A stretch of DNA of 64,000 nt from contig JACQRW010000024.1 of NCBI GenBank assembly GCA_016206285.1, positions 1,376 to 65,375 of the forward strand, in the 5' to 3' direction. The DNA is from Candidatus Sungiibacteriota bacterium. Lineage in GTDB: Bacteria; Patescibacteriota; Minisyncoccia; Sungbacterales; HO2-52-23. Made by a program: the position numbers and the translations under genes. Under the pieces are notes generated by a model that made no database searches, had not been told where the DNA came from, and saw nothing but the letters and a program-made list of their open reading frames with translations. Each line of letters begins with the position of its first letter. Position 1 is the first letter of the stretch. Of the stretch, positions 1 through 64,000 are shown one piece after another.

Positions 1-298
1 ATGTGGCATATGCCAAAGAGTTTTTGTCGCCATACAGCACATGGAGACCGTGGAGCGAGCACAGCGGGACTGGCTATCACAAAGACACTCCGCCGTTCCT
101 GTCCGTGTGGCTTATGATTCTTATAGACAACACGATGCACATCATGATCAATGCTGTTGCATTAACCTGCTTCTAGTCTCCCCCATACACAGTAAAGCCC
201 CGACCTCATTGCCGGGGCATTCTTTTTTCCTGTCTCAAAATATCGGCGCCGACTTGGATATCCATGTGATAACTTTTTATTTCTGCTATACTCAACAT

Positions 299-919
299 AT
301 GCGATCATTTCCAAAACATCTCCAAAAACAATTCAAGATTTTCAAAAAACTCAACGCTCCGGCAAAAATCCAAAACTTTCTCGACACATTGCCGATCAAC
401 TTTGAAAAAGACAGTGACACATGCGCGTCTCCCCTTACGGTGCTCCGTACCAATCAGGCGCACTGCATCGAAGGGGCGATGCTTGCCGCCGCAGCTTTGT
501 GGTATCACGGCAAAAAACCGCTTCTGCTTGATCTGAAGACAATCAAAGACGATTCCGACCATGTGGTCACGCTTTTCAAAAAGCATGGTTTCTGGGGCGC
601 TATGAGCAAAACCAACCATGCCGTACTCCGTTACCGCGACCCGGTGTATAAAAGCGTGCGCGAGCTTGCCATGTCATACTTCCACGAATACTTTTTGGAC
701 AACGGCAAAAAAACACTGCGGAGTTTTTCAGCCCCATTCAGCTTGCTCGCCTTTGACGACGAATGGCTCACTTCCCCTGAAAACCTCTGGGGCATTGCCG
801 AAGGACTCGACGACTCGCCCCACGTTCCCATATTTTTCAAAGACACAGCGCCAACGCTCCGCCCCGCCCATCCTCTGGAAATCCAAGCCGGCAAACTCGT
901 AGAGTACGAAGAAAGGTAA
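299..919 (+). CDS. Hypothetical protein, possibly a papain/transglutaminase-like fold Cys hydrolase (Cys in ...AHCIEGAMLAAAAL..., downstream His/Asp candidates). Start trimmed to the ATG at 299; the 41..298 extension of the ORF is probably not coding.
   Basis: ORF track 41..919. Internal Met MRSFPKH is preceded by TATACT (287-292) 6 nt upstream. Motif resemblance only, no search run. Confidence 0.35.
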   Translation: MRSFPKHLQKQFKIFKKLNAPAKIQNFLDTLPINFEKDSDTCASPLTVLRTNQAHCIEGAMLAAAALWYHGKKPLLLDLKTIKDDSDHVVTLFKKHGFWGAMSKTNHAVLRYRDPVYKSVRELAMSYFHEYFLDNGKKTLRSFSAPFSLLAFDDEWLTSPENLWGIAEGLDDSPHVPIFFKDTAPTLRPAHPLEIQAGKLVEYEER

Positions 920-925
920 TCCTCT

Positions 926-1765
926 TTACGGCTTTTCGGCATAAAAAATGCCGTATGACCAAACGCGATTTCTAAGAAGCGACCACTGGTAGTACGCGGA
1001 AAGAATATTTTTCATCTGAACCTCGGTTCGTATGCCAAGCCATTGCATGAGCTTCCCCGGCAGGTAGACGAAGATAGCCGCAATACGGAGCTTTGCGGAT
1101 GAAGGTAAAACATGCTTTGTCTCGTCGGAAAAAGAGACGTTTTTAAATCCGAGTTGTTCCAAATAGCCGTGAAATTCATTGATGTGAGCGAGATTCGGCA
1201 CCGCCCAACCATCCAGCCATTTTGCAAGATGATTTCTTTCTCGTGCAGAAATTTCGACCCTGTTTAAAAAACCATCGGCGATAATCAGTCTGCCACCCGG
1301 CTTGAGTAACCGCCAAGCTTCGGCCAAAAATTTTCTTTTATCCTCGGCATGACACACGCTCTCAATCGCCCAAATAACAGTAAAGGACTCTCCAGAGAAA
1401 GTCGTCCGATTGTAGTTTTGGAGTTCGAAGTGGGTAAGATCACTGACTCCGCATTTGTCGGCGAGTTCCCGGGCTTTTTGTATGTGTCTTGAAATAACAC
1501 TGACCCCCGTTACCTTGGCACCAAAATCTTGAGCAATCCAGACTGAACTCCCGCCGATACCACATCCGGCGTCCAGCACATGATCGGCGGCATTCACATG
1601 CGCCCTCTGCGCAAGCACACGATTCATGTTGTTCACCGCTTGGACATGAGTGACATGCTCTTTGTCATAATACCCATAATGAAGAGCGTAACATCGGCCA
1701 AGTCCCCAAAGTAATTTATAATCAATCTCGCACTGGTTGTAGTAGTCTATAATTTTCTCGTGCAT
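926..1765 (-). CDS. Class I SAM-dependent methyltransferase (CFA-synthase/Methyltransf_11-like)
   Basis: Motif I VLDAGCGIGG, acidic residue after beta2, LLKPGGRLII motif; 279 aa ORF. Confidence 0.75.
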   Translation of the reverse strand: MHEKIIDYYNQCEIDYKLLWGLGRCYALHYGYYDKEHVTHVQAVNNMNRVLAQRAHVNAADHVLDAGCGIGGSSVWIAQDFGAKVTGVSVISRHIQKARELADKCGVSDLTHFELQNYNRTTFSGESFTVIWAIESVCHAEDKRKFLAEAWRLLKPGGRLIIADGFLNRVEISARERNHLAKWLDGWAVPNLAHINEFHGYLEQLGFKNVSFSDETKHVLPSSAKLRIAAIFVYLPGKLMQWLGIRTEVQMKNILSAYYQWSLLRNRVWSYGIFYAEKP

Positions 1766-1775
1766 GGTTTTTTGT

Positions 1776-2132
1776 TTATCTCATTATCTCCGTCTCAAAC
1801 CATTGCTCCTGAAAGTGGATTGCCGATATTATTTGTACATCGGTCATCTCCACTCCGCGCGGCACGACGATCAGCTTGTCATCGTCATCATTATTGCGAT
1901 GCGCTATCGCGATGCACATGCCTTTTGCCAGTTGCATCGGTTCGTTTATGCCAAGGTAATACACATCCAAATCCTCGCCATCCGGAGCTTGTACTCCCTC
2001 AATAAAACCATAATTCACTTCATACACAAACCCGTGCTTCGGATGCCTGGATCCAAGCGGCCGGTCAATCACCACCTCGACTTCTTTTCCAAGATACTCC
2101 CTCGCCAGTTGCAATGATTTTGTTTCCTCCAT
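1776..2132 (-). CDS. Inorganic pyrophosphatase-like protein, short form lacking the canonical N-terminal and C-terminal segments
   Basis: YEVNYGFIEG...DGEDLDVYYLG matches the family I PPase core (NYGxIP...DGDPLDV), and KLIVVP/IHFQEQWFE match the distal PPase segment. Start taken at MEETKSLQ. Confidence 0.45.
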   Translation of the reverse strand: MEETKSLQLAREYLGKEVEVVIDRPLGSRHPKHGFVYEVNYGFIEGVQAPDGEDLDVYYLGINEPMQLAKGMCIAIAHRNNDDDDKLIVVPRGVEMTDVQIISAIHFQEQWFETEIMR

Positions 2133-2443
2133 AATGTTAAACACTCGGTGTTGCACAAATAGAATCAAAATTCACCGGAGAAGTATCAGCACGCTTTGGT
2201 CGAAATACTTTTACGACCCCGTCAAAATCATCATGAATAAACGCGCAAGCCGTAATGACTTGCTGCCCCTGCGCCGGTATTTCGCTGTCGTGTGAGATTG
2301 GGGTTAGCATTTGATTTATCACTGTTGCATTTCCGCATCTATTCTCTTGTCAAAATGATGACCTTTTTACTGCAAGGAAAGTCAGATTTTGTATACAGCT
2401 TGATACTTTGATTTTTCTATTTCCCATTGCTATACTGCTCATT

Positions 2444-2923
2444 ATGGAGGATATATCCGATTATCACAAGTTACGGGATGTCACACAAAAGTTTTATAGT
2501 GGGATCGGCATAATACGATCTCCAGCTCTCAATGATTCAGTCCATTTCACCGCCGAGGGTTTCAATCATATCATTTTCAAAGGTTCGCGCTCCGAGCGAG
2601 AGAAACCCTCGCAAATTCTCCGGTTCAAACTCTTACCGCTTGCCGCAAAACTCATCGGTCTCTCAACAACTCATCAAGAATTTGAGGAAACAATCAAAGA
2701 GTTTGAAGTCAAAAGCTACAAGAAGCGTGTCCGGCAATCAAAGCGGGTGCGCTACTGGGGAATTATTGCCATCATTGAAGGCAGGAAGATAAAAGTCATT
2801 GTACGAAGAATAGGCGAAAACGGAGCATTACACTTTTGGAGCATTGTACCGGCATGGACTACAAACAAATACAGAGACATCAGGTTCTTCACAACCATGA
2901 AAGGCAATCCAGACGAAGATTGA
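2444..2923 (+). CDS. Hypothetical protein (start taken at MEDISDYHKL)
   Basis: ORF 2408..2923 on the track; no recognisable family. Confidence 0.4.
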   Translation: MEDISDYHKLRDVTQKFYSGIGIIRSPALNDSVHFTAEGFNHIIFKGSRSEREKPSQILRFKLLPLAAKLIGLSTTHQEFEETIKEFEVKSYKKRVRQSKRVRYWGIIAIIEGRKIKVIVRRIGENGALHFWSIVPAWTTNKYRDIRFFTTMKGNPDED

Positions 2924-3205
2924 AATCAAAAATGCCGCCGTCAGGCGGTATCTTTGATGTGCCTGCCGTCGGCTTATGAATTAGCCGAATAGGGCTGACG
3001 CCCCACAAGCACATTTGTAGTATATCACATGCGAGGGAGGAGTACAAGAGAGAGTATAAATTCACTACGTTTTCGGCTTCGTACTATAGCGAGAGTATTC
3101 GTAGTCATTTTTCTTTGAATTAAAATGGCCAGTACTAAAGGATGGATAATCATTACCTCTTTCGGAGACTTTTACTCTACCATTTTTGACGCTCCTCGAA
3201 ACGCT

Positions 3206-3772
3206 TTATTTATCGCCAATTACTTTACCTTTTATGGATTTCATTAATGGGAAAATATAAAGCCCTGCGCCAATCAGTAAGGACATCATTAAAATTGAAA
3301 TGGAAACACAGGTCTCAGGAGTTCCGTGAAAGACGAACACATACAGATTGGAAATTACAGAGAAAATATAAGCATATATAAATGACTTTGTAATATTATT
3401 CCAAACCATGACTGAGTCATGATTTGGAACAGTTATACGCCATACTATATCTAAATATTCCGTTCTATTTTTTAGAATTTCAGTTTCCAGCCATGAACCG
3501 GAGGAAGCAAATGGATGGCTCTTAACAATTGAGCTAATCCTGAGCGATGCAGGAAAATATGTAAAAATAGCGATCGCTAATAGCCATAAGGTCCAAGACA
3601 AGAAATGTAGTAAGTATGAAGCGTTAGAGATAAGCTGAGGAAGAAAAGAAAGCAGACCTGCGATTGTCAGCATGACTCCAATCCTGCTCGTTTGATCAGA
3701 TTGAATCGCTCGAATATTTTCGAGTTGCTCATTAAAGAATGCTATTTTTTGTTTGTATATATCATCCTCCAT
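3206..3772 (-). CDS. Hypothetical multi-pass membrane protein in an AT-rich segment
   Basis: 188 aa ORF with several hydrophobic helices and lower GC than its neighbours. Confidence 0.45.
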   Translation of the reverse strand: MEDDIYKQKIAFFNEQLENIRAIQSDQTSRIGVMLTIAGLLSFLPQLISNASYLLHFLSWTLWLLAIAIFTYFPASLRISSIVKSHPFASSGSWLETEILKNRTEYLDIVWRITVPNHDSVMVWNNITKSFIYAYIFSVISNLYVFVFHGTPETCVSISILMMSLLIGAGLYIFPLMKSIKGKVIGDK

Positions 3773-3813
3773 ATTTTTATGGCTCCTCGGAGTTCGAACC
3801 TATATCAAATTTG

Positions 3814-3884
3814 CTGCGGGACTAGGATTCGAACCTAGATTAACGGATTCAGAGTCCGCTGGCCTGCCGTTAGCCGATCCCGCA
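3814..3884 (-). tRNA. tRNA-Gln (anticodon CUG)
   Basis: Manual cloverleaf: acceptor UGCGGGA/UCCCGCA with U1-A72, anticodon loop CUCUGAA, T-arm CUAGG-UUCGAAU-CCUAG, discriminator G, CCA not encoded. Confidence 0.75.
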
Positions 3885-3948
3885 ATGAAATAAAATTGCC
3901 TTATACAGGCAATTTTATCGTAGCACATTATTTGAAAAAATCCAACAA

Positions 3949-4857
3949 TCACACATGCAAATAACGCCGCACCGCAACAAAGCTGGAGAGGATGCCAAGA
4001 CCGACGCCAAAGGTGAGCATGATGAGAAAAAATTCAACCAGATGCAGAGTGAAATAGCTGAAGAGATTGAACTCCGGGACGAGAAACGCGAGCTTGGGCG
4101 ATGCATACCAGGTAAGCGGGAAGAAAACCACGGTGGTGACCAGCGCTGCGAAAAAGCCGTACAGAGCGCCGGACACGAGAAACGGGCCGCGGATAAACCA
4201 GCTGGTACCGCCGACTAAGCGCATGATGCCGATTTCCTCGCGCATGGTATAGATAACCAGACGGAGCGTGTTAAAAGCCACAAGCATGGAAATAACCGCC
4301 AGCACCAACGCAAGCACCGCGCCCGATGCGCGCACCGTAGCCAGAATAGAGCCAAGACGCTCCACTACGCGCTCATTTTCGGAAAAGTTAATTTTGTCCA
4401 CGATAGGATAATCTTTTTGCTGAAGAAAGCTTGAGATCGCGGCAAATCGCGAAGAGTCTTTTGCTTTTATATTGATGCTCGCCTCAAGCGGATTTTCTCC
4501 AAGTTCAACAAGCGCCCCAGTGATAAGCTGGTTGTCTTTATGCCGCTCTCGAAACGCAGCAAGCGCTGCATCGCGCGAGGTGTAGGATACGTCAGCAACA
4601 TCGGCGTGAGATTCAAGATCACTCTTCACGCTGAAAATATCCTGTTCGGATGCAGTGGGATCAAAATAGATGCTCACATCAATCCGCGATTCGAGCTGCG
4701 CCAAAATGGTATTTGCAAATGCGCCCAAAAACACCAGATTGCCGATCACGAAAAGCGCCAAAACCATAACCATGATGGTGGCAAGAGACAGCCAAGCATT
4801 TCGCCTGAAACTGACATATCCGGCTGAAAAAACTCGTTTTAATGTGGTAATGGCCAT
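3949..4857 (-). CDS. ftsX: Cell division ABC transporter permease FtsX
   Basis: 302 aa with 4 TM helices and a large periplasmic loop. Typical FtsX N-terminus (RRNAWLSLATIMV), immediately downstream of ftsE. Confidence 0.85.
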   Translation of the reverse strand: MAITTLKRVFSAGYVSFRRNAWLSLATIMVMVLALFVIGNLVFLGAFANTILAQLESRIDVSIYFDPTASEQDIFSVKSDLESHADVADVSYTSRDAALAAFRERHKDNQLITGALVELGENPLEASINIKAKDSSRFAAISSFLQQKDYPIVDKINFSENERVVERLGSILATVRASGAVLALVLAVISMLVAFNTLRLVIYTMREEIGIMRLVGGTSWFIRGPFLVSGALYGFFAALVTTVVFFPLTWYASPKLAFLVPEFNLFSYFTLHLVEFFLIMLTFGVGLGILSSFVAVRRYLHV

Positions 4858-4911
4858 AATGAATAATGAATAGTGAATAGAGATTAGTGGATAGCCAATA
4901 GTGAATGGAAA

Positions 4912-5622
4912 TCAAACGCTTTGTGTTTTTTCTTTTCCAATATCCGGCATATAGGTTCCGTTTTCTTCGTCGCTGGTGATATGGCCCTGCTCAAACGTGA
5001 TCACCCGGCGGCCAAGATTGTTCACCACTTCCCGATCATGCGTGGCCAGGATTACGGTAGTGCCAAGCCCGTTTACTTTAAGCAGCAGCTTCACGATCTC
5101 GGCAGTATTGCCCGGGTCAAGGTTGCCGGACGGTTCGTCCGCAAGCAGCACATCGGGACGGTTGATAAGCGCGCGGGCAATCGCGATGCGCTGTTTTTCC
5201 CCGCCGGAAAGCTGATGCGGAAAATTATTTTCCTTGCCCGTAAGCCCCACGAGTTGGATCGCCTGCGGCACATCTTCTTTAATCTCTTCCGGAGTCCGCC
5301 CAGCCACTTCCATGGCAAATGCCACATTCTCGTATGCCGTTTTCATGGGAAGCAGCTTATAATCCTGAAATACCGTGCCGATTCTCCTTCGGATCCGGTG
5401 CAGATCGCGGCGCGGCACGTCCGTAATGTCAAACCCGTCGAGAAAAATGCGCCCGGATGTCGGCTCCTCCTCGCGCAATAGCAGCCGCAAGAGTGTGGTT
5501 TTGCCCGCTCCGGACGTGCCCACAATAGAAACAAACTCCTTTGGCTCGATCCGCATGGTCACATCCTGCAGCGCCGTCGAATGGCTGTTATAAATTTTTG
5601 ATACGTTATCGAAGAAAATCAA
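4912..5622 (-). CDS. ftsE: Cell division ATP-binding protein FtsE (ABC ATPase); apparent TTG start
   Basis: Walker A GTSGAGKTT, signature LSGGEKQR, Walker B LLADEP. The N-terminus MIFFDNVSKIY is typical of FtsE. Confidence 0.9.
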   Translation of the reverse strand: MIFFDNVSKIYNSHSTALQDVTMRIEPKEFVSIVGTSGAGKTTLLRLLLREEEPTSGRIFLDGFDITDVPRRDLHRIRRRIGTVFQDYKLLPMKTAYENVAFAMEVAGRTPEEIKEDVPQAIQLVGLTGKENNFPHQLSGGEKQRIAIARALINRPDVLLADEPSGNLDPGNTAEIVKLLLKVNGLGTTVILATHDREVVNNLGRRVITFEQGHITSDEENGTYMPDIGKEKTQSV

Positions 5623-5706
5623 GGAAAATATCTAATTTCTAATTACTCTAATGCCTAATCAAATTCCGTACGTTGGGTTTTGATTAGATCAATTAGGAAT
5701 TAGGAA

Positions 5707-6808
5707 TTAGGAATTAAATTTGATCTCGCTTTCTATAAACTCATCCAACGCCCCGTCCAGCACTTTATCTATCTGCGATGTCTCGGTTCCGGTGCGGTGG
5801 TCTTTTACCATCTGGTACGGGTGCATCACATACGAGCGAATTTGGTTGCCCCACTCAATCTTCACTTTTTCGCTTTGCACGCCACGCCGTTCCTGCTCCT
5901 GCTGTTCGAGCTGCAGCTTATACAGCTTTGCGCGCAGCAGACTCATGGCCATTTCCCGGTTCTGGTCCTGAGAGCGCTCGTTTTGGGACGCCACCTGCAA
6001 TCCCGTCGGCACATGCGTGATGCGCACTGCGGTCTCGCGCTTGTTCACGTTCTGCCCGCCCGGACCGGACGACCGGAAAAAATCAATATTCAATTCTTCG
6101 GGTTTCAGCTCTGCCTCTTCCGGGGCAACCATTTCCGGCATTACATCCACCAGCGCAAAAGACGTGTGGCGCAACGATTGCGACGAGAATGGCGAGATGC
6201 GCACCAGCCGATGCACCCCTCCTTCTTTTTTCAGATAGCCATACGCATACGGAGCCTCCACCAGAATAGTCGCATTCTTAATGCCCCACCCGGCGGGTCC
6301 GCTTCCTTCTCCCCAGTGTTCATGGATGATTTTCGTACTCCATCCGCGGTTTTCAAAAAATCTTTGATACATGCGATAGAGAAGCGCTGCCCAGTCTTCG
6401 GCATCGCGCCCGCCCGCACCCGCATAAATCGAGAGTGCCGCATTGCCTTTGTCGTATTTTCCCGAGAAAAAAAGTTGGGTTTCGATCTGCCGCACCTCTT
6501 TTTCCAGGATGCGCCCTCGGGACTCGATCTCCTGCAGCATTTTTTCATCGCTGCCGGCCATGGCCGCAAGCTCCCGCAATGTTTTTACTTCATCCGCAAT
6601 CCGGTCATGCTGTTCGCTATCCCGTTTCAGCTGGCTTAATTCTTTGCTGATTGCCGCCGCGGAGTCATGATTATCCCAAAAGCCAGGCTGCTGCATCTCA
6701 TGTTCAATTTTCAAAACCTCTTGGCGCTTTCCGGCAACGTCAAAGACGGTCCGCGAATCCGCGGATTTTAGCATCTGTTTCGTTCAACCGCTGCAATATA
6801 TCTTCCAT
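5707..6808 (-). CDS. prfB: Peptide chain release factor 2 with programmed +1 ribosomal frameshift. Frame 0 is 6808..6740 (MEDILQRLNETDAKIRGFADRL-stop); translation shifts at CTT TGA C into the 355-aa frame ending at 5707.
   Basis: GGQ motif, SPF tripeptide, conserved RF2 core. The upstream short ORF ends in the canonical shift site CTTTGAC (6745..6739), and the downstream frame aligns to RF2 from DVAGKRQEV. Confidence 0.85.
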
Positions 6809-6851
6809 AGAATATAGTATACCATATTCCGCAAAAAAGAAAAAGGGGTGA

Positions 6852-6924
6852 AGCCACCTCCCGGGATCGAACCGGGGACCTACACGTTACGAGTGTGTCG
6901 CTCTGCCAACTGAGCTAAGGTGGC
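6852..6924 (-). tRNA. tRNA-Thr (anticodon CGU)
   Basis: Acceptor GCCACCU/AGGUGGC, D-arm GCUC-AGUUGGCA-GAGC, anticodon loop CUCGUAA, T-arm CCCGG-UUCGAUC-CCGGG, 73 nt. Confidence 0.85.
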
Positions 6925-6973
6925 ACATATTTCTCAATAGCTTACGTGATATTCCATTATTTTTCAACCGGCG

Positions 6974-7609
6974 TCAGATGACCTGCTTCTCGACCAAAAA
7001 ATCGAGCACGGCATGAAAGAGCTTGTCATGTCCCTGCTTATTGGGATGCAAGCCGTCTTCAAGGTCTTGCGGCTGCAGCATGGCAAGAAGATCCAGGTGC
7101 GGAACATGGTACTCGGCACATATTTCCTTAATGATCGCATCATACGTACCAATGCGTTCGTTGGAAAAATAAGTAGTTTCAAAGGGGGTGGTGCGCGCTT
7201 CATCAACGCCGGTCAGACCAATCCAGACAATCATGTGGGTGCGGTGCTTTGCCTTGTCTATGAGCATCCGGACATTTTCTCGAAAGCGGTCCGGAGATAC
7301 ACGCCCCTCGACTTCGCTCGGGACAAGCGGCATATTTTGCTTTTCGCGGCAGCTGGAGTCATTGGTACCCACCGCAAAGATGATAATATGCGGTTCTCGC
7401 GCTTCAGCCTCAATCTGAAACCGCTTGAGCACATCCTCAGTCGTATTGCCTGGAATGCTCAAGTTGTAGAGAAAGTAGTAGAGGGTAAACTTCGACTCAA
7501 GTGTTTTTTGCTGGAGCGTATTCTGCAGCTGGTCCGCCCACCCCAGATGATGCGTCCACTCCCCGTACGCAATGCTGTCCCCGAATATACAGATGTTTTT
7601 TGTCGGCAT
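6974..7609 (-). CDS. SGNH/GDSL family hydrolase (lipase/acylesterase-like)
   Basis: GDSIAYG block I with catalytic Ser, GTND block, DGLHPN block V (Asp-x-x-His). Confidence 0.75.
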   Translation of the reverse strand: MPTKNICIFGDSIAYGEWTHHLGWADQLQNTLQQKTLESKFTLYYFLYNLSIPGNTTEDVLKRFQIEAEAREPHIIIFAVGTNDSSCREKQNMPLVPSEVEGRVSPDRFRENVRMLIDKAKHRTHMIVWIGLTGVDEARTTPFETTYFSNERIGTYDAIIKEICAEYHVPHLDLLAMLQPQDLEDGLHPNKQGHDKLFHAVLDFLVEKQVI

Positions 7610-7615
7610 GGATGT

Positions 7616-8986
7616 TTAATTTTCTTTTTTCAATGCACCGGCAGTATACACGTTGGAAGCGTTCCAAAGCAACCAGCCGTGCTGCTCGACACGCTCGGCG
7701 GCATCAATCTGCAAACGAACTTTTTCGGCTCCGTACGGACGGCCGGCAAGCCGGTCTTGCTCATGGAAAAAATCTTCAAGCCATGGCCGCAGACGCACTC
7801 CGCCGACCGGCGGACGAGACATGATCTGGTTTATCGAGGTGTTTAAGCTTGTTGAAGCAACAGTGATCGTACTAGTTCCGATCCCATTCAGAAAATCTCT
7901 CGCCGCCCGCAAAGAACGCCCTACGGTTATGTCCGGATGTGTCCGCACCCCTTTTATATCAAGACTGATCGGCGGCAATTTACGCGTAGGATCCGCGGGC
8001 AAATACAACCCGCCATAATAATGCGACGGATAAACCATAAATGAAATATAGTCAAAACTCTCGCCAATATCCTGCAATCGCTGCCCGATCCCCGTATCGC
8101 TCGTAAGGAGCGCTACATATCCGAAAAGGTCCGCAGAAATGATAATGTCCGGTTTGTATGCGCGCATCTGTCGGCCCAGAAACGAGAAAAAGCTTTTCAT
8201 CACATCGTATTTTTGCGTTTTACGGTTCCATGACGGGTAGATCGCAGCCGCCACCTCTCCGTCCGAAGGAAACCGCACATAATCAAATTGCAGCTCATCA
8301 AATCCAAGATCAATCATTTGTTTGGCAAACGAAACAATATATTCGCGCGCGCCCTGCGATGCCGGATCAAGCCAGTACCCGCCCTTGTTGTCCTGCCAAA
8401 ATCCGCCGGCTGGCGGAACATTCGCGCCGGCGTTCCCCGGAGTTCGCAGATACTTTTTATTCGCGCACTGGTCCGATATTTTTTTCGGCGATGCGCGCTT
8501 CAGATACCATTCCGGATGGCTATTGATCTGTGAGGCGTCTTTGAAAACCACAATCCGCGCGATCGCCCAGATATTATTGCGATGCAGTTCGTCGAGTAAT
8601 GTTTTAAGATGTTTCGGATTATAATCCGCACCGCATACCTCTTTCACATCAATCACAATACCGTTCACCTCGGTGGTTTTTGCAAGCCCGATAATCTGAT
8701 TACGCAACCGGGTGGCGCCCGCCCCTTGGTCATTGGCCACGTCTGCAGTCATATAGAGCCCTCTGATGTCGCTTGATCTTTTGAGTGCTTCTTCGCGCAA
8801 CTCTTCCGGAGATTTCTCCGGCGCTTCCGACTGCAATAAGTCACCGGTCTGCAGAAGCGCTCCCATCATTCGCTTCACTCCCGATGGCTTTTCGACAGCA
8901 CGAGAAGTAAAAGTCAACAAACCGGCTACAGCCGCTCCCACAACCGCCACTCCGAAAAATCCTTTGAGAAAAGATTTCATATTCAA
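7616..8986 (-). CDS. Secreted putative polysaccharide hydrolase, TIM-barrel GH-like (DUF4015/GH114-like)
   Basis: N-terminal signal/TM segment; internal resemblance to putative glycoside hydrolase-like families (…DELQFDYVRFP…). Family assignment unverified. Confidence 0.45.
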   Translation of the reverse strand: MNMKSFLKGFFGVAVVGAAVAGLLTFTSRAVEKPSGVKRMMGALLQTGDLLQSEAPEKSPEELREEALKRSSDIRGLYMTADVANDQGAGATRLRNQIIGLAKTTEVNGIVIDVKEVCGADYNPKHLKTLLDELHRNNIWAIARIVVFKDASQINSHPEWYLKRASPKKISDQCANKKYLRTPGNAGANVPPAGGFWQDNKGGYWLDPASQGAREYIVSFAKQMIDLGFDELQFDYVRFPSDGEVAAAIYPSWNRKTQKYDVMKSFFSFLGRQMRAYKPDIIISADLFGYVALLTSDTGIGQRLQDIGESFDYISFMVYPSHYYGGLYLPADPTRKLPPISLDIKGVRTHPDITVGRSLRAARDFLNGIGTSTITVASTSLNTSINQIMSRPPVGGVRLRPWLEDFFHEQDRLAGRPYGAEKVRLQIDAAERVEQHGWLLWNASNVYTAGALKKEN

Positions 8987-9261
8987 TCAAACACGACTGT
9001 TGAGCCGATATTGTCTCCTTTATCAAAACCATGGATCAGCACGCTCACGTCATCCCCGACCTTGCTGAATTCCTCCGGCACCTCGTCCCGATACTCGATC
9101 AGCCGCACCTCGCCGACCTTGCCATTGGCTATCACTTTCATCTTCAGCTTGATCGCGCCTTCCAGCAGCACCCCCACCACGACCAACCCCTTCCCGATCA
9201 TCGGAAATGAATCCCGCACCTGCAATTTTGCCCCGTGTTTTCGCATAATAAATTTGAACAA
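8983..9261 (-). CDS. Small stand-alone protein resembling EF-Tu domain II (beta-barrel)
   Basis: GKGLVVVGVLLEGAIKLKMKV...GDDVSVLIHG resembles the GTVVTGRVERG...GENVGVLLRG segment of EF-Tu domain 2. 92 aa, and its start overlaps the upstream stop by 4 nt. Confidence 0.4.
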   Translation of the reverse strand: MFKFIMRKHGAKLQVRDSFPMIGKGLVVVGVLLEGAIKLKMKVIANGKVGEVRLIEYRDEVPEEFSKVGDDVSVLIHGFDKGDNIGSTVVFD

Positions 9262-9270
9262 AAAAATGTA

Positions 9271-9341
9271 AGCGGGTGAAGGGAATCGAACCCTCGTTCT
9301 TAGCTTGGGAAGCTAACGTACTGCCACTGTACTACACCCGC
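9271..9341 (-). tRNA. tRNA-Gly (anticodon CCC)
   Basis: Acceptor GCGGGUG/CACCCGC, D-arm GUAC-AGUGGCA-GUAC, anticodon stem UUAGC/GCUAA with loop UUCCCAA, T-loop UUCGAUU, 71 nt. Confidence 0.85.
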
Positions 9342-9383
9342 ACTACTATCAATCGTCCTACCACTAAACTATGGCCGCGTGAA

Positions 9384-9647
9384 TCAGGTTATAAGTCTCA
9401 GACGGCGCAGATCATCTTCAGTCCAGCCGATTGCTTCGACAACACTGCGCAATGTTTGACGCGTGAGCGTGTCACTGCTGTGATGATAATGTATAACGGT
9501 AATCCTGCCATCCGGATGGCGATAAATGCGGCCGCCGGAGCGTGTTTCGCGTTCCAACAAAAACCCGTCACGCAACAGGGCATTGACGAGTTCGCGTACT
9601 GACGTATTGCGCAAAAGATGCGAGCACCGCGATACGTTATCATTCAT
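9384..9647 (-). CDS. hicA: HicA-family toxin (YcfA-like mRNA interferase)
   Basis: 87 aa with GF..ER.TRSGGRIYRHPDGRITVIHYHH....LTRQTLRSVVEAIG, matching the HicA core GSH..Y.HP.G...TVP.H...L..GTL.SIL. Overlaps the upstream hicB by an ATGA. Confidence 0.7.
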   Translation of the reverse strand: MNDNVSRCSHLLRNTSVRELVNALLRDGFLLERETRSGGRIYRHPDGRITVIHYHHSSDTLTRQTLRSVVEAIGWTEDDLRRLRLIT

Positions 9648-10057
9648 AGCGTAACCGCAATAACCGGCGCGTTAATGGTTTCAACCGTTTTCGCCATCGG
9701 AATGCTCTGCCCATATTTCACCAAAACCTCAAGGTATGCCTGCGCCGCTTCCCGCAATGCCCCCAGTGCCTCTCCTTGGTTGCGACCCAATGTCGCGCAT
9801 CCCGGCAATGTTGAAATCCATGCACTCCAACGCCCATCTTTTTCCTGTTCCAACTGGGCTCGAAAGACGTAGGACTTTACCTTGTGAATACTCATGGAAG
9901 TAGATCTTTTTACCTTTCTGGTCGCAACACTACTTGGCGCATCTCTTAAAATTCCAAAAGCCTCATCAGAAAACTCTTTTTTAGTTTTCTTGCTTCCAAC
10001 TTTTTTTGCTTCTAATAACTTTTGATATTCTTTTTTGCTGATAGTAACGGTTTCCAT
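9644..10057 (-). CDS. hicB: HicB-family antitoxin (UPF0150/RNase H-like fold with C-terminal extension)
   Basis: YVFRAQLEQEKDGRWSAWISTLPGCATLGRNQGEALGALREAAQAYLE matches the HicB core (…PGC.TQG.T.EEA…EA…LE); lies immediately upstream of hicA with a 4-nt overlap. Confidence 0.65.
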   Translation of the reverse strand: METVTISKKEYQKLLEAKKVGSKKTKKEFSDEAFGILRDAPSSVATRKVKRSTSMSIHKVKSYVFRAQLEQEKDGRWSAWISTLPGCATLGRNQGEALGALREAAQAYLEVLVKYGQSIPMAKTVETINAPVIAVTL

Positions 10058-10095
10058 ACATGTACTCTACCCTATATTGTCTTATGAGGCAAGCA

Positions 10096-11604
10096 TCACC
10101 GATACTTTGGCGTTACCCAAAATCCAAGGCGGTGTTTGCCGCCAAGCATGACGCGGGTCTGCGCCTCGAGCGCGGGAAATGCACCGAACACGATCATGGT
10201 GACCGGCATCAGTATCCATTGGAAGAAATATAAAATATAGTGGCGCTTGCGAAACCACTCAGGTTTGGGCGGCAACAGAATAATACCCAACACTGCCGAA
10301 GATACGATACCGACCATGGCAAAACTCATGATAAAGCGCGTAATACGCGGCAAGTTATAGGAAAGCACCGATACGTTGAATTCTGATCCTCCGATCGTTA
10401 CCGGCAACCAGCCAAGCACGAAAATAATGATCGAGTTGGTCGCCCATGAATGGAAACCCTCAATATAATGAAACCCGCGATAGAGCTTTTTTTTGAAAGG
10501 CATCTTTGGATGACGGCGAAATCCCTCAAGCATATAGGGCACGTTTTCACACCCGCCCCATGCCCAGCGGCGCTGCTGCTTGTAGAGATTTTTCATAGTT
10601 TGCCAAAATGTCAGCGCGACATTGGCATCCATGGACACGGGATACAAAATCGGCACTACGCGCCAATCGCCGTCGTAATGAAGAAAGCACTGCCAGAAAA
10701 TTTGTGAATCTTCCGACACAATGCCCGTATTCCAGAACCCGATCTCGACCAGTGCCTTGAAGGGCATCGCGTGCGATGAGAACGTAGCCATGCGCTCCGG
10801 ACGCGACTGCTGGATCATATGCCAAAACGATGAGGAAAACGCGATCACGCGTCCAAGCGCCGGAGCCTGATAGATGTTGTTTGTAAACAGCGGCACCGGC
10901 TGAAAACTCGACCGCTGCGGATACGGACAGGTAAGAAATTCGTAGGTCAGAATGCCAAAATATTCCGGAAATACCTGCGTATCAACATCCAAGACGGACA
11001 CCATGATCTGCTCATACGGAATTCCGAGCGGATCAATAATTTTTTCTTTCACTTGCCTGCCCGCCCATGTTTCGTTGGATCCCTTGCCCGGAATTTCATC
11101 CGGCAACTCTGCAGGATGCACCGTTGTGAGCAATTGGAAAAATTTGCCTTTGAACTCCCGTTCAATGCGCTGCGCTATTTCCTCCCCTTCCGGCGCGCGG
11201 CCTTCAGTGGCAAGCACTACGATCATGCGATCCGCAGGATAGTTGGCAGCAAGCAGCAATTTGAATGTCTCTGCCACCAGTTCATACGGCTCTTTGTACA
11301 TGGGAAATATCACCAGGTGATATATGTCCTGCCATGGTTTATTTTCTTTTTGGAGCCGCTCAAGCCAGTTTACTTTCATATTATGCCGCATCTGCTTGAA
11401 CGACGCACGCAAATGGAGTGAGAAATATAATGTTTTCAAAAACCAATAGGTATCAAAAACAATAATAAAGACGCTCGTCCATACTGGCAGGATATGCGAA
11501 AACACAATCGCCCCAATCAAAGTCCCCCACGCCAGCACCCCGGGCAGAAATTCAAAGAGACGGAATAAGTTTTTCTTTTCTGTATCGTATTGAGCGGTTT
11601 TCAT
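10096..11604 (-). CDS. Membrane-embedded family 2 glycosyltransferase (processive synthase-like, with DxD and QxxRW motifs)
   Basis: VLDVDT (DxD), KQQRRWAWG (QxxRW), multiple N- and C-terminal TM helices; 502 aa. Confidence 0.7.
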   Translation of the reverse strand: MKTAQYDTEKKNLFRLFEFLPGVLAWGTLIGAIVFSHILPVWTSVFIIVFDTYWFLKTLYFSLHLRASFKQMRHNMKVNWLERLQKENKPWQDIYHLVIFPMYKEPYELVAETFKLLLAANYPADRMIVVLATEGRAPEGEEIAQRIEREFKGKFFQLLTTVHPAELPDEIPGKGSNETWAGRQVKEKIIDPLGIPYEQIMVSVLDVDTQVFPEYFGILTYEFLTCPYPQRSSFQPVPLFTNNIYQAPALGRVIAFSSSFWHMIQQSRPERMATFSSHAMPFKALVEIGFWNTGIVSEDSQIFWQCFLHYDGDWRVVPILYPVSMDANVALTFWQTMKNLYKQQRRWAWGGCENVPYMLEGFRRHPKMPFKKKLYRGFHYIEGFHSWATNSIIIFVLGWLPVTIGGSEFNVSVLSYNLPRITRFIMSFAMVGIVSSAVLGIILLPPKPEWFRKRHYILYFFQWILMPVTMIVFGAFPALEAQTRVMLGGKHRLGFWVTPKYR

Positions 11605-11659
11605 AAAAGTATTTCACTAAACAAAACAGACTGCCGGCAAATCAGTTTAGGAGCTGCGG

Positions 11660-13384
11660 CTATAGTATCTCCTTTTGATAACACTGTTTGCAATAGACGA
11701 TTGGCGCTTCCGCTTCGGTATAGTTGGTTTCAAAATCAGCGCCGCAGAGTTTGCAGACCCGCGAAATGAGCCGTAAATCCCTCACCCATTGGTTAAATTT
11801 CGCTTCAATCCTGCAAAACGGGCACTGCCGCGGAAGCGGAAAATTTCTCTCGCGCAAAAATTTGAATTCAGCCGGAATAATTTTAAATCCTCTTTCACAT
11901 ATACTGCATTGAAGTACTTCGTTCAAGATTGAATCATCCGCATCTTTAATATGATCGGGGATATCCGCCGTCTTCAGGGTAATATGATGCCGCCCTATTT
12001 TGGCTTCCTTGTATCGGTATCCGTTTTCTTCTATGTCTTCCTGCGCGAGCGGGAAAAAACCGTTTGCAATGGTCTCATTATATGCATAGGGCGACAATGC
12101 GACCGGGAAAAATTCTCCATAGCCGTATAGCCTCCCCCGTGTATCCTGATACGGCATTTCTTTCATATGTGCGATGATTTTTTCGCGCAGAGTAAAATAC
12201 TCTTCCTTTGTATACCGTTTATTCAGAATAACATACTCTCCTTTTCGCGCCGACACGCACCCGAAATAATTCGAGCCGCCTATTGAATCTACCGAGTACT
12301 CGGCGTTTACCGCGTTAATCCCGGTACTCAAACAAAACTTGAGTCCGGAACTATTCTCGCCCACATTGCAGCATTCATACGACAAGGCCAGATTGTTGCC
12401 CCAGCTGAATATATCATAGCAATCTTTTATCGGCGGGTCATACAGCATAAAAAGATACTTTGAATCCTCGGCGCCGTTTACCTCAAAGCACTGGGTACAA
12501 TTTCTGGATCGAAATACATGAGAACCCGTCGAATTGACGGAAAACTCCTCCTGAACCGGTTTTGGAGGAAGCGTCTTCCAGTGATCTTCCGCAAGCCGCT
12601 GTACCTCCTGATAGGTCTGGTACGAGCCAAGGTCCCACCGGGCAATTTCCTTGAAGTAATCATCTTTTGAATACGCTTTATTGAAGACATAATACTGTTT
12701 GTTGCGCAGATTAGCGGATGCAAAGCAATTCTGACAATTAAATGAATCTTTCAAGAATGCGCAATCAACCGAATCAGTCACCTGGCTTCTTAACCCTGCG
12801 CATCGGCTGTTTTTATACGAGTGCATCGAATCATAACATAAATCGGAAGAAACCATTGCAGACGAATCCAAGGTGTCTTTTACATGATTTAAAAAGAACC
12901 CGTATGCTGAATTTTCAACGAAATCCGCCATAAACAGCAGGTATGCATTCTTCAAATGCCCCGCAAGGTTGTTATAGAAGGAATTGACCATCGTAGAAGC
13001 ATCAATCCTCAACGCCGCCAAAGGCACCTCATGCAAAAGGCCGTTGAATTGTTCGAAAAACGGACGCGAGAAATCATAGTCGCGGCCATATGTCATGGGA
13101 TCCCATTGGTCCGACCACCAACATGAAGTGCAATAAACCCGATATCGCGCATCCGGAGGATACGTTGAAATAATATCTTTCTTGCAAAGATCGCAAAGCC
13201 GCTGATACAGATGAAAGATGTTGAAAAATGCCAGCCTCCGCTGCAATCTGCACTTCGGACAAAACGTGGGCGGCGGCACCTGCATCTTTTCATAAAACAC
13301 AAAATCCTCCGGCTCGATGGTGAAGGGATTTTTGCAATTTTGGCAGGGCTTGTCCTGAGCTTGTCGAAGGATTTCGGGGTTCAT
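11660..13384 (-). CDS. Cys-rich zinc-ribbon repeat protein, paralog A of a 10-copy tandem family (unnamed family). Start trimmed to MNPEILRQAQDKPCQNC, which overlaps the upstream stop as ATGA.
   Basis: N-terminal CQNCxxPF..PEDFxFYEK..VPxPTxCPxCR, internal CxxCFxC..LRNKQYYxFNKxYSKxxY repeats, C-terminal CxxC..FKIIPAEFKFLRERNFPLP..CPFCR and ...YCKQCYQKEIL. SD AGGAGG lies within the last codons of paralog B. Confidence 0.75.
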   Translation of the reverse strand: MNPEILRQAQDKPCQNCKNPFTIEPEDFVFYEKMQVPPPTFCPKCRLQRRLAFFNIFHLYQRLCDLCKKDIISTYPPDARYRVYCTSCWWSDQWDPMTYGRDYDFSRPFFEQFNGLLHEVPLAALRIDASTMVNSFYNNLAGHLKNAYLLFMADFVENSAYGFFLNHVKDTLDSSAMVSSDLCYDSMHSYKNSRCAGLRSQVTDSVDCAFLKDSFNCQNCFASANLRNKQYYVFNKAYSKDDYFKEIARWDLGSYQTYQEVQRLAEDHWKTLPPKPVQEEFSVNSTGSHVFRSRNCTQCFEVNGAEDSKYLFMLYDPPIKDCYDIFSWGNNLALSYECCNVGENSSGLKFCLSTGINAVNAEYSVDSIGGSNYFGCVSARKGEYVILNKRYTKEEYFTLREKIIAHMKEMPYQDTRGRLYGYGEFFPVALSPYAYNETIANGFFPLAQEDIEENGYRYKEAKIGRHHITLKTADIPDHIKDADDSILNEVLQCSICERGFKIIPAEFKFLRERNFPLPRQCPFCRIEAKFNQWVRDLRLISRVCKLCGADFETNYTEAEAPIVYCKQCYQKEIL

Positions 13385-15138
13385 AAAATTTCCTCCTGAT
13401 AACACTGTTCGCAATAGATAATTTCTTTTCGATCTGGCGCGTAAGAGGTCAGAAAGGCGTTTGCACATGCTGCGGTACCGTGGGGATGCGCGCCTTGATT
13501 TTGGTATGCGGCATTGTACGATTGTTGGCCGGCACATTGGCATGTTCGCTGATAAAATTTCGGCTGGTTGCGATATTTCGTGCGCTCAATAAATCGGCAG
13601 TTGTGGCAGATACGCGGAATCGGAAGCGTCATACGACGGTAAAACTCAAGCTCCATGGGAATCAGGCGAAACGCCTTGTTGCATGATGCACACTTAATAA
13701 CTTCTTTGAGAATATCATCGCCGATGTCGTTGATGTGATCGGGCAGGTTTTGCGCGTCCACCGTGGTTTTGAACTCGCGCGTCTCGGGCTCCCGCCAGAC
13801 GTACTTTTTTCGTATCGCTTCTTCTTTGGTCAGCGGGAAAAAGTCGTTTGCGAGCGTTTCGTTATACGCAAAAGGAGAAAACTCCGGCGGAAAGAACTCG
13901 CCGTAACGATACACCCTTCCCTGCTGGTCGGTAAACGGCATCTCATTCATGTGCCTGATAATTTTGTCGCGCAAAACAAAATACTCCTCTTGCGTATATT
14001 GCTTGTTAAAAATACAGTATGACTTTTTCCGCAACCCCACGCAGCCAAAGAGATTATTGGATGACATGCACTTAAACGAATATTCGATGCCGCGATCCGC
14101 CGGCCAGCAATCCATGGTAAACTTCAAGCTACTGCACCCGCTTCCGGAAACCAGCACCTCATACATAAGTTCGCTGTGCTCGCCCCAGATGGTGAAGTCA
14201 TACGAGTCATAAACCCCAAGTACCACTCCCTGAGAGTATTTTACATTTTCCGCATCAGCTACATTAAAACTCTCATGAACATTTTTACCGGAGGTAATCA
14301 TATCGCCGGATACGTTGACATTGTGCACGCCCGCCATAAATTTGCAGGGTAGAGACAGAGAAAACTGCCGCACCTGTTTTTTGATCTCCTCAAGCGACTG
14401 GTGCGATCCAAGGCCGAATTGATCGAGTTTCGCAAAATAATCCTCGCGGGAATACGGCCGGTTAAAAATATAGTATTGCTTGTTGCGCAGATTCGCGCAT
14501 CCGAAGCAGTTGGAACAGCCCATGCAATCACGTGAAAACCAGACATCATGGCATTTCTCGCAACGGTTGGAAAAACGCGTCTGATATGAATCAACGACAC
14601 TGGTGCACTCATAACAGAATTCATTGCGCGCAAGCGTGGTACAATCGAGAGAGTCTTTCATATTATTCGCATCACTTACGTACGCGCACCGCTCGCAGCT
14701 GCCAAGATTAAAACAGAGGTAACAATCTTTGAGGTTGCTTGCCCCATGCACATAGTCTGAATTGATCAGATTGATCACGCTCCGGCTCACCCATGGCACA
14801 TCGTACATGAGCGTTTTAAACTGTTCGAAAAACGGCCGGGAAAAGTCATACTCGCGGCCATAATCCATCGGATCCCATGCGTCTGACTGCCAATACTCAT
14901 CGTTATAAATTTTTGCCTGCACCTGCGGTGGAAACTCCGAAAAAATATCTTTGCCCGATATCTCGTCTTTATGCCGGAACAGCTGCCGCTCATTTTCAAA
15001 CAGCATTCTCCGAATCATCCGGCACTCCGGACACCACGTCGGCGCAGGCACCTTGATCTTCTCGTAAAATGCAAAATCCTCCGGTTTAATAGTGAACGGC
15101 TGGCTGCAGTTTTGACAGGTGCGGGTTTCTTGATTCAT
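13381..15138 (-). CDS. Cys-rich zinc-ribbon repeat protein, paralog B
   Basis: 585 aa starting MNQETRTCQNCSQPFTIKPEDFAFYEKIKVPAPTWCPECR and ending ...YCEQCYQEEIL. About 65% identical to paralog I at the N-terminus; start ATG overlaps the hicA stop (ATGA). Confidence 0.8.
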   Translation of the reverse strand: MNQETRTCQNCSQPFTIKPEDFAFYEKIKVPAPTWCPECRMIRRMLFENERQLFRHKDEISGKDIFSEFPPQVQAKIYNDEYWQSDAWDPMDYGREYDFSRPFFEQFKTLMYDVPWVSRSVINLINSDYVHGASNLKDCYLCFNLGSCERCAYVSDANNMKDSLDCTTLARNEFCYECTSVVDSYQTRFSNRCEKCHDVWFSRDCMGCSNCFGCANLRNKQYYIFNRPYSREDYFAKLDQFGLGSHQSLEEIKKQVRQFSLSLPCKFMAGVHNVNVSGDMITSGKNVHESFNVADAENVKYSQGVVLGVYDSYDFTIWGEHSELMYEVLVSGSGCSSLKFTMDCWPADRGIEYSFKCMSSNNLFGCVGLRKKSYCIFNKQYTQEEYFVLRDKIIRHMNEMPFTDQQGRVYRYGEFFPPEFSPFAYNETLANDFFPLTKEEAIRKKYVWREPETREFKTTVDAQNLPDHINDIGDDILKEVIKCASCNKAFRLIPMELEFYRRMTLPIPRICHNCRFIERTKYRNQPKFYQRTCQCAGQQSYNAAYQNQGAHPHGTAACANAFLTSYAPDRKEIIYCEQCYQEEIL

Positions 15139-15356
15139 ATATTTTCAAAGTCTTCTTCGCGCAAATGCGATTGTCTCACGATTGACCGAAATGTGCCATA
15201 CGGAATTTCCCTTTTGTTCATCGGAACGATAACCGTATGTATCCCAGCCACAACTTTCCGGCGATACTTCGCGTGGCTTCCGCGCTGGGAGACAAAAACA
15301 AAGCCCCTGAATTCAAGGACTTTGACAATATACTGCGAAGAATACAATTTAGGCAT
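15135..15356 (-). CDS. hicA: HicA-family toxin embedded in the paralog array
   Basis: 73 aa with IVKVLEFRGFVFVSQRGSHAKYRRKVVAGIHTVIVPMNKREIPYGTFRSIVRQSHL, a textbook HicA signature. 8-nt overlap with the upstream hicB; ATGA overlap with paralog B. Confidence 0.75.
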   Translation of the reverse strand: MPKLYSSQYIVKVLEFRGFVFVSQRGSHAKYRRKVVAGIHTVIVPMNKREIPYGTFRSIVRQSHLREEDFENI

Positions 15357-15570
15357 ATTGGAACGCCTTTTTCACGATGGAGGGAGAGCGTATCTCCTGA
15401 ATTTTCCGCGGCACATCTTCGAGATACAGTTCAAATGCTTCCTGAAGATTTTTGATTGCTTCTGATTTGGTCTTGCCGAAACTTGAGACATCGGCGTTCA
15501 GACATTGAGCCACATAATACTTGCCCTCTTTCCATACAATAGAGATAATATTGATCTTTTTCATACGCAT
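15349..15570 (-). CDS. hicB: HicB-family antitoxin (short form, 73 aa). Start trimmed to MRMKKINI; the longer ORF 15349..15921 on the track runs antisense-frame through paralog C and is not credible.
   Basis: ISIVWKEGKYYVAQCLNADVSSFGKTKSEAIKNLQEAFELYLE matches the HicB/UPF0150 core; lies directly upstream of hicA. Confidence 0.7.
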   Translation of the reverse strand: MRMKKINIISIVWKEGKYYVAQCLNADVSSFGKTKSEAIKNLQEAFELYLEDVPRKIQEIRSPSIVKKAFQYA

Positions 15571-15595
15571 ATAATAGCACGTTACGGAAATTTGT

Positions 15596-17374
15596 TCAAA
15601 CGACCTCGCTTTGATAACATTGCTCGCAATAGACGATTTCGGGTCTGTCGGGAGCATAAGAGGTCTGGAACTCGTTGGAGCAGGGAGCATCACCGTGCGC
15701 GTGTCCGGTCTGATTCTGGTATACTCCGTTTGCAGACGATTTACCAGCGCACTGGCAGAAACGATGCCAGAGTTCAAATGGATTACGGAAAGCCAGACGG
15801 GCGGCATTGCGGCACAGGAAACATCGCCTCGGAATCGGGAGCGACATTTTACGGTAAAACGCAAGTTCCTGCGGGATAATACGGTAATTTCTCGAACATG
15901 CCCCGCAGACCAGAATTTCATTCGTGATCGAATCGGAAATGTTCCGAATACTGTCCGGCAGATCGGATAATGCGATGGTTTCTTTCCCCGTAGTTAGCTG
16001 CAAAGAATCGCGCCATTGAAAATCTTTGGCATGCGCATCTTCCTCCGCAAGGGGATGATACATCTGGGCCACGGTCTCGTTGTATCCGAAACGCGAGAGA
16101 CGGGCCGGAAAAAATTCTCCCCACTCTCCGGTTGTTTTCATGTGCTCGATAATCCTGTTCTTGAGCTTTTCGTACTCTTCTTTTGAATACTGCTTGTTGA
16201 AAATACAGTACTCGCCCTTCTTCAGACCGACGCAGCCAAACAGATATTTGGAAGAATGACAGCTGTCGCAATACGTCACTTCCATGTTCTTCCACGAGTA
16301 GAACGAAAAAAAATTGCGGTACGACTGGTCCGGCGTAAGCGCTTCGTAGCACTGGTTAATCTCTCCGGCAACAAGAATATCATAGCTATCCTTGGAAGCT
16401 TCGCCATTCTCGAAGTACTTGGAGTCCTCCGCATTGAACGCATTAAAAACATAGTGACAATTTTTTGAATTGATAAGATCGTCCCCGATCGAGGCAACGC
16501 AATTTTTTAGGTTTGCATATCGACGAGGATACTTCATAATAAACTCACCGAATTCTTTTTTCGCCCGTTCTCTGCCGTTGTGCGTATCAAGACGATACTC
16601 CGCGATGATCCGTTTATACTCTTCTTCCGAGTATTGCTTATTTTTTACGTAGAAGCGCTTATGACGCAACCCGATAGATAGAAAACAATCCGACGAGTCG
16701 CGGCAGTCATAACAGAAATGCATATCTTTGACGCTGAACGAGTAGTATATATTTGTGGAACGATAACACTGCTGTGTACAGATGCTTTCATAGCTAAGCT
16801 CACAATCACCAAAGCTGCTCATTGCGTCAACAACTTCTTTTGCTTTGATCACTTCATGGCCGTATAAGCTATCTTCGAGTTTCCATGCCAACAAGACCAT
16901 ATAGCAATTTCTGCCAAACGAGAAATCATGCGTATATTGACAATTCACGCTTCCAATGCCGTCATCATTAATAAGCGCGAGCGCCGGCACGCGGTTTTGC
17001 AGTTCAACAAATTGTTCGAAAAACGGACGGGAAAAATTAAAGTCAGCCGCGTAATCTTTCGCATCCCACTGGTCCGACCACCAGCACTTATTACAATAGA
17101 CGGGAAACCTTTTGTCCGGAGCGTACAGCGACACGATCTGCTTTTTGCAAAGATCGCATGTCCGCGAGTAAAAATTAAAATCATTGCGCCACGCCATCCG
17201 CCGTTGTCTGCGGCATTTGGGGCAAAATGTCGGCGCAGGCACCTTGATCTTCTCGTAAAACGCAAAATCCTCCGGCTCAATGGTGAACGGTTTGCTGCAA
17301 TTCTGGCAGGGCTTGTCCTGCCCTCGACTCGAGCTCGGGCCGAGAGTAGCTTGTCGAAGGATTTCGAGGTTCAT
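15596..17374 (-). CDS. Cys-rich zinc-ribbon repeat protein, paralog C. Start MNLEILRQA..., with a 9-aa insertion TLGPSSSRG relative to paralog A.
   Basis: Same domain layout as the other paralogs, ending ...YCEQCYQSEVV. ATGA overlap with the paralog D stop at 17371-17374. Confidence 0.8.
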   Translation of the reverse strand: MNLEILRQATLGPSSSRGQDKPCQNCSKPFTIEPEDFAFYEKIKVPAPTFCPKCRRQRRMAWRNDFNFYSRTCDLCKKQIVSLYAPDKRFPVYCNKCWWSDQWDAKDYAADFNFSRPFFEQFVELQNRVPALALINDDGIGSVNCQYTHDFSFGRNCYMVLLAWKLEDSLYGHEVIKAKEVVDAMSSFGDCELSYESICTQQCYRSTNIYYSFSVKDMHFCYDCRDSSDCFLSIGLRHKRFYVKNKQYSEEEYKRIIAEYRLDTHNGRERAKKEFGEFIMKYPRRYANLKNCVASIGDDLINSKNCHYVFNAFNAEDSKYFENGEASKDSYDILVAGEINQCYEALTPDQSYRNFFSFYSWKNMEVTYCDSCHSSKYLFGCVGLKKGEYCIFNKQYSKEEYEKLKNRIIEHMKTTGEWGEFFPARLSRFGYNETVAQMYHPLAEEDAHAKDFQWRDSLQLTTGKETIALSDLPDSIRNISDSITNEILVCGACSRNYRIIPQELAFYRKMSLPIPRRCFLCRNAARLAFRNPFELWHRFCQCAGKSSANGVYQNQTGHAHGDAPCSNEFQTSYAPDRPEIVYCEQCYQSEVV

Positions 17375-19164
17375 ACTATTTCTGTTTGATAACACGTCTC
17401 GCAATAGACGATTTCGGGTCTGTCGGGAGCATAGGAGGTCTGGAAGTTGTTTGGGCAGCGCTCTCCCATATGATGCGCATGCTCCGATGAATTCTTATAG
17501 ACTTGATTATCACACGCGCACTGTCGTTGCCATTTTTTCAACACCGGGCTTCTTTGCAGCGTCCGTTCACGATGACGGCAATAAAAACATTTGCGCGGTA
17601 ACGACAATTTCATATTTCGATAAAACTCCAGTTCCGATGCAGTGATGCGAAATGCCTTTGTGCAGTTATGCTGCTGCGCTTCCTTCTGATTATTGTCCCA
17701 ATTCTCGCAAAGAATCGTTTCTTTCAATAGAGAGTCAGGCACATCATTGATATGATCAGGAAGCCCCTGCCAGGACATCGTAGTGAGATAATCTTTCACC
17801 GCAGGATCCCGCCACAAAAATCCTCTTTTCACAGCTTCAACTTGGCTGAGCGGCATATACTCCTGGACCACGGATTCATTGTACGCATAGGGACAAAGCT
17901 CGGCCGGAATGAATTCTCCATATGCATACTCTCGCCCCCTCGCATCGCGATACGGCATGGCATTCATATGCTCTTTTATCTTTATAAGAAGCTTTTCATA
18001 CTCTTCTTTGCTATATTGTTTGTTCAAAATACAATATGATTTGTTTCGCAGACCAACGCATCCAAACAGATTGTTTACCGATGGCGAGCATGAAAACGAA
18101 TATTCGACATCATAACTGTCAATATACACAAGCACTGAAAACTTGATGTTTGAAGCGTTATATCCGACATTATTGCACTCATAGATTTTTTCCGCATTCC
18201 ATCCGAAGAGATCGTAATCATAGCAATTTTTGGGCCCGAAAGGAAGTTTAATAAAGGAGCAAAACCGACTATCCTCTCCGTCCGCCACCATATATGAATC
18301 AAGGACATTCCTGCTATGATACACATAGTCTCCGGAAACATTTTGATTGTGCGACCCGTGCATGAAGCGCACCGGAAACATCTGGAAAGCTTCGCGTGCT
18401 TTCTTTTTAACTTCGAGGAGACTTTGGTGCGATCCAAGATCAAATTCAGCAATTTTCTTGGAATACTCTTCCGGAGAATACTGCATATTGAAGATGCAAT
18501 GCGACTTATTTCGCAACCCGACGCAGCCGAAACAATCGGTACAATTTATGCAATCTTTGCAAAATACGACATTATTGCAGTCCTCGCAGTTGCTCGAATA
18601 CAACACCCCGTAGCATTTTACGCAGTCAAAACATTCGTAACAAAGTTCGCAAAAATCAACGGACAAAATATCGAAACAGTTTCTCGCTTGGTTGAGAGCA
18701 ACGCCGTAAGACGAATTTTCTGTGAAGTCCGCATCGAAAAGCATGTAGCATTCTTTCAAGTTGCTGCAGTTCATGCAGTATTCGCTCCTCACATTATTGA
18801 GAAAAGACCGGCTCGGCCACGGGACGGTTTGTATGAGTTCTTTCAGCTGTTCGAAAAAAGGCCGTGAAAAATCGTACTCGTTGCCGTATTGCATGGGATC
18901 CCATTGATCCGACCACCAGTAATCACGGTCATATACCTTGACCGGGGCGTTGGGAGAAAACATGGAAAAGATATCTTTTCCGGTCGCATCGCATTTCCGC
19001 TTATAAAAAATGTTCTCGTTTCGCCAGATCATCCTGCGCTGAAACCTGCACTCCGGACACCACGTCGGCGGCGGCACTTTGATCTTCTCATAAAACTCAA
19101 AGTCCTCCGGTTTGATGGTGAACGGCTTTTTGCAATTCTGACACTGTTTGATTTCTTGGTTCAT
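17371..19164 (-). CDS. Cys-rich zinc-ribbon repeat protein, paralog D (start trimmed to MNQEIKQCQNC)
   Basis: The ORF track extends to 19317, but the conserved N-terminus begins at the ATG at 19164, 8 nt after the paralog E stop. Ends ...YCETCYQTEIV. Confidence 0.75.
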   Translation of the reverse strand: MNQEIKQCQNCKKPFTIKPEDFEFYEKIKVPPPTWCPECRFQRRMIWRNENIFYKRKCDATGKDIFSMFSPNAPVKVYDRDYWWSDQWDPMQYGNEYDFSRPFFEQLKELIQTVPWPSRSFLNNVRSEYCMNCSNLKECYMLFDADFTENSSYGVALNQARNCFDILSVDFCELCYECFDCVKCYGVLYSSNCEDCNNVVFCKDCINCTDCFGCVGLRNKSHCIFNMQYSPEEYSKKIAEFDLGSHQSLLEVKKKAREAFQMFPVRFMHGSHNQNVSGDYVYHSRNVLDSYMVADGEDSRFCSFIKLPFGPKNCYDYDLFGWNAEKIYECNNVGYNASNIKFSVLVYIDSYDVEYSFSCSPSVNNLFGCVGLRNKSYCILNKQYSKEEYEKLLIKIKEHMNAMPYRDARGREYAYGEFIPAELCPYAYNESVVQEYMPLSQVEAVKRGFLWRDPAVKDYLTTMSWQGLPDHINDVPDSLLKETILCENWDNNQKEAQQHNCTKAFRITASELEFYRNMKLSLPRKCFYCRHRERTLQRSPVLKKWQRQCACDNQVYKNSSEHAHHMGERCPNNFQTSYAPDRPEIVYCETCYQTEIV

Positions 19165-19172
19165 ACGAAGAT

Positions 19173-20921
19173 TCACGCGACTTTGGCATGATAGCACTGC
19201 TCGCAATAAATGTTTTTCTCTCCCAGTGCCGGATCGTACATGGTAGGCACGATTTTTCCGCATTTCGCGCAGGCAACCTCCCAGAATTGCAGCCGCATAT
19301 CCATGTCTTTGCGCCACTGGGCCATACGGACAAACGGATGCACGCGCGGAAGCGGCAGATTGTATTTTCGATAAAATGCAAGTTCAAAAGGCACGATGCG
19401 AAATTTCCTGTTATGCTCCACGTCAAGAATGACTTTTTGCAAAATGGAGTCATCCACATCTTTAATATCAAGCGAAAGTTCGCTTGAGCGAAGCACTGAC
19501 AAAGAGGTCTCTCCTGACGCATCCTCCGGGATGTTTTCAACCCAATAGCCGTCGCGCTTTGCTTTCTCTAAATCCTCAAATCCGGGATAGGCCGTGATCA
19601 AAGAGGTGTTATACGGAAATGGCGCTAACGCAGGCGGGAAAAACTCTCCATACTCTCCCCTCTCAAGCATGGCTTTCTTGAGCAGATCAACAACCCGCCA
19701 GTATTCCTCCGGCGCATACTGTTTATTGAATATACAAAATGATTTGTTGCGCAAGCCTACGCAGCCAAACAAATCGTGACAATTATAGCACGAATCGCAG
19801 TATTCCAGGTCGCGGGAATTATGGACGTTGTTTGAAAATTTGATGCCATAATTGTTTTCCGCGGATACGGAAATAAATTCATAACATAATTCAAAGTTTG
19901 CCCCGCCAAGGATATCATACGAATCGCGCGCGCCCAGAAATCCCAGAGAGTAGCACACGCGTTCAGACTCGAACGCGAAAAGTACGAAGTAGCAGTCTTT
20001 GACATTGAACATCCATGTCCCGACCGAATTCACCCACTGCTCTCCGTGGATATTTTTTTTGATCGCGTTTTTCTTCAGCTCTTGAAAATCTTTGAGATAC
20101 TTTTGCAGTTCTTCGTAATTTCCCAGATTGACTTCGCGTAATTTCTTTTCATATTCCTCGCGAGAAAGCTGCTGGTTGTAGAAACAATATTTTTTGTTGC
20201 GCAGATTCGAGCACATAAAGCAATGCTCGCAGTTTTTGCAGTCAAAGAGAAAATAACTCTCGATGCTGTTTTCCGTCCAATAACAGAAAAAACATTTGAA
20301 CATCGTGGTCCCATGCGAACCGTAGCATGAATCGGCGGAAATACACGCCCAGCAGTCCATACAGTTTTTATTTTTCATGCAGCATTCGACATAGTAAAGA
20401 TCTTCTCCGTACAGCATGTCAAACGCAACATAGCAATTTTTCAGATGCGTGGAGCTGTTGGTATATTCAGAGTTTACGTTTGAAGAATCATTATTCAGAT
20501 TCGGGCGCGGAACCTCGCGCTGCAGCAGCCGAAACTGGCCAAAAAACGGCTGTCCAGAATCCGGCGCTTTCCCGTATGAGAGCGGATCCCACTGGTCCGA
20601 AAACCATATGCCGTGCTCATAGATTTTAAAAGGGGCAGTACGGGGATAGACCGATATGATTTCTTTGCCCGTATGCGCCGATTTCACTTTGAAAAATTGA
20701 TACCCGGGTGCAAAGGTAAGTTTTTTTCTCCAGCGCTCCAGCGGCGAGAGCGTAGGCAGCGGCACGCGTATTTTCCGGTAGAATTCGACATCTTCGGGCC
20801 GGATGTAAAACTTTTCTCCGGAAACCCGGCATGTCCGCCACTGCCCGCCTTGCTCGTCCAATTCCAAACCGGCAAAGTATCGCTCAATCGCTTGGTCGAA
20901 TTGGGGCGTTTTTGCATTCAT
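19173..20921 (-). CDS. Divergent member of the Cys-rich paralog family (paralog E). The terminal zinc-ribbon cysteines are largely replaced, while the central Cys-rich repeats are retained.
   Basis: N-terminus RTCRVSGEKFYIRPEDVEFYRKIRVPLPTLSPLERWRKK against the consensus CQNCxxPFTIxPEDFAFYEKIxVPxPTxCPxCRxxRR. C-terminus HNRKFRIVPFELAFYRKYNLPLPRVHPFVRM against CxxCxxAFRIIPxELxFYRKMxLPxPxxCxxCR. Ends ...YCEQCYHAKVA. Confidence 0.75.
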   Translation of the reverse strand: MNAKTPQFDQAIERYFAGLELDEQGGQWRTCRVSGEKFYIRPEDVEFYRKIRVPLPTLSPLERWRKKLTFAPGYQFFKVKSAHTGKEIISVYPRTAPFKIYEHGIWFSDQWDPLSYGKAPDSGQPFFGQFRLLQREVPRPNLNNDSSNVNSEYTNSSTHLKNCYVAFDMLYGEDLYYVECCMKNKNCMDCWACISADSCYGSHGTTMFKCFFCYWTENSIESYFLFDCKNCEHCFMCSNLRNKKYCFYNQQLSREEYEKKLREVNLGNYEELQKYLKDFQELKKNAIKKNIHGEQWVNSVGTWMFNVKDCYFVLFAFESERVCYSLGFLGARDSYDILGGANFELCYEFISVSAENNYGIKFSNNVHNSRDLEYCDSCYNCHDLFGCVGLRNKSFCIFNKQYAPEEYWRVVDLLKKAMLERGEYGEFFPPALAPFPYNTSLITAYPGFEDLEKAKRDGYWVENIPEDASGETSLSVLRSSELSLDIKDVDDSILQKVILDVEHNRKFRIVPFELAFYRKYNLPLPRVHPFVRMAQWRKDMDMRLQFWEVACAKCGKIVPTMYDPALGEKNIYCEQCYHAKVA

Positions 20922-20930
20922 AGGTTACTT

Positions 20931-22625
20931 TCAATCAAGTTCTTTTTGATAGCATTTCGCACATAAAATCTTCTGGCCCGCAAGCGAGGACGGATACTCG
21001 ACGGAAGCCCCGCATTGTTCACACACCCCATGCACACTCTTCAATTCCGCCATCCAGAGGTTTAATTTTTCCTTGATCCGGCACAGAGGACACCGGCGCG
21101 GCAGCGGCAGCGAGCGCCGTTTCAAAAAATCCAGCTCCCGGGGAATAATCCGAAAGCCGCGTCGGCATTCGGCACAGCGTATAATCTCTTTCAAAATCCG
21201 CTCGCCTGCATCTTTGATATGATCCGGCAACTCGGAGGCGTCGCGATCAATATGGTGTTCGGTTTTTTCTTCTTTTGTCCATACAAAACCTTGCGTACGC
21301 GCCTCATCTTCAGTACGCGGAAACATATTGTGTGCAAGAGATTCATTGTAGCCGTGGGGACTGAATTCCGGGGGAAAAAATTCACCGTAGAAGTATTTTC
21401 GTCCGACACGGTCCTCAAAGGGAACGCGGCGCATCTCGTCCTTGATTTTCCCGACAAGCGAATGATATTCCTCTTTCGAATATTGCTTGTTCAAAATGCA
21501 GTAGTGCTGGCTGCGAAGCGAGACACACCCAAAGGTATTGGAAGATCCCACGCCGCTTAATACCGTGTACTCCATGTCATACGCTCCCTCAAAACAGAGA
21601 TTACCAAAACGGATGTTTGCCGCGTTGCGCCCGACCAATCCCTCGTAGCAAGACTGGGCTTCTCCCCAAGTGGATATATCGTATGAATCTTTCACATCGC
21701 GCACCATGAAAAGATACCGGGAATCTTCTCCCCGCGTCACCTCATAACAATCTTTGCAATTTTTGGATTGGTGAACGTAATTTCCCGTGCAGTTCACCGA
21801 GAATTCGTCAAACCGGACTTTAGGCGGGTACTGCTGCCAATGAGATTCCGCCGCCTTTTTCGCCTCCATGTATATGCGATACGAGCCAAAATCCCATTTT
21901 TTCATCTCCTCAGCATACTTTTCCTTGGAATAAGGCTTATTGAAAATATGATATTGCTTGTTTCGCAAATTTGCAGAAGCAAAACAATCCGTGCAATGAT
22001 GACAATCCCGCAAAAACGAACAATACGCGGACTCATACACCTGATTGCGCAATCCCGTACCGTAACTCACCTTATAGATGTGCGCGGAGTCATAGCAGGT
22101 ATCACACTGCTGTATGAGCGAACAATCATAGGTGCTCTTTGAGCGAAACACATACACGCCATACGCGCAATCTTCCACTTCGTCGGTCTGCGAGAGAAGA
22201 TATGAGTCCTTCACTTTTCCGGCGTAATTATTGTAGGGCGAGTTCTGCGCGGTATCAAGATCAACCGCCAGACCTATGAGCGGAACGCTTTTCCATAACT
22301 CGCGAAACTGCTCGAAAAACGGCTTGGAAAAGTCATAGTCCCGGCCATAATCCCTCGCGTCCCACTTGTCGGACCACCAGCACTGCGGACAATACACCAC
22401 AAACGGAGCATCAGGATGGTAGTTGGTGATAAACGGCTGCTTACAAAGACCGCATATCCGGTGATAGAGGTGGATCAAATTCAAAAACGAAAGCCGCCGC
22501 TGCAGCCGACATTGGGGACACCACGTCGGCGCAGGCACCTGCATCTTCTCGTAAAACGCAAAATCCTCCGGCTCGATGGTAAAGGGATTTTTGCAATTCT
22601 GGCAGGTTTTGGTTTCTTTATTCAT
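20931..22625 (-). CDS. Cys-rich zinc-ribbon repeat protein, paralog F (same subfamily as A; start trimmed to MNKETKTCQNC)
   Basis: N-terminus matches paralog A through FLNLIHLYHRICGLC...YCPQCWWSDKWD. ATGA overlap with the paralog G stop at 22622-22625. Confidence 0.8.
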   Translation of the reverse strand: MNKETKTCQNCKNPFTIEPEDFAFYEKMQVPAPTWCPQCRLQRRLSFLNLIHLYHRICGLCKQPFITNYHPDAPFVVYCPQCWWSDKWDARDYGRDYDFSKPFFEQFRELWKSVPLIGLAVDLDTAQNSPYNNYAGKVKDSYLLSQTDEVEDCAYGVYVFRSKSTYDCSLIQQCDTCYDSAHIYKVSYGTGLRNQVYESAYCSFLRDCHHCTDCFASANLRNKQYHIFNKPYSKEKYAEEMKKWDFGSYRIYMEAKKAAESHWQQYPPKVRFDEFSVNCTGNYVHQSKNCKDCYEVTRGEDSRYLFMVRDVKDSYDISTWGEAQSCYEGLVGRNAANIRFGNLCFEGAYDMEYTVLSGVGSSNTFGCVSLRSQHYCILNKQYSKEEYHSLVGKIKDEMRRVPFEDRVGRKYFYGEFFPPEFSPHGYNESLAHNMFPRTEDEARTQGFVWTKEEKTEHHIDRDASELPDHIKDAGERILKEIIRCAECRRGFRIIPRELDFLKRRSLPLPRRCPLCRIKEKLNLWMAELKSVHGVCEQCGASVEYPSSLAGQKILCAKCYQKELD

Positions 22626-24367
22626 GCCATTTCTGCCTGGTAACACTCCTCGCAATAGATGATTTCTTTTCTTTCAGGAGCGTAACTTGTCTCAAATTCA
22701 TTTGGACATTGATTCAAACCATGAACATGGGAGCTTGCGTTAGCGTATATCCCATTGGCGCTCTTCTGCCCGGAGCAATGGCAATGTACTCGCCAGAGCT
22801 TGCGGGGATTGCGCATTGCCATGCGATCTTGTCTGCGACATGCAGGACACTTTGCAGGTATCGGCATGTTCATTTTCCGATAGAATGCCAGCTCCTCCGG
22901 CAGAATACGAAAAGCAGTAGTACAATGAAGATTTTTTTCTTTCGCGCCAGGGTCATCTTGCGAAACGCACCCGATGACTTTTTCAAGAATGCTTTCATTA
23001 GTATCTCCAATCGTTTCCGGAATGTCTTCCGGACGCAGAGTAATGCCATACCCGCGTTCAGGCCGCTCGTACCACCGCATCCCCTTTGACAGAACATCAG
23101 TTTTTGTAAGCGGAAAATAATCCTGTGCTACTGTTTCGTTGTATGCAAACAACGTACGGGTTGCGGGGAAAAATTCTCCCCACTCTTTGGTCTCTTTCAT
23201 GTGTGCGATGATTTTTTCAAGAAGTGCTGCATATTCCTCTTTGGTATACTGTTTGTTGAAGATACAGTACTCGGCTTTTTTCAGTCCAACACAGCCGAAA
23301 AGATCATGGCTGTTGGTACAGAGTTCGGAATAAAACGAGTTAAGCACCTGAACACTCTTAGTTACTCCGATAGAACTTTGCGCCGTGACGCCTTCATTTT
23401 CATATCCAAGCTCAACCCATGCCTCCGTGCAGTCAATGCTGTCTTTTGAATAATTGGTGTCCTGGCAATAGCGCAGATTCTCCGCCTCACTGGCGTGGAA
23501 AACCGCAAAGGAGTTTTTGATGTCATGGATGTAATCTCCTACGGAATGAAGTGTGTTTCTGCCGTGATAACTTTTATGCGGGTATCTCATCGCAAGCTCC
23601 ACGAGCAATATCTTCTCTTTTTGTATATTCGCGCGGCTGAATACAAATTCAGAAAGCCGCTTCTCGTATTCTTCGCGCGTCAGCTGCTCGTTTTTCCAGC
23701 AATATGATTTGTTCCGTAATCCATAGCATCCGAAACACGATGTGCATCCTCTGCAATCCTTCAAAAAATAACTTGTGGTCGTGTCGGCGCAGTCTTCAAG
23801 ATACGCGGAACGACTGCAATTGATACTATTAAGGGATTCGTACAGTAGTTCGCTTTGGAGGATGTCATAGCAGTCAACGGATTCGCGTGTTTTATCCAAC
23901 CAGTATCCGTAGAGGCAGTTTTCGGAATATGCCGTTGAGACGCACATGTAGCAGTTTTTGTTACTCACCGATTGATTTGTATATTCGGAATTGGTGCTAT
24001 GCCAATTTGCCATTGCAATATGCGGAACTTTCAGGCGAAATGCATGGAATTGTTCAAAGAACGGCTGCGAAAAATCAAAATCGCGGGCGTATGCATACGG
24101 ATCCCACCCATCCCCCCACCAGCACGAGTGGCAATATACCGGTCCCGGATATTCAGAATTATACAGAGAGACGGTATCCTTGGCGCACAGATCGCATTTC
24201 CGGCGGTAAAAATTCCATTCATTCCGGTTCGTAAGCCGCCGCTGATACCGGCACTCCGGACAAAACGTGGGCGGCGGCACTTTGATCTTCTCATAAAACG
24301 CAAAGTCCTCCGGTTCAATAGTAAAGCCAGTTTGGCAGTTTTGGCATTGTTTTTGTTCTGTCGGCAT
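22622..24367 (-). CDS. Cys-rich zinc-ribbon repeat protein, paralog G. Start chosen at MPTEQKQCQNC by alignment with the other paralogs; an alternative start 24 nt upstream at 24391 (MSWSQYYT...) is possible.
   Basis: Same architecture, ending ...YCEECYQAEMA. First gene of the G-F-E-D-C sub-operon, after the divergent intergenic region 24392-24535. Confidence 0.7.
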   Translation of the reverse strand: MPTEQKQCQNCQTGFTIEPEDFAFYEKIKVPPPTFCPECRYQRRLTNRNEWNFYRRKCDLCAKDTVSLYNSEYPGPVYCHSCWWGDGWDPYAYARDFDFSQPFFEQFHAFRLKVPHIAMANWHSTNSEYTNQSVSNKNCYMCVSTAYSENCLYGYWLDKTRESVDCYDILQSELLYESLNSINCSRSAYLEDCADTTTSYFLKDCRGCTSCFGCYGLRNKSYCWKNEQLTREEYEKRLSEFVFSRANIQKEKILLVELAMRYPHKSYHGRNTLHSVGDYIHDIKNSFAVFHASEAENLRYCQDTNYSKDSIDCTEAWVELGYENEGVTAQSSIGVTKSVQVLNSFYSELCTNSHDLFGCVGLKKAEYCIFNKQYTKEEYAALLEKIIAHMKETKEWGEFFPATRTLFAYNETVAQDYFPLTKTDVLSKGMRWYERPERGYGITLRPEDIPETIGDTNESILEKVIGCVSQDDPGAKEKNLHCTTAFRILPEELAFYRKMNMPIPAKCPACRRQDRMAMRNPRKLWRVHCHCSGQKSANGIYANASSHVHGLNQCPNEFETSYAPERKEIIYCEECYQAEMA

Positions 24368-24535
24368 AGTATAGTATTGCGACCATGACACCCTCTCACC
24401 GCATGATACCTGTTAATTTTCGCAAACTCAAGGATTAAAAATACTTATAAGAGCTGTGGACAATCATGCTTTACATTGCGCAGTACATGGAGTATACTGA
24501 AACTTAGATTATACGAATAACTTAATCATAAGAAT

Positions 24536-25369
24536 ATGAAAAAAACATTATCTTTTATTGCTGGTTTTTCGATCCTTGCACAACTCGCTCCAATTGCAGT
24601 TTTGGCGCAAACTCCGGGCGAAACAAGACCGGAACGGCGGCAGCAAATGCAGGAAAAACGCCGGGAAAATAGGCAAGAAGTGCAGGGGGAAAAAGCGGAG
24701 CTTCGCGAAGAAACCAAGCTAAAGCGCGAAACACTCAAAACCGATATCAGACAGAAAGCGGAAACATTGCGCCAGCAAATCCAGGAAAGAGCAAAAACCT
24801 TCCGGGAAGCAACCACAACCGTGGAGCAAAAAAAGGCATTCCGCGCTGAAATAAAGGAGAAACGGCAAACGTTTAAAACCGAGGTCAAAGAAAAACGCGA
24901 AGAGTTCCGGCAAGAAACAAAAAAACGCAGGGAAGAATTCAAAAAACATGTTGGCGAGAAGCGAGCGGAAAACATAGAACGGTTTTTTGACCAGATGGTC
25001 AAAAAAGTTGAATCGGCCATTGACCGGCTGAATCAGTCCGCCGATAAAATTGAGGCGCGAATCGACCAAGCAGAAGACAATGGGAAAAATGTAAGCGCGA
25101 TTCGTACGGAACTTGAGGCAGCTCGCGTGAAAATCGCCGATGCCGAAACCGCACTTGCCACTGCCAAAGCAAAATATGCCGAAACGGCTTCAAGCCAAGA
25201 CCCCAAAACCGCATTCGCGAATGTGCGTGCGGCAATGAAAATCGTTTCTGACAAAGTGAAGAACGCGCATCAAGCACTGGTAGCAGTTATCAGTTCACTG
25301 AAAGGAGTCGCCGGCAAAACTACTTCTGCTCCTCCGGCGCCAGCGCCTACGTCGACACCAAGCCAATAA
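24536..25369 (+). CDS. Secreted, highly charged coiled-coil repeat protein (K/R/E-rich), function unknown
   Basis: Signal peptide MKKTLSFIAGFSILAQLAPIAVLAQT, followed by ~200 aa of repetitive RxxxxKxE heptad-like sequence and a Pro/Ala/Thr-rich C-terminal tail. Confidence 0.6.
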   Translation: MKKTLSFIAGFSILAQLAPIAVLAQTPGETRPERRQQMQEKRRENRQEVQGEKAELREETKLKRETLKTDIRQKAETLRQQIQERAKTFREATTTVEQKKAFRAEIKEKRQTFKTEVKEKREEFRQETKKRREEFKKHVGEKRAENIERFFDQMVKKVESAIDRLNQSADKIEARIDQAEDNGKNVSAIRTELEAARVKIADAETALATAKAKYAETASSQDPKTAFANVRAAMKIVSDKVKNAHQALVAVISSLKGVAGKTTSAPPAPAPTSTPSQ

Positions 25370-25393
25370 AAGTAACTATAATTCAACATATTT

Positions 25394-25672
25394 ATGAATG
25401 AAACCATGCAATCAAATCAATCGCAGTTGCCCCCGGAGAAAAAAACAACATCGCGACTTTTGACTATCGTTGTGCTTGGCGCGGTGATCGTACTTGCCAT
25501 TGTCGTTTATCTCTTTTCTTCGGGCTCTTCGACTCCTTTGCCTTCGGAAGAAACAACGGCAGTCCCGGCCCCGACAGAAGAAGCAGATGCGCTTGCACAA
25601 GAGGTGCAAAGTATGAATCTGGAAGGTCTTGATGCCGAACTTGGTGATATTGAAAAAGAACTCGCACAGTAG
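25394..25672 (+). CDS. Small single-pass membrane protein, hypothetical
   Basis: 92 aa with one TM helix (LLTIVVLGAVIVLAIVVYLF) and an acidic C-terminal tail; followed by a terminator. Confidence 0.45.
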   Translation: MNETMQSNQSQLPPEKKTTSRLLTIVVLGAVIVLAIVVYLFSSGSSTPLPSEETTAVPAPTEEADALAQEVQSMNLEGLDAELGDIEKELAQ

Positions 25673-25690
25673 CATCTTCCAAAACATCAA

Positions 25691-25724
25691 AATACCGCGC
25701 CCTCTTACGGGGCGCGGTATTTTT
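25691..25724. terminator. Bidirectional rho-independent terminator between the convergent genes at 25394-25672 (+) and paralog H (-)
   Basis: ATACCGCGCCC-tcttac-GGGCGCGGTAT followed by TTTTTG on the plus strand and by a T-rich run on the minus strand. Confidence 0.65.
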
Positions 25725-25728
25725 GTCT

Positions 25729-27510
25729 TTACACAACTTCGCTCTGATAACACTGCTCACAGTATATGATCTCCGGACGGTCGGGCGAGTAGGAGGTTTG
25801 AAATTCATTGGTACAAGGCATATCACCATGAAAATGTTCTATATCATTGACATATGCTCCGTTTGTGGATTTTGAACCCCCGCACTGACAGCTCCGCAAC
25901 CAAAGCCGGACCGGATTACGCTGTCGCACCCGGCTATAATGTCGGCAACTGGGACAAAGTTTTGGGACCGGTATCTTCATCTGCCGGTAAAATTGCAGCT
26001 CCGGCGCGATAATGCGAAAAGCTTTGGTGCATTGCTCCTCGCACTGGCCTTTATGCCCGCATTCGATAATTTCTTTCAGAATCGAGTCGTCTATATTAGT
26101 GATATCGTCCGGAATGTCTTCGAATGTAAGCGTGGGGGTATGCGTTTTTTGATCCGGATCGCGCCATGAGAACCCCTGCGCCAATGCTTTTTCTTTGGTA
26201 AGAGGGTACGCCTCCTGGGCCAATGTTTCGTTGTAGGCAAACGGGCTGATTTCAATCGGGAAAAACTCCCCGTAGGCGTAACTACGGCCCTGCGTGCCCG
26301 CGTAGGGCATATCCTGCATATGTTGAATCAATCTGGGAACCAGTTCTTTGTATTCCACTTCAGAATATTGTTTATTCAGGATGCAGTATTGCTTGTTTCT
26401 CATACCAATACAGCCAAACAGATTGCTCACATGGTGGCAATTATATGAATAGTAGATATCATGCGAATTAAAAACGAATCGGGAGAAAAAAACTCTGCTG
26501 CCCGGGTACACGCTCGAACTTTCGTATACCAATTCCGTGTTCAAGCCCGCCCGATCCAGATCAAAACAATCTTTGATACGCGAGTAGGCAAGCACATCGT
26601 ACGCGCAATCTTCTGCGCCGCCAAAAACATCAAAACATTGGCGGCAGTTTTTTGCCTGTTCCAAATTGTCGCCAGTGGAGTTGGCAGTCTGAATCAGGCG
26701 GGCAAAACGGCGCGGAAAATTGACGGAAAAATTTGCAAACTTCTGTTTCAATTCTGTGATTTGCTTCGCATCACCCGAATTTATTTCCTTGAGTCGTTTT
26801 TGATACTCCTCTTTTGTAAGCTGCTCATTCCAAAAGCAGTAGGATTTATTCTTTAAATTCACGCATCCGAAACAATCATGGCAGTTTTTGCAGTTAAACA
26901 AGAAAGCGCTGTCATAACAATCATCGCAGTAACGGCTATACCTCAAACGCATACACGAAATGCAATCCACGGTCTCATAGTTGAACTCGCTCTTGGAAAC
27001 CCAGTAGGCATCCACGCACTCTTTGCAGTTAAAGACATAGGTAGAGTAAAGCGTGTTTTCATTAAAATCGCCCCCGAATACGAGATAGCAGTTTTTATTG
27101 CCCTCGGTTATACTGCAATACTCGCTGTTTATGGGGTTAATGTTCATGACCGCAATATCCGGCACCTCGCGCCATAACTCCTGGAGCTGTGTAAAAAACG
27201 GCTTGCTCCAGTCAATCTCTTTCCCATAATCCAGAGGATTCCAAGCATCTCCCCACCATGCTTGGTGATCATAGGTGCGCTGCGGATTGTCCGGCGAAAA
27301 GACCGAGATGGATTCTTCGGCATGTCCCGGTGCTTCGCATTTTTTCTTATACAAAGTCCGCTCGTTGCGAAACGCCAATCGGCGTTGGAGCCGGCAATTA
27401 AAACAAAACGTAGGCGGCGGCACGTTTATCTTCTCGTAAAACGCAAAGTCCTCCGGCTCGATGGTGAACGAGTTTTTGCAGTTTTGGCAGATTTTGGTTT
27501 CGGAATTCAT
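25729..27510 (-). CDS. Cys-rich zinc-ribbon repeat protein, paralog H (start trimmed to MNSETKICQNC)
   Basis: Ends ...YCEQCYQSEVV. ATGA overlap with the paralog I stop at 27507-27510, and SD-like AGGAAG inside the last codons of I. Confidence 0.8.
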   Translation of the reverse strand: MNSETKICQNCKNSFTIEPEDFAFYEKINVPPPTFCFNCRLQRRLAFRNERTLYKKKCEAPGHAEESISVFSPDNPQRTYDHQAWWGDAWNPLDYGKEIDWSKPFFTQLQELWREVPDIAVMNINPINSEYCSITEGNKNCYLVFGGDFNENTLYSTYVFNCKECVDAYWVSKSEFNYETVDCISCMRLRYSRYCDDCYDSAFLFNCKNCHDCFGCVNLKNKSYCFWNEQLTKEEYQKRLKEINSGDAKQITELKQKFANFSVNFPRRFARLIQTANSTGDNLEQAKNCRQCFDVFGGAEDCAYDVLAYSRIKDCFDLDRAGLNTELVYESSSVYPGSRVFFSRFVFNSHDIYYSYNCHHVSNLFGCIGMRNKQYCILNKQYSEVEYKELVPRLIQHMQDMPYAGTQGRSYAYGEFFPIEISPFAYNETLAQEAYPLTKEKALAQGFSWRDPDQKTHTPTLTFEDIPDDITNIDDSILKEIIECGHKGQCEEQCTKAFRIIAPELQFYRQMKIPVPKLCPSCRHYSRVRQRNPVRLWLRSCQCGGSKSTNGAYVNDIEHFHGDMPCTNEFQTSYSPDRPEIIYCEQCYQSEVV

Positions 27511-29273
27511 GAGATTTCTTCCTGATAACACGATTCGCAGTAGACGATTTCAGGACGGTCGGGAGCATAGGACGTTTCAAAATCATTGGAACACGGCTGG
27601 ACTCCATGAAGATGTGCACCCTCATTTTGATATGCTCCATTTTCGCTTTGCGCCCCGGCACACTGGCAGCGACGGAAATAAAACCGAACCGGATTCCGGC
27701 ATTTCATGCGTTCCCGATGACGACACGCGACACAAAGCCGCGGCAAAGGCAGCGACATGTTCTTTAGAAAATCAAATTCCATCTGGATAATCCGATATGC
27801 CCCTCCGCACGAACCGCATCGGATAACCTCCTTTAACAATGAATCTTCGGCATTGCGGATATGATCGGGCAGATCTTTTGCGTCAATAGTAGCTTCATGT
27901 CCCCTTGCTTCGGAATCATGCCAGGAATATCCCCTTTCCAGTGCTTCGTCTTTTTCCCGGGGAAGAAAATCGCCCGCGATCGTCTCGTTGTACGCAAACG
28001 GCGAAAACTCGGATGGGAAAAATTCACCGTAGCGATATATGTTTCCGCGCGCATCGGTATAGGGCATCTCATGCATATGCCGGATGATTTTCTCGCGAAG
28101 CGCGAAGTAATCCTCTTTTGAGTATTGTTTGTTGAAAATACAGTAGGACTTCTTTTTAAGTCCCACGCAGCCAAAAAGATAGCTGGGAGAAGAGTGACAA
28201 TGCACGGAGTATTCCACGTCGTGGGCGGAAGACCAGCAGTTCCAGCTGAATTTTACATTGTGACACGCATTTCCCGTTTGCAACGCCTCGTACATCAACT
28301 CCGATGTCTCGCCCCATAATGTATAGTCGTAGCTGTCCTTTGTCGCACCCAAATATACACCCTGACAATAACGCGAGTCCTCAATTTGCGTCGCATTATA
28401 ACAATACTTGGCATTTTTTCCGTATGAGACAAAATCTCCAGACACGCTGGCATTATGCCAGCCGGACATATATTTATAGGGCAGCGAGCGCCAGTGTTTT
28501 GCGACGCGTTCTTTTACCTCCACGAACGACTGATATGAGCCCTGATCGAAAATTCTTTTCAATTCTTCGCCATATGCTTCCCGGGTATACGGCTTGTTGA
28601 AAATGTGATACTGCTTGTTGCGAAGATTCGCAGATCCGAAACAATCTGAACATCCGACGCAATCCCGCGAGAACCATACGTTATGGCACTGTTCCAGATT
28701 ATGCGAATAAAAAACACGGTTGCAGTCGTATAGAAAAGACCCTTCATAGCACAGTTCATCGCGCATTCCCGTGGTCAGGTCAAAAGTACTTTTTAAATAC
28801 CCGGCATCAATGGCGTATGCCGCGTCTTCGGAGTAGCCGGTACTGAAGCAGAGATAGCAATTTTTAAGATAATAAGCGTTATTTGAATAGTCGGAGTTAA
28901 TGGCATTCGAAATATTTCTGCTTGCCCATGGAACCGCATACATTAACTCTTTGAACTGCTCAAAAAACGGCCGCGAAAAGTCATAATTCCTTCCGTAGTC
29001 CATCGGATCCCATGCATCGGACCACCAGTAATCTTTCTCATAGATTTTTATCGGCACATGCGGCGAAACCCAAGAAAATATCTCTTTTCCGGAAATATCA
29101 TCCCTTTTCCTGTACAAAACGCGCTCATTGCGAAACAAACACCGACGAATAAGTCTGCACTCCGGACAAAACGTAGGCGGCGGCACGTTTATCTTCTCGT
29201 AAAACACAAAGTCCTCCGGTTCGATAGTGAACGGCCTTTTGCAGTTTTGGCAGATGCGGGTTTCGGGGTTCAT
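27507..29273 (-). CDS. Cys-rich zinc-ribbon repeat protein, paralog I (first gene of the I-H sub-operon)
   Basis: 588 aa starting MNPETRICQNCKRPFTIEPEDFVFYEKINVPPPTFCPECR and ending ...YCESCYQEEIS. Same subfamily as paralog B. Confidence 0.8.
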   Translation of the reverse strand: MNPETRICQNCKRPFTIEPEDFVFYEKINVPPPTFCPECRLIRRCLFRNERVLYRKRDDISGKEIFSWVSPHVPIKIYEKDYWWSDAWDPMDYGRNYDFSRPFFEQFKELMYAVPWASRNISNAINSDYSNNAYYLKNCYLCFSTGYSEDAAYAIDAGYLKSTFDLTTGMRDELCYEGSFLYDCNRVFYSHNLEQCHNVWFSRDCVGCSDCFGSANLRNKQYHIFNKPYTREAYGEELKRIFDQGSYQSFVEVKERVAKHWRSLPYKYMSGWHNASVSGDFVSYGKNAKYCYNATQIEDSRYCQGVYLGATKDSYDYTLWGETSELMYEALQTGNACHNVKFSWNCWSSAHDVEYSVHCHSSPSYLFGCVGLKKKSYCIFNKQYSKEDYFALREKIIRHMHEMPYTDARGNIYRYGEFFPSEFSPFAYNETIAGDFLPREKDEALERGYSWHDSEARGHEATIDAKDLPDHIRNAEDSLLKEVIRCGSCGGAYRIIQMEFDFLKNMSLPLPRLCVACRHRERMKCRNPVRFYFRRCQCAGAQSENGAYQNEGAHLHGVQPCSNDFETSYAPDRPEIVYCESCYQEEIS

Positions 29274-29353
29274 ATAAAAATCAGATGGTTATTCACGTTA
29301 TTTACTATTGACATTCTTTACGCTTTTTGCTAACCTGTAGTTATTACGACGAA

Positions 29354-29395
29354 AAGGGGCCCGAACGGTTAACTACCTAAGGCCCCCTTTTCTTT
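29354..29395 (-). terminator. Intrinsic terminator of the NYN-domain gene; the stop codon and last six codons lie inside the hairpin
   Basis: Plus strand GGGGCC-(19 nt loop)-GGCCCC followed by CTTTTCTTTT. On the minus strand the stem is followed by UUUU. Separates the NYN gene from the paralog array. Confidence 0.5.
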
Positions 29396-29909
29396 TGGCT
29401 ATTTTTTCTTTCACGCCGTTTCTGTCAAGGCCGTCAAAATATTTTCTCGTTATCTTCTTATACAACGAAGACGCTCTCTTAAAATCTGGAAATAAAATTT
29501 TCTCAAATCTTTTCTCTTCAATCAAGAACTCAACGAGCAGTTTATAGTCACCGTCTCCGGACACTAACACAACCTTATCAAAATTCTCTTTTCGATACAG
29601 TATTTTCATCACCGAGAAAACAATATCAGTGTCTACATTTCCCTTCTTGACGCCAAGCATCGCCGGATTATGTTCCCTAAATTTCAAAATGAACCCCGCT
29701 TCCTGTATTTCATCATAGAGGTCTTGATAATCCTCCTGTACGAAACCAAGAAAATAGTACGCTTTTTCTACTCCATACTTCTGCCGCAAATACACCCGAA
29801 ACCTCGTCAAATCAATACGCCACGGTTTGTCAGCCGTTGTGATGCTCATATACAAATTCTGCCCATCAACAAAAGCAATATTGTTTTGTTGTTTATCGCC
29901 CTTTGTCAT
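29373..29909 (-). CDS. NYN-domain (LabA/PIN-like) putative ribonuclease
   Basis: IAFVDGQNL, VDTDIVFSVM and VVLVSGDGDY are the acidic motifs of NYN/PIN-like nucleases. Confidence 0.7.
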   Translation of the reverse strand: MTKGDKQQNNIAFVDGQNLYMSITTADKPWRIDLTRFRVYLRQKYGVEKAYYFLGFVQEDYQDLYDEIQEAGFILKFREHNPAMLGVKKGNVDTDIVFSVMKILYRKENFDKVVLVSGDGDYKLLVEFLIEEKRFEKILFPDFKRASSLYKKITRKYFDGLDRNGVKEKIAKRKGGLR

Positions 29910-29919
29910 ATTTTAAAAA

Positions 29920-31407
29920 CTACCCCAACAGTTTCTTCATGATTTCTTGCACCAATGCAGGATTGGCTTTGCCGCGGGTTTCTTTCATGACCTGGCCGAC
30001 GAGGAATTGGAGCACCGTAGTTTTGCCGGAGCGGTAGTCGGCAGCAACTTGAGGGTTTTCGGCAATGATGTGTGCCACAATATTTTCAAGATCGCCGGCA
30101 TCAGACATCTGCCAGAGTCCTTTTTCGTTGATGAATTCGGATGGGTCCGCGCCGGTGCGAAATGATTCTTCGAAGACCTCTTTTGCATTGGTGTTTGAGA
30201 TTTTGTTTTCCGATACCAAAACAACGATCTCGGCAAAATTTTCCGGTGTCAACAGTACTTCACTCACCGGAACCATCGTCTCTTTGAGCAAGCGCATAAA
30301 ATCTCCTACCATGAATGCACCAATGGTTTTGATAAGACTCTTTTTTGGCGCATCAGGAGTTTCTTTATCATGTTGCATTGCCTCGCTTACCACCGCCTCA
30401 AAATAATCACCAATTGCTTTTTCGCGTACGATGATTTGGGCATGATCTCCTTCAATGCCGTACTCTTTCATAAACCGCTCTTGTTTTGCGGCAGGCAACT
30501 CCGGCAAGTGGATGCGAATTTCTTCAACATACGCGGCGGACAAACGCAGCGGCGGCAGATCCGGCTCCGGAAAATACCGGTAGTCGTGCGCTTCTTCCTT
30601 GGAGCGCTGGGAAACGGAAATGCCTTTGTGTTCATTCCACCCGCGGGTTTCCTGTGCGATCTTCTCTCCCCTCTCCAACAGCTCGACTTGCCGCTTCATC
30701 TCGTATGCAGCGGCATCGGCGGCATATTTGAATGAGTTGATGTTTTTCACCTCCACCTTGGTGCCAAATTCTTTCTGCCCCACCGGCCGCATGGAGATAT
30801 TTACCTCCACGCGCATCTGTCCCTTTTCCATATTGGCATCTGATGCGCCCACATAACGTACGATCTGCTGCAATGCCTCGCCAAACTGCCGTACCTCCTC
30901 GCCTGTGCGGAAATCCGGCTCGGTCACCAGCTCCATAAGCGGCACGCCCGCACGATTGAAATCCACCAATGATGTTTTTCCGTCCTTGTCATGGCTAAGC
31001 CGCCCCGTATCTTCTTCCAGATGAATTCTGGTGACTCTGATTTTCTTTTTCTCTTGCTCTTTGTTATGTGTTCCTTGCGTCGTGATCTCCAAATACCCTC
31101 CGCTCACGATCGGATACTTATACTGTGAAATTTGATAGCCTTTCGGCAGATCGGGATAAAAATAATTTTTCCGGTCAAATTGGGAAAACTCCCCGATGGT
31201 TCCGTTGATTGCCAGACCCATGGCAATAACTTTCTTGACTGCATCCTCGTTGATAAACGGCAGCGTACCCGGATGTCCCATGCAGATGGGGCAGATATTG
31301 GTATTGGGGTGCTGCTCGTCCGGGTCATTGAGCGAGTAGCAGAACATTTTGGTCTTGGTATTGAGCTCGGCATGGATCTCCAAGCCGATTACAGCTTCGT
31401 ATTGCAT
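29920..31407 (-). CDS. gatB: Aspartyl/glutamyl-tRNA(Asn/Gln) amidotransferase subunit B
   Basis: N-terminus EAVIGLEIHAELNTKTKMFC...CPICMGHPGTLP; full-length 495 aa with the C-terminal YqeY-like tail. Confidence 0.9.
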   Translation of the reverse strand: MQYEAVIGLEIHAELNTKTKMFCYSLNDPDEQHPNTNICPICMGHPGTLPFINEDAVKKVIAMGLAINGTIGEFSQFDRKNYFYPDLPKGYQISQYKYPIVSGGYLEITTQGTHNKEQEKKKIRVTRIHLEEDTGRLSHDKDGKTSLVDFNRAGVPLMELVTEPDFRTGEEVRQFGEALQQIVRYVGASDANMEKGQMRVEVNISMRPVGQKEFGTKVEVKNINSFKYAADAAAYEMKRQVELLERGEKIAQETRGWNEHKGISVSQRSKEEAHDYRYFPEPDLPPLRLSAAYVEEIRIHLPELPAAKQERFMKEYGIEGDHAQIIVREKAIGDYFEAVVSEAMQHDKETPDAPKKSLIKTIGAFMVGDFMRLLKETMVPVSEVLLTPENFAEIVVLVSENKISNTNAKEVFEESFRTGADPSEFINEKGLWQMSDAGDLENIVAHIIAENPQVAADYRSGKTTVLQFLVGQVMKETRGKANPALVQEIMKKLLG

Positions 31408-31514
31408 ATATCAAAGAATAGCACAAAATCAGGACAAGCAAAAATTGACTGAATCGGCAGGATATGTCATGTATAAAGACAATCTGGCCTTTTAAAAATG
31501 AAAAGGAGCATAAA

Positions 31515-32807
31515 ATGGAACGAATCCGCGTATACGCGATTGGCATGGGAGCAGTAACGCCTGTAGGAAATTCAGTTCCGATTATGTGGAATAATCTTCT
31601 CAATGGAGCCAGTGGAATCGGGTATAACACATTTAGTTCATACCGGCGCGTGACTCAAGATGAATATGACAATCCGACAGAAGACCTCTATTTCCAAAAC
31701 AGCATTGCCGCAGAAGTAAAGGACTTTGATCCGGAACAATGGATAGATAAAAAAGACATACGGCGCTTTGATCCATTTGCTCAATTTGCCATTGCCGCAG
31801 CGGACGAGGCAGTACAACAAGCAGGATTATTGGAAATTACCAATGGAAACAGAAATCGCTGGGGAGTCTTTATCGGAAGCGGCAACGGAGGACAAGCCAC
31901 GAATGAATATTATCACGACCTTATGCGTGCAAAAGGAGCGCGTTCTGTAAGTTCTTTTATGGTGCCGGGTATTATGCTCAACGCCGCAACTGCCGCTGTT
32001 GCACGAATCTACGGTTGCCAAGGAGACAGTGCAACACTGACATCGGCATGCGCAACAGGAGTTGATGTATTGGGACTGGCACTGGAAAGAATACGTCGGG
32101 GAAAAGTGGAGGTTGCCATAGCCGGCGCAAGCGATGCGGTTATCACCCCTCTGACTGTTGCAGGATTTGCCAATATGAAGGCGCTCTTGAAAACATATGA
32201 TGGCAACCCCAAAGAAAGCTCGCGGCCGTTTGACCGCGATCGCAAAGGTTTTGTCATGGGCGAAGGCGCGGGTATTATGGTGCTTGCATCGGAAAAATTT
32301 ATAGAAATACACCACCTCACTCCGTTGGCTGAAATCGCCGGATACGGCTGCGCACAGGACGCATATCATCTTACCGCTCCGGACCCGGACGGAACGTACG
32401 CGGCAAAAGCTATCCGCAATGCCCTTAATGATGCCGGCATCATACCGGACCAAATCGGCTATATCAACGCCCACGGAACCGGAACACCATTGAACGACAA
32501 AATGGAAACTATTGCTCTGAAACTTGCTCTTGGCAGAAGCATTGCAAGAGATATTCCCACCAGCTCGACGAAATCTATGATCGGCCACTTGATCGGCGCA
32601 GCCGGAGCGGTTGAAACAATCATTACCGCACTGACCCTTATATACGGGAAAGCCCATCCTACGCTCAATCTTGATAATGTAGGTCCCGAATGCGCGGGGC
32701 TTGACCATATCATCGATAGACCCCGTATGATACATACGGATTATGCTCTTAAAGACGCTTTTGGATTCGGCGGTACCAACTCCGCATTGATATTAAAACG
32801 AGTATAA
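31515..32807 (+). CDS. fabF: Beta-ketoacyl-ACP synthase I/II-like condensing enzyme (KAS). Start trimmed to MERIRVYAIGMG, preceded by the SD AAAGGAG.
   Basis: Active-site Cys in ATLTSACATGVD, catalytic His in INAHGTGTPLNDK and GHLIGAAGAVE, thiolase-fold length. Confidence 0.8.
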   Translation: MERIRVYAIGMGAVTPVGNSVPIMWNNLLNGASGIGYNTFSSYRRVTQDEYDNPTEDLYFQNSIAAEVKDFDPEQWIDKKDIRRFDPFAQFAIAAADEAVQQAGLLEITNGNRNRWGVFIGSGNGGQATNEYYHDLMRAKGARSVSSFMVPGIMLNAATAAVARIYGCQGDSATLTSACATGVDVLGLALERIRRGKVEVAIAGASDAVITPLTVAGFANMKALLKTYDGNPKESSRPFDRDRKGFVMGEGAGIMVLASEKFIEIHHLTPLAEIAGYGCAQDAYHLTAPDPDGTYAAKAIRNALNDAGIIPDQIGYINAHGTGTPLNDKMETIALKLALGRSIARDIPTSSTKSMIGHLIGAAGAVETIITALTLIYGKAHPTLNLDNVGPECAGLDHIIDRPRMIHTDYALKDAFGFGGTNSALILKRV

Positions 32808-32834
32808 AGAATGCGCACGCCGCATTCTTTTTTC
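32808..32834 (+). terminator. Rho-independent terminator after the KAS gene
   Basis: AGAATGCG-cacgc-CGCATTCT followed by TTTTT. Confidence 0.65.
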
Positions 32835-32916
32835 ATTGCTCTGAAATAAGATTGGGGAATTCGGTTTTTTATAGTATAATTTATCTATTGTACTTTTTAT
32901 AAAAAGGAGGAGCAGC

Positions 32917-33228
32917 ATGAGACAAATTCTTTATTTGATACTTGCTCTTTTGATTATGGCGGCAATTGGTATCTTGATACCATTTCGCGCATATGGCGAG
33001 AATTTCGCCGATCTCAACATAACTGAATTTCAAGGCGGAATAATCAAATTTTCAGATTCCGCCAAACACCAAGGCGCAAAAAGACAGCCCAAGCACGGAA
33101 AAACCCGCAAAGATCAAACAAAGATCAATCCTCCGCAATCTCCACTATTGAGGTTGGAACAAACACCGGCGCCAAAACCAAAATTCTCTCCATTTCTTCG
33201 GCCGCTTCATCCGATCAGGCGCGCATAA
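32917..33228 (+). CDS. Small membrane-anchored basic protein, hypothetical
   Basis: SD AAAAGGAGG 7 nt upstream; N-terminal TM helix, then a K/R/P-rich tail. Confidence 0.5.
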   Translation: MRQILYLILALLIMAAIGILIPFRAYGENFADLNITEFQGGIIKFSDSAKHQGAKRQPKHGKTRKDQTKINPPQSPLLRLEQTPAPKPKFSPFLRPLHPIRRA

Positions 33229-33317
33229 CTTCTGCAGGCACATAGAGTGCTTGCAATTTTTTTATTCCAAACCGGATTGCATTTTCCGGTATTTTTGGTA
33301 CGATACTCGGAGACATT

Positions 33318-33389
33318 GGTCCCATCGTCTATCGGTTAGGACATCACGCTTTCAATGTGAGAAGCCGGGTTCGACTCCCGGTGGGACCG
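33318..33389 (+). tRNA. tRNA-Glu (anticodon UUC)
   Basis: Acceptor GGUCCCA/UGGGACC, anticodon loop CUUUCAA, T-arm CCGGG-UUCGACU-CCCGG, 72 nt. Confidence 0.85.
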
Positions 33390-33434
33390 TCCTTCGCTCA
33401 AGCTTCGAATGGCGAAGCCGCAAAAATTTCATCC

Positions 33435-33508
33435 GCGCCCGTAGCTCAGTGGTAGAGCGTTCCCTTGACATGGGAAAGGCCCGAAGTCCGATCCTTCGCG
33501 GGCGCACC
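33435..33508 (+). tRNA. tRNA-Val (anticodon GAC), CC of the CCA end encoded
   Basis: Acceptor GCGCCCG/CGGGCGC, D-arm GCUC-AGUGGUA-GAGC, anticodon loop UUGACAU, T-arm CGAAG-UCCGAUC-CUUCG. Confidence 0.85.
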
Positions 33509-33582
33509 TCTTGCTTTTTCTACGCCATATATGATACATACAAATAAAGTATGGATTTTTGACATTAAAAAGGAGAAAAAGG

Positions 33583-33876
33583 ATGGCAACTCGCAAAGAT
33601 ATCAATGCCGTCGCACAAAAATTGAATATCATGGTTGACGGCAAGACCGATGCAACAGCCGCACAATTGATTCTTGACTATCAGACCAATGACCGCTCGC
33701 GAGAGATTCAGAAATTATTTTCTCAACATCATCTTACTGTGGCTATACTTCAAGTAATCGCAACTTCGGACAACCACACCACGGTGACTCATAATCCGAT
33801 AGACCGTGGCAACGGCAAAAAGAAAAACGGAAAACATCTGAGCAGAGATCGTGGCTCAAGAATGGCCCGGCGATGA
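33583..33876 (+). CDS. Hypothetical small basic protein
   Basis: SD AAAGGAGAAAAAGG before the ATG at 33583; 97 aa; no recognisable family. Confidence 0.4.
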   Translation: MATRKDINAVAQKLNIMVDGKTDATAAQLILDYQTNDRSREIQKLFSQHHLTVAILQVIATSDNHTTVTHNPIDRGNGKKKNGKHLSRDRGSRMARR

Positions 33877-34158
33877 AACATTTTTTTGAAGGCACAAGGG
33901 CATACCAGCTTTCCATCGTCGTTCTCATGCTGTACCAAAATAGGGCGATACTGATCGACAAGCCTTTCCCAGAAACGAAAAAACGGATTGCCTCCAAACC
34001 CCTATCCAGTAGGACATATCGGCATATTGCGCACGGACGCATGAGCTCGTGGAAACGATAGCCATCCTATTTTCTTTCTGTATACGCGGCCAGACGTGAT
34101 CTGGACGCGTTTTCTTTTTGCATCGCGAGTAAAATATGCTATATTTGAAACAATATAT

Positions 34159-34938
34159 ATGCCAACGTACCATACAATTGAGGATGAGTGGCTGGCGTTT
34201 CTTACCGGAGAACATAAAGAACTCAAACGCGGAAGAAAAATATTCCGACTGATCCCCTCCCACCCGCGGTGCAAATGGTGCAGCGCGCCATTTGGCATAC
34301 CCGGGAAATTCATCTCGCAATTACTCGGTAAGCGGCCGGAGCGCAAGAACCCGAATTTTTGCAATGCGTGCTTTTCCACGCTTAAGATTGGCGGCGCGGA
34401 GATTGAGCTGTCGTTTTTGTTCGCAGATGTGCGCGGATCCACCGCCCTTGCCGAGCGCATTGGCCCTGCGGCGTTTCGTAATTTATTGAACAGATTTTAT
34501 GGGATCGCGGTAGATGTCCTGCTTGCGCAGGATGCTTTGGTGGACAAATTTGTGGGAGATGAGGTGATCGGCCTTTTTATACCGGCGCTTTCGGGCAAAG
34601 ACCATGCCAACCGCGCAATCGAGGCAGCGCAAGAGCTGCTCCGCCGCACAGGCCATGGCGCGGGCAAAGAACCATGGCTTCCCATCGGCGCGGGCGTGCA
34701 TACCGGCATTGCTTTTGTCGGAGCAGTGGGCGATGAAAATGGCGTGCGCGATCTAACCGCGCTCGGCGACCCGGTCAACACAGCCGCACGTCTGGCATCA
34801 GTTGCGGCTGCCGGAGAGATTTTGGTAAGCGATACCGCACTGTCACAGGCAGGCATTGACGCGGGTGACAGAGAACAACGCAATCTCGCTCTCAAAGGCA
34901 AGAGTGAGACTGTTGCCGTACATGTATTGACCGTATGA
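34159..34938 (+). CDS. Class III adenylate/guanylate cyclase with N-terminal Cys4 zinc-ribbon (start trimmed to MPTYHTIEDEW)
   Basis: CKWC...CNAC ribbon followed by the cyclase homology domain ELSFLFADVRGSTALAE...KFVGDEVIGLF...GIAFVGAVGDENG...GDPVNTAARL. Confidence 0.7.
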   Translation: MPTYHTIEDEWLAFLTGEHKELKRGRKIFRLIPSHPRCKWCSAPFGIPGKFISQLLGKRPERKNPNFCNACFSTLKIGGAEIELSFLFADVRGSTALAERIGPAAFRNLLNRFYGIAVDVLLAQDALVDKFVGDEVIGLFIPALSGKDHANRAIEAAQELLRRTGHGAGKEPWLPIGAGVHTGIAFVGAVGDENGVRDLTALGDPVNTAARLASVAAAGEILVSDTALSQAGIDAGDREQRNLALKGKSETVAVHVLTV

Positions 34939-34969
34939 CCGCAAAAACCTATACTGCATAAGGTTCTGA

Positions 34970-35044
34970 GGGCGCTTAGCTCAGTGGTAGAGCGTCTCGT
35001 TTACACCGAGAAGGCCCAAGGTTCGATCCCTTGAGCGCCCACCA
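34970..35044 (+). tRNA. tRNA-Val (anticodon UAC), CCA encoded
   Basis: Acceptor GGGCGCU/AGCGCCC, anticodon stem UCUCG/CGAGA with loop UUUACAC, T-arm CAAGG-UUCGAUC-CCUUG. Confidence 0.85.
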
Positions 35045-35066
35045 TTCGATTAACTCATGACAGGCC

Positions 35067-36308
35067 ATGGATTCCTATCAGTATCTTATTATCGGTGGAG
35101 GCATTGCCGGGGTGACGGCTGCGGAGACCATCCGCGAGCAAAATCCGGATGCGACTATCGGCATTGTCACGCACGAGCCGTATCCGCTATACTCGCGCGT
35201 GCTGCTGCCGACATACCTGAAACGGAAAATCCCGCGGGAAAAATTGTTTCTGCGCACCATTGACGATTTTATCGAATCACGCATCGAATTGCGCCTGCAG
35301 GAAACCGTAACGTCCGTAGACGAAAAGCGCCGCGAAGTCACCCTGCACAACGGCGCAACCCTCGGGTACCAAAAACTTCTGCTCGCAAGCGGCGGACGCG
35401 CCAGGCCATGGGGCAAGCCAGAAGACGAATCGATAATCTACCGGCTGCAGACTATTGACGACGCAGACCGGCTGTTTAGCGCCCTCGCCGATGTCAGGAA
35501 CCCTCTGGTGATCGGCTCATCATTTATCTCGCTTGAATTTTTGGAGATTTTCCTTATCAATAACATAGCGCCCGCACTGCTCATGCGCGACGAGTACTTT
35601 TTTATGCCGTACCTTGAGGAGACCGGCGGCGAACTGATGCGAGCTCATTTTCAGCGGCACCATATTACCCTCTATGAACACGACGAGATTGCAAAAATAC
35701 AACATAACCAACACGGCCTTACCATTTTGACCAAGAAACAGCAGCTCATACCGTGCGATGCGCTTGCGGTCGGCATCGGCATTGAGCGAAATCTCGAATT
35801 TGCGCGTGCTGCAAATATATTGCGCGGCGATACCGGCATACGCGTCAACGAGTTTTTTGAAACCAATCAGGAAAATATCTATGCAGCCGGAGACATTGCC
35901 GAAATGATGAACCCGGCCACCGGAAACTGGCACGCAACCGGCAACTGGACCAGCGCCTTTTTGCAGGGCAAGCATGCCGGACTGAACATGGCCGGAGCGC
36001 GAAAACCTTTCGCTGACATTCCATCCTACTCTATTACTAATCTTGGCCTTCAGATCACCATGATCGGAGACTGTCTCCCTATGGGCGATCCTCCGACTGC
36101 CGACGCTATCGTCCGCATCAATCCTGATACCAATGAATACGAACGGCTTTTTCTTGCGGACGGAGCACTCAAAGGAGCGGTGCTCATCAACCGATTCAAA
36201 GACCGGGCGCATATCACGCAATTGATCAAATCACAACAAAAACTTGATGCGTACCGGGACAAACTGGCATCGTTTCAGTTTGACATAACGTCAATTCCAA
36301 TGGTATAA
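35067..36308 (+). CDS. FAD-dependent pyridine nucleotide-disulfide family oxidoreductase (NADH oxidase/rubredoxin reductase-like)
   Basis: N-terminal Rossmann motif IIGGGIAG, second dinucleotide-binding region VIGSSFISLE, conserved AAGD motif near the C-terminus. Confidence 0.7.
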   Translation: MDSYQYLIIGGGIAGVTAAETIREQNPDATIGIVTHEPYPLYSRVLLPTYLKRKIPREKLFLRTIDDFIESRIELRLQETVTSVDEKRREVTLHNGATLGYQKLLLASGGRARPWGKPEDESIIYRLQTIDDADRLFSALADVRNPLVIGSSFISLEFLEIFLINNIAPALLMRDEYFFMPYLEETGGELMRAHFQRHHITLYEHDEIAKIQHNQHGLTILTKKQQLIPCDALAVGIGIERNLEFARAANILRGDTGIRVNEFFETNQENIYAAGDIAEMMNPATGNWHATGNWTSAFLQGKHAGLNMAGARKPFADIPSYSITNLGLQITMIGDCLPMGDPPTADAIVRINPDTNEYERLFLADGALKGAVLINRFKDRAHITQLIKSQQKLDAYRDKLASFQFDITSIPMV

Positions 36309-36339
36309 TTTTCAGTAATAAGGAGATCAATTATTTTTT

Positions 36340-36448
36340 GTCATTCCCGCGAAAGCGGGAATCCAGGAGGTATGGTTCCCCGCTTTCGCCTGCCTGCCGG
36401 TAGGCATGGCGAGGACAAGCCTGGATTCCCGATCAAGTCGGGAATGAC
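36340..36448. repeat. 109-bp palindromic intergenic element. Two inverted 28-bp units (GTCATTCCCG-N7/8-CGGGAATCCAGG), each itself a hairpin, flank a 52-bp core carrying AGGAGG and a 26-codon mini-ORF.
   Basis: Unit 1 36340-36367; unit 2 36420-36448 is its reverse complement except for the loop. SD AGGAGG at 36365-36370, then ATG at 36372; the ORF ends TAG at 36450-36452. Confidence 0.55.
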
Positions 36449-36460
36449 ATAGGCATTACT

Positions 36461-37201
36461 ATGGAAGATCAAAACGCTCAGCAGTATGAAACACCGCAGG
36501 CAACCCCGGAAGTCCGGCCAACGCCAAACCCGTTACTTGTTCCCATCGCAATTATTATTGCCGGAGCGCTGATCGGCGGCTCGGTACTGTATTCAAATTC
36601 GAGCAGGCGGCCGGCACCGCAGCTCGGTGCAGCAAACACCGGAAAAGCAGTGGACAACGCGGAACTCCTGAAGCAGGCGCAAAATGATTCCCGATCGCTC
36701 GGAAACCCGGATGCGCCCGTTACTATTGTCGAGTTCGCGGACTTCCAGTGTCCGTTCTGCGGAAAGTTTTTCCGGGAAAGCGGGACCAAAATCATTGATC
36801 AGTACGTCAAAACCGGCAAAGTGCGTTTCGTGTACCGCGACTTCGCATTCCTCGGACCTGAATCCACTATGACCGCGGAAGCAAGCCGCTGCGCCCAAGA
36901 CCAGCAGGCGTTTTGGCAATACCATGATTATGTTTTCAGCCATCAACAGGGAGAAAACCAGGGAGCGTTTTCCAAAGAAAACCTGAAGGGCTTTGCCGCC
37001 ATACTCAAGCTTGATACGCAAAAATTCAACGCGTGCCTCGACACAGGCACGCACCGTGACGAAGTGCAGAAAGATCTTGAACTCGGGCGTTCGCTGGGTG
37101 TAGACGGCACTCCGTCCACGTTTGTGAATGACAAATTTTTCAACGGTGCACTCCCGTTTGAAGAGTTTAAAAAAGCAATTGAAGCGGAACTTGCCAAATA
37201 G
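36461..37201 (+). CDS. Membrane-anchored DsbA-family thiol:disulfide oxidoreductase (thioredoxin fold, CPFC active site)
   Basis: VTIVEFADFQCPFCGKF active site, N-terminal TM helix, C-terminal cis-Pro region VDGTPSTFVN. Confidence 0.75.
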   Translation: MEDQNAQQYETPQATPEVRPTPNPLLVPIAIIIAGALIGGSVLYSNSSRRPAPQLGAANTGKAVDNAELLKQAQNDSRSLGNPDAPVTIVEFADFQCPFCGKFFRESGTKIIDQYVKTGKVRFVYRDFAFLGPESTMTAEASRCAQDQQAFWQYHDYVFSHQQGENQGAFSKENLKGFAAILKLDTQKFNACLDTGTHRDEVQKDLELGRSLGVDGTPSTFVNDKFFNGALPFEEFKKAIEAELAK

Positions 37202-37257
37202 GAACAGAATGACAAAACCCGATATGCCCGCGTTCTATCCACAGACGCATATTTTTC

Positions 37258-37848
37258 ATGAAGAAGTCATACCTGGATGAAGCCGATGAATACAAAGATC
37301 CGAGCGATCTGAAAGACGAGGAAATTCTCCGGGCGGCGCAAGACGAGCCCGCACTTTTCGAGGTGCTGGTCGAGCGGTATCGGTCTCCGCTCCTGCGTGC
37401 GGCACTGCGCATAGTCAAAGGCCGGGAAGAGGCTGAGGATATCGTGCAGGAAGCGTTTGTAAAAATCTATAAAAATGCGCACCAGTTCCAAAAACTTGAA
37501 GGCATTGAGTTCAAATCGTGGGCATATAAGGTGGCGATCAATACTGCCATCACCCACTACCGCAAGCTCAAGCGCGGAGAATTTTTAAGCGAAGACCCGA
37601 GTGTGTTCGAGAAGCCCTCTGAAGAACAGTTTGACCGGCATCTGCACGAGCGCGCCGATGCAAAAAGCGCAATCGCCGAAACGCTTGCCAAAGTGCCGGA
37701 ACACTTGCGCAGCGTACTCGAAGCGTACTATTTTGAAGACAAATCGTACCAGACTATCGCCCAAGAACACAATATCTCGATTCCCACATTGAAAATGCGC
37801 CTGTTCCGGGCAAAAAAAGTTTTTAAAAAATTAAGCGACATTGGATAA
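37258..37848 (+). CDS. ECF (sigma-70 family group IV) RNA polymerase sigma factor
   Basis: Region 2 (LFEVLVERYRSPLLRAALRIV...EDIVQEAFVKIYKN) and region 4 HTH (LRSVLEAYYFEDKSYQTIAQEHNISIPTLKMRLFRAKK). Confidence 0.8.
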   Translation: MKKSYLDEADEYKDPSDLKDEEILRAAQDEPALFEVLVERYRSPLLRAALRIVKGREEAEDIVQEAFVKIYKNAHQFQKLEGIEFKSWAYKVAINTAITHYRKLKRGEFLSEDPSVFEKPSEEQFDRHLHERADAKSAIAETLAKVPEHLRSVLEAYYFEDKSYQTIAQEHNISIPTLKMRLFRAKKVFKKLSDIG

Positions 37849-38257
37849 CGAAAACAATACTATGAATACCATTCAAACGCCGATTCGCGGCGAACAAGAC
37901 TCGACCGCAACAAAATTCAACGGGCAGATTCTGCAAAGCGTGTACCGGGTATGGCTTTTCCGCAAGCTTCTGCCCGTGCTTATCGGCGAGATTATTTTTC
38001 TCTCCCTGCTGCTCTACGGCATCGGGCGGCTGGTCTTTGTCGAGCGCGTGATCGGCAACGGTTTTAACGTGCTTTTTCTGAACCCGACTGGCATTTTCCT
38101 GTTCGGATTTGACGCATTCAGCCACGCAACCGGAGTAACTAAATTGCTGGCCATCGCCATTGTTATTCTTGCGGCACTCGTGATCCGCCATATCACGCAG
38201 GGCATGCTCCGCCTGATCCTGGTACGCCAGAATTATTTCGGCCAAATCCGGAAATGA
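37841..38257 (+). CDS. Putative membrane anti-sigma factor (co-transcribed, 8-nt overlap with the sigma factor gene)
   Basis: 138 aa with a cytoplasmic N-terminus then two or three TM helices; assigned from position and topology only. Confidence 0.4.
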   Translation: MDNENNTMNTIQTPIRGEQDSTATKFNGQILQSVYRVWLFRKLLPVLIGEIIFLSLLLYGIGRLVFVERVIGNGFNVLFLNPTGIFLFGFDAFSHATGVTKLLAIAIVILAALVIRHITQGMLRLILVRQNYFGQIRK

Positions 38258-38988
38258 CTCCTCTTGAAATTATCTACGCCGATCAGCATATGATCGTGAT
38301 TAACAAACCCCCGGGCATTGCCGTGCACGGGGGTGTTTCGGTTTTTGGCGAGACGCTGGTTGATTCCCTGCTTCAACAATTTCCCGAAATCCGCACAGTC
38401 GGAGACGACTCCACAATTCGCCCGGGCATCGTGCACCGGCTCGATAAAGATACGTCCGGCATCATGGTGATAGCACGAACCCAGGAAAGTTTTGAAATCC
38501 TCAAAAATATTTTCAAGACTAGGCAAGTGCAAAAAACATACCTTGCGATTATCTGCGGCAACCCAAAACAAAAAACCGGCATAATCACGTTCCCCATCGG
38601 CCGGCTCATAAAAAACCCATTAAAACGAGGCGCTGATACTCCCGGGCGCCCAACCGTAATCCGGGGAGCGCGTGAAGCTTACACGGAGTACCGGGTGCTC
38701 AAAACCGGACAGACATATTCCCTGATTGAACTTAAGCCCAAAACCGGGCGCATGCACCAGCTGCGCGTGCATCTCAAAGCACTCGGAACTCCCATTGCCT
38801 GCGATCGTATCTACGGCGGCAAGCAGGTGTGCTGCCCAACTCCCAATGGTCGCCAGCTTCTCCACGCCCAGTCCCTTACTTTCAGCTTTCCCGATGCCGG
38901 CAGCCTCTTTTTCGAAGCCGACCCGCCCGAAGATTTCAGACTTGCCCTGAATGCAATTGAAGGGCTTGCACAAGAGCTGATTGCATGA
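38254..38988 (+). CDS. RluA-family pseudouridine synthase
   Basis: IVHRLDKDTSGIMVIART catalytic Asp motif, KTYLAIICG, HQLRVHL motif. Confidence 0.85.
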   Translation: MTPLEIIYADQHMIVINKPPGIAVHGGVSVFGETLVDSLLQQFPEIRTVGDDSTIRPGIVHRLDKDTSGIMVIARTQESFEILKNIFKTRQVQKTYLAIICGNPKQKTGIITFPIGRLIKNPLKRGADTPGRPTVIRGAREAYTEYRVLKTGQTYSLIELKPKTGRMHQLRVHLKALGTPIACDRIYGGKQVCCPTPNGRQLLHAQSLTFSFPDAGSLFFEADPPEDFRLALNAIEGLAQELIA

Positions 38989-39003
38989 TATATATATCTT
39001 TAT

Positions 39004-39420
39004 ATGACAACAACCATTGAACAAACCAATTTGCGTGCAAATCTGCCAGAACTGCGGCCCGGCGACCTGGTGCGCGTGCATCAAAAAATCAAAGAGGGCG
39101 AAAAGGAGCGGATCAGTATTTTTGAAGGCCTGGTTATCGCGACAAAACACGGAACAGGCGTTTCAGCTACGCTTACCGTACGGAAAGTAGTGGACGGGAT
39201 CGGCGTGGAGCGCGTGTTTCCGATCCACTCCCCCCGCATAGACAAAATCGAGGTTGTGCGCCGATCAAAAGTGGGACGTGCCAAGCTCTATTACATCCGC
39301 GACAAGGCGGCTCGCGAGGTGCGCCGCAAAATGCGCACGCTCCGGCTTGAAACTCCCATAACGCCGGCGGAAGAGTCAATCACAAACGAAGAAGTTGAGG
39401 CAGCAGCGCCGACCGAATAA
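39004..39420 (+). CDS. rplS: 50S ribosomal protein bL19 with C-terminal extension
   Basis: [71 protein letters not shown]. Confidence 0.9.
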
Positions 39421-39433
39421 GTCGGTGCCTTGC

Positions 39434-39520
39434 GCGCGGGTGGCGAAATTGGCAGACGCACTACCTTGAGGTGGTAGCGGGGGCAACCCCTTGGAGGTTC
39501 GAGTCCTCTCCCGCGCACCA
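39434..39520 (+). tRNA. tRNA-Leu (anticodon GAG), type II with long variable arm, CCA encoded
   Basis: Acceptor GCGCGGG/CCCGCGC, anticodon stem CUACC/GGUAG with loop UUGAGGU, variable arm CGGGGGCAACCCCUU, T-loop UUCGAGU, 87 nt. Confidence 0.85.
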
Positions 39521-39544
39521 GTAGTAAATTTTATCAAATAAATA

Positions 39545-39579
39545 GCCCGCCGCGGAAATACCGGGCGGGTTTTTGTTTT
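39545..39579. terminator. Bidirectional intrinsic terminator after tRNA-Leu(GAG) and at the 3' end of the minus-strand gene 39582-40754
   Basis: CCCGCC-gcggaaataccg-GGCGGG followed by TTTTTGTTTT. Confidence 0.6.
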
Positions 39580-39581
39580 CA

Positions 39582-40754
39582 CTATATTTTGGTATGCGTC
39601 CGCGAAATTCTCTTGACATTTTCTTCGCGGCCGGCATCATAAAGAGTCAAAATCTGATTTTCCATCCGCCAGGTAAAACGAAGTCCTTTGTCGCTAATGC
39701 GGCTCCATCGACAGTCGGCCGGGCTGTTGAAGAGCGGATCGGGCATGACCTCAGTGTTTAGAGAATTATGCCGCGATCCGTATTGGCACAAGAAATTGAT
39801 TTGTTTTACCATTTGCTTTTGGACTTCCGGCGCTGCATTGCGATAGAACTTCAAATAATAATATTCATATTTGACCTCAATGGCGACTTGCTCGTTATGT
39901 TCTTCGGGATTTCCGCACCAGATCGCTTTTTGAGGCAATTCCTCGGGGATGGCATTGCGCTTACTCCCAAAATCGCGAATCTGCTCTGCACACGCAAAAA
40001 GCCGAGTCGACAGTGTAGGATAAGCAAGCCCGATTTTTTCAATCGCTTTAGCGTCAGTATCCTCTTGCGTTGATTCCAATTCATGAATACGGAAATCTTT
40101 TGCTTCGAGTTTCGATTGAAGCCGCTTAAGTTCCTCCATATAATATTCTCCCCGTTCAAGCAACATATCATTCTGTTGTTCCAAATATGTCACTTGATTT
40201 GTCAGACGCACCGTCTCATCCAAAATCGTCTGCACTGCCACGGCGATTGTCTCGCAAGGATGCTGCGGCTCGTCCGCGGACCTGCGCTCTGTCACCAACA
40301 TGATACTCGCCGCCATTTCAGCTGCATGCAATGTTTCCTCGCGCATTTTCCGTTGTTCTTCAAGATCAACAATCTGTTGCCATGTGGTAATGCCGCAATC
40401 AAGCAGTATTTGCAAGGGACGCGTCCTTTTAGAACCCTTTTGCAGCAATCCATTGATTTCTTCTATTCTCTTTTGATCTTCGCCTTTTAAGTACACATAG
40501 ACCATACAGTATTGGCCTACATATCGGTCAACGGACGAATCACTGCTCTCTAAATTTTGCTCTTCCATCTCTTTCAATGCTGCACTTTTTGATCCTGGTA
40601 TTCGAAAGGAATAGTCTCCCGTTACATGTTTCAGCATTATCTTTTGCCGTTTTCTTACTATTGGCGTAAAGAATGCACGTGTCTCATCGAAAAGATCGAA
40701 AATATCAATTGGCGCAATATCAATTGGTGCCGGCATACATATCTCCTTTTCCAT
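39582..40754 (-). CDS. Hypothetical coiled-coil protein, 390 aa, no recognised family
   Basis: Long uninterrupted ORF with a central Q/E/L-rich predicted coiled coil and lower GC. Confidence 0.5.
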   Translation of the reverse strand: MEKEICMPAPIDIAPIDIFDLFDETRAFFTPIVRKRQKIMLKHVTGDYSFRIPGSKSAALKEMEEQNLESSDSSVDRYVGQYCMVYVYLKGEDQKRIEEINGLLQKGSKRTRPLQILLDCGITTWQQIVDLEEQRKMREETLHAAEMAASIMLVTERRSADEPQHPCETIAVAVQTILDETVRLTNQVTYLEQQNDMLLERGEYYMEELKRLQSKLEAKDFRIHELESTQEDTDAKAIEKIGLAYPTLSTRLFACAEQIRDFGSKRNAIPEELPQKAIWCGNPEEHNEQVAIEVKYEYYYLKFYRNAAPEVQKQMVKQINFLCQYGSRHNSLNTEVMPDPLFNSPADCRWSRISDKGLRFTWRMENQILTLYDAGREENVKRISRTHTKI

Positions 40755-40884
40755 TAAAATGCCATGTAAAGAAGCTGCCTTAACTTAAGGTCAAAAGCAG
40801 GATATTGTCAATCTTGGCGCGTACCTGCCGCACAGTTGAAAAAAAATAAGAAACCGTGTAGAATACCGGTAGTTTTGAAAAAAT

Positions 40885-40956
40885 GCCGCGGTAGCTCAGT
40901 GGTAGAGCAGACGCCTGAAGAGCGTCGTGTCGTCAGTTCAATTCTGACCCGCGGCA
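40885..40956 (+). tRNA. tRNA-Phe (anticodon GAA)
   Basis: Acceptor GCCGCGG/CCGCGGC, anticodon stem GACGC/GCGUC with loop CUGAAGA, T-arm GUCAG-UUCAAUU-CUGAC. Confidence 0.85.
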
Positions 40957-40971
40957 CAGTGAACAGTTTTT

Positions 40972-41042
40972 GCGGCCATGGTTTAGTGGTAGAACACGAC
41001 CTTGCCAAGGTTGAAACGGGAGTTCGATTCTCCCTGGCCGCA
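40972..41042 (+). tRNA. tRNA-Gly (anticodon GCC)
   Basis: Acceptor GCGGCCA/UGGCCGC, anticodon stem CGACC/GGUUG with loop UUGCCAA, T-arm GGGAG-UUCGAUU-CUCCC. Confidence 0.85.
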
Positions 41043-41154
41043 TGGACAGCAATCGAAATCGGGAAAGGGGTAGGGAAAACGGGAGTTTTTCCGTGGTGGA
41101 AGATTTGAAACCGCAAGGTTTCAAGGAGCACTAGCGACGAGTTCTAGCGAAGCG

Positions 41155-41172
41155 GATTCTCCCTGGCCGCAT
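41155..41172 (+). repeat. 18-bp direct repeat of the 3' end of tRNA-Gly(GCC) (GATTCTCCCTGGCCGCAT), 129 bp downstream of the tRNA; att-like
   Basis: Identical to 41026-41043, which is the tRNA-Gly T-loop/acceptor 3' strand plus 1 nt. Confidence 0.6.
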
Positions 41173-41232
41173 ACGTTATCCACAGATGATTTTTGACATG
41201 GCATCGGGTATACTGAAAGCACTAGAGAAGTT

Positions 41233-41670
41233 ATGTACTCTGCCAAAGGTCGAAGTATTTTCATGACCAAAAAATATAAAATGAACTCAAAACAATTTTT
41301 GATTCTGGGAGGTCTGGTATTGGTGCTTGTCGCAGTGCTTGGCATGGTCGGCGTGATCGGCCCGACAGCGGAGCAAAGCATTTTCGGACCGAACTGGTGG
41401 TTTGATGCCGGAGAAAACTGGGCGCATCTGGTACTTGGTGTCGTGGCGCTCCTTGCCGCATTCGTGCTTCCGGCAGGCATGCAAAAGCCGCTGGTTATCC
41501 TCGTAGGTCTGCTCGCGCTCGTCGTGGGTGTCTACAGCGCCGCGGTTTCCACTATGCTGCTTGGTGCAAACCTTGAGAACCCGGCAGACACAGTACTCCA
41601 TATTGCCGTCGGCCTGTGGGCGCTTCTTGCAGCAATGATGGGTAAAGAAAGCAGCTCGATGCCCATGTAG
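41233..41670 (+). CDS. Hypothetical 4-TM membrane protein (likely start at MTKKYKMNSKQ, 41263)
   Basis: Hydrophobic helices LILGGLVLVLVAVLGMVGVIG, HLVLGVVALLAAFVL and so on; followed by a perfect 38-bp palindromic terminator. Confidence 0.5.
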   Translation: MYSAKGRSIFMTKKYKMNSKQFLILGGLVLVLVAVLGMVGVIGPTAEQSIFGPNWWFDAGENWAHLVLGVVALLAAFVLPAGMQKPLVILVGLLALVVGVYSAAVSTMLLGANLENPADTVLHIAVGLWALLAAMMGKESSSMPM

Positions 41671-41690
41671 TTTTCCGGAAAGGAACCTAC

Positions 41691-41728
41691 AACTAAAATC
41701 ATTCCGACATGTCGGAATGATTTTAGTT
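41691..41728. terminator. Perfect 38-bp palindrome; bidirectional terminator between convergent genes
   Basis: AACTAAAATCATTCCGACA / TGTCGGAATGATTTTAGTT, flanked by T-runs on both strands. Confidence 0.6.
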
Positions 41729-41739
41729 TGGAAAATCGT

Positions 41740-42132
41740 TCATTTCTGGAGTTCTAGAAGGACTATCAGGACGAGGTTCACAATAACAAATTTTTCTACC
41801 AGAAATCTCCTTATAGTTTCAATTCGTTCAAGATCATAGTACATAGGCCTTCTGGCTTCTGCAGTCCTCCCCTCGGAGAACTCTAGTGTGACACCCTCTA
41901 TATTATCATATTGAACATTATAGATATCTCTTTTTTTATAAACTATCATTCGCTCGTAATATCGAATCTTAAACCAGTACCACATCAGAATCAAAATGAC
42001 AAAAATAAACAAAAAAGCGTTGCACAAAAAAAATACAACCAGACCTGTAAAGAAGAGTGCAATTTCGTCAATTTGAACAAGTTGGAAATTGTCTTTTCTT
42101 TTCATTTTATCTACCCAATCCTCAGAAGACAT
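41740..42132 (-). CDS. Hypothetical AT-rich membrane protein (2 TM helices followed by a possible bacterial PH-like domain)
   Basis: 130 aa with markedly AT-rich codon usage compared with neighbours; possible foreign origin. Confidence 0.4.
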   Translation of the reverse strand: MSSEDWVDKMKRKDNFQLVQIDEIALFFTGLVVFFLCNAFLFIFVILILMWYWFKIRYYERMIVYKKRDIYNVQYDNIEGVTLEFSEGRTAEARRPMYYDLERIETIRRFLVEKFVIVNLVLIVLLELQK

Positions 42133-42192
42133 ATTTGCAATTATAATGTTCAGTATTTATTGACATACTGTTTCGTTATAGAAGTCTATTGA

Positions 42193-42276
42193 TGCCCGGG
42201 GTGGGACTCGAACCCACACGAGGTTTCCCTCAGCAGATTTTAAGTCTGCCCTGGCTACCAGTTACAGCACCCGGGC
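42193..42276 (-). tRNA. tRNA-Leu (anticodon UAA), type II, uninterrupted
   Basis: Acceptor GCCCGGG/CCCGGGC, anticodon stem GCAGA/UCUGC with loop CUUAAAA, long variable arm, T-arm GUGGG-UUCGAGU-CCCAC, 84 nt. Confidence 0.85.
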
Positions 42277-42958
42277 TTATCATTGTTTTATATTTTTCCC
42301 ATCCTACTCTGGATTGCAAACATAGCTTTGCACTCTGTAATTTCCTCTCTAAAGCTAAACAGTCTTTATAATAACATTGCCCGAGAATAAGTTTTGCCGC
42401 AATTTTGCCAAACTTTAAGACATATAATTCATTCCGTCTGTTTTTTCTCGGATAGGTATGAATTTTACCGCTAACCCCAAGACACTCCGCACATTTTACC
42501 TGAAGCCACTCTGTAAATCTACTTGAACCGGAAACAACCTTTACTGACCACTGCTCTCCGCCATTTGTAGGATGACGCCAAGTAAGAATCGAGCCGTCAC
42601 CATCAATTACTCCTCGAAAAAAATCCGGAAAATACTCGAGAGGCACCCTAAGTGCTCCAATCGTGAGCGATTTCCTTTCTGTCAGACCAATCTGCAAAAG
42701 GTAATTATAGAATTTAACATCACTAAATTGAAGAAAGGCATAATTTTTTTCTTTTGACCCACCTCGGGTCTTCTTTATGATTTTTACTTTCAGTCCTAAG
42801 GCATCTCTTACAGTAGTAAGATAGTGCTCATCCTTAGCAGTAATATTGATATGCCGTTTATCTTTACTCAAATTACCATCCGTAGCTATCAAGCCAACTA
42901 CATACCACAAATGTCCGGGCTGTATTAGTTTTAAGTCCACCATACAGTAATGGTACAT
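42230..42958 (-). CDS. Double-motif LAGLIDADG homing endonuclease; its reading frame continues 47 nt into tRNA-Leu(UAA)
   Basis: Motif 1 LWYVVGLIATDGNLS and motif 2 FFRGVIDGDGSI. The last 15 codons (GAVTGSQGRLKIC) are the tRNA 5' half read in frame, and the stop codon lies in the anticodon arm. Confidence 0.7.
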   Translation of the reverse strand: MYHYCMVDLKLIQPGHLWYVVGLIATDGNLSKDKRHINITAKDEHYLTTVRDALGLKVKIIKKTRGGSKEKNYAFLQFSDVKFYNYLLQIGLTERKSLTIGALRVPLEYFPDFFRGVIDGDGSILTWRHPTNGGEQWSVKVVSGSSRFTEWLQVKCAECLGVSGKIHTYPRKNRRNELYVLKFGKIAAKLILGQCYYKDCLALERKLQSAKLCLQSRVGWEKYKTMISPGAVTGSQGRLKIC

Positions 42959-42977
42959 ATAAAGGGGCCTAAGGACA

Positions 42978-43050
42978 AGGTGCAGGAGGGATTCGCACCC
43001 TCGTATAACGGTTTTGCAGACCGTCGCGTTAGCTTCTTCGCCACTGCACC
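42978..43050 (-). tRNA. tRNA-Cys (anticodon GCA)
   Basis: Acceptor GGUGCAG/CUGCACC, anticodon stem ACGGU/ACCGU with loop CUGCAAA, T-arm GAGGG-UGCGAAU-CCCUC, discriminator U. Confidence 0.8.
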
Positions 43051-43051
43051 A

Positions 43052-43402
43052 TTATAACTCGCCTTTTTGTTTTAATTCCGCCAAAGATTTTTCCACCCGC
43101 TCGCGGCGGTCTTCGGCGCTATCCGGCAGAAAACGGATCTGCGGAACCGGACGCATACGGACGGCCCGGTTGAGCATCTGCTGGATCGGATAGATATTTT
43201 TTTCAAACACCGCCAAAACTTCAGCCTCACTGCCGCCCAATACCGAGAAAAATATAGTCGCATACCGGCTGTCTTTTGATACAACCATGCGCGTAAGCGT
43301 AACCAGACACCCTTCGGGAAACTCAAGTTCGCGGTCAATGATCTTACTCACCTCCTCTTTCAAAAATACGCTCAATTGTTCAATGCGGCGCGGGGATGCC
43401 AT
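43052..43402 (-). CDS. rbfA: Ribosome-binding factor A
   Basis: 116 aa; the KH-like core (...VTLTRMVVSKDSRYATIFFSVLG...IRFLPDSAEDRRERVEKSL) matches RbfA. Located upstream of infB on the minus strand as in many bacteria (here infB lies upstream of rbfA in transcription order). Confidence 0.75.
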   Translation of the reverse strand: MASPRRIEQLSVFLKEEVSKIIDRELEFPEGCLVTLTRMVVSKDSRYATIFFSVLGGSEAEVLAVFEKNIYPIQQMLNRAVRMRPVPQIRFLPDSAEDRRERVEKSLAELKQKGEL

Positions 43403-43408
43403 AATGGC

Positions 43409-44941
43409 TTAACTTAATTTCTGCCTGGTAATTTCTTCAAGAAACGCTTCGATCATATCACCCTCGATAATGGGCGTTTTAGTTTCGATCAACATGCCAA
43501 ATTCCGACCCTTTTTCAACCGTATCCGCATCAGACTTGTTGCGCTGGAGCTGGACAATGGTGCCGGTTCCGATCACTTCCCGCATGCGCGAAATTTCAAT
43601 CTTGGCGCCTTTTTTAACCACCCCAAGTTCTACGCGCCCGCCAATCACCTGATTATTGCCGTCTTTCTTGAAAATTTTCAGTATTTTTGCCTTGCCAAGC
43701 GACGTGCGCGTAATCTGCGGCGGAATGATTTCTTCCATTTTTTTGCGCGCCTCATCCAGTATCTCGTAAATCACATCGCCCCGGATAATACGCACATGCT
43801 CATGCTCGGCAAGCATGGCTGCGGTCGTATTGATATTCACCTTGAATCCCACGATCGTGACCAATTTGGTCGCAAGCGCCAGCTTTACATCGGACTCATT
43901 GATATCTCCCACTTCGCTCCGCAAAATTTTGACTCCGACAATATCCGAGTCAAGCTTTGCAAGCGATTCTTCAAGAGCTTCTTTGGAGCCGGATACGTCA
44001 GCTTTCACAATAAGATGAAAGACTGGCCTGCCGTGTACAATAGTATTTTCTCCGCCTGTAGATTTTTCAGGACTTGATACTGCATCGGGAAGCGATGAGA
44101 TAAAAAGCTCGGCTTCACCTTTGGTTGCAAATGAATGGAATGAATCGCCTACCGCCGGCGTCTCATGCAAACCTGTGATCCTGACCGGCGACGAAGGGCC
44201 CGCCTCCGTAATCGGCTGCCCAAGAAAATTTTCAAAGATTTTTATGCTCTCCAGCGATCTCCCGATTACGAGACTATGGCCTTTCAGAAGCGTACCGTCG
44301 CGCACCAAAAGAGTCGCGCTGATACCCCGGCGGTTGTCGCGCTCGGTTTCCAGCACTACTCCCTGGCCGGGCTTCTCCGGATGGCTGACAAAATGGTTTA
44401 CATCGGCAAGCAAAAGCAGCAGCGAGAGCAGATCGTCCATATGCGCTCCGGTCTGTCCGCTCACCTCTACAGACGGAATTTTGCCGCCATACGACTCGAC
44501 CAGCACGTTTTCCTTGGCAAGCTCCTGCTTTACGCGCTCCGGATTCGCTTCCGGCTTGTCCATCTTATTGATTGCCACCACATATGGCAGATTGTTTTCT
44601 GCCGCAATAGCCAGCGCCTCGCGCGTCTGCGGCTTCACGCCTTCGTCAGCGGCAACCACAATAACCGCCAGATCAGCGACTTGCGCTCCGCGTGAACGAA
44701 GTTTGGAAAAAAGTTCATGCCCGGGCGTGTCAATAAACGTAATACCGCGGCCATCTTGCGTCACTTCATACGCGCCTATATGCTGCGTAATCCCGCCGGA
44801 TTCCGATGCGACTACTTTTGTCTTGCGATACCAGTCCAGAATCGTGGTCTTCCCATGGTCAACATGCCCCATGACCACTACGATAGGAGGCCTCACGGCT
44901 ACGGTATTTTGTGTTATTGTGCTATCAGCTTTTTCTGTCAT
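43409..44941 (-). CDS. infB: Translation initiation factor IF-2 (short form lacking the long N-terminal region)
   Basis: G domain GHVDHGKTT...DTPGHELF...NKMD, then domains II-IV; 510 aa. Confidence 0.9.
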   Translation of the reverse strand: MTEKADSTITQNTVAVRPPIVVVMGHVDHGKTTILDWYRKTKVVASESGGITQHIGAYEVTQDGRGITFIDTPGHELFSKLRSRGAQVADLAVIVVAADEGVKPQTREALAIAAENNLPYVVAINKMDKPEANPERVKQELAKENVLVESYGGKIPSVEVSGQTGAHMDDLLSLLLLLADVNHFVSHPEKPGQGVVLETERDNRRGISATLLVRDGTLLKGHSLVIGRSLESIKIFENFLGQPITEAGPSSPVRITGLHETPAVGDSFHSFATKGEAELFISSLPDAVSSPEKSTGGENTIVHGRPVFHLIVKADVSGSKEALEESLAKLDSDIVGVKILRSEVGDINESDVKLALATKLVTIVGFKVNINTTAAMLAEHEHVRIIRGDVIYEILDEARKKMEEIIPPQITRTSLGKAKILKIFKKDGNNQVIGGRVELGVVKKGAKIEISRMREVIGTGTIVQLQRNKSDADTVEKGSEFGMLIETKTPIIEGDMIEAFLEEITRQKLS

Positions 44942-44943
44942 GA

Positions 44944-45402
44944 TTATTTCTGCATTGTTTCCTCCAACACCTTTTTCTCTTCTTCCGACAATTGATGCCT
45001 TGACCGCCCCCGTTCAATCGCTTTCCCGTAGATTCTCACGCCTTCGCGCGCAAAGAGCGAAGATACCATCACGCCCGTATTCTCGGCATCAAGCAGCGTC
45101 AGAATAAAACTATTGTCTCCGCCCGTATCATGAAACGGGTTAAATCTTACAAAACCTATTTTCTGCACGCTCATATCCGCTATGGCTTCTGTACGCGCGA
45201 GCCGCGGCTCCAATTCTTCAAGCTGCGTCTCAATCCTGCCCAAGCGCCTCACCACTTCGGCATGCATATCGTCCCCGGCGAGCTCCACGCCTCCGTACAG
45301 CTTGGCTATCTTTTTTTGGAGAGCCGCAATATACCATGCGCCAATGCCCCAGCTTACGATCAATAATCCGAATAAAATAAAAAATAGATACGCCATGGAC
45401 AT
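44944..45402 (-). CDS. DUF4446-like membrane-anchored protein (start trimmed to MSMAYLFFILFGLL)
   Basis: The upstream 90 codons of the track ORF overlap the divergent gene and have no support. The TM helix then a coiled coil then FVRFNPFHDTGGDNSFILTLLD are typical of this family. Confidence 0.55.
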   Translation of the reverse strand: MSMAYLFFILFGLLIVSWGIGAWYIAALQKKIAKLYGGVELAGDDMHAEVVRRLGRIETQLEELEPRLARTEAIADMSVQKIGFVRFNPFHDTGGDNSFILTLLDAENTGVMVSSLFAREGVRIYGKAIERGRSRHQLSEEEKKVLEETMQK

Positions 45403-45531
45403 ATCAGCCAGTGTAAACGCTTTTTCGCGATCCGTCCAGCTCTGGCACCCCGCTGAAAAGTACCTTATACTATAGTGGCTATCGCGACATATCCCCTCTT
45501 CCAGGACAGTAGACATCACAAGTCTATAAAA

Positions 45532-47193
45532 ATGATTTCGTTTTTGCACGCATATATCAAAAAGCTGACCGCAAAAAACAAAACCGTTTTTATTTTTCTC
45601 TGCGGCATAACGCTCTTTGCATACGGCACCATCCTGCCCGGAAATTTTGTCTTTGACGACAACATCTTCATACAAAATAACATTCAGATACGCTCGCTTG
45701 GCAATATCGGCGAGATTTATTCAAGCAATACGACTGCAGGATCGGGACTCATCGGAGACAATTTCTACCGCCCCAACCAGCAGCTCATCTACGCCATTTT
45801 ATATTCGCTCTTTGAGCTTACCCCTTTTTTCTTTCATCTGATCTCGCTGGCGTTTCATGCACTGAACGGCTGCCTGGTATTTGTGCTGTTCTCCAAAATC
45901 GGGTTGAAACGGCGCACGGCATTTTTCGGCTCGCTTTTGTTTTTACTCCATCCCATTCTCACCGAAGCCGTCAGTTATATATCCGGGCTTTCAGACCCGC
46001 TGGCCGCCTCCACCATATTGCTGACGCTTTTGATTTTTCTTGAAGCAATCAAAGATATTCCGCCAAAAAAGCATGTGCAGTGGCTCCTGCTCGGCGCAGC
46101 TGTTTTTTCTCTCGGACTGTTTTCAAAGGAAAATCAAATCGTATCGCTCGGCCTGCTTGCCGCACTGGCAATATGTGAATACAAAAGAGGCCGCCTGCCG
46201 CGCATATTTCCGGCAGTCGTATTCATCGGTATCCTCTCAATCATCGCCTCTGTGTATGTCTACGCGCGGCTGACTGTTCTGGACTTTACCGGCGTTGTCG
46301 GGCTCACTCCGGAAATCAACAACTACACGCAGCATATTAACATCCGGCTTGCGACATTCATCCATATTTTGCCGGAGTACTTCAAAATGATGCTGTTTCC
46401 GTGGCACTTAAACTATGAGAAGCCCTACGCCGCCTACGGCTCGCTTGCCGGAATCCAGTCCGGCATCGGCATGCTTATACTGCTCGCCATGGGCATAGTG
46501 GCAGTGGCTGGCATCTTCAAAAAAAATATCGGGGTATTGCACGGCAGTTTTCTTGGGTTGTCGTGGTTCATTATGGCTCTTCTTCCGGTCAGCGGCATCA
46601 TACCGGTCAACGCCATGTATTTGGAGCATTGGCTTTATCTGCCCATTATCGGGATCATTCTTGCGCTGTGTTTTCTCGCCGAGTTTCTCGCCAAAAAATT
46701 GCCGCCAGCCGTAAAAAAAATCGCCCTGTTGGCGTTTCCGGTTATCCTGATACTTTTCATTGCGCGCATCATGATGCGCAATGCCGAGTGGGGCGATCCG
46801 ATACGGTTTTATACCAATGAACTGCGCTATACCCAATCTTCGGCGCGAATCTATACCGACCTTGGCATGGAAGAGGCTGTGCGGGGCCGATGCGATGTTG
46901 CCATCGGGCATTATGAAAAAGCAATTTCACTCAACGACACCTACCCGCAAACGCACCACAACATGGCGCGATGCCTTGAGCATATGGGAAAACCGGAGGC
47001 GGCGGCAAACGAATATCTGAAGGCATTGTTTATCCAGCCAAATTTCATTTATAGTCTTGCAGGGCTTTCCAACCTCCTTTCTTCAGTCGGAGACCGCCGC
47101 GGCGCAAGCTTTTTTGAACTCACTCTCAAAGCGCAAAAAAATGAGCCGGTCACGAGAGCAGATATTATGCAGACGGTGCAGGAACAGCAGTAA
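45532..47193 (+). CDS. Polytopic membrane protein with C-terminal TPR repeats, probably a GT-C fold glycosyltransferase (PMT/TMTC-like). Start trimmed to MISFLHAY.
   Basis: About 11 TM helices with an N-terminal FDDNIFIQNN...YRPNQ loop motif like that of PMT/TMTC enzymes, and C-terminal TPR-like repeats (HYEKAISLND..., ANEYLKALFIQPN). Confidence 0.55.
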   Translation: MISFLHAYIKKLTAKNKTVFIFLCGITLFAYGTILPGNFVFDDNIFIQNNIQIRSLGNIGEIYSSNTTAGSGLIGDNFYRPNQQLIYAILYSLFELTPFFFHLISLAFHALNGCLVFVLFSKIGLKRRTAFFGSLLFLLHPILTEAVSYISGLSDPLAASTILLTLLIFLEAIKDIPPKKHVQWLLLGAAVFSLGLFSKENQIVSLGLLAALAICEYKRGRLPRIFPAVVFIGILSIIASVYVYARLTVLDFTGVVGLTPEINNYTQHINIRLATFIHILPEYFKMMLFPWHLNYEKPYAAYGSLAGIQSGIGMLILLAMGIVAVAGIFKKNIGVLHGSFLGLSWFIMALLPVSGIIPVNAMYLEHWLYLPIIGIILALCFLAEFLAKKLPPAVKKIALLAFPVILILFIARIMMRNAEWGDPIRFYTNELRYTQSSARIYTDLGMEEAVRGRCDVAIGHYEKAISLNDTYPQTHHNMARCLEHMGKPEAAANEYLKALFIQPNFIYSLAGLSNLLSSVGDRRGASFFELTLKAQKNEPVTRADIMQTVQEQQ

Positions 47194-47406
47194 TGATGAT
47201 TTTATTCAGTTTATAGCTATAAGTCAACGGTGATTAATTCTGATTCTAAACTCAATAACTTTTTTGAGCAGCTCTTTTACCACCTCGTCTTTGAAGTAGC
47301 TATTGCCCGGACTCATGCCTATCACTGGATATATTTTGGTCATATGCGGTTCGAATATGGAATTTTGCGGACATTGTCCGCCGAAGCCCGCTATAGCGGG
47401 CGAAGA

Positions 47407-47493
47407 CGGAGGCGGGAGGATTCGAACCTCCGAGGGGATTGCTCCCCTACCGGTTTTCGAGACCGGCGATTTCAACCACTCACCCACGCCTCC
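47407..47493 (-). tRNA. tRNA-Ser (anticodon CGA), type II
   Basis: Acceptor GGAGGCG/CGCCUCC, anticodon stem CCGGU/ACCGG with loop CUCGAAA, long variable arm UAGGGGAGCAAUCCCCUC, T-arm GGAGG-UUCGAAU-CCUCC, discriminator G. Confidence 0.85.
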
Positions 47494-47588
47494 GTGAATG
47501 CATAATAGCGCGTTCAAACTAACACAAAATAATCATAAAATCAACCTAATTTCTGCCATTCACGATGACCAAACAAAAAGAACAACCG

Positions 47589-47618
47589 CGGACATAAACC
47601 CGCGGCATTTTTATCCAA
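47589..47618 (-). terminator. Intrinsic terminator downstream of the response-regulator gene
   Basis: Minus strand GCCGCGGG-tttatgt-CCGCGG followed by TTGTTCTTTTTGTTT. Confidence 0.5.
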
Positions 47619-47646
47619 TGTGTCCGAAACGCTGTACCAAAACGCG

Positions 47647-48063
47647 CTAAGACGCGAGGCCCGTCTTATCTTTTACTTTTTGGATCACATCGCTGAGCTG
47701 CCAATGGGACTTGACCAGATATTCATATGCGCCAAGTTCTACGGCATCAGCCAGCACTTTCATATCGCGATCTATATTGGTGAGCAAAATCACTTCCGCG
47801 TGCCTGCCCCATGCGTCGTCGCGAAGCCGCTTGAGCACGTCAATGCCGCCAATGCCGGGAAGCAGCAAATCAAGCAAAATAATGTCCGGGTGCGCCGAAA
47901 GCGCCATCTCCAGGCCAGCTTCGCCGGTTGGCGCTTCAAGCACTTCAAACCCTTCCTCCTGAAAAGTATCTCCCAAAGTGCGCAAAAGCGCCGCCTCGTC
48001 TTCAATAATCAATATCTTCTTGCCATTCCCCGCTTTTTTATTTTCTGTGGTTTTGTTTGTCAT
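47647..48063 (-). CDS. Single-domain response regulator (CheY-like receiver). Start trimmed to MTNKTTENKK, with a TATACT hexamer 6 nt upstream.
   Basis: KKILIIEDE...DIILLDLLLPGIGGIDVLKRLR...VILLTN...K, with the phospho-acceptor Asp and the conserved Thr/Lys. Confidence 0.75.
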   Translation of the reverse strand: MTNKTTENKKAGNGKKILIIEDEAALLRTLGDTFQEEGFEVLEAPTGEAGLEMALSAHPDIILLDLLLPGIGGIDVLKRLRDDAWGRHAEVILLTNIDRDMKVLADAVELGAYEYLVKSHWQLSDVIQKVKDKTGLAS

Positions 48064-48154
48064 AGCTATAGTATATACAGGAACGGTTTTAAAATGCAAC
48101 AACCCTTCTTTATACAACAGTAAACCTCTCTGAAACGTGTCAGAGAGGCTGCTT

Positions 48155-48736
48155 TTATGGAGATAGGATACGGTACTGAACAACATGCGTTCGGATAACA
48201 AGAACGCATAATGCAGTTGATTGAGTAATAAAAAACGAGACCGGTTGTGCCGCATCTTCCCACGTAACATGAGGAATTGCGGCTATAGCGCATAGACTGC
48301 CGAACCACCCGATCGCCCATGCAAGTTTATCTTCGCGTTCCGGATGCTGCCATGCCGAATCAAACGTCGGCAAACAACCGATACTGTTTGCGATCAGGCT
48401 TGCCCAGATACCATACAGCGAATCATGAGAGATTTTCCATAAAATAACGCCGATAACGGAAACTGCCAGGCAATAGGTATGCAAAGGCTTCCACGCCAGA
48501 GAACCATATCGCAATGCAAGGATCAAAATAATACATGTGCCGACAGCTCCTCCTACGATTTGCCCGTTAACCGCGTGTTTTTCGTACATACTGAAGAAAA
48601 AACCAAGATCAACAATTGTCCAGATAATCCACGATGCCTTGACCGGCTCCTTTCCTTTATACAAAATTGCATACCCGTAAAAAAGCAGCGAAATCAATGC
48701 AAGCAGTCCCGCAAAAATCGTCAGCCCCTTTTGCAC
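48155..48736 (-). CDS. Hypothetical polytopic membrane protein (6 TM)
   Basis: 193 aa hydrophobic ORF. Confidence 0.45.
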   Translation of the reverse strand: MQKGLTIFAGLLALISLLFYGYAILYKGKEPVKASWIIWTIVDLGFFFSMYEKHAVNGQIVGGAVGTCIILILALRYGSLAWKPLHTYCLAVSVIGVILWKISHDSLYGIWASLIANSIGCLPTFDSAWQHPEREDKLAWAIGWFGSLCAIAAIPHVTWEDAAQPVSFFITQSTALCVLVIRTHVVQYRILSP

Positions 48737-48872
48737 CGCATCCCCCCTTTTTTATGTCCGGCATATATTATGAACTGTTACAGTCCTAACATGTCACAAA
48801 TACGCTGGCAAGTTGGCACAAACAAAGAACCATCTTTGAGAGATGGCTTTTTGACGGCAATAAAAAAATTGG

Positions 48873-48943
48873 TGGACCTACGGGGAGTCGAACCCCGGTA
48901 TCGCGAATGCCATTCGCGCACTCTGCCATTGAGTTATAGGCCC
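48873..48943 (-). tRNA. tRNA-Ala (anticodon GGC)
   Basis: Acceptor GGGCCUA/UAGGUCC, D-arm ACUC-AAUGGCA-GAGU, anticodon stem CGCGA/UCGCG with loop AUGGCAU, T-arm CGGGG-UUCGACU-CCCCG. Confidence 0.85.
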
Positions 48944-48991
48944 AAATGAAGTCTCTATTTCAAGATAGAGGCCTCATGAGAAAAAGACACT

Positions 48992-49981
48992 CTAACGAAA
49001 CTGGCTTTTCAAAAGCGTACTGCCCATCAGAATTTCGTTTGCCCAGTAGGTACCAGTGGCGCCGGAGGACAGGATGTCGTATGTGTATCCGGCATCATAC
49101 GGCAAGAGTTCGATTTTTACCAGTACTGCGCCGTCAAGCACATCTCCTTGCTTCAAGCTCTTGACGAGCCGTGCATCCGCAGTAGGGTGATCGGGTGAAA
49201 CAAACAGCTCGCGGCCGTCAGCCAAAACCAGATGCGCCACGCGATGCGTTGCGGGTACGGATGTCTTTCCTGCCGCACGTACAACCGCGCGTACACGGTT
49301 TCCCAATGCATCGCTTGTCCATACCGCCATGCCCTCGCGCATGTTTTCCACCGCGATCTTTCCATTTGGCGTATCAATCAGCATGCCTGCAGCCAGACAT
49401 CTCGGGCAGCCGCCCATCGGCGGGTTGCCCGTAGTTTTTTCAAACGTGACCGTCTGGTTTGCAAAATCAATTCGCACCAGTTTTTCCGATACGCCCTCAC
49501 AGGCATACCCGATGTCATCGCCGATACGCAAAGTTTTCGGCACGCCCTCTCCGTACGCAACCGGATATTGCTGATACCACAAACCTTCAACCGTATCGAG
49601 ATTGATTTTTTGAATAAGAAAAGACCCTTCCTGCTCTCCCGCTTTTTTTATAATAATCTGCGAATGCGGAGAGGGTGTCGGCACAGGCACCGGCCGGGGT
49701 GCGGGACACGGCGCAAACTCGCATTTTGGCCCGGTGCGGCTCACATAACTCCCGTCCGGGCATTGTTTTGCATCCTGGGTACAGGCAACAGGCGGCACGG
49801 GAGCGGGATTCGGATTTGGAGCCGGAACCGGAACCGGAACCGGAGATTCAACGCCTCCCGAAGGTTCCAGAACTTCAAAAATATGATTACTTTTGATGAG
49901 AAGATAGGAAGAGATTATTGCCAGCAGGGCAATAATAATGACGAGAATCGGACTGACAAAACCGTTATTTTTTGTACGCAT
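48992..49981 (-). CDS. Membrane-anchored protein with Pro-rich linker and C-terminal Hint (Hedgehog/intein-like) domain
   Basis: N-terminal TM helix, then a PVPVPAPNPNPAPVPP linker, then GGCPRCLAAGMLIDTPNGKIAVENMREGMAVWT..., a Hint N-terminal splicing-type motif. Confidence 0.6.
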   Translation of the reverse strand: MRTKNNGFVSPILVIIIALLAIISSYLLIKSNHIFEVLEPSGGVESPVPVPVPAPNPNPAPVPPVACTQDAKQCPDGSYVSRTGPKCEFAPCPAPRPVPVPTPSPHSQIIIKKAGEQEGSFLIQKINLDTVEGLWYQQYPVAYGEGVPKTLRIGDDIGYACEGVSEKLVRIDFANQTVTFEKTTGNPPMGGCPRCLAAGMLIDTPNGKIAVENMREGMAVWTSDALGNRVRAVVRAAGKTSVPATHRVAHLVLADGRELFVSPDHPTADARLVKSLKQGDVLDGAVLVKIELLPYDAGYTYDILSSGATGTYWANEILMGSTLLKSQFR

Positions 49982-50013
49982 AACCTTTGATAATTATGTT
50001 TGAAATAATAGTA

Positions 50014-50085
50014 TGCCCTCGGCAGGAATCGGACCCGCATCTTATCCTTAGGACGGATCTGCTCTATCCATTGAGCTACGAGGGC
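50014..50085 (-). tRNA. tRNA-Arg (anticodon CCU)
   Basis: Acceptor GCCCUCG/CGAGGGC, D-arm GCUC-AAUGGAUA-GAGC, anticodon loop GUCCUAA with one mismatch in the stem, T-arm GCGGG-UCCGAUU-CCUGC. Confidence 0.75.
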
Positions 50086-50152
50086 CATTGCACTAAAGCT
50101 TCGCGGGACAAGCTCTTTCGCATTAATTTCCACATTATGCTATCATATTTTC

Positions 50153-51238
50153 ATGGCTTTCACAAACTACGAAGAACATGTTATCAAGACAATCGAAAAT
50201 GTCATGCCGGGCGTGGTCAGCATCATGGTCGGCAAAGAATACGAGGAGATTTTAGCCGAGCGTCCGCACGAACTCATGGTGCCGCATGGAAGCACGTTTG
50301 ACGCTCCGTCCCCCGCTTCCCCGCCAACCCCTCCCGAAGACGAGCTTCCGCATACGCCAAGCGGCAAAGTGCAGATCGGCGGCGGATCAGGTTTTTTGGT
50401 TGATCCGTCCGGACTGGTGCTTACCAACAAGCACGTCGTGTACGACCATGAAGCAGAATACATCGTTACCACTTCATCCGAAGACACCTACCGCGCCCGC
50501 GTGGTTGCGCGGGATCCGCTCAACGATGTCGCGATCCTGCAGATCGAGGGAGAAGATTTCCCCTATATCCCGCTCGGCAATTCCAACGCGATCAAGCTCG
50601 GCCAGACCGTGCTTGCCGTAGGTACGGCGCTGGGCGAGTTTCAGAATACCGTCTCATCCGGCATCGTATCCGGCCTTTCCCGTTTTATCACGGCAGTTAC
50701 GGATTCAGAGGGCCACTCGGAGCGTTTGCGCGGGCTTATCCAGACCGATGCCGCCATCAACCCGGGCAATTCCGGCGGCCCGCTCGTAAACCTCAAAGGC
50801 GAGGCAATCGGCATCAACGCCGCAGTGGTATTCGGCGCGCAAAATATCGGGTTCGCGATCCCCATCTCAAAAGCAAAACACGATCTGGAAGAATTAAAAA
50901 AATACGGCCGCATCCGGAGGCCGTTTCTCGGCGTACGCTATGTACTGCTTAACCCCATGCTCATGAAAAAGTTCAAACTGTCCGTAGAACACGGCGCATT
51001 TGTGCTTCGCGAAGGCACTCCGGACAGACCGGCCATTGTGGAAAAATCACCCGCTGACCGCGCAGGCATACAGGAAGGCGACATTATTCTCGCGCTCAAC
51101 GACACCCGGATCACGGACAAGACAACTCTCGAGGACGTGCTTGAAAATACGGCGCTTGGTGCCAGCATCTCCGTTACAGTATTGCGCAAAGGAGAAGAAA
51201 AAATGCTCACGCTCATTGCCGAGGAACGAACCGCATAA
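50153..51238 (+). CDS. HtrA/DegP-family periplasmic serine protease with one PDZ domain
   Basis: Catalytic triad context TNKHVV (His), DVAILQ (Asp), GNSGGPLVN (Ser), with a C-terminal PDZ domain. Confidence 0.9.
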   Translation: MAFTNYEEHVIKTIENVMPGVVSIMVGKEYEEILAERPHELMVPHGSTFDAPSPASPPTPPEDELPHTPSGKVQIGGGSGFLVDPSGLVLTNKHVVYDHEAEYIVTTSSEDTYRARVVARDPLNDVAILQIEGEDFPYIPLGNSNAIKLGQTVLAVGTALGEFQNTVSSGIVSGLSRFITAVTDSEGHSERLRGLIQTDAAINPGNSGGPLVNLKGEAIGINAAVVFGAQNIGFAIPISKAKHDLEELKKYGRIRRPFLGVRYVLLNPMLMKKFKLSVEHGAFVLREGTPDRPAIVEKSPADRAGIQEGDIILALNDTRITDKTTLEDVLENTALGASISVTVLRKGEEKMLTLIAEERTA

Positions 51239-51290
51239 ACCACTGTCAACACTTTTTGAAACGATCGTCTGAAATTTGTTGACACAAATT

Positions 51291-51761
51291 TTATATTCCT
51301 TCCCGCCGGTCAACCAGACCACCGAGATAGTCGGCCTTATAAATCAGTGCTCCTCCCTGCGTGATTTTTTCCTCGCCGGAAAATTGCTCGATATCTCCTT
51401 CCCATGAATTCGTGTAGGCATATTCCCCTTCCTGATATTCTTTTGGCCCCCGAAACGGGTGGTCTTCGGGCATGCGCATGAGCGCGTTTCGCAAGACCTG
51501 ATATACAGGATTTGTCTCGACACCTTTCTCAACCCGGCCGTAATATACCATCATCCATATCGGCCTATCCTGATGAAACACGATTACCCTTCCGCCATAC
51601 GGCTCCCCGCCAAAAAAATTATCGTGCGATCTCCACTCGCCTTTTTGGAAAGGAATCGTGGTTGACCAGTCGGATTCTTTGATCCACTTCTTCTCCTCCC
51701 CGCCAGCGTATCCGGCCTTATTTGAATCAACCAAAAATTGCCGCAGTAATTCTTTGTTCAT
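51291..51761 (-). CDS. Hypothetical cytoplasmic protein (DUF-type, W/Y/G-rich)
   Basis: 156 aa ORF with no confident family assignment. Confidence 0.45.
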   Translation of the reverse strand: MNKELLRQFLVDSNKAGYAGGEEKKWIKESDWSTTIPFQKGEWRSHDNFFGGEPYGGRVIVFHQDRPIWMMVYYGRVEKGVETNPVYQVLRNALMRMPEDHPFRGPKEYQEGEYAYTNSWEGDIEQFSGEEKITQGGALIYKADYLGGLVDRREGI

Positions 51762-51782
51762 AAAAAGTTGCTTTGAAAAAAA

Positions 51783-52667
51783 TTATTCTGGTGTAATACT
51801 GCCAAGCACTACGATTGAAATGATGACCAATACAAGCCCGAGTATTTGATGATATTTGAGCTTCTCCCTGTTAAAATAGAAGCCCAGAAAACTTGCAAGC
51901 GCAATATAGCCCTCGCTTATACTGGTGGCAACCGCAATCGGAATATACAATGTCGCGTATGAAAACATGATCCATGCCAGATTATCAAAGAAACTCACGT
52001 TGAAAATCAATCTTTTATTTTGTTTGAAGTCGGCAGCGGCTTCCCGCAATCGGGAAGCAGAGATCAAATAAACAAAAGCGACAACCGCAATAAACGCGCT
52101 GGTGAACCAGTTGATCATAAGCGGGCTGATCGCCCGCGCGCCGATGCCAAAAAGAAAGTTCACGGCCCCCATGCACAAAGCCGCGGACAACGCGTACCAT
52201 ATGCCTTTTTCGAGATGGATAGTTTTAACATGATGGAACGACTTCGTGGATACGAGAAAAATCCCGATCATTGATGACCCGATCAGCAGACCCTGAAGCA
52301 AGGTAAGCCTTTCACGGATAATGTAGAGCGATAACACGACGGTAACGATAATCTCAAGCGCATAAATAGGCTCAATCACGGAGATTTTGCCCACTCTTAA
52401 GGCTTCGAAATCAAGCAGCGCCGCAAGCAATATGGCGCAGCTTGCAACAAGAAGCAGGATCGTATGGCTGTTCAAAGCGCTTGCGAGATCGCGATAGACA
52501 AAAGGAAGCAGGATGATCGAACCGAACGCAGTTATATAAAACAGCGCGATCCAGTCGCCGAATTTTCTGGCGCTTCGCTGGATCAGAAAATCGCCAAGAC
52601 CCCATGAAAACAACGCGGCAAGCGCAAAAAGAATTCCCATAAAGACGCGGACAAATTGTTGTCCCAT
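51783..52667 (-). CDS. EamA/DMT-superfamily transporter (10 TM)
   Basis: Two repeated 5-TM EamA-like halves, 294 aa. Confidence 0.7.
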   Translation of the reverse strand: MGQQFVRVFMGILFALAALFSWGLGDFLIQRSARKFGDWIALFYITAFGSIILLPFVYRDLASALNSHTILLLVASCAILLAALLDFEALRVGKISVIEPIYALEIIVTVVLSLYIIRERLTLLQGLLIGSSMIGIFLVSTKSFHHVKTIHLEKGIWYALSAALCMGAVNFLFGIGARAISPLMINWFTSAFIAVVAFVYLISASRLREAAADFKQNKRLIFNVSFFDNLAWIMFSYATLYIPIAVATSISEGYIALASFLGFYFNREKLKYHQILGLVLVIISIVVLGSITPE

Positions 52668-52682
52668 TATTTAGTTTACCGT

Positions 52683-52755
52683 GGGCGGCTAACGGGAATC
52701 GAACCCGTGATAAGAGCTCCACAAGCTCCTGTGTTGCCTCTACACCATAGCCGCC
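52683..52755 (-). tRNA. tRNA-His (anticodon GUG); G-1 not genomically encoded
   Basis: Acceptor GGCGGCU/AGCCGCC with discriminator C, anticodon stem GGAGC/GCUCU with loop UUGUGGA, T-arm ACGGG-UUCGAUU-CCCGU. Confidence 0.8.
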
Positions 52756-52843
52756 ATATATTTAGACAGTATAGCAGAAAAACGGCTCTTGACAAGGAGC
52801 TTCAGGGGGTATATTATGCAGATAGTAAGAAGCGAAACGCGTT

Positions 52844-53032
52844 ATGAGAAAGTTAAATGAAAGACAGCGCGAGGTATTGGCCGAAAAATTCGCGGATTTG
52901 GGAAATATTTCAATAGGATCGCTGGTATTCGGATTTGTTCTCCAGTCCAATGTCTTGAACGGATTGTCGTTGTTTATCGGGTTGGGTATTGCGTTTGCCA
53001 CCTACGGCATATCAATCTCATTACAAAAATAA
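52844..53032 (+). CDS. Possible small 2-TM membrane protein
   Basis: 62 aa ORF with a hydrophobic C-terminal half; weak support. Confidence 0.3.
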   Translation: MRKLNERQREVLAEKFADLGNISIGSLVFGFVLQSNVLNGLSLFIGLGIAFATYGISISLQK

Positions 53033-53151
53033 CTCAAGAAATATGGTCCAGCAACTTTTCACACCATTGAACCTATTCTTGCTCGGCATACTGGCCATGA
53101 TACTTATTTTTGGCACATGGGGAATCATGTCGCGCCCGCACAGATAACAAT

Positions 53152-53223
53152 ATGAAATTTATCATCACTCAAAACATCAGACATCATCATGCACGCTTCT
53201 CTTGCGAAAGAGGGTTACATTGA
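53152..53223 (+). CDS. Candidate His-rich leader peptide (MKFIITQNIRHHHARFSCERGLH) of a hisS attenuator
   Basis: Three consecutive CAT His codons (53182-53190) plus a fourth His, lying in the 180-bp leader upstream of hisS and followed by alternative hairpins. Confidence 0.5.
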   Translation: MKFIITQNIRHHHARFSCERGLH

Positions 53224-53267
53224 TGCGTCCGGTTTCTCTTCTTAGTTTTATTCCGACATCAGCATAA

Positions 53268-53299
53268 CCCCCTCTCGCAACGAGAGGGTTTTATTTATT
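53268..53299 (+). promoter_or_regulatory. Attenuator terminator (CCCCCTCTCG-caa-CGAGAGGG + TTTTATTTATT). The competing antiterminator pairs AGAGGG (53209-53214) with CCCTCT (53270-53275).
   Basis: Region 1 TTCTCTT (53197-53203) can pair with region 2 AAGAGGG (53208-53214), region 2 with region 3, and region 3 with region 4. This is the classic 1:2 / 2:3 / 3:4 arrangement. Confidence 0.5.
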
Positions 53300-53332
53300 G
53301 AATTATCAGCCATAAAATGATACTATTTTCTC

Positions 53333-54655
53333 ATGTCAGATCAAATCAAAAAACCTAACCGCATCAAGCCGGAGCTGCCGAGCGGGTTTCGGGATTACGG
53401 GCCCGCGGATGCGATTGCGAAGCAGGCGATGATTGATACGATTCGAAAGACCTTCGAGCGTTTTGGATTTGATCCGCTGGAGACCTCGTCGGTGCAGCGC
53501 ACCGAAGTGCTGACCGGAGGCGAGGAAGATTCGGGAAAGATCATCTTTAATGTAAAGGGATCACAGGAGGAAACTTCGGACAGTTCGCTTCGTTTCGATC
53601 TGACCGTGCCGCTTGCACGGTTCATGGCGGCCAATCCAGACCTGCCCAAACCCTTTAAGCGCTATCAGATCGGCAATGTCTGGCGCGGCGAGCGGCCCCA
53701 GCAGGGACGGTACCGCGAATTTCTTCAGGCGGATGTGGATATTGTAGGATCATCTTTGATCGATGCAGATGCGGAGATTGCAACCATTATCTATACCGTA
53801 TTCAAAAATCTCGGCATTGAGAATTTTGTCATCAACTACAACAACCGGAAGATGCTGGACATGCTTCCTAAATTTGCTGGATTCCCTGAAGAAAAACTAT
53901 GGGATGCGCTGCGTATTATAGATAAAAAAGACAAGATCGGAGAAGACGGGATTCGCGGCGAACTGGAGAAAAATTTTTCAGGATCGATCGCTGATAAGAT
54001 TTTAGAGTTTCTGACGGAGGATTTCGAACCCACGCTGCAAGGAGAGGGATTTAGTGAATACGGGAAAATTGCAAGTATGATTCTCCAAAGCACGGGGTGT
54101 GATGTCGATATGGTAAATAAATTTTTTAAATTAGAACGGACTCTTGTACGCGGACTCTCCTACTACACCGGATCGGTTTTTGAAGTAACGCTTCCAGATG
54201 CGCCTGAAATAGGCAGCGTGTGCGGCGGCGGAAGATATGATGAACTCGTCTCTCAATTTACCGGGCAGAACATCCCGGCGGTGGGCGTATCGTTTGGTGT
54301 TGACCGTCTGTTTGCCGCAATGGAAAAAATCGGAACGCTCAAGAAAAAACAAACGCTTACCCAAGTGCTCATTCTGCAACTGGATGCCAACCTGAAAGAT
54401 GAGTATCTTTCTATGGCACAAGAATTGCGCAATGCCGGGATCAACACCGCTCTTTACATGGGCGATGACTCGATGCTAAAAGGACAGCTGAATTACGCGC
54501 TTAAGAAAGAAATTCCGTACGTGGTGATCTGTGGCAGCCGTGAGAAAGAAAAAAACGTCGTTACGGTGAAAAATCTGGCAACGCGGGAACAGCAAGAGAT
54601 CACTAGAGAGAAGATAGTTGAATTTTTTGGAAAGCAAGCTGCTCTATGCGTTTGA
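53333..54655 (+). CDS. hisS: Histidine--tRNA ligase
   Basis: Class II motifs (FRDYGP...; RFDLTVPLAR; YQIGNVWRGERPQQGRYREFLQADVD; GGGRYDEL) and the C-terminal anticodon-binding domain. Confidence 0.9.
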   Translation: MSDQIKKPNRIKPELPSGFRDYGPADAIAKQAMIDTIRKTFERFGFDPLETSSVQRTEVLTGGEEDSGKIIFNVKGSQEETSDSSLRFDLTVPLARFMAANPDLPKPFKRYQIGNVWRGERPQQGRYREFLQADVDIVGSSLIDADAEIATIIYTVFKNLGIENFVINYNNRKMLDMLPKFAGFPEEKLWDALRIIDKKDKIGEDGIRGELEKNFSGSIADKILEFLTEDFEPTLQGEGFSEYGKIASMILQSTGCDVDMVNKFFKLERTLVRGLSYYTGSVFEVTLPDAPEIGSVCGGGRYDELVSQFTGQNIPAVGVSFGVDRLFAAMEKIGTLKKKQTLTQVLILQLDANLKDEYLSMAQELRNAGINTALYMGDDSMLKGQLNYALKKEIPYVVICGSREKEKNVVTVKNLATREQQEITREKIVEFFGKQAALCV

Positions 54656-54673
54656 AAATTGAAAATTAACTAA

Positions 54674-54745
54674 GCCCCCGTAGCTCAATGGATAGAGCAG
54701 TGCTCTTCTAAGGCATTGATGAGGGTTCGATTCCTTCCGGGGGCA
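54674..54745 (+). tRNA. tRNA-Arg (anticodon UCU)
   Basis: Acceptor GCCCCCG/CGGGGGC, D-arm GCUC-AAUGGAUA-GAGC, anticodon loop CUUCUAA, T-loop UUCGAUU. Confidence 0.8.
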
Positions 54746-54751
54746 ATTGCA

Positions 54752-55093
54752 TTATCGGGCTTTGGTTGACGATGCCGCACTCCCCGGCTCTTCATACACG
54801 CTCAAAATATCATCGAATTTTTTTTGGCGGGCATCGAGAAGCCCCAATGTTTCTGTGATTTCTTTTTCGGAAAGATTTATTTTCTTTTCGCTTCCGGCAA
54901 CAGGCTGGCGCACCTTGACTACATCGGTATAGAATACCAGGCCGTCAAAAAGCAGCACGCCCACGGCGAGCATTGCAAGAGCGTATGTGCCAATGACAAC
55001 GCTGCGTCCCCGCAGGATTCGAAAAGCCCGTGCTAAGAGGTTCTGTTTCGCATCCGGAGACGCGCGATGAAAGAATGAGGTGAAAAAAATCAT
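54752..55093 (-). CDS. Hypothetical small membrane protein at the distal end of the pilus cluster (PilP-position)
   Basis: 113 aa with one TM helix; assigned from position only. Confidence 0.35.
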   Translation of the reverse strand: MIFFTSFFHRASPDAKQNLLARAFRILRGRSVVIGTYALAMLAVGVLLFDGLVFYTDVVKVRQPVAGSEKKINLSEKEITETLGLLDARQKKFDDILSVYEEPGSAASSTKAR

Positions 55094-55097
55094 ACTA

Positions 55098-55616
55098 TTA
55101 CGGCAATGCCTTCACGCGTATGCCGATGCGCAAGCGGACTTTGGGCGAGTCCTCAATGCGTTGAATCGACAGATCGTCAATTATCAACTGGTATGGGGCT
55201 GACTCCATCAGTTTGAGAACATCTGCGACATTTTCTTCCGCCCCCTCGATGGTAAAACGAAAAGCCATCATGTCGCCGGCAGTTTCTCTATTGTCCAGAT
55301 CAATGGCGATTGCGGTGCGCGTCACAGCTCCAAGCGTCTCAAATTTTTTGAAAAATGCCACCGGATTTGTCCGGCTGATGCCAAGCGCCCGTATCCGGTC
55401 AAAATCGGCGCTATGCTCGCGAAGCAAGGTTTTGAGTGCTCCGGCCTGCTGCTGTTCCTTGCGCCGGGAAGCAATATCCGTATCGGACTGGAGAAGTTCG
55501 AATGCCGAATTCGCGACATATCCGTACATCCATACATACGCGGCAATAAGGGCGACTATGGCGGACATGACGCATATGCCGGTTACGAAAAGTTTTTGTA
55601 TTGGCTTTAATTTCAT
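55098..55616 (-). CDS. PilO-like type IV pilus assembly protein
   Basis: N-terminal TM helix, coiled coil, then a PilO-like C-terminal domain; lies directly downstream of the pilM/pilN homologs. Confidence 0.5.
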   Translation of the reverse strand: MKLKPIQKLFVTGICVMSAIVALIAAYVWMYGYVANSAFELLQSDTDIASRRKEQQQAGALKTLLREHSADFDRIRALGISRTNPVAFFKKFETLGAVTRTAIAIDLDNRETAGDMMAFRFTIEGAEENVADVLKLMESAPYQLIIDDLSIQRIEDSPKVRLRIGIRVKALP

Positions 55617-55621
55617 AGATA

Positions 55622-56167
55622 TTACAATTCCTGTCCTGCTTTTAATTTACCCCGCATCGTAAAGTGAATATCGGCGCTGCGGATGATATCGGAAATGGGA
55701 AAGGACACGCTTTCGAGCATCTGCGAATCTTGAAGTTGTTTCTGAAAAAGTAAAAGGTCATCCCGTGTCTGCGCAAATCCGCTTATGGCAACATCTCCGC
55801 CCCTTGCAATCGAGAGTGTTTCAACCCGGACCGATCCGGACCTGACAAAAAATGTTTTGACCGATTGTGATGCATATCCGCGGCGGTCAAGAAACAGGCG
55901 CGCCTCTTTCAACAGAACACCCGTCTGCATGGCATCGGAAAATGCTTCCCGTAAGTTGAGCTTTTCGGCAAGCATGGCTTCCGCGGAGGCCTGTTCCGAT
56001 ACGTTGCTCTGCGCCATGGAGAGAAAGATGTATGAAGGAGTCAGCAAGATCAACCCGATCATAAGAATCCCCGCAGCCCGTGCACCGAAAAAAGAAATAA
56101 GGCGGCGGTATTCTTCAAGCTGAACGGCTTTTTTTTCTTCCGGCGGAAGAAGATTGGCAGTAAGCAT
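55622..56167 (-). CDS. PilN-like type IV pilus assembly protein
   Basis: Short cytoplasmic N-terminus, TM helix (AAGILMIGLILLTPSYIFL), periplasmic domain; immediately downstream of pilM. Confidence 0.5.
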   Translation of the reverse strand: MLTANLLPPEEKKAVQLEEYRRLISFFGARAAGILMIGLILLTPSYIFLSMAQSNVSEQASAEAMLAEKLNLREAFSDAMQTGVLLKEARLFLDRRGYASQSVKTFFVRSGSVRVETLSIARGGDVAISGFAQTRDDLLLFQKQLQDSQMLESVSFPISDIIRSADIHFTMRGKLKAGQEL

Positions 56168-56176
56168 AAAAAATTA

Positions 56177-57301
56177 TTATGAAGTACGAAGGCTCCGAAG
56201 CGCCAGACCAATGGTGGTTGCAAACGCCAGGGATTCATTTCTGCGAAGCGGCGGCACCGCAAATAAATGCCGGGGATACGCGGCAACCAACGGATCGGCA
56301 AGGCGCACCGGCAGACGCACCGCCTGGGAAAGATAGGTTTCAAGGCCAAAGAGACTGGCATCGCCCCCGACCAGCATGATGGATTGCACCGCATCAGACG
56401 CGCCATGCATATGTTCGGCATGATGGCTGTAATATGCAACCACCCGTTTTAATTCATCTCCAAGAACCGCCATAATCGGAAGCAGCGCATCAAATACGGC
56501 ACCATTCCGTTCTTTGCGGTTCAACCCGGTCTCGATTTTTATCAGGCGCGCCTCCTGCGGACTTATGTGAAAGGCTTTTGCGAGATGTTCTTCAAAAAGC
56601 TGTCCCCCCAGCTCAATCGTAGTCGTAAAAACGATCGCCCCGCCGACGCATACGATAAAACTGGTCCGGGTGCGCCCGATATCCACAATAATGCGGCTGA
56701 TGTTGTCGGCAAAATCCGGTACAACCGACCGGGTAATTGCCTGAGATTCGAGCTCAAGCGCGGCAAGCGACAGACCGGCGCGATGAAGCACCCGGACATA
56801 CCCCTCAATCAGCGATTTTGGAAAAGCCGTCACCGCCACGTCAAGATGATCCGTCTGTTTTGCGCGATCCGGCGGCACAATAATCTCATAATCATAAATC
56901 AACTCATCAAACGCAAGCGGAATATTCGCCTCTATTTCCCACCGGATCGCGTGTTCCACCTCCTCTTCTTTCATTTGTGGCAGCTGGATCACCCGCAAGA
57001 AACTTTTTTCTTCCGGAAGCGATACGACAAAAAACGACGACCGGGGAATCCGCTTTTCACCGGCCCGCCACTCGGAGAAAATGCGCGAAAGCTCGTCTTC
57101 TTTTTCTTTTTGAATCTCGCCTTTCACGATAATCCCCTCCGGCACGGAAAATTCACCGGAAGCCGCAAGGCCGTGTACGCCTTTTTTTATTTTGGGATCA
57201 AACGCAAGATATTTTACGGAAACATCCGAAATATCAAGCCCCGCGATCGGAAGCCGAACCATTGGACCGACATACTGCTCGATGAACTGTGAGATGCGCA
57301 T
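56177..57301 (-). CDS. pilM: Type IV pilus assembly ATPase-like protein PilM (actin/FtsA fold); start trimmed to MRISQFIEQY
   Basis: GLDISDVSVKYLAFD and IVDIGRTRTSFIVCVGG match the PilM/FtsA phosphate-binding loops. Confidence 0.75.
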   Translation of the reverse strand: MRISQFIEQYVGPMVRLPIAGLDISDVSVKYLAFDPKIKKGVHGLAASGEFSVPEGIIVKGEIQKEKEDELSRIFSEWRAGEKRIPRSSFFVVSLPEEKSFLRVIQLPQMKEEEVEHAIRWEIEANIPLAFDELIYDYEIIVPPDRAKQTDHLDVAVTAFPKSLIEGYVRVLHRAGLSLAALELESQAITRSVVPDFADNISRIIVDIGRTRTSFIVCVGGAIVFTTTIELGGQLFEEHLAKAFHISPQEARLIKIETGLNRKERNGAVFDALLPIMAVLGDELKRVVAYYSHHAEHMHGASDAVQSIMLVGGDASLFGLETYLSQAVRLPVRLADPLVAAYPRHLFAVPPLRRNESLAFATTIGLALRSLRTS

Positions 57302-57318
57302 AGGACTATTGTAGCAAA

Positions 57319-59091
57319 TTATGGCACCTGTTGCCACTCGTCAATCGAGTACCCGCCCGCAGGTCCGGAGGAAAACTGCAGGTTTGCCAGACCTGATTCA
57401 TACGTTACAACCGCTTTGTCCATATCAATGCCATAGGCAGTCACTTCTTTTGCCGTGGCATTGTTGCTCAGGTGGATGCGCCCGTGCGGCGCAAAGTAGA
57501 TGACGCCGGTCGAGTTATTGCTCACATCCATCACCTGGCTGGACGGCGTGTTTTTGGCGCTCACGAGAAGTACATAACTTCCCGAAGTGCCGGACCCGCC
57601 AAACGTACAATTGTTTGCCACGTCAATTTCATCATCGCCGACCACCACGCCGGAAAGCGTACCGTATCCCGAAGCGAGATTAAGGTGGCAATTGTTTGCA
57701 AAATCAATTTCCCCCTGCACCCAAAGCGTTCCCGCAATTGTCAAAGTTGCGCCGTTTTCAAATGTCAGGTCGCCGGTTATTTTTGCCGGACCAATGCTTT
57801 GAGACCCTGAAACAGTATAATTTCCGTTGATCACGGTACAGCCGGAACATGCGGCATCGTTTTTCCAGTCCTGGATCAAACCGTCGGTAATGGCAAATTC
57901 CTGCCGGATGGGATTTTCTATAATGCAATCGGAATTCGGGCATGAAGCACCATTGATAGTCACGTCTTCAAAAACATTTGCGCGGCCTTTGCTGGTCCCG
58001 CCGGATGCACCGATGGAGATGCCCTCTATTTTTGTGCTCACCCCGCCGATCCAGATTTTGAAATCAAGATCAGCATTTGTGTTCTTCCATGCAGCACTGC
58101 CCGAATCCCAGTCGTCCGCGTATTTGCCGGTATTATTACTATACGCATCAGAGGTATCCTTACGCCATATCCAATAGTTGGTGCCGGAATTTGATCCATA
58201 ATCAAGCACAATCCAATAGGTATTCCCGCTCACGACATTTGTCGGCGTTTCAAAAGAAACATTGATCCAAGATTCTGATGCCCCGATGCTGCTTTTGGAG
58301 ATAGTCGCACTGGCAAGACTTGCCGTTGACGGTTTGCCCCCATTATCAGCGGCGATATGTAACGTCAGGTCATTGGCGGGATTGCCGGCTTTCTTGATAT
58401 ACACCGAAACCCGATTAAGCGCGCCGGTCGAGGTGGCAAGAAAAGACTGCGCGATATCGCGGCTGCCCGTAGTTGTTGCAAACGCCTGATCCGCATCGCT
58501 CATCTCCCACGAGTAACTTGATGTCGCGGAAATACCGCCGGCAACAATCACATCTCCGGTCACGCTTCCCGATCCGGTTACGTTGCCGTTTGAATACACA
58601 TTTCCGACAACCTGTCCTTCGTTATGCGCAATATCAAGACCGCCGTCCCCAACCTGAATTCCATAATGAAAACTGATCGAATCAGTTGTAACGGTGATCT
58701 TGGTTTCGAGATTTTGCTGGAAATTATCGCGCTTGCCGGCCGAGCGCACTGTCTTTTGCGTGCCGGCTGTAGAAACGGTAATCGTAGTGGTGCCGTTGCC
58801 CACGTCGAGCGTTTCGCTTGCCGAATACTGTTTTCCCGAAACCACGCGGTAGACCATATCTTCAATGCCGCCTTCCGCAATGTACCGTGATTCGACCGAT
58901 TTGGTGAAAGCGGCATTGGTGCGCACCTCCTGTACGGCAAAAAACGTAAACCCGCCGACAATCGTGAGCGAAATAATCATTACCAGCAGCGTTGCGGTCA
59001 ACGCGACGTAACCGGCCGTTTTCCGGTGAAAACGGAATTTCCAATTTTTAATTTCTAATTTCCAAAGAATTTGGATTTTGGATTTTGACAT
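57319..59091 (-). CDS. Large (~590 aa) pilus-associated protein with N-terminal TM anchor and a long beta-rich Gly/Thr/Ser/Asn extracellular region (possible tip/adhesin-like pseudopilin). Start trimmed to MSKSKIQ.
   Basis: Lies within the pilin gene run; hydrophobic anchor GYVALTATLLVMIISLTIVGGF. The 5' coding region consists of AT-rich short tandem repeats. Confidence 0.45.
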   Translation of the reverse strand: MSKSKIQILWKLEIKNWKFRFHRKTAGYVALTATLLVMIISLTIVGGFTFFAVQEVRTNAAFTKSVESRYIAEGGIEDMVYRVVSGKQYSASETLDVGNGTTTITVSTAGTQKTVRSAGKRDNFQQNLETKITVTTDSISFHYGIQVGDGGLDIAHNEGQVVGNVYSNGNVTGSGSVTGDVIVAGGISATSSYSWEMSDADQAFATTTGSRDIAQSFLATSTGALNRVSVYIKKAGNPANDLTLHIAADNGGKPSTASLASATISKSSIGASESWINVSFETPTNVVSGNTYWIVLDYGSNSGTNYWIWRKDTSDAYSNNTGKYADDWDSGSAAWKNTNADLDFKIWIGGVSTKIEGISIGASGGTSKGRANVFEDVTINGASCPNSDCIIENPIRQEFAITDGLIQDWKNDAACSGCTVINGNYTVSGSQSIGPAKITGDLTFENGATLTIAGTLWVQGEIDFANNCHLNLASGYGTLSGVVVGDDEIDVANNCTFGGSGTSGSYVLLVSAKNTPSSQVMDVSNNSTGVIYFAPHGRIHLSNNATAKEVTAYGIDMDKAVVTYESGLANLQFSSGPAGGYSIDEWQQVP

Positions 59092-59104
59092 TTGAATTTT
59101 ATAG

Positions 59105-59644
59105 TTAATACGTCCCTCGGAGCGCCGCTGCGGCGTGCAGTGTGCTTGAGGCTGTGAACTGCGCATCTGCGAAGCCGGTGATCTGCAGCGTAATTACCAC
59201 CGCTTCGCGCCCAAGCCCCTGGCTGATCTGGTCAAACCGCATCTGGTTGACGCGCACCGACGGCGAAGTTACAGACGTAGTGGCCGCTCCCTCTTTGCGC
59301 ATCCAGACCCTGCCGTTATCGAGCCAGAAATCAATGTGGTTGACTGTCTCTTCGGAAGACGCCCCGACGGGTGTTACAATGCTCAATTGCCCCGCATTGC
59401 TTCCAAACACGCTTGTCGGGCTGTAAATCGCCTGGCTGCCTGAAATCTGCTGCATGAGTTGCTCTATAACCAAGCGCCCGTTTGAAACCACGCTGCGTTG
59501 GGCGCGCACCCGGTCATACGTGCGCACCACCCGCATCAGTGTTGCAATAATGAGCACCATAAACACGCTCAACATGCCCACATAAATGACAAGCTCAAGC
59601 ATGCTGATTCCCGATCTGTATGTGCGACACTCGGTGTTTAACAT
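59105..59644 (-). CDS. Prepilin-type (pseudopilin) protein
   Basis: Leader MLNTECRTYRS, cleavage motif G/ISMLE with Glu at +5, then a hydrophobic helix. Confidence 0.6.
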   Translation of the reverse strand: MLNTECRTYRSGISMLELVIYVGMLSVFMVLIIATLMRVVRTYDRVRAQRSVVSNGRLVIEQLMQQISGSQAIYSPTSVFGSNAGQLSIVTPVGASSEETVNHIDFWLDNGRVWMRKEGAATTSVTSPSVRVNQMRFDQISQGLGREAVVITLQITGFADAQFTASSTLHAAAALRGTY

Positions 59645-59647
59645 ATA

Positions 59648-60673
59648 TTATGGCGAGCTATATATTTTAAATCCGAAATCATAGTTGCTCAATAAAGTAC
59701 CGCCGTAGCCCGGATCGGAAAAATGCCCCACCGAACTGCTGGCAACACCGCCCGCATAGGGATTTGAAGAACCGTATGTCCAATACAGTGTGCCGCTGCC
59801 GCCTGATCCTGCATCAGCCGCGCTTGGCCTGGCACGCAAACGAATAGTGTATTTTTTGCCTGCGCCCAAAGAAACAAAATTTTGAAACCGGAATTCAACC
59901 CATGCGCCGGAACTGGTTGAGATCGTGGTACCCGTAATCTGGCTGGAGACGCCAAGCACGTTCCCCAAGGCATTTTCGCGGAGTTCGGCATACACATCCG
60001 ACGGAGCGGCGGCCGCATCGCGCCGGAGCAGCAGATCAATCCGCGAAACTTTTATGGCACTCGCCGGAGCAAGAAAAGACTGTGTCAAATCGCCGCTGCC
60101 GTCTCCGGAAGGAAAACTAAAATTAGATTCGTTCCCCGCATTTTCGTACGAAACCTGTTTGGTTTCTCCGGCGCCGCCCAGCGATGCCTGAAAATTCGTG
60201 ATATATGAAATAACACTGGAACTTTTTCCGCTCCCCCACTCAACACGGCTGGTCACTTTTCTCGTATTGGCATCTGCGGTTCCGGATGCGGCAATTTTGT
60301 CCTGGCTGTCGCGGAATACTTTGGCAAACGTGACAAAGCGCGTATAGGTGCCGTTGATGGCCGGCTGCGCCGCAGCGGTCAACTGCCATTTTCCGTTTTG
60401 CACAACCGGATAATAGCGGGTGGCGCCGGTGTCATCGAGAACGGCAATATTGTTTACCCACGATTCGTCCCGTACGGACCGCACCGCTTCAAGCGCCTCT
60501 CCGGCCAGCAGTGCTGCCTCCATATTTTCCTGACCGGCACGAAACAGCCGCAGCGCCGACACTTCGGCACGCATAAATACGAGAAAGGTCATGACAATGA
60601 TCCCGCATACGATGATCATTTCGATCAAGCCGAACCCGTCTTTGTTTTTCGTTTTATGTTTTATGTTTTTCAT
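59648..60673 (-). CDS. Prepilin-type (pseudopilin) protein
   Basis: Leader MKNIKHKTKNKD, motif G/FGLIE, then a hydrophobic helix; 341 aa. Confidence 0.65.
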   Translation of the reverse strand: MKNIKHKTKNKDGFGLIEMIIVCGIIVMTFLVFMRAEVSALRLFRAGQENMEAALLAGEALEAVRSVRDESWVNNIAVLDDTGATRYYPVVQNGKWQLTAAAQPAINGTYTRFVTFAKVFRDSQDKIAASGTADANTRKVTSRVEWGSGKSSSVISYITNFQASLGGAGETKQVSYENAGNESNFSFPSGDGSGDLTQSFLAPASAIKVSRIDLLLRRDAAAAPSDVYAELRENALGNVLGVSSQITGTTISTSSGAWVEFRFQNFVSLGAGKKYTIRLRARPSAADAGSGGSGTLYWTYGSSNPYAGGVASSSVGHFSDPGYGGTLLSNYDFGFKIYSSP

Positions 60674-60676
60674 GTA

Positions 60677-61657
60677 CTATGGTTCCGTTATCGTCCCGCC
60701 GGACGAGCCCACGGTAAGCGTACGGCAATCCGCCTCGTAGGTGGCAATCCAGCTCGCGTCAATTTCAATTTTGACTTTTTTGGTATTCAGGCGGCAATCA
60801 CGATCTATGGAAAGCGCAGTATCGGCACCGGAAAGCGCCAGGGTATGTATGCGCAGTACCTGGTCAAATCCGCCGATCGTGTTGGTTCCGGACCAGTCGA
60901 ATTTTGTTTTGCCGCCGTCAAAGTAGCCGGCCATGGGAATGGTCACTACCGTATCTGTGCCGGGCGGATCCGAAAACGTAAGTTTCAGGTTGGCTGAATC
61001 CTGAATGCTCCAGCCCAGTTGATACGAGCGGTGGCGCGTATCAAATACCCTGCTGTTGGACGGCGTTGCTGCGGGCTGCGATTCATACACCTTGCCGGTT
61101 TTTTCTATTACTACGCTGCCGGACAATGCCGCAGATCCTGGAACCTGCATAGTAAAAGAGCCGTCCTGATCGGTCTCGCCGCTCAATTGTTTAAATACCA
61201 CATCAGCACCGCCGCCGGTGAGTGAAATCGCCGCAATCTGAACAGTCTGTGGAAGCAAGAACGCCTGCGTGTAGGTGGCCGACGCATACGAGCTTCCCCG
61301 AAAAAGAATTGCCTGCGTCTGTTCCAGATGAACGCCCCAGACAGACCCGTCCTCTCCGGCAAGGGTACGCGCCTGCGCCGTGCGCAAGAAAGAGATCACG
61401 CTCTCCCGCGATGTCGTCAGATCGTGGGTATTGCGCGAATTGATAAAAGATGCGAGCACCATGCCAGCCAGCAAAGTCGCGATCCCGGCAACAATTATGA
61501 TTTCAATAAAAGTAAACCCTGTGTTTCCCGAAGAATTTTCAGATTTGAGCGCAGTTCGAGGCGCGGGTGAGCACCGAAGTAAGGCGTAGGATTCCCTACG
61601 CCGTCGAGGAGCGGAACCCGCAACAAAGAAATGTGCCAAAAATGAAAATTCTTTCAT
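60677..61657 (-). CDS. Prepilin-type protein with canonical G/FTFIE motif (candidate major pilin); true start uncertain, since the leader is unusually long from the first ATG
   Basis: NTGFTFIEIIIVAGIATLLAGMVLA is the class III signal peptide cleavage/methylation motif. Confidence 0.65.
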   Translation of the reverse strand: MKEFSFLAHFFVAGSAPRRRRESYALLRCSPAPRTALKSENSSGNTGFTFIEIIIVAGIATLLAGMVLASFINSRNTHDLTTSRESVISFLRTAQARTLAGEDGSVWGVHLEQTQAILFRGSSYASATYTQAFLLPQTVQIAAISLTGGGADVVFKQLSGETDQDGSFTMQVPGSAALSGSVVIEKTGKVYESQPAATPSNSRVFDTRHRSYQLGWSIQDSANLKLTFSDPPGTDTVVTIPMAGYFDGGKTKFDWSGTNTIGGFDQVLRIHTLALSGADTALSIDRDCRLNTKKVKIEIDASWIATYEADCRTLTVGSSGGTITEP

Positions 61658-62883
61658 ATGTTGTTTAGGCTGCCATAAATCGGCTGCAGCATCGCAACCG
61701 CAAAAAACCCAACGGCAATGCCGATCACGACCATAAGCAGCGGCTCGATGATCGTGGAAAGGTTTTTGGTGGTGGCGGTCACATCTTCTTCAAAAAACAG
61801 TGCAAGCCGCAGCATCATTTCCGATATTTTGCCGGTCTGCTCGCCGACACTGATCATCTGAATCACCATGGGCTGAAAAAGCTGCGGGTATTTTACCAAA
61901 ATCGTATGCAATTCGGTTCCTTTTTGTATTTCCGCGGATGCTTCATGCACCGCAGTCCGAAAGAGCGAATTTCCCAGTACCGACGAGGTAATCTCAAGAG
62001 ACTTTACGATCGGCACTCCGGAGGTAATCAAGTACGAGAGCGTCCGGCAAAACCGGGCAATATTGTATTTTTGGACAAGCGCCCCGAATATCGGCAGCTT
62101 CAAAACCACGCGGTCAAAAACTTCATGCCCGGCAGTACTCTTGAGCATCCGCCAAAATAAAACCCCGATTATCGCAATTCCCCCAAGCAGCCATATCCAG
62201 CGATACACTACAAAATCGCTGATAAAAATAATGATCCGCGTGCTCAAGGGCAGCTCCACGTTCAGTTCCTTGATCGTTTGCGCGAGCGACGGCACCACAT
62301 AGAGCATCATGAGCGTGCCGATCAGACAAAGCACCGTTAAAATAATAATCGGATAGGTCATGGCTCCGCGCACCCGCTTTCGCAGGTCATAATCTTTCTT
62401 CATCTGGTTGGCAAGCAGTTTGAGCACGAGTGCCAGCTTGCCCGTAGCCTCCCCCACCTCGATCATATTGATATACAGCTCGCCAAAAACATCCTGATGC
62501 GGGCGCAGGGCTTCGCCAAAAGGCTTTCCCTGCACCACCGAGCTTTTTATATCAGCCAGAATGCGCTGGAACTTTTTATTGCTCGACTGGTCTCCGGACA
62601 CTTCAAGCGCCTTGGTGAGCGGCAAGCCTGCCGACACCATGATCGCAAGATTGCGCGAAAAAAACATCTTATCCAAAATCGAAATCCCTTTCAAAGCCAC
62701 AATGAGCGCGCCAATATCCACATTAAAACGCCGTCCGGAAACAGCAGCTTTGTCTTTTGCCTCCAATAAAAATAACTCCTCAGCCTTGAGCGCCGCGGCA
62801 AGAGCTTTTTCACTTTCCGCCTCCCGCTCCCCATGCGTTGTTTTTCCCTTCTGATCCGCAGCCGTGTAAATATACATTGGCAT
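61654..62883 (-). CDS. pilC: Type IV pilus/T2SS platform protein (GspF/PilC family)
   Basis: Two T2SSF repeats and three TM segments, 409 aa, with a 4-nt overlap onto the downstream prepilin gene. Confidence 0.85.
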   Translation of the reverse strand: MPMYIYTAADQKGKTTHGEREAESEKALAAALKAEELFLLEAKDKAAVSGRRFNVDIGALIVALKGISILDKMFFSRNLAIMVSAGLPLTKALEVSGDQSSNKKFQRILADIKSSVVQGKPFGEALRPHQDVFGELYINMIEVGEATGKLALVLKLLANQMKKDYDLRKRVRGAMTYPIIILTVLCLIGTLMMLYVVPSLAQTIKELNVELPLSTRIIIFISDFVVYRWIWLLGGIAIIGVLFWRMLKSTAGHEVFDRVVLKLPIFGALVQKYNIARFCRTLSYLITSGVPIVKSLEITSSVLGNSLFRTAVHEASAEIQKGTELHTILVKYPQLFQPMVIQMISVGEQTGKISEMMLRLALFFEEDVTATTKNLSTIIEPLLMVVIGIAVGFFAVAMLQPIYGSLNNI

Positions 62884-63000
62884 ATGGGATTATTATACCA
62901 CTTGACGACCACGCAAACAATTGTGGATAGAAAAAAGTCAAGAAATATGCTATTGTTTCAGGTAGATATTTTACAGCTTTTCATCGAGAGGGAGAAAAGT

Positions 63001-63525
63001 ATGAAGGACGGCACACCTATTATACTGAGATTCGGGTCATGCAGTTGTCTGCCGAAAAAAATACTGTTACCACAGCACTTTACGACCAACTTCATGCATC
63101 AGGGGCGAAAAGTTACGTTGCCATTTGAAATCCAGCATGTCATTATTTCACAAGAAGAAAAGACTATGGCGCGGTTCGAGTCGCGTGTCCACCTTTTTCT
63201 CGATGCACATTATCGCGGATCTTACTGGGAGACATTTCTTGACCTCTGCGATATACACCAATGGAGCAGCAAATGTTATACTCCATATCCTTTTCGGCGT
63301 CGGGTGCGTATCGGCACGCAAGATCTCGTACTATGTGCGGAACGGTGGAAGATTTGGCAACAACCGACCCTTCCTTCTTCAGACGATATTCTCTCCGGCC
63401 TGAAAATCCTTCTCCAACGCCATAAGAGGAAACTTGGTTGGGACGCATTGCCTGCATGGTTTGCCAATATGACCCCGACAGGCTGGACGCTTCCTGAAAG
63501 TTTTTCTCTCATAGAATCATCATAG
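63001..63525 (+). CDS. Hypothetical protein (start trimmed to MKDGTPI, preceded by the SD GAGGGAGAAAAG)
   Basis: The track ORF is 62833..63525; a strong SD precedes the ATG at 63001. Confidence 0.4.
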   Translation: MKDGTPIILRFGSCSCLPKKILLPQHFTTNFMHQGRKVTLPFEIQHVIISQEEKTMARFESRVHLFLDAHYRGSYWETFLDLCDIHQWSSKCYTPYPFRRRVRIGTQDLVLCAERWKIWQQPTLPSSDDILSGLKILLQRHKRKLGWDALPAWFANMTPTGWTLPESFSLIESS

Positions 63526-63660
63526 CACGATCTTTCACCCAACCGCGGCCCTGTACTCCATGCAGAGCCGCTTTTTTATTGCTCACTGAGTAAATAAAAA
63601 GCCGCGCAATGGTGTATCGCACAGCTCAACTAATAAAAAAACTAAAAAGAGAAGGACAAT

Positions 63661-64000
63661 TTACTGGGGATTATCAAAAAGAGTCCATTTTGAAACCCGA
63701 CAGACATCTACATCATACCGTACGATTTCTTGGCCATTGTTAAATACGGCTCGAAAGTCATAACGGCAATATCCGGAACCATCGTCAATATTCACTCGCA
63801 CCTGATAGCCAGGCCTCAAAACATCGTTGCCAAGAATATCTTCTTCCCAGCCACCCCTACTGCGATTTGACGCATGAAAACGTACCATCGTATACGATGT
63901 CCGGTTGATAACTAAAACATGCCGGTCGTGGGAATCGCCCGCAAATGCCGCTATAGGAAACCATGAAAGCGCCATTACCAATAACGCACCGATGAAACGC
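63661..64000 (-). CDS. Secreted hypothetical protein, 5' end truncated by the window edge (TTG or an upstream start beyond 64000)
   Basis: The reading frame is open to the window edge, and the N-terminal region reads like a signal peptide (...RFIGALLVMALSWFPIAAFAGD). Confidence 0.4.
   Translation of the reverse strand, partial: RFIGALLVMALSWFPIAAFAGDSHDRHVLVINRTSYTMVRFHASNRSRGGWEEDILGNDVLRPGYQVRVNIDDGSGYCRYDFRAVFNNGQEIVRYDVDVCRVSKWTLFDNPQ

Follow-up and report, generated by a model that had tools for sequence, protein, structure and literature searches.

A Probable Leader-Peptide Attenuator ahead of the Histidyl-tRNA Synthetase Gene in Sungbacteria-Type Bacteria of the Candidate Phyla Radiation

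Results

Organization of the hisS Locus

The hisS gene of the analyzed stretch of DNA (64 kb, in the following called the window) is located on the forward strand at positions 53333–54655. It encodes a histidine--tRNA ligase of 440 amino acids (Pfam tRNA-synt_His) which is 100% identical to P0001, a protein annotated as histidine--tRNA ligase from a Candidatus Sungbacteria MAG. A tRNA-Arg(tct) gene follows at 54674–54745. Upstream of hisS a tRNA-His gene with the anticodon GTG was identified on the reverse strand (52683–52754) by ARAGORN and by the Rfam tRNA model. This tRNA reads the control codons described below, and the same tRNA-His gene is found upstream in L109, L002, L161, L169, L170, and L171.

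Divergently from the tRNA gene a small operon runs towards hisS. It is preceded by the strong promoter motif P1 (52789–52817, forward strand) which consists of TTGACA, a 17-nt spacer and TATTAT and shows 11 of 12 matches. Homologous TTGACA promoters lie upstream of the corresponding element in L002, L161, L165, L169, L170, L171, L005, L115, and L091. The first cistron, orf62 (52844–53032), encodes a small predicted membrane protein with homologues at the same position in L109, L161, L165, L170, L171, and L087. The second, orf34 (53043–53147), is a small hydrophobic ORF with homologues in L109, L161, L165, L168, L169, L170, L171, and L087. A Pfam search of both products returned no family. The last cistron driven by P1 in the window is a leader ORF, whose ATG lies 4 nt behind the orf34 stop codon TAA (53145–53147); this arrangement suggests translational coupling or reinitiation. 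The preliminary description of this DNA had spoken of a 300-nt leader encoding the His-codon peptide. The region is, however, more than a simple 5' untranslated leader, since P1 drives two small ORFs ahead of the leader ORF and a separate hisS promoter motif follows the terminator.

The Leader ORF and Its Histidine Codons

The leader ORF extends from the ATG at 53152 to the TGA at 53221–53223 on the forward strand and comprises 23 codons encoding MKFIITQNIRHHHARFSCERGLH*. Codons 11–13 are CAT CAT CAT (53182–53190), as had been reported in the preliminary description. Such a run of three histidines occurs in 1 of the 423 small ATG ORFs (15–45 amino acids) of the window, namely in the leader ORF itself, and the motif (CAY)3 was found twice in the 128 kb formed by both strands of the window.

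In all 14 members of the family described below, between two and four His codons are present at this place. Most relatives carry HHH, and the variants are HHHH in L168, HRH in L165, HYH in L171, RHH in L170, and HH in L091. From the variants in L165, L171, and L170 a requirement for at least two, rather than three, His codons can be deduced. The frame containing the His codons was compared with the other two frames in 12 members, while the later found L170 and L171 were checked by eye. An ATG ORF was present in the His frame of all 12, and in 23 of 24 cases the other frames were without an ATG. The ORF was retained although the N-termini of the leader peptides are unrelated (MKFIITQNIR, MILNIAQR, MNFKLSQTRT, MNAINSQKINEILNQ, and others). 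Among close relatives all indels within the leader ORF are multiples of 3, including the additional in-frame CAT that gives rise to HHHH in L168 and a 3-nt in-frame deletion in L165.

Downstream of HHHA the nucleotides are conserved across two subfamilies while the reading frame is shifted: the stretch AGAGGGTTGCATTGATG is read as ..RGLH* in the subfamily of the window and as ..ERVALM.* in the subfamily formed by L005, L087, L115, and L002. The use of the same nucleotides in different frames argues for selection on the His codons and on the RNA, not on the peptide. Additionally, in L161 and L170 the leader peptide is shortened by a stop codon. Together with the change of frame this indicates that the C-terminal part of the peptide is not under selection at the protein level.

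In L005, L115, and L091 the -10 hexamer of a TTGAC(A/G) promoter lies 7–11 nt ahead of the leader ATG. This spacing is the leaderless signature of real genes in the window genome. The leaders of these three loci and of L002 directly follow the promoter without orf62 or orf34. From these sequence features we infer that the leader ORF is translated.

Alternative RNA Helices and the Terminator

Four RNA regions were delineated on the forward strand. Region 1 (53185–53203) comprises CAUCAUGCA (53185–53193), that is, His codons and GCA, and segment A, CUUCUCUU (53196–53203). Region 2 (53208–53225) is composed of A', AAGAGGG (53208–53214), and B, TTACATTGATG (53215–53225), and B contains the leader stop codon. 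The leader stop codon invariably lies in or just after region 2. Region 3 (53257–53277) consists of B', CATCAGCATAA (53257–53267), and the C arm CCCCCTCTCG (53268–53277). Region 4 (53281–53288) is CGAGAGGG and is followed by the U tract TTTTATTTATT (53289–53299).

Region 2 pairs with region 1, as seen in the centroid fold and in the RNAalifold consensus, or alternatively with region 3, which then forms the putative antiterminator; region 3 may instead pair with region 4 in the terminator. The preliminary description had proposed pairing between TTCTCTT (53197–53203), AAGAGGG (53208–53214), and CCCTCT (53270–53275). These segments do belong to the helices, but the scheme is larger than assumed: the His codons and GCA also pair with B including the stop codon, and B pairs alternatively with B'.

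The terminator, recognized already in the preliminary description, has the form CCCTCTCG-caa-CGAGAGGG (53270–53288) followed by the U tract (53289–53299). Its stem of 8 bp contains 6 G-C pairs, its loop has 3 nt, and it lies 45 nt ahead of hisS. It is the best-scoring terminator within 52000–55000, and hisS is the only gene within reach of readthrough. Terminator hairpins are present at the equivalent place in all relatives when the helix is compared sequence by sequence, differences in loop length having shifted the 3' arms against each other in the MAFFT alignment. The U tracts are poor in L087, L091, and L002, and in L127 the U tract is absent.

In the family alignment 90.6% of the cells of helix 1:2 are paired versus 30–54% in slid controls, and a compensatory change between UA and CG occurs in 5 sequences. 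For helix 2:3 the corresponding values are 94.8% versus 39–54%, with the series A-U / G.U / G-C at columns 52/119 and a further series U.G / U-A / G-C. Both helices occupy alignment columns 40–60 (region 2) and are mutually exclusive. RNAalifold independently predicted helix 1:2 together with the terminator (3:4). For the window the energies are −12.4 kcal/mol (1:2), −17.8 kcal/mol (2:3), and −13.6 kcal/mol (3:4 as an isolated hairpin). The fold of 53140–53300 reached z = −2.8, and none of 200 shuffled sequences folded as well.

The element contains two direct repeats, D1 (53177–53201 and 53252–53276, 72%) and D4 (53209–53224 and 53283–53298, 81%), as well as an inverted repeat of 24 nt (I1). 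Thereby region 1 resembles region 3 and region 2 resembles region 4, exactly what a four-region attenuator requires. Region 3 holds a near copy of the His-codon stretch, CATCAGCAT, which is untranslated. A tandem duplication of a terminator or a MITE was considered as the source of these repeats and rejected, since D1, D4, and I1 fit the likeness of regions 1 to 3 and 2 to 4 and the element is conserved and present in single copy.

Distribution of the Element

The preliminary description had recommended looking for His-rich leaders before hisS in other genomes and had made its interpretation dependent on the conservation of His codons and hairpins. Using the element alignment, nhmmer detected the element in 14 distinct hisS loci of Sungbacteria-type bacteria of the Candidate Phyla Radiation (CPR), with both His codons and hairpins conserved. 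Besides the window these are L161, L165, L168, L169, L170, L171, L109, L002=L166, L005=L082=L083, L087, L115, L091, and L127; an incomplete copy is present in L084=L085. This distribution was drawn from hisS-centred loci. The HisS proteins of the element-bearing genomes are only 43–81% identical, and the element is far better conserved than the adjoining intergenic DNA. It is single-copy in the window, and no scattered copies occur in 1 Mb of loci. Within the sequence available it is absent from about half of the close relatives, namely (HisS 70–80% identical) from L162, L163, L164, L001, L167, L081, L003, and L004. In L001 an unrelated MITE-like insert occupies the same place.

The element always has the same orientation as hisS and is located upstream of it except in L127, where it lies downstream of hisS and ahead of a radical-SAM-like gene. 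In L087 and L115 a convergent gene separates element and hisS. In L171 the element is immediately followed by a Shine-Dalgarno site and a gene of the HisG family (PF01634, 48.8 bits versus a cutoff of 25.5), with hisS coming next. The genes found between element and hisS elsewhere (DUF6282 amidohydrolase, GCS2, GGACT, PNP_UDP_1, HAD) have no obvious link to histidine; L171 alone has a HisG-family gene there.

An Rfam search of the window at gathering score revealed no family other than tRNA. When the region 52750–53450 was searched at E-values up to 10, neither a T-box nor His_leader (RF00514) was found among the matches, which were chance matches only, for example to miRNA and snoRNA models. 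The earlier proposal of a ribosome-mediated mechanism rather than a T-box agrees with this result and with the conserved His-frame ORF and the alternative helices.

Folding with Masked Ribosome Positions

The His codons lie within region 1 and the stop codon within region 2, a geometry which fits masking by a stalled or a terminated ribosome, respectively. In order to model these states, folding was restricted to the RNA up to the last nucleotide of the 5' terminator arm, region 4 being left off. With a ribosome at the stop codon the 5' terminator arm was free in 10 of 12 members (P paired 0.00–0.18). When the ribosome was placed on the last His codon instead, as if stalled, the same arm paired with region 2 (P 0.35–0.83). 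The three expected states were clean in L169, L168, L165, L002, and L115, where the switch score was equalled by 0–2 of 100–150 shuffles, and less clean in the window, L109, L161, L091, and L127. At equilibrium the window itself had a weak switch score of 0.09, which 20 of 150 shuffles also attained; the cause is a G-to-A change in region 2 (TTACAT) that makes helix 1:2 less stable.

The minimum-energy fold of the full-length window RNA is one long hairpin and not the terminator. In most members the terminator was still the equilibrium structure of the full RNA in the presence of a stalled ribosome. Consequently, antitermination would have to be kinetic, as in classical attenuators, and full-length masked equilibrium folds are uninformative, which is why the folds truncated before region 4 were used. 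The constrained folding proposed earlier thus reproduced the three-state logic with truncated RNA, but gave a weak score for the window itself and left the terminator in place at equilibrium in the full RNA.

The Promoter of hisS

A promoter motif sits between the terminator and the hisS ATG (53298–53326, forward strand). It consists of the -35 hexamer TTGAAT (53298–53303), a 17-nt spacer and the extended -10 motif TGaTACTAT (53318–53326), after which 6 nt lead to the ATG. This spacing predicts a leaderless hisS mRNA. The motif is conserved: TAnnnT is found 4–7 nt ahead of the hisS ATG in 35 of 44 related hisS loci, at 6–7 nt in all but one. Among these 35 loci the TG extension is present in 32 and a -35 hexamer with at least 4 of 6 matches in 30. 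The motif also occurs in loci without the element (L001, L162, L163, and L167).

Since this conserved promoter lies downstream of the terminator, the attenuator could only add His-dependent readthrough to a constitutive leaderless transcript. The element therefore appears dispensable for hisS expression, as is also indicated by the close relatives that lack it. An exclusive dependence of hisS transcription on readthrough was not found, an extended -10 promoter lying between. Accordingly, the claim of an attenuator on hisS holds with regard to the conserved leader ORF and the terminator/antiterminator switch but not with regard to a hisS gene dependent on its leader.

Dependence on readthrough is not a strict defining feature of attenuators, and dual control exists elsewhere, but the second promoter limits the regulatory range.

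Shine-Dalgarno motifs were found in only 6 of 62 genes in the genome of the window, and operon-internal genes are also without them. The rarity of these motifs makes it plausible that hisS, which lacks one, would be translated from readthrough RNA.

Discussion

Proposed Mechanism of Regulation

We consider it likely that the element is a ribosome-mediated (leader-peptide) transcription attenuator by which readthrough into hisS is adjusted to the level of charged tRNA-His; in other words, probably a genuine histidine sensor of the classical type. Judging from the sequence, transcription would start at P1 (52789–52817). Ribosomes would translate orf62, orf34, and then the 23-codon leader ORF, probably via reinitiation 4 nt past the orf34 stop codon. 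The emerging RNA would offer four regions: the His codons, GCA, and CUUCUCUU (region 1); AAGAGGG and UUACAUUGAUG including the stop codon (region 2); CAUCAGCAUAA and CCCCCUCUCG (region 3); and the 3' terminator arm with its U tract (region 4).

When His-tRNA is plentiful, the ribosome would reach the UGA and cover region 2. Region 3 would then pair with region 4, and transcription would stop at 53289–53299. If the leader were left untranslated, helices 1:2 and 3:4 would both form and transcription would stop as well. When His-tRNA is scarce, a ribosome stalled on the CAU codons would cover region 1, and helix 2:3 would form before region 4 is made. The terminator would thereby be blocked and RNA polymerase would proceed into hisS. 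Such readthrough would add to the constitutive leaderless hisS transcript from the promoter at 53298–53326. In this scheme the stalling of the ribosome, the efficiency of termination, and the response to histidine are predicted from the arrangement of codons and helices.

As a quite unlikely extension of this scheme the attenuator may switch the kind of hisS mRNA and not simply add transcripts. As long as histidine suffices, the only hisS mRNA would be the leaderless one transcribed from the hisS promoter. When His-tRNA becomes scarce, readthrough originating at the strong P1 would occlude this promoter and yield a leadered polycistronic hisS mRNA. The leaderless and the leadered mRNA would be translated by different initiation routes. 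If this were true, an attenuator that is itself begun by leaderless or reinitiating ribosomes would decide whether an essential gene is expressed from leaderless or from leadered mRNA, and such a choice of mRNA would take place in an organism which hardly uses Shine-Dalgarno sites.

Alternative Explanations

An unlikely explanation, though the best surviving one besides attenuation, regards the element as the 3' end of a small-protein operon. Accordingly, orf62, orf34, and the HHH peptide would be functional, the last with its HHH..C..H pattern perhaps as a metal-binding peptide. The hairpins would represent the operon terminator and a stabilizing 3' structure, and hisS would be transcribed from its own promoter only, not regulated by the element. 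The conserved promoter of hisS, the absence of the element from about half of the close relatives in the sequence available, and the convergent gene that splits element and hisS in L087 and L115 are all in line with this explanation. The co-occurrence of orf62 and orf34 with the leader ORF in at least seven genomes would be expected as well, but the leaders of L002, L005, L115, and L091 directly follow a promoter without either ORF. Likewise, the peptide ..NQNI.HHHA.FSCERGLH is well conserved inside the window subfamily, whereas behind HHHA it is read in a different frame in the other subfamily and truncated by a stop codon in L161 and L170. A plain terminator needs neither two exclusive conserved helices sharing region 2 nor a stop codon placed there. 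Furthermore, it would have to be accidental that an HHH ORF neighbours tRNA-His, hisS, and once a hisG-like gene.

An RNA switch that operates without being translated appears very unlikely to us. Here CAUCAUCA would be kept only for pairing with UGAUG and the ORF would be incidental, while a protein, uncharged tRNA-His, or temperature would choose between 1:2 / 3:4 and 2:3. The His-codon stretch is indeed part of the conserved helix 1:2. The middle-His changes in L165 (A-to-G) and L171 (C-to-U) lie inside this helix and retain pairing via G.U, so RNA pairing also constrains the bases of the His codons, and the near copy of the stretch in region 3 is untranslated. A purely structural role is, however, difficult to reconcile with T/C changes in the third His codon (alignment column 18), which are synonymous yet break the RNA pair 18–54. 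It would explain neither the presence of an ATG ORF in the His frame of 12 of 12 members with unrelated N-termini, as opposed to 1 of 24 cases in the other frames, nor the in-frame indels including an extra CAT. The -10 hexamers placed for a leaderless leader ATG in L005, L115, and L091 and the stop codon always in or just after region 2 point to translation as well, and no T-box or other Rfam family was detected at E-values up to 10.

That the element is a chance product or relic, namely a terminator that was duplicated in tandem and has partly decayed, or an inserted MITE-like palindrome containing CATCATCAT by accident, is scarcely credible: the direct repeats, the inverted repeat, the single long hairpin of the full-length fold, and the MITE-like insert of L001 would suit such an origin, but the repeats are a prediction of the four-region attenuator, and the element is single-copy in the window, not scattered in the 1 Mb of loci, and conserved well above the adjoining intergenic DNA in 14 distinct genomes.

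Comparison with Known Regulatory Systems

Leader-peptide attenuation thus being the preferred explanation, the element can be compared with the enterobacterial leaders hisL (RF00514), trp, phe, thr, and leu. These share with it a short ORF in which codons for the sensed amino acid follow one another in a row, and overlapping 1:2, 2:3, and 3:4 pairing that ends in an intrinsic terminator; in their case, too, untranslated RNA terminates. They also agree with the hisS element in the placing of the control codons (region 1) and of the stop codon (in or near region 2). There is no likeness in sequence or covariance model, as no Rfam match was obtained. While hisL contains 7 His codons, the hisS element has 2–4, and it controls an aminoacyl-tRNA synthetase gene in place of a biosynthetic operon. 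It further differs from the enterobacterial leaders in that its leader ORF is leaderless or a last cistron and that an extra promoter lies downstream of the terminator.

In the preliminary description aminoacyl-tRNA synthetase genes were said to be regulated usually by T-boxes or not at all. This was too strong a statement, since attenuators have been described on pheST of gamma-proteobacteria and on trpS and leuS of Streptomyces (PMC1262725), and for bacilli Naville and Gautheret (2010, PMC2965389) predicted a His leader peptide ahead of a hisS paralogue and hisZ. E. coli pheST with its leader peptide pheM and Streptomyces trpS and leuS exhibit the same leader-peptide attenuation of an aminoacyl-tRNA synthetase gene, which is upregulated when its own charged tRNA is scarce. 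In contrast to the hisS element these systems sense another amino acid, belong to other phyla, and are non-homologous, and in the hisS element a constitutive leaderless promoter lies between terminator and gene. The case in bacilli combines, in the same way, a short ORF with His codons and a premature terminator before a hisS-family gene, and both cases are computational predictions. There, however, the organisms are Firmicutes and the genes a hisS paralogue and hisZ, which encodes the regulatory subunit of HisG, whereas here a housekeeping hisS of CPR bacteria is concerned; the two are likened by description, not by sequence. The hisS T-box of Firmicutes shares the gene, the signal (charging of tRNA-His), and the output (terminator versus antiterminator). 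It works without an ORF by direct recognition of uncharged tRNA, whereas the hisS element of about 120 nt contains a conserved ORF and does not match the T-box model.

No new principle is involved, as leader-peptide attenuators of aminoacyl-tRNA synthetase genes have already been described or predicted in proteobacteria, actinobacteria, and bacilli. This type of histidine sensor has probably not yet been described in Sungbacteria-type CPR bacteria; in the literature that could be searched, no report of leader peptides or attenuation in CPR bacteria was found.

CPR bacteria are uncultured, have tiny genomes, and rely on scavenged amino acids. To our knowledge, almost nothing is known about their gene regulation. 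If the proposed mechanism is correct, transcription and translation would be coupled in these organisms closely enough to permit attenuation of the classical kind. They would also monitor the charging of tRNA-His and adjust to it their histidyl-tRNA synthetase as well as, in one of the relatives, a hisG-like gene. The element would also add to the leader ORFs that are leaderless themselves or translationally coupled. With its 14 members it constitutes a putative RNA regulatory family outside Rfam which is usable for the annotation of other CPR genomes.

Leader ORF and terminator upstream of hisS

The HisS protein encoded in the window matches a Candidatus Sungbacteria (CPR/Parcubacteria) MAG protein in NCBI at 100% identity, and a HisS scan placed the nearest hisS loci in Sungbacteria/Sungiibacteriota MAGs. 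The leader ORF proposed in the preliminary description was confirmed upstream of hisS (53333–54655, + strand). It extends from ATG at 53152 to TGA at 53221–53223, encodes MKFIITQNIRHHHARFSCERGLH and contains three consecutive His codons (CAT CAT CAT, 53182–53190). The postulated pairing of segments 1 and 2 was found as a small hairpin of CTTCTCTT with AAGAGGG (53196–53214). The terminator hairpin CCCTCTCG-caa-CGAGAGGG (53270–53288), followed by TTTTATTTATT, is the top terminator-like site within 52000–55000. HHH occurs in one of 423 small ATG ORFs of the window, the leader ORF itself, and (CAY)3 is found twice in 128 kb. In agreement with the earlier claim that the element is not a T-box, Rfam gave no T-box match at E-values up to 10; neither His_leader nor any other Rfam family matched in this range. 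The element is probably a His-responsive leader-peptide attenuator, for which translation of the leader, termination and the histidine response are all steps that we infer.

Distribution in related genomes

Related hisS loci (L-numbers; "=" joins loci counted as one) were searched for His-rich leader ORFs before hisS using HisS scans, look-ups of close HisS homologues and nhmmer with the element alignment on 170 sequences. This revealed 14 distinct members including the window, and a truncated copy in L084=L085 is the fifteenth. The leader peptides, each followed by a stop codon, are (HisS identity to the window in brackets) MGVITMTLYLTISHHHAHFSCE in L161 (81%), MKLITNQNIRHHHAHFSCERGLH in L169 (80%), MKLINQNINHRHVYFSCKRGLH in L165 (77%), MKISTFATRHHHTANLPTRRERIALMS in L002=L166 (74%), MKFVINQNINHHHHASFSCERGLH in L168 (73%), MSFIISQKINRHHASFSCE in L170 (72%), MKFITNQNIRHYHAHFSCERGLH in L171 (71%), MRPIINQNINHHHASFSCERGLH in L109 (69%), MILNIAQRHHHATNLSRERVALMR in L005=L082=L083 (69%), MNFKLSQTRTHHHATNLSRERVALMS in L115 (65%), ...SSWMMHHSQILSRKRPVAMS in L091 (62%), MIQKIQRHHHARNLSQERVALML in L087 (61%) and ...NQHHHNFSSLGRGLC in L127 (43%). 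In L169 an in-frame stop codon at about 1460 breaks hisS on a low-coverage contig; the gene is a pseudogene, or the assembly is wrong here.

The window carries a single copy. The element is upstream of and co-oriented with hisS in every locus except L127, an association that partly reflects sampling because all loci were fetched around hisS. The distant L127 member (2375–2530) is situated 3' of hisS. Its last hairpin is not followed by a U tract and overlaps, through its 3' arm, the Shine-Dalgarno (SD) sequence (GGAGG) of a radical-SAM-like gene; this suggests that the L127 version acts on translation instead of transcription.

Only the hisS promoter separates the terminator from hisS in the window, L161, L165, L168, L169, L170 and L109. 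One to three unrelated genes separate element and hisS in L005 (DUF6282), L084 (PNP_UDP_1, HAD and an uncharacterised protein) and L091 (GCS2 and GGACT). A remnant of the L005-type gene persists in L002, and L087 and L115 have a convergent gene at this place. The L171 terminator precedes an SD site, a HisG-family gene (625–1419; PF01634, 48.8 bits vs a cutoff of 25.5; TIGR00070 below cutoff) and hisS, in this order. A Sungbacteria-type lineage is expected to lack histidine biosynthesis, and a divergent HisG-family gene is odd there. By analogy with HisZ, which partners HisG, its product might instead partner HisS. The common denominator of the element loci is hisS.

The element was not seen in the close relatives L001, L162, L163, L164, L167, L081, L003 and L004, as judged on the available sequence, which for several of them comprises only short upstream DNA. 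L001 carries at the corresponding position (about 1200–1390) a MITE-like insert bounded by long inverted repeats, GGACTTACGCGTTT ... AAACGCGTAAGTCC.

Promoters and neighboring genes

A strong promoter (TTGACA-17-TATTAT, 52789–52817, +) precedes two small hydrophobic ORFs of 62 aa (52844–53032, +) and 34 aa (53043–53147, +), for which Pfam gave no family. The stop codon of the latter lies 4 nt ahead of the leader ATG. At least seven genomes have both ORFs conserved ahead of the leader ORF. A divergent tRNA-His(GTG) (52683–52754, −) and a tRNA-Arg(TCT) directly 3' of hisS (54674–54745, +) flank the region; tRNA-His beside hisS is usual in related Sungbacteria loci (L006, L008–L012, L081, L092–L104), and tRNA-Arg(TCT) is found 3' of hisS also in L001–L004 and L081.

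A second promoter, TTGAAT (53298–53303)-17 nt-TGaTACTAT (ending at 53326), lies between terminator and hisS, 6 nt from the ATG (53333). TAnnnT is present 4–7 nt before the hisS ATG in 35 of 44 related loci (6–7 nt in all but one), irrespective of the upstream content; 32 of the 35 have a TG extension and 30 a −35 with at least 4/6 matches. Loci lacking the leader (L001, L162, L163, L167) retain TTGAAT-17-TAC(T/C)AT-6-ATG or TTGAAG-17-TACTTT-6-ATG. Given this sequence conservation, the hisS-proximal promoter is no chance match. A leaderless hisS mRNA is predicted, independent of the upstream element. The element itself is dispensable, able only to add His-dependent readthrough to a constitutive hisS transcript.

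The proposed His leader attenuator on hisS stands in part: the ORF, the helices and the relatives argue for it, hisS's own promoter and the relatives without the element against it. The latter two would also suit an element that merely ends the small-protein operon without a link to hisS. This explanation is unlikely.

Among 62 window genes a Shine-Dalgarno-like motif was found at about 6 and a −10 hexamer 5–8 nt before the ATG at 11. An extended −10 hexamer at this distance is common among first genes; low-SD/extended −10 examples are 2444, 29920–31407, 50153, 56177–57301 and 61654–62883. The scarce SD motifs and close −10 hexamers indicate that leaderless mRNAs and SD-independent initiation are common in this genome.

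Predicted translation of the leader ORF

The leader N-termini are unrelated across subfamilies, yet in 12/12 members tested the His frame is an ORF starting with ATG, with no ATG in the other two frames in 23/24 cases. Leader ORF indels of close relatives are in frame, and L168 has an extra CAT. In L005, L115 and L091 a −10 hexamer, the genome's leaderless signature, lies 7–11 nt ahead of the leader ATG. The nucleotides AGAGGGTTGCATTGATG after HHHA are conserved among members, reading ..RGLH-stop in one subfamily and ..ERVALM.-stop in the other, and the leader ORFs of L161 and L170 terminate earlier. Therefore, His codons and RNA are conserved and not the peptide.

At the third His codon, T and C alternate synonymously, even at the cost of an RNA pair (columns 18/54). 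A single His codon is substituted in L165 (CGT), L171 (TAT) and L170 (CGT), which counts against the importance of the His codons; at least two His codons are therefore required. Two of the three substitutions fall within a helix and keep pairing by G.U, so that RNA pairing also constrains these bases. Such pairing would also fit an RNA switch that is not read by ribosomes, which is distinctly improbable in view of the His-frame ORFs and the synonymous changes.

Alternative helices and ribosome position

Four RNA regions were defined: region 1 (CAUCAUGCA, 53185–53193, and CUUCUCUU, 53196–53203), region 2 (AAGAGGG and UUACAUUGAUG, 53208–53225), which contains the leader stop codon, region 3 (CAUCAGCAUAA and CCCCCUCUCG, 53257–53277) and region 4 (CGAGAGGG, 53281–53288), followed by the U tract. 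This four-region design results in direct repeats, region 1 resembling region 3 and region 2 resembling region 4. In an alignment of 12 sequences, 90.6% of cells were paired in helix 1:2 (30–54% with partners slid out of register), and five sequences show a compensatory UA<->CG exchange. For helix 2:3, the antiterminator, the value was 94.8% (39–54% slid), with the column series A-U / G.U / G-C and U.G / U-A / G-C. Both helices occupy columns 40–60 and are therefore mutually exclusive. RNAalifold, unprompted, returned 1:2 plus the terminator (3:4). The isolated energies of 1:2, 2:3 and 3:4 are −12.4, −17.8 and −13.6 kcal/mol in the window and −23.1, −18.3 and −11.3 kcal/mol in L169. A chance arrangement or a relic can practically be dismissed.

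Full-length equilibrium folds with ribosome masks did not tell the states apart; therefore, folds were cut at the end of the terminator 5' arm, the moment of decision. When a ribosome occupied the stop codon, this arm was free in 10/12 members (P paired 0.00–0.18); when the ribosome was stalled at the last His codon, the arm was paired with region 2 (P 0.35–0.83). In untranslated RNA the arm was free in L169, L168, L165, L002, L087 and L115. The switch score was matched by 0–2 of 100–150 dinucleotide shuffles for L169, L168, L165, L002 and L115, and was unremarkable in L109, L161, L091, L127 and the window (reached by 20/150 shuffles), where a G-to-A change (TTACAT) weakens 1:2. Antitermination would have to be kinetic, as in classical attenuators.

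Comparison with known attenuators

The element follows the same logic as the enterobacterial his, trp and phe attenuators. A leader-peptide attenuator on an aminoacyl-tRNA synthetase gene, called unusual in the preliminary description, has precedents: pheST is a known case, those of Streptomyces trpS and leuS are predictions (PMC1262725), and in bacilli a predicted His leader peptide precedes a hisS paralogue and hisZ (PMC2965389). In the literature searched, no leader-peptide attenuation was reported for CPR bacteria. Unusual features are a leader ORF that may be leaderless or translationally coupled to the upstream small ORFs, a putative constitutive leaderless promoter downstream of the terminator, and an attenuator in a lineage with minimal metabolism.

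Elsewhere, the window contains three paralogous two-gene cassettes (15596–19263, 20931–24367 and 25729–29273, −) encoding proteins of about 560–630 aa, with near-identical junction sequences.
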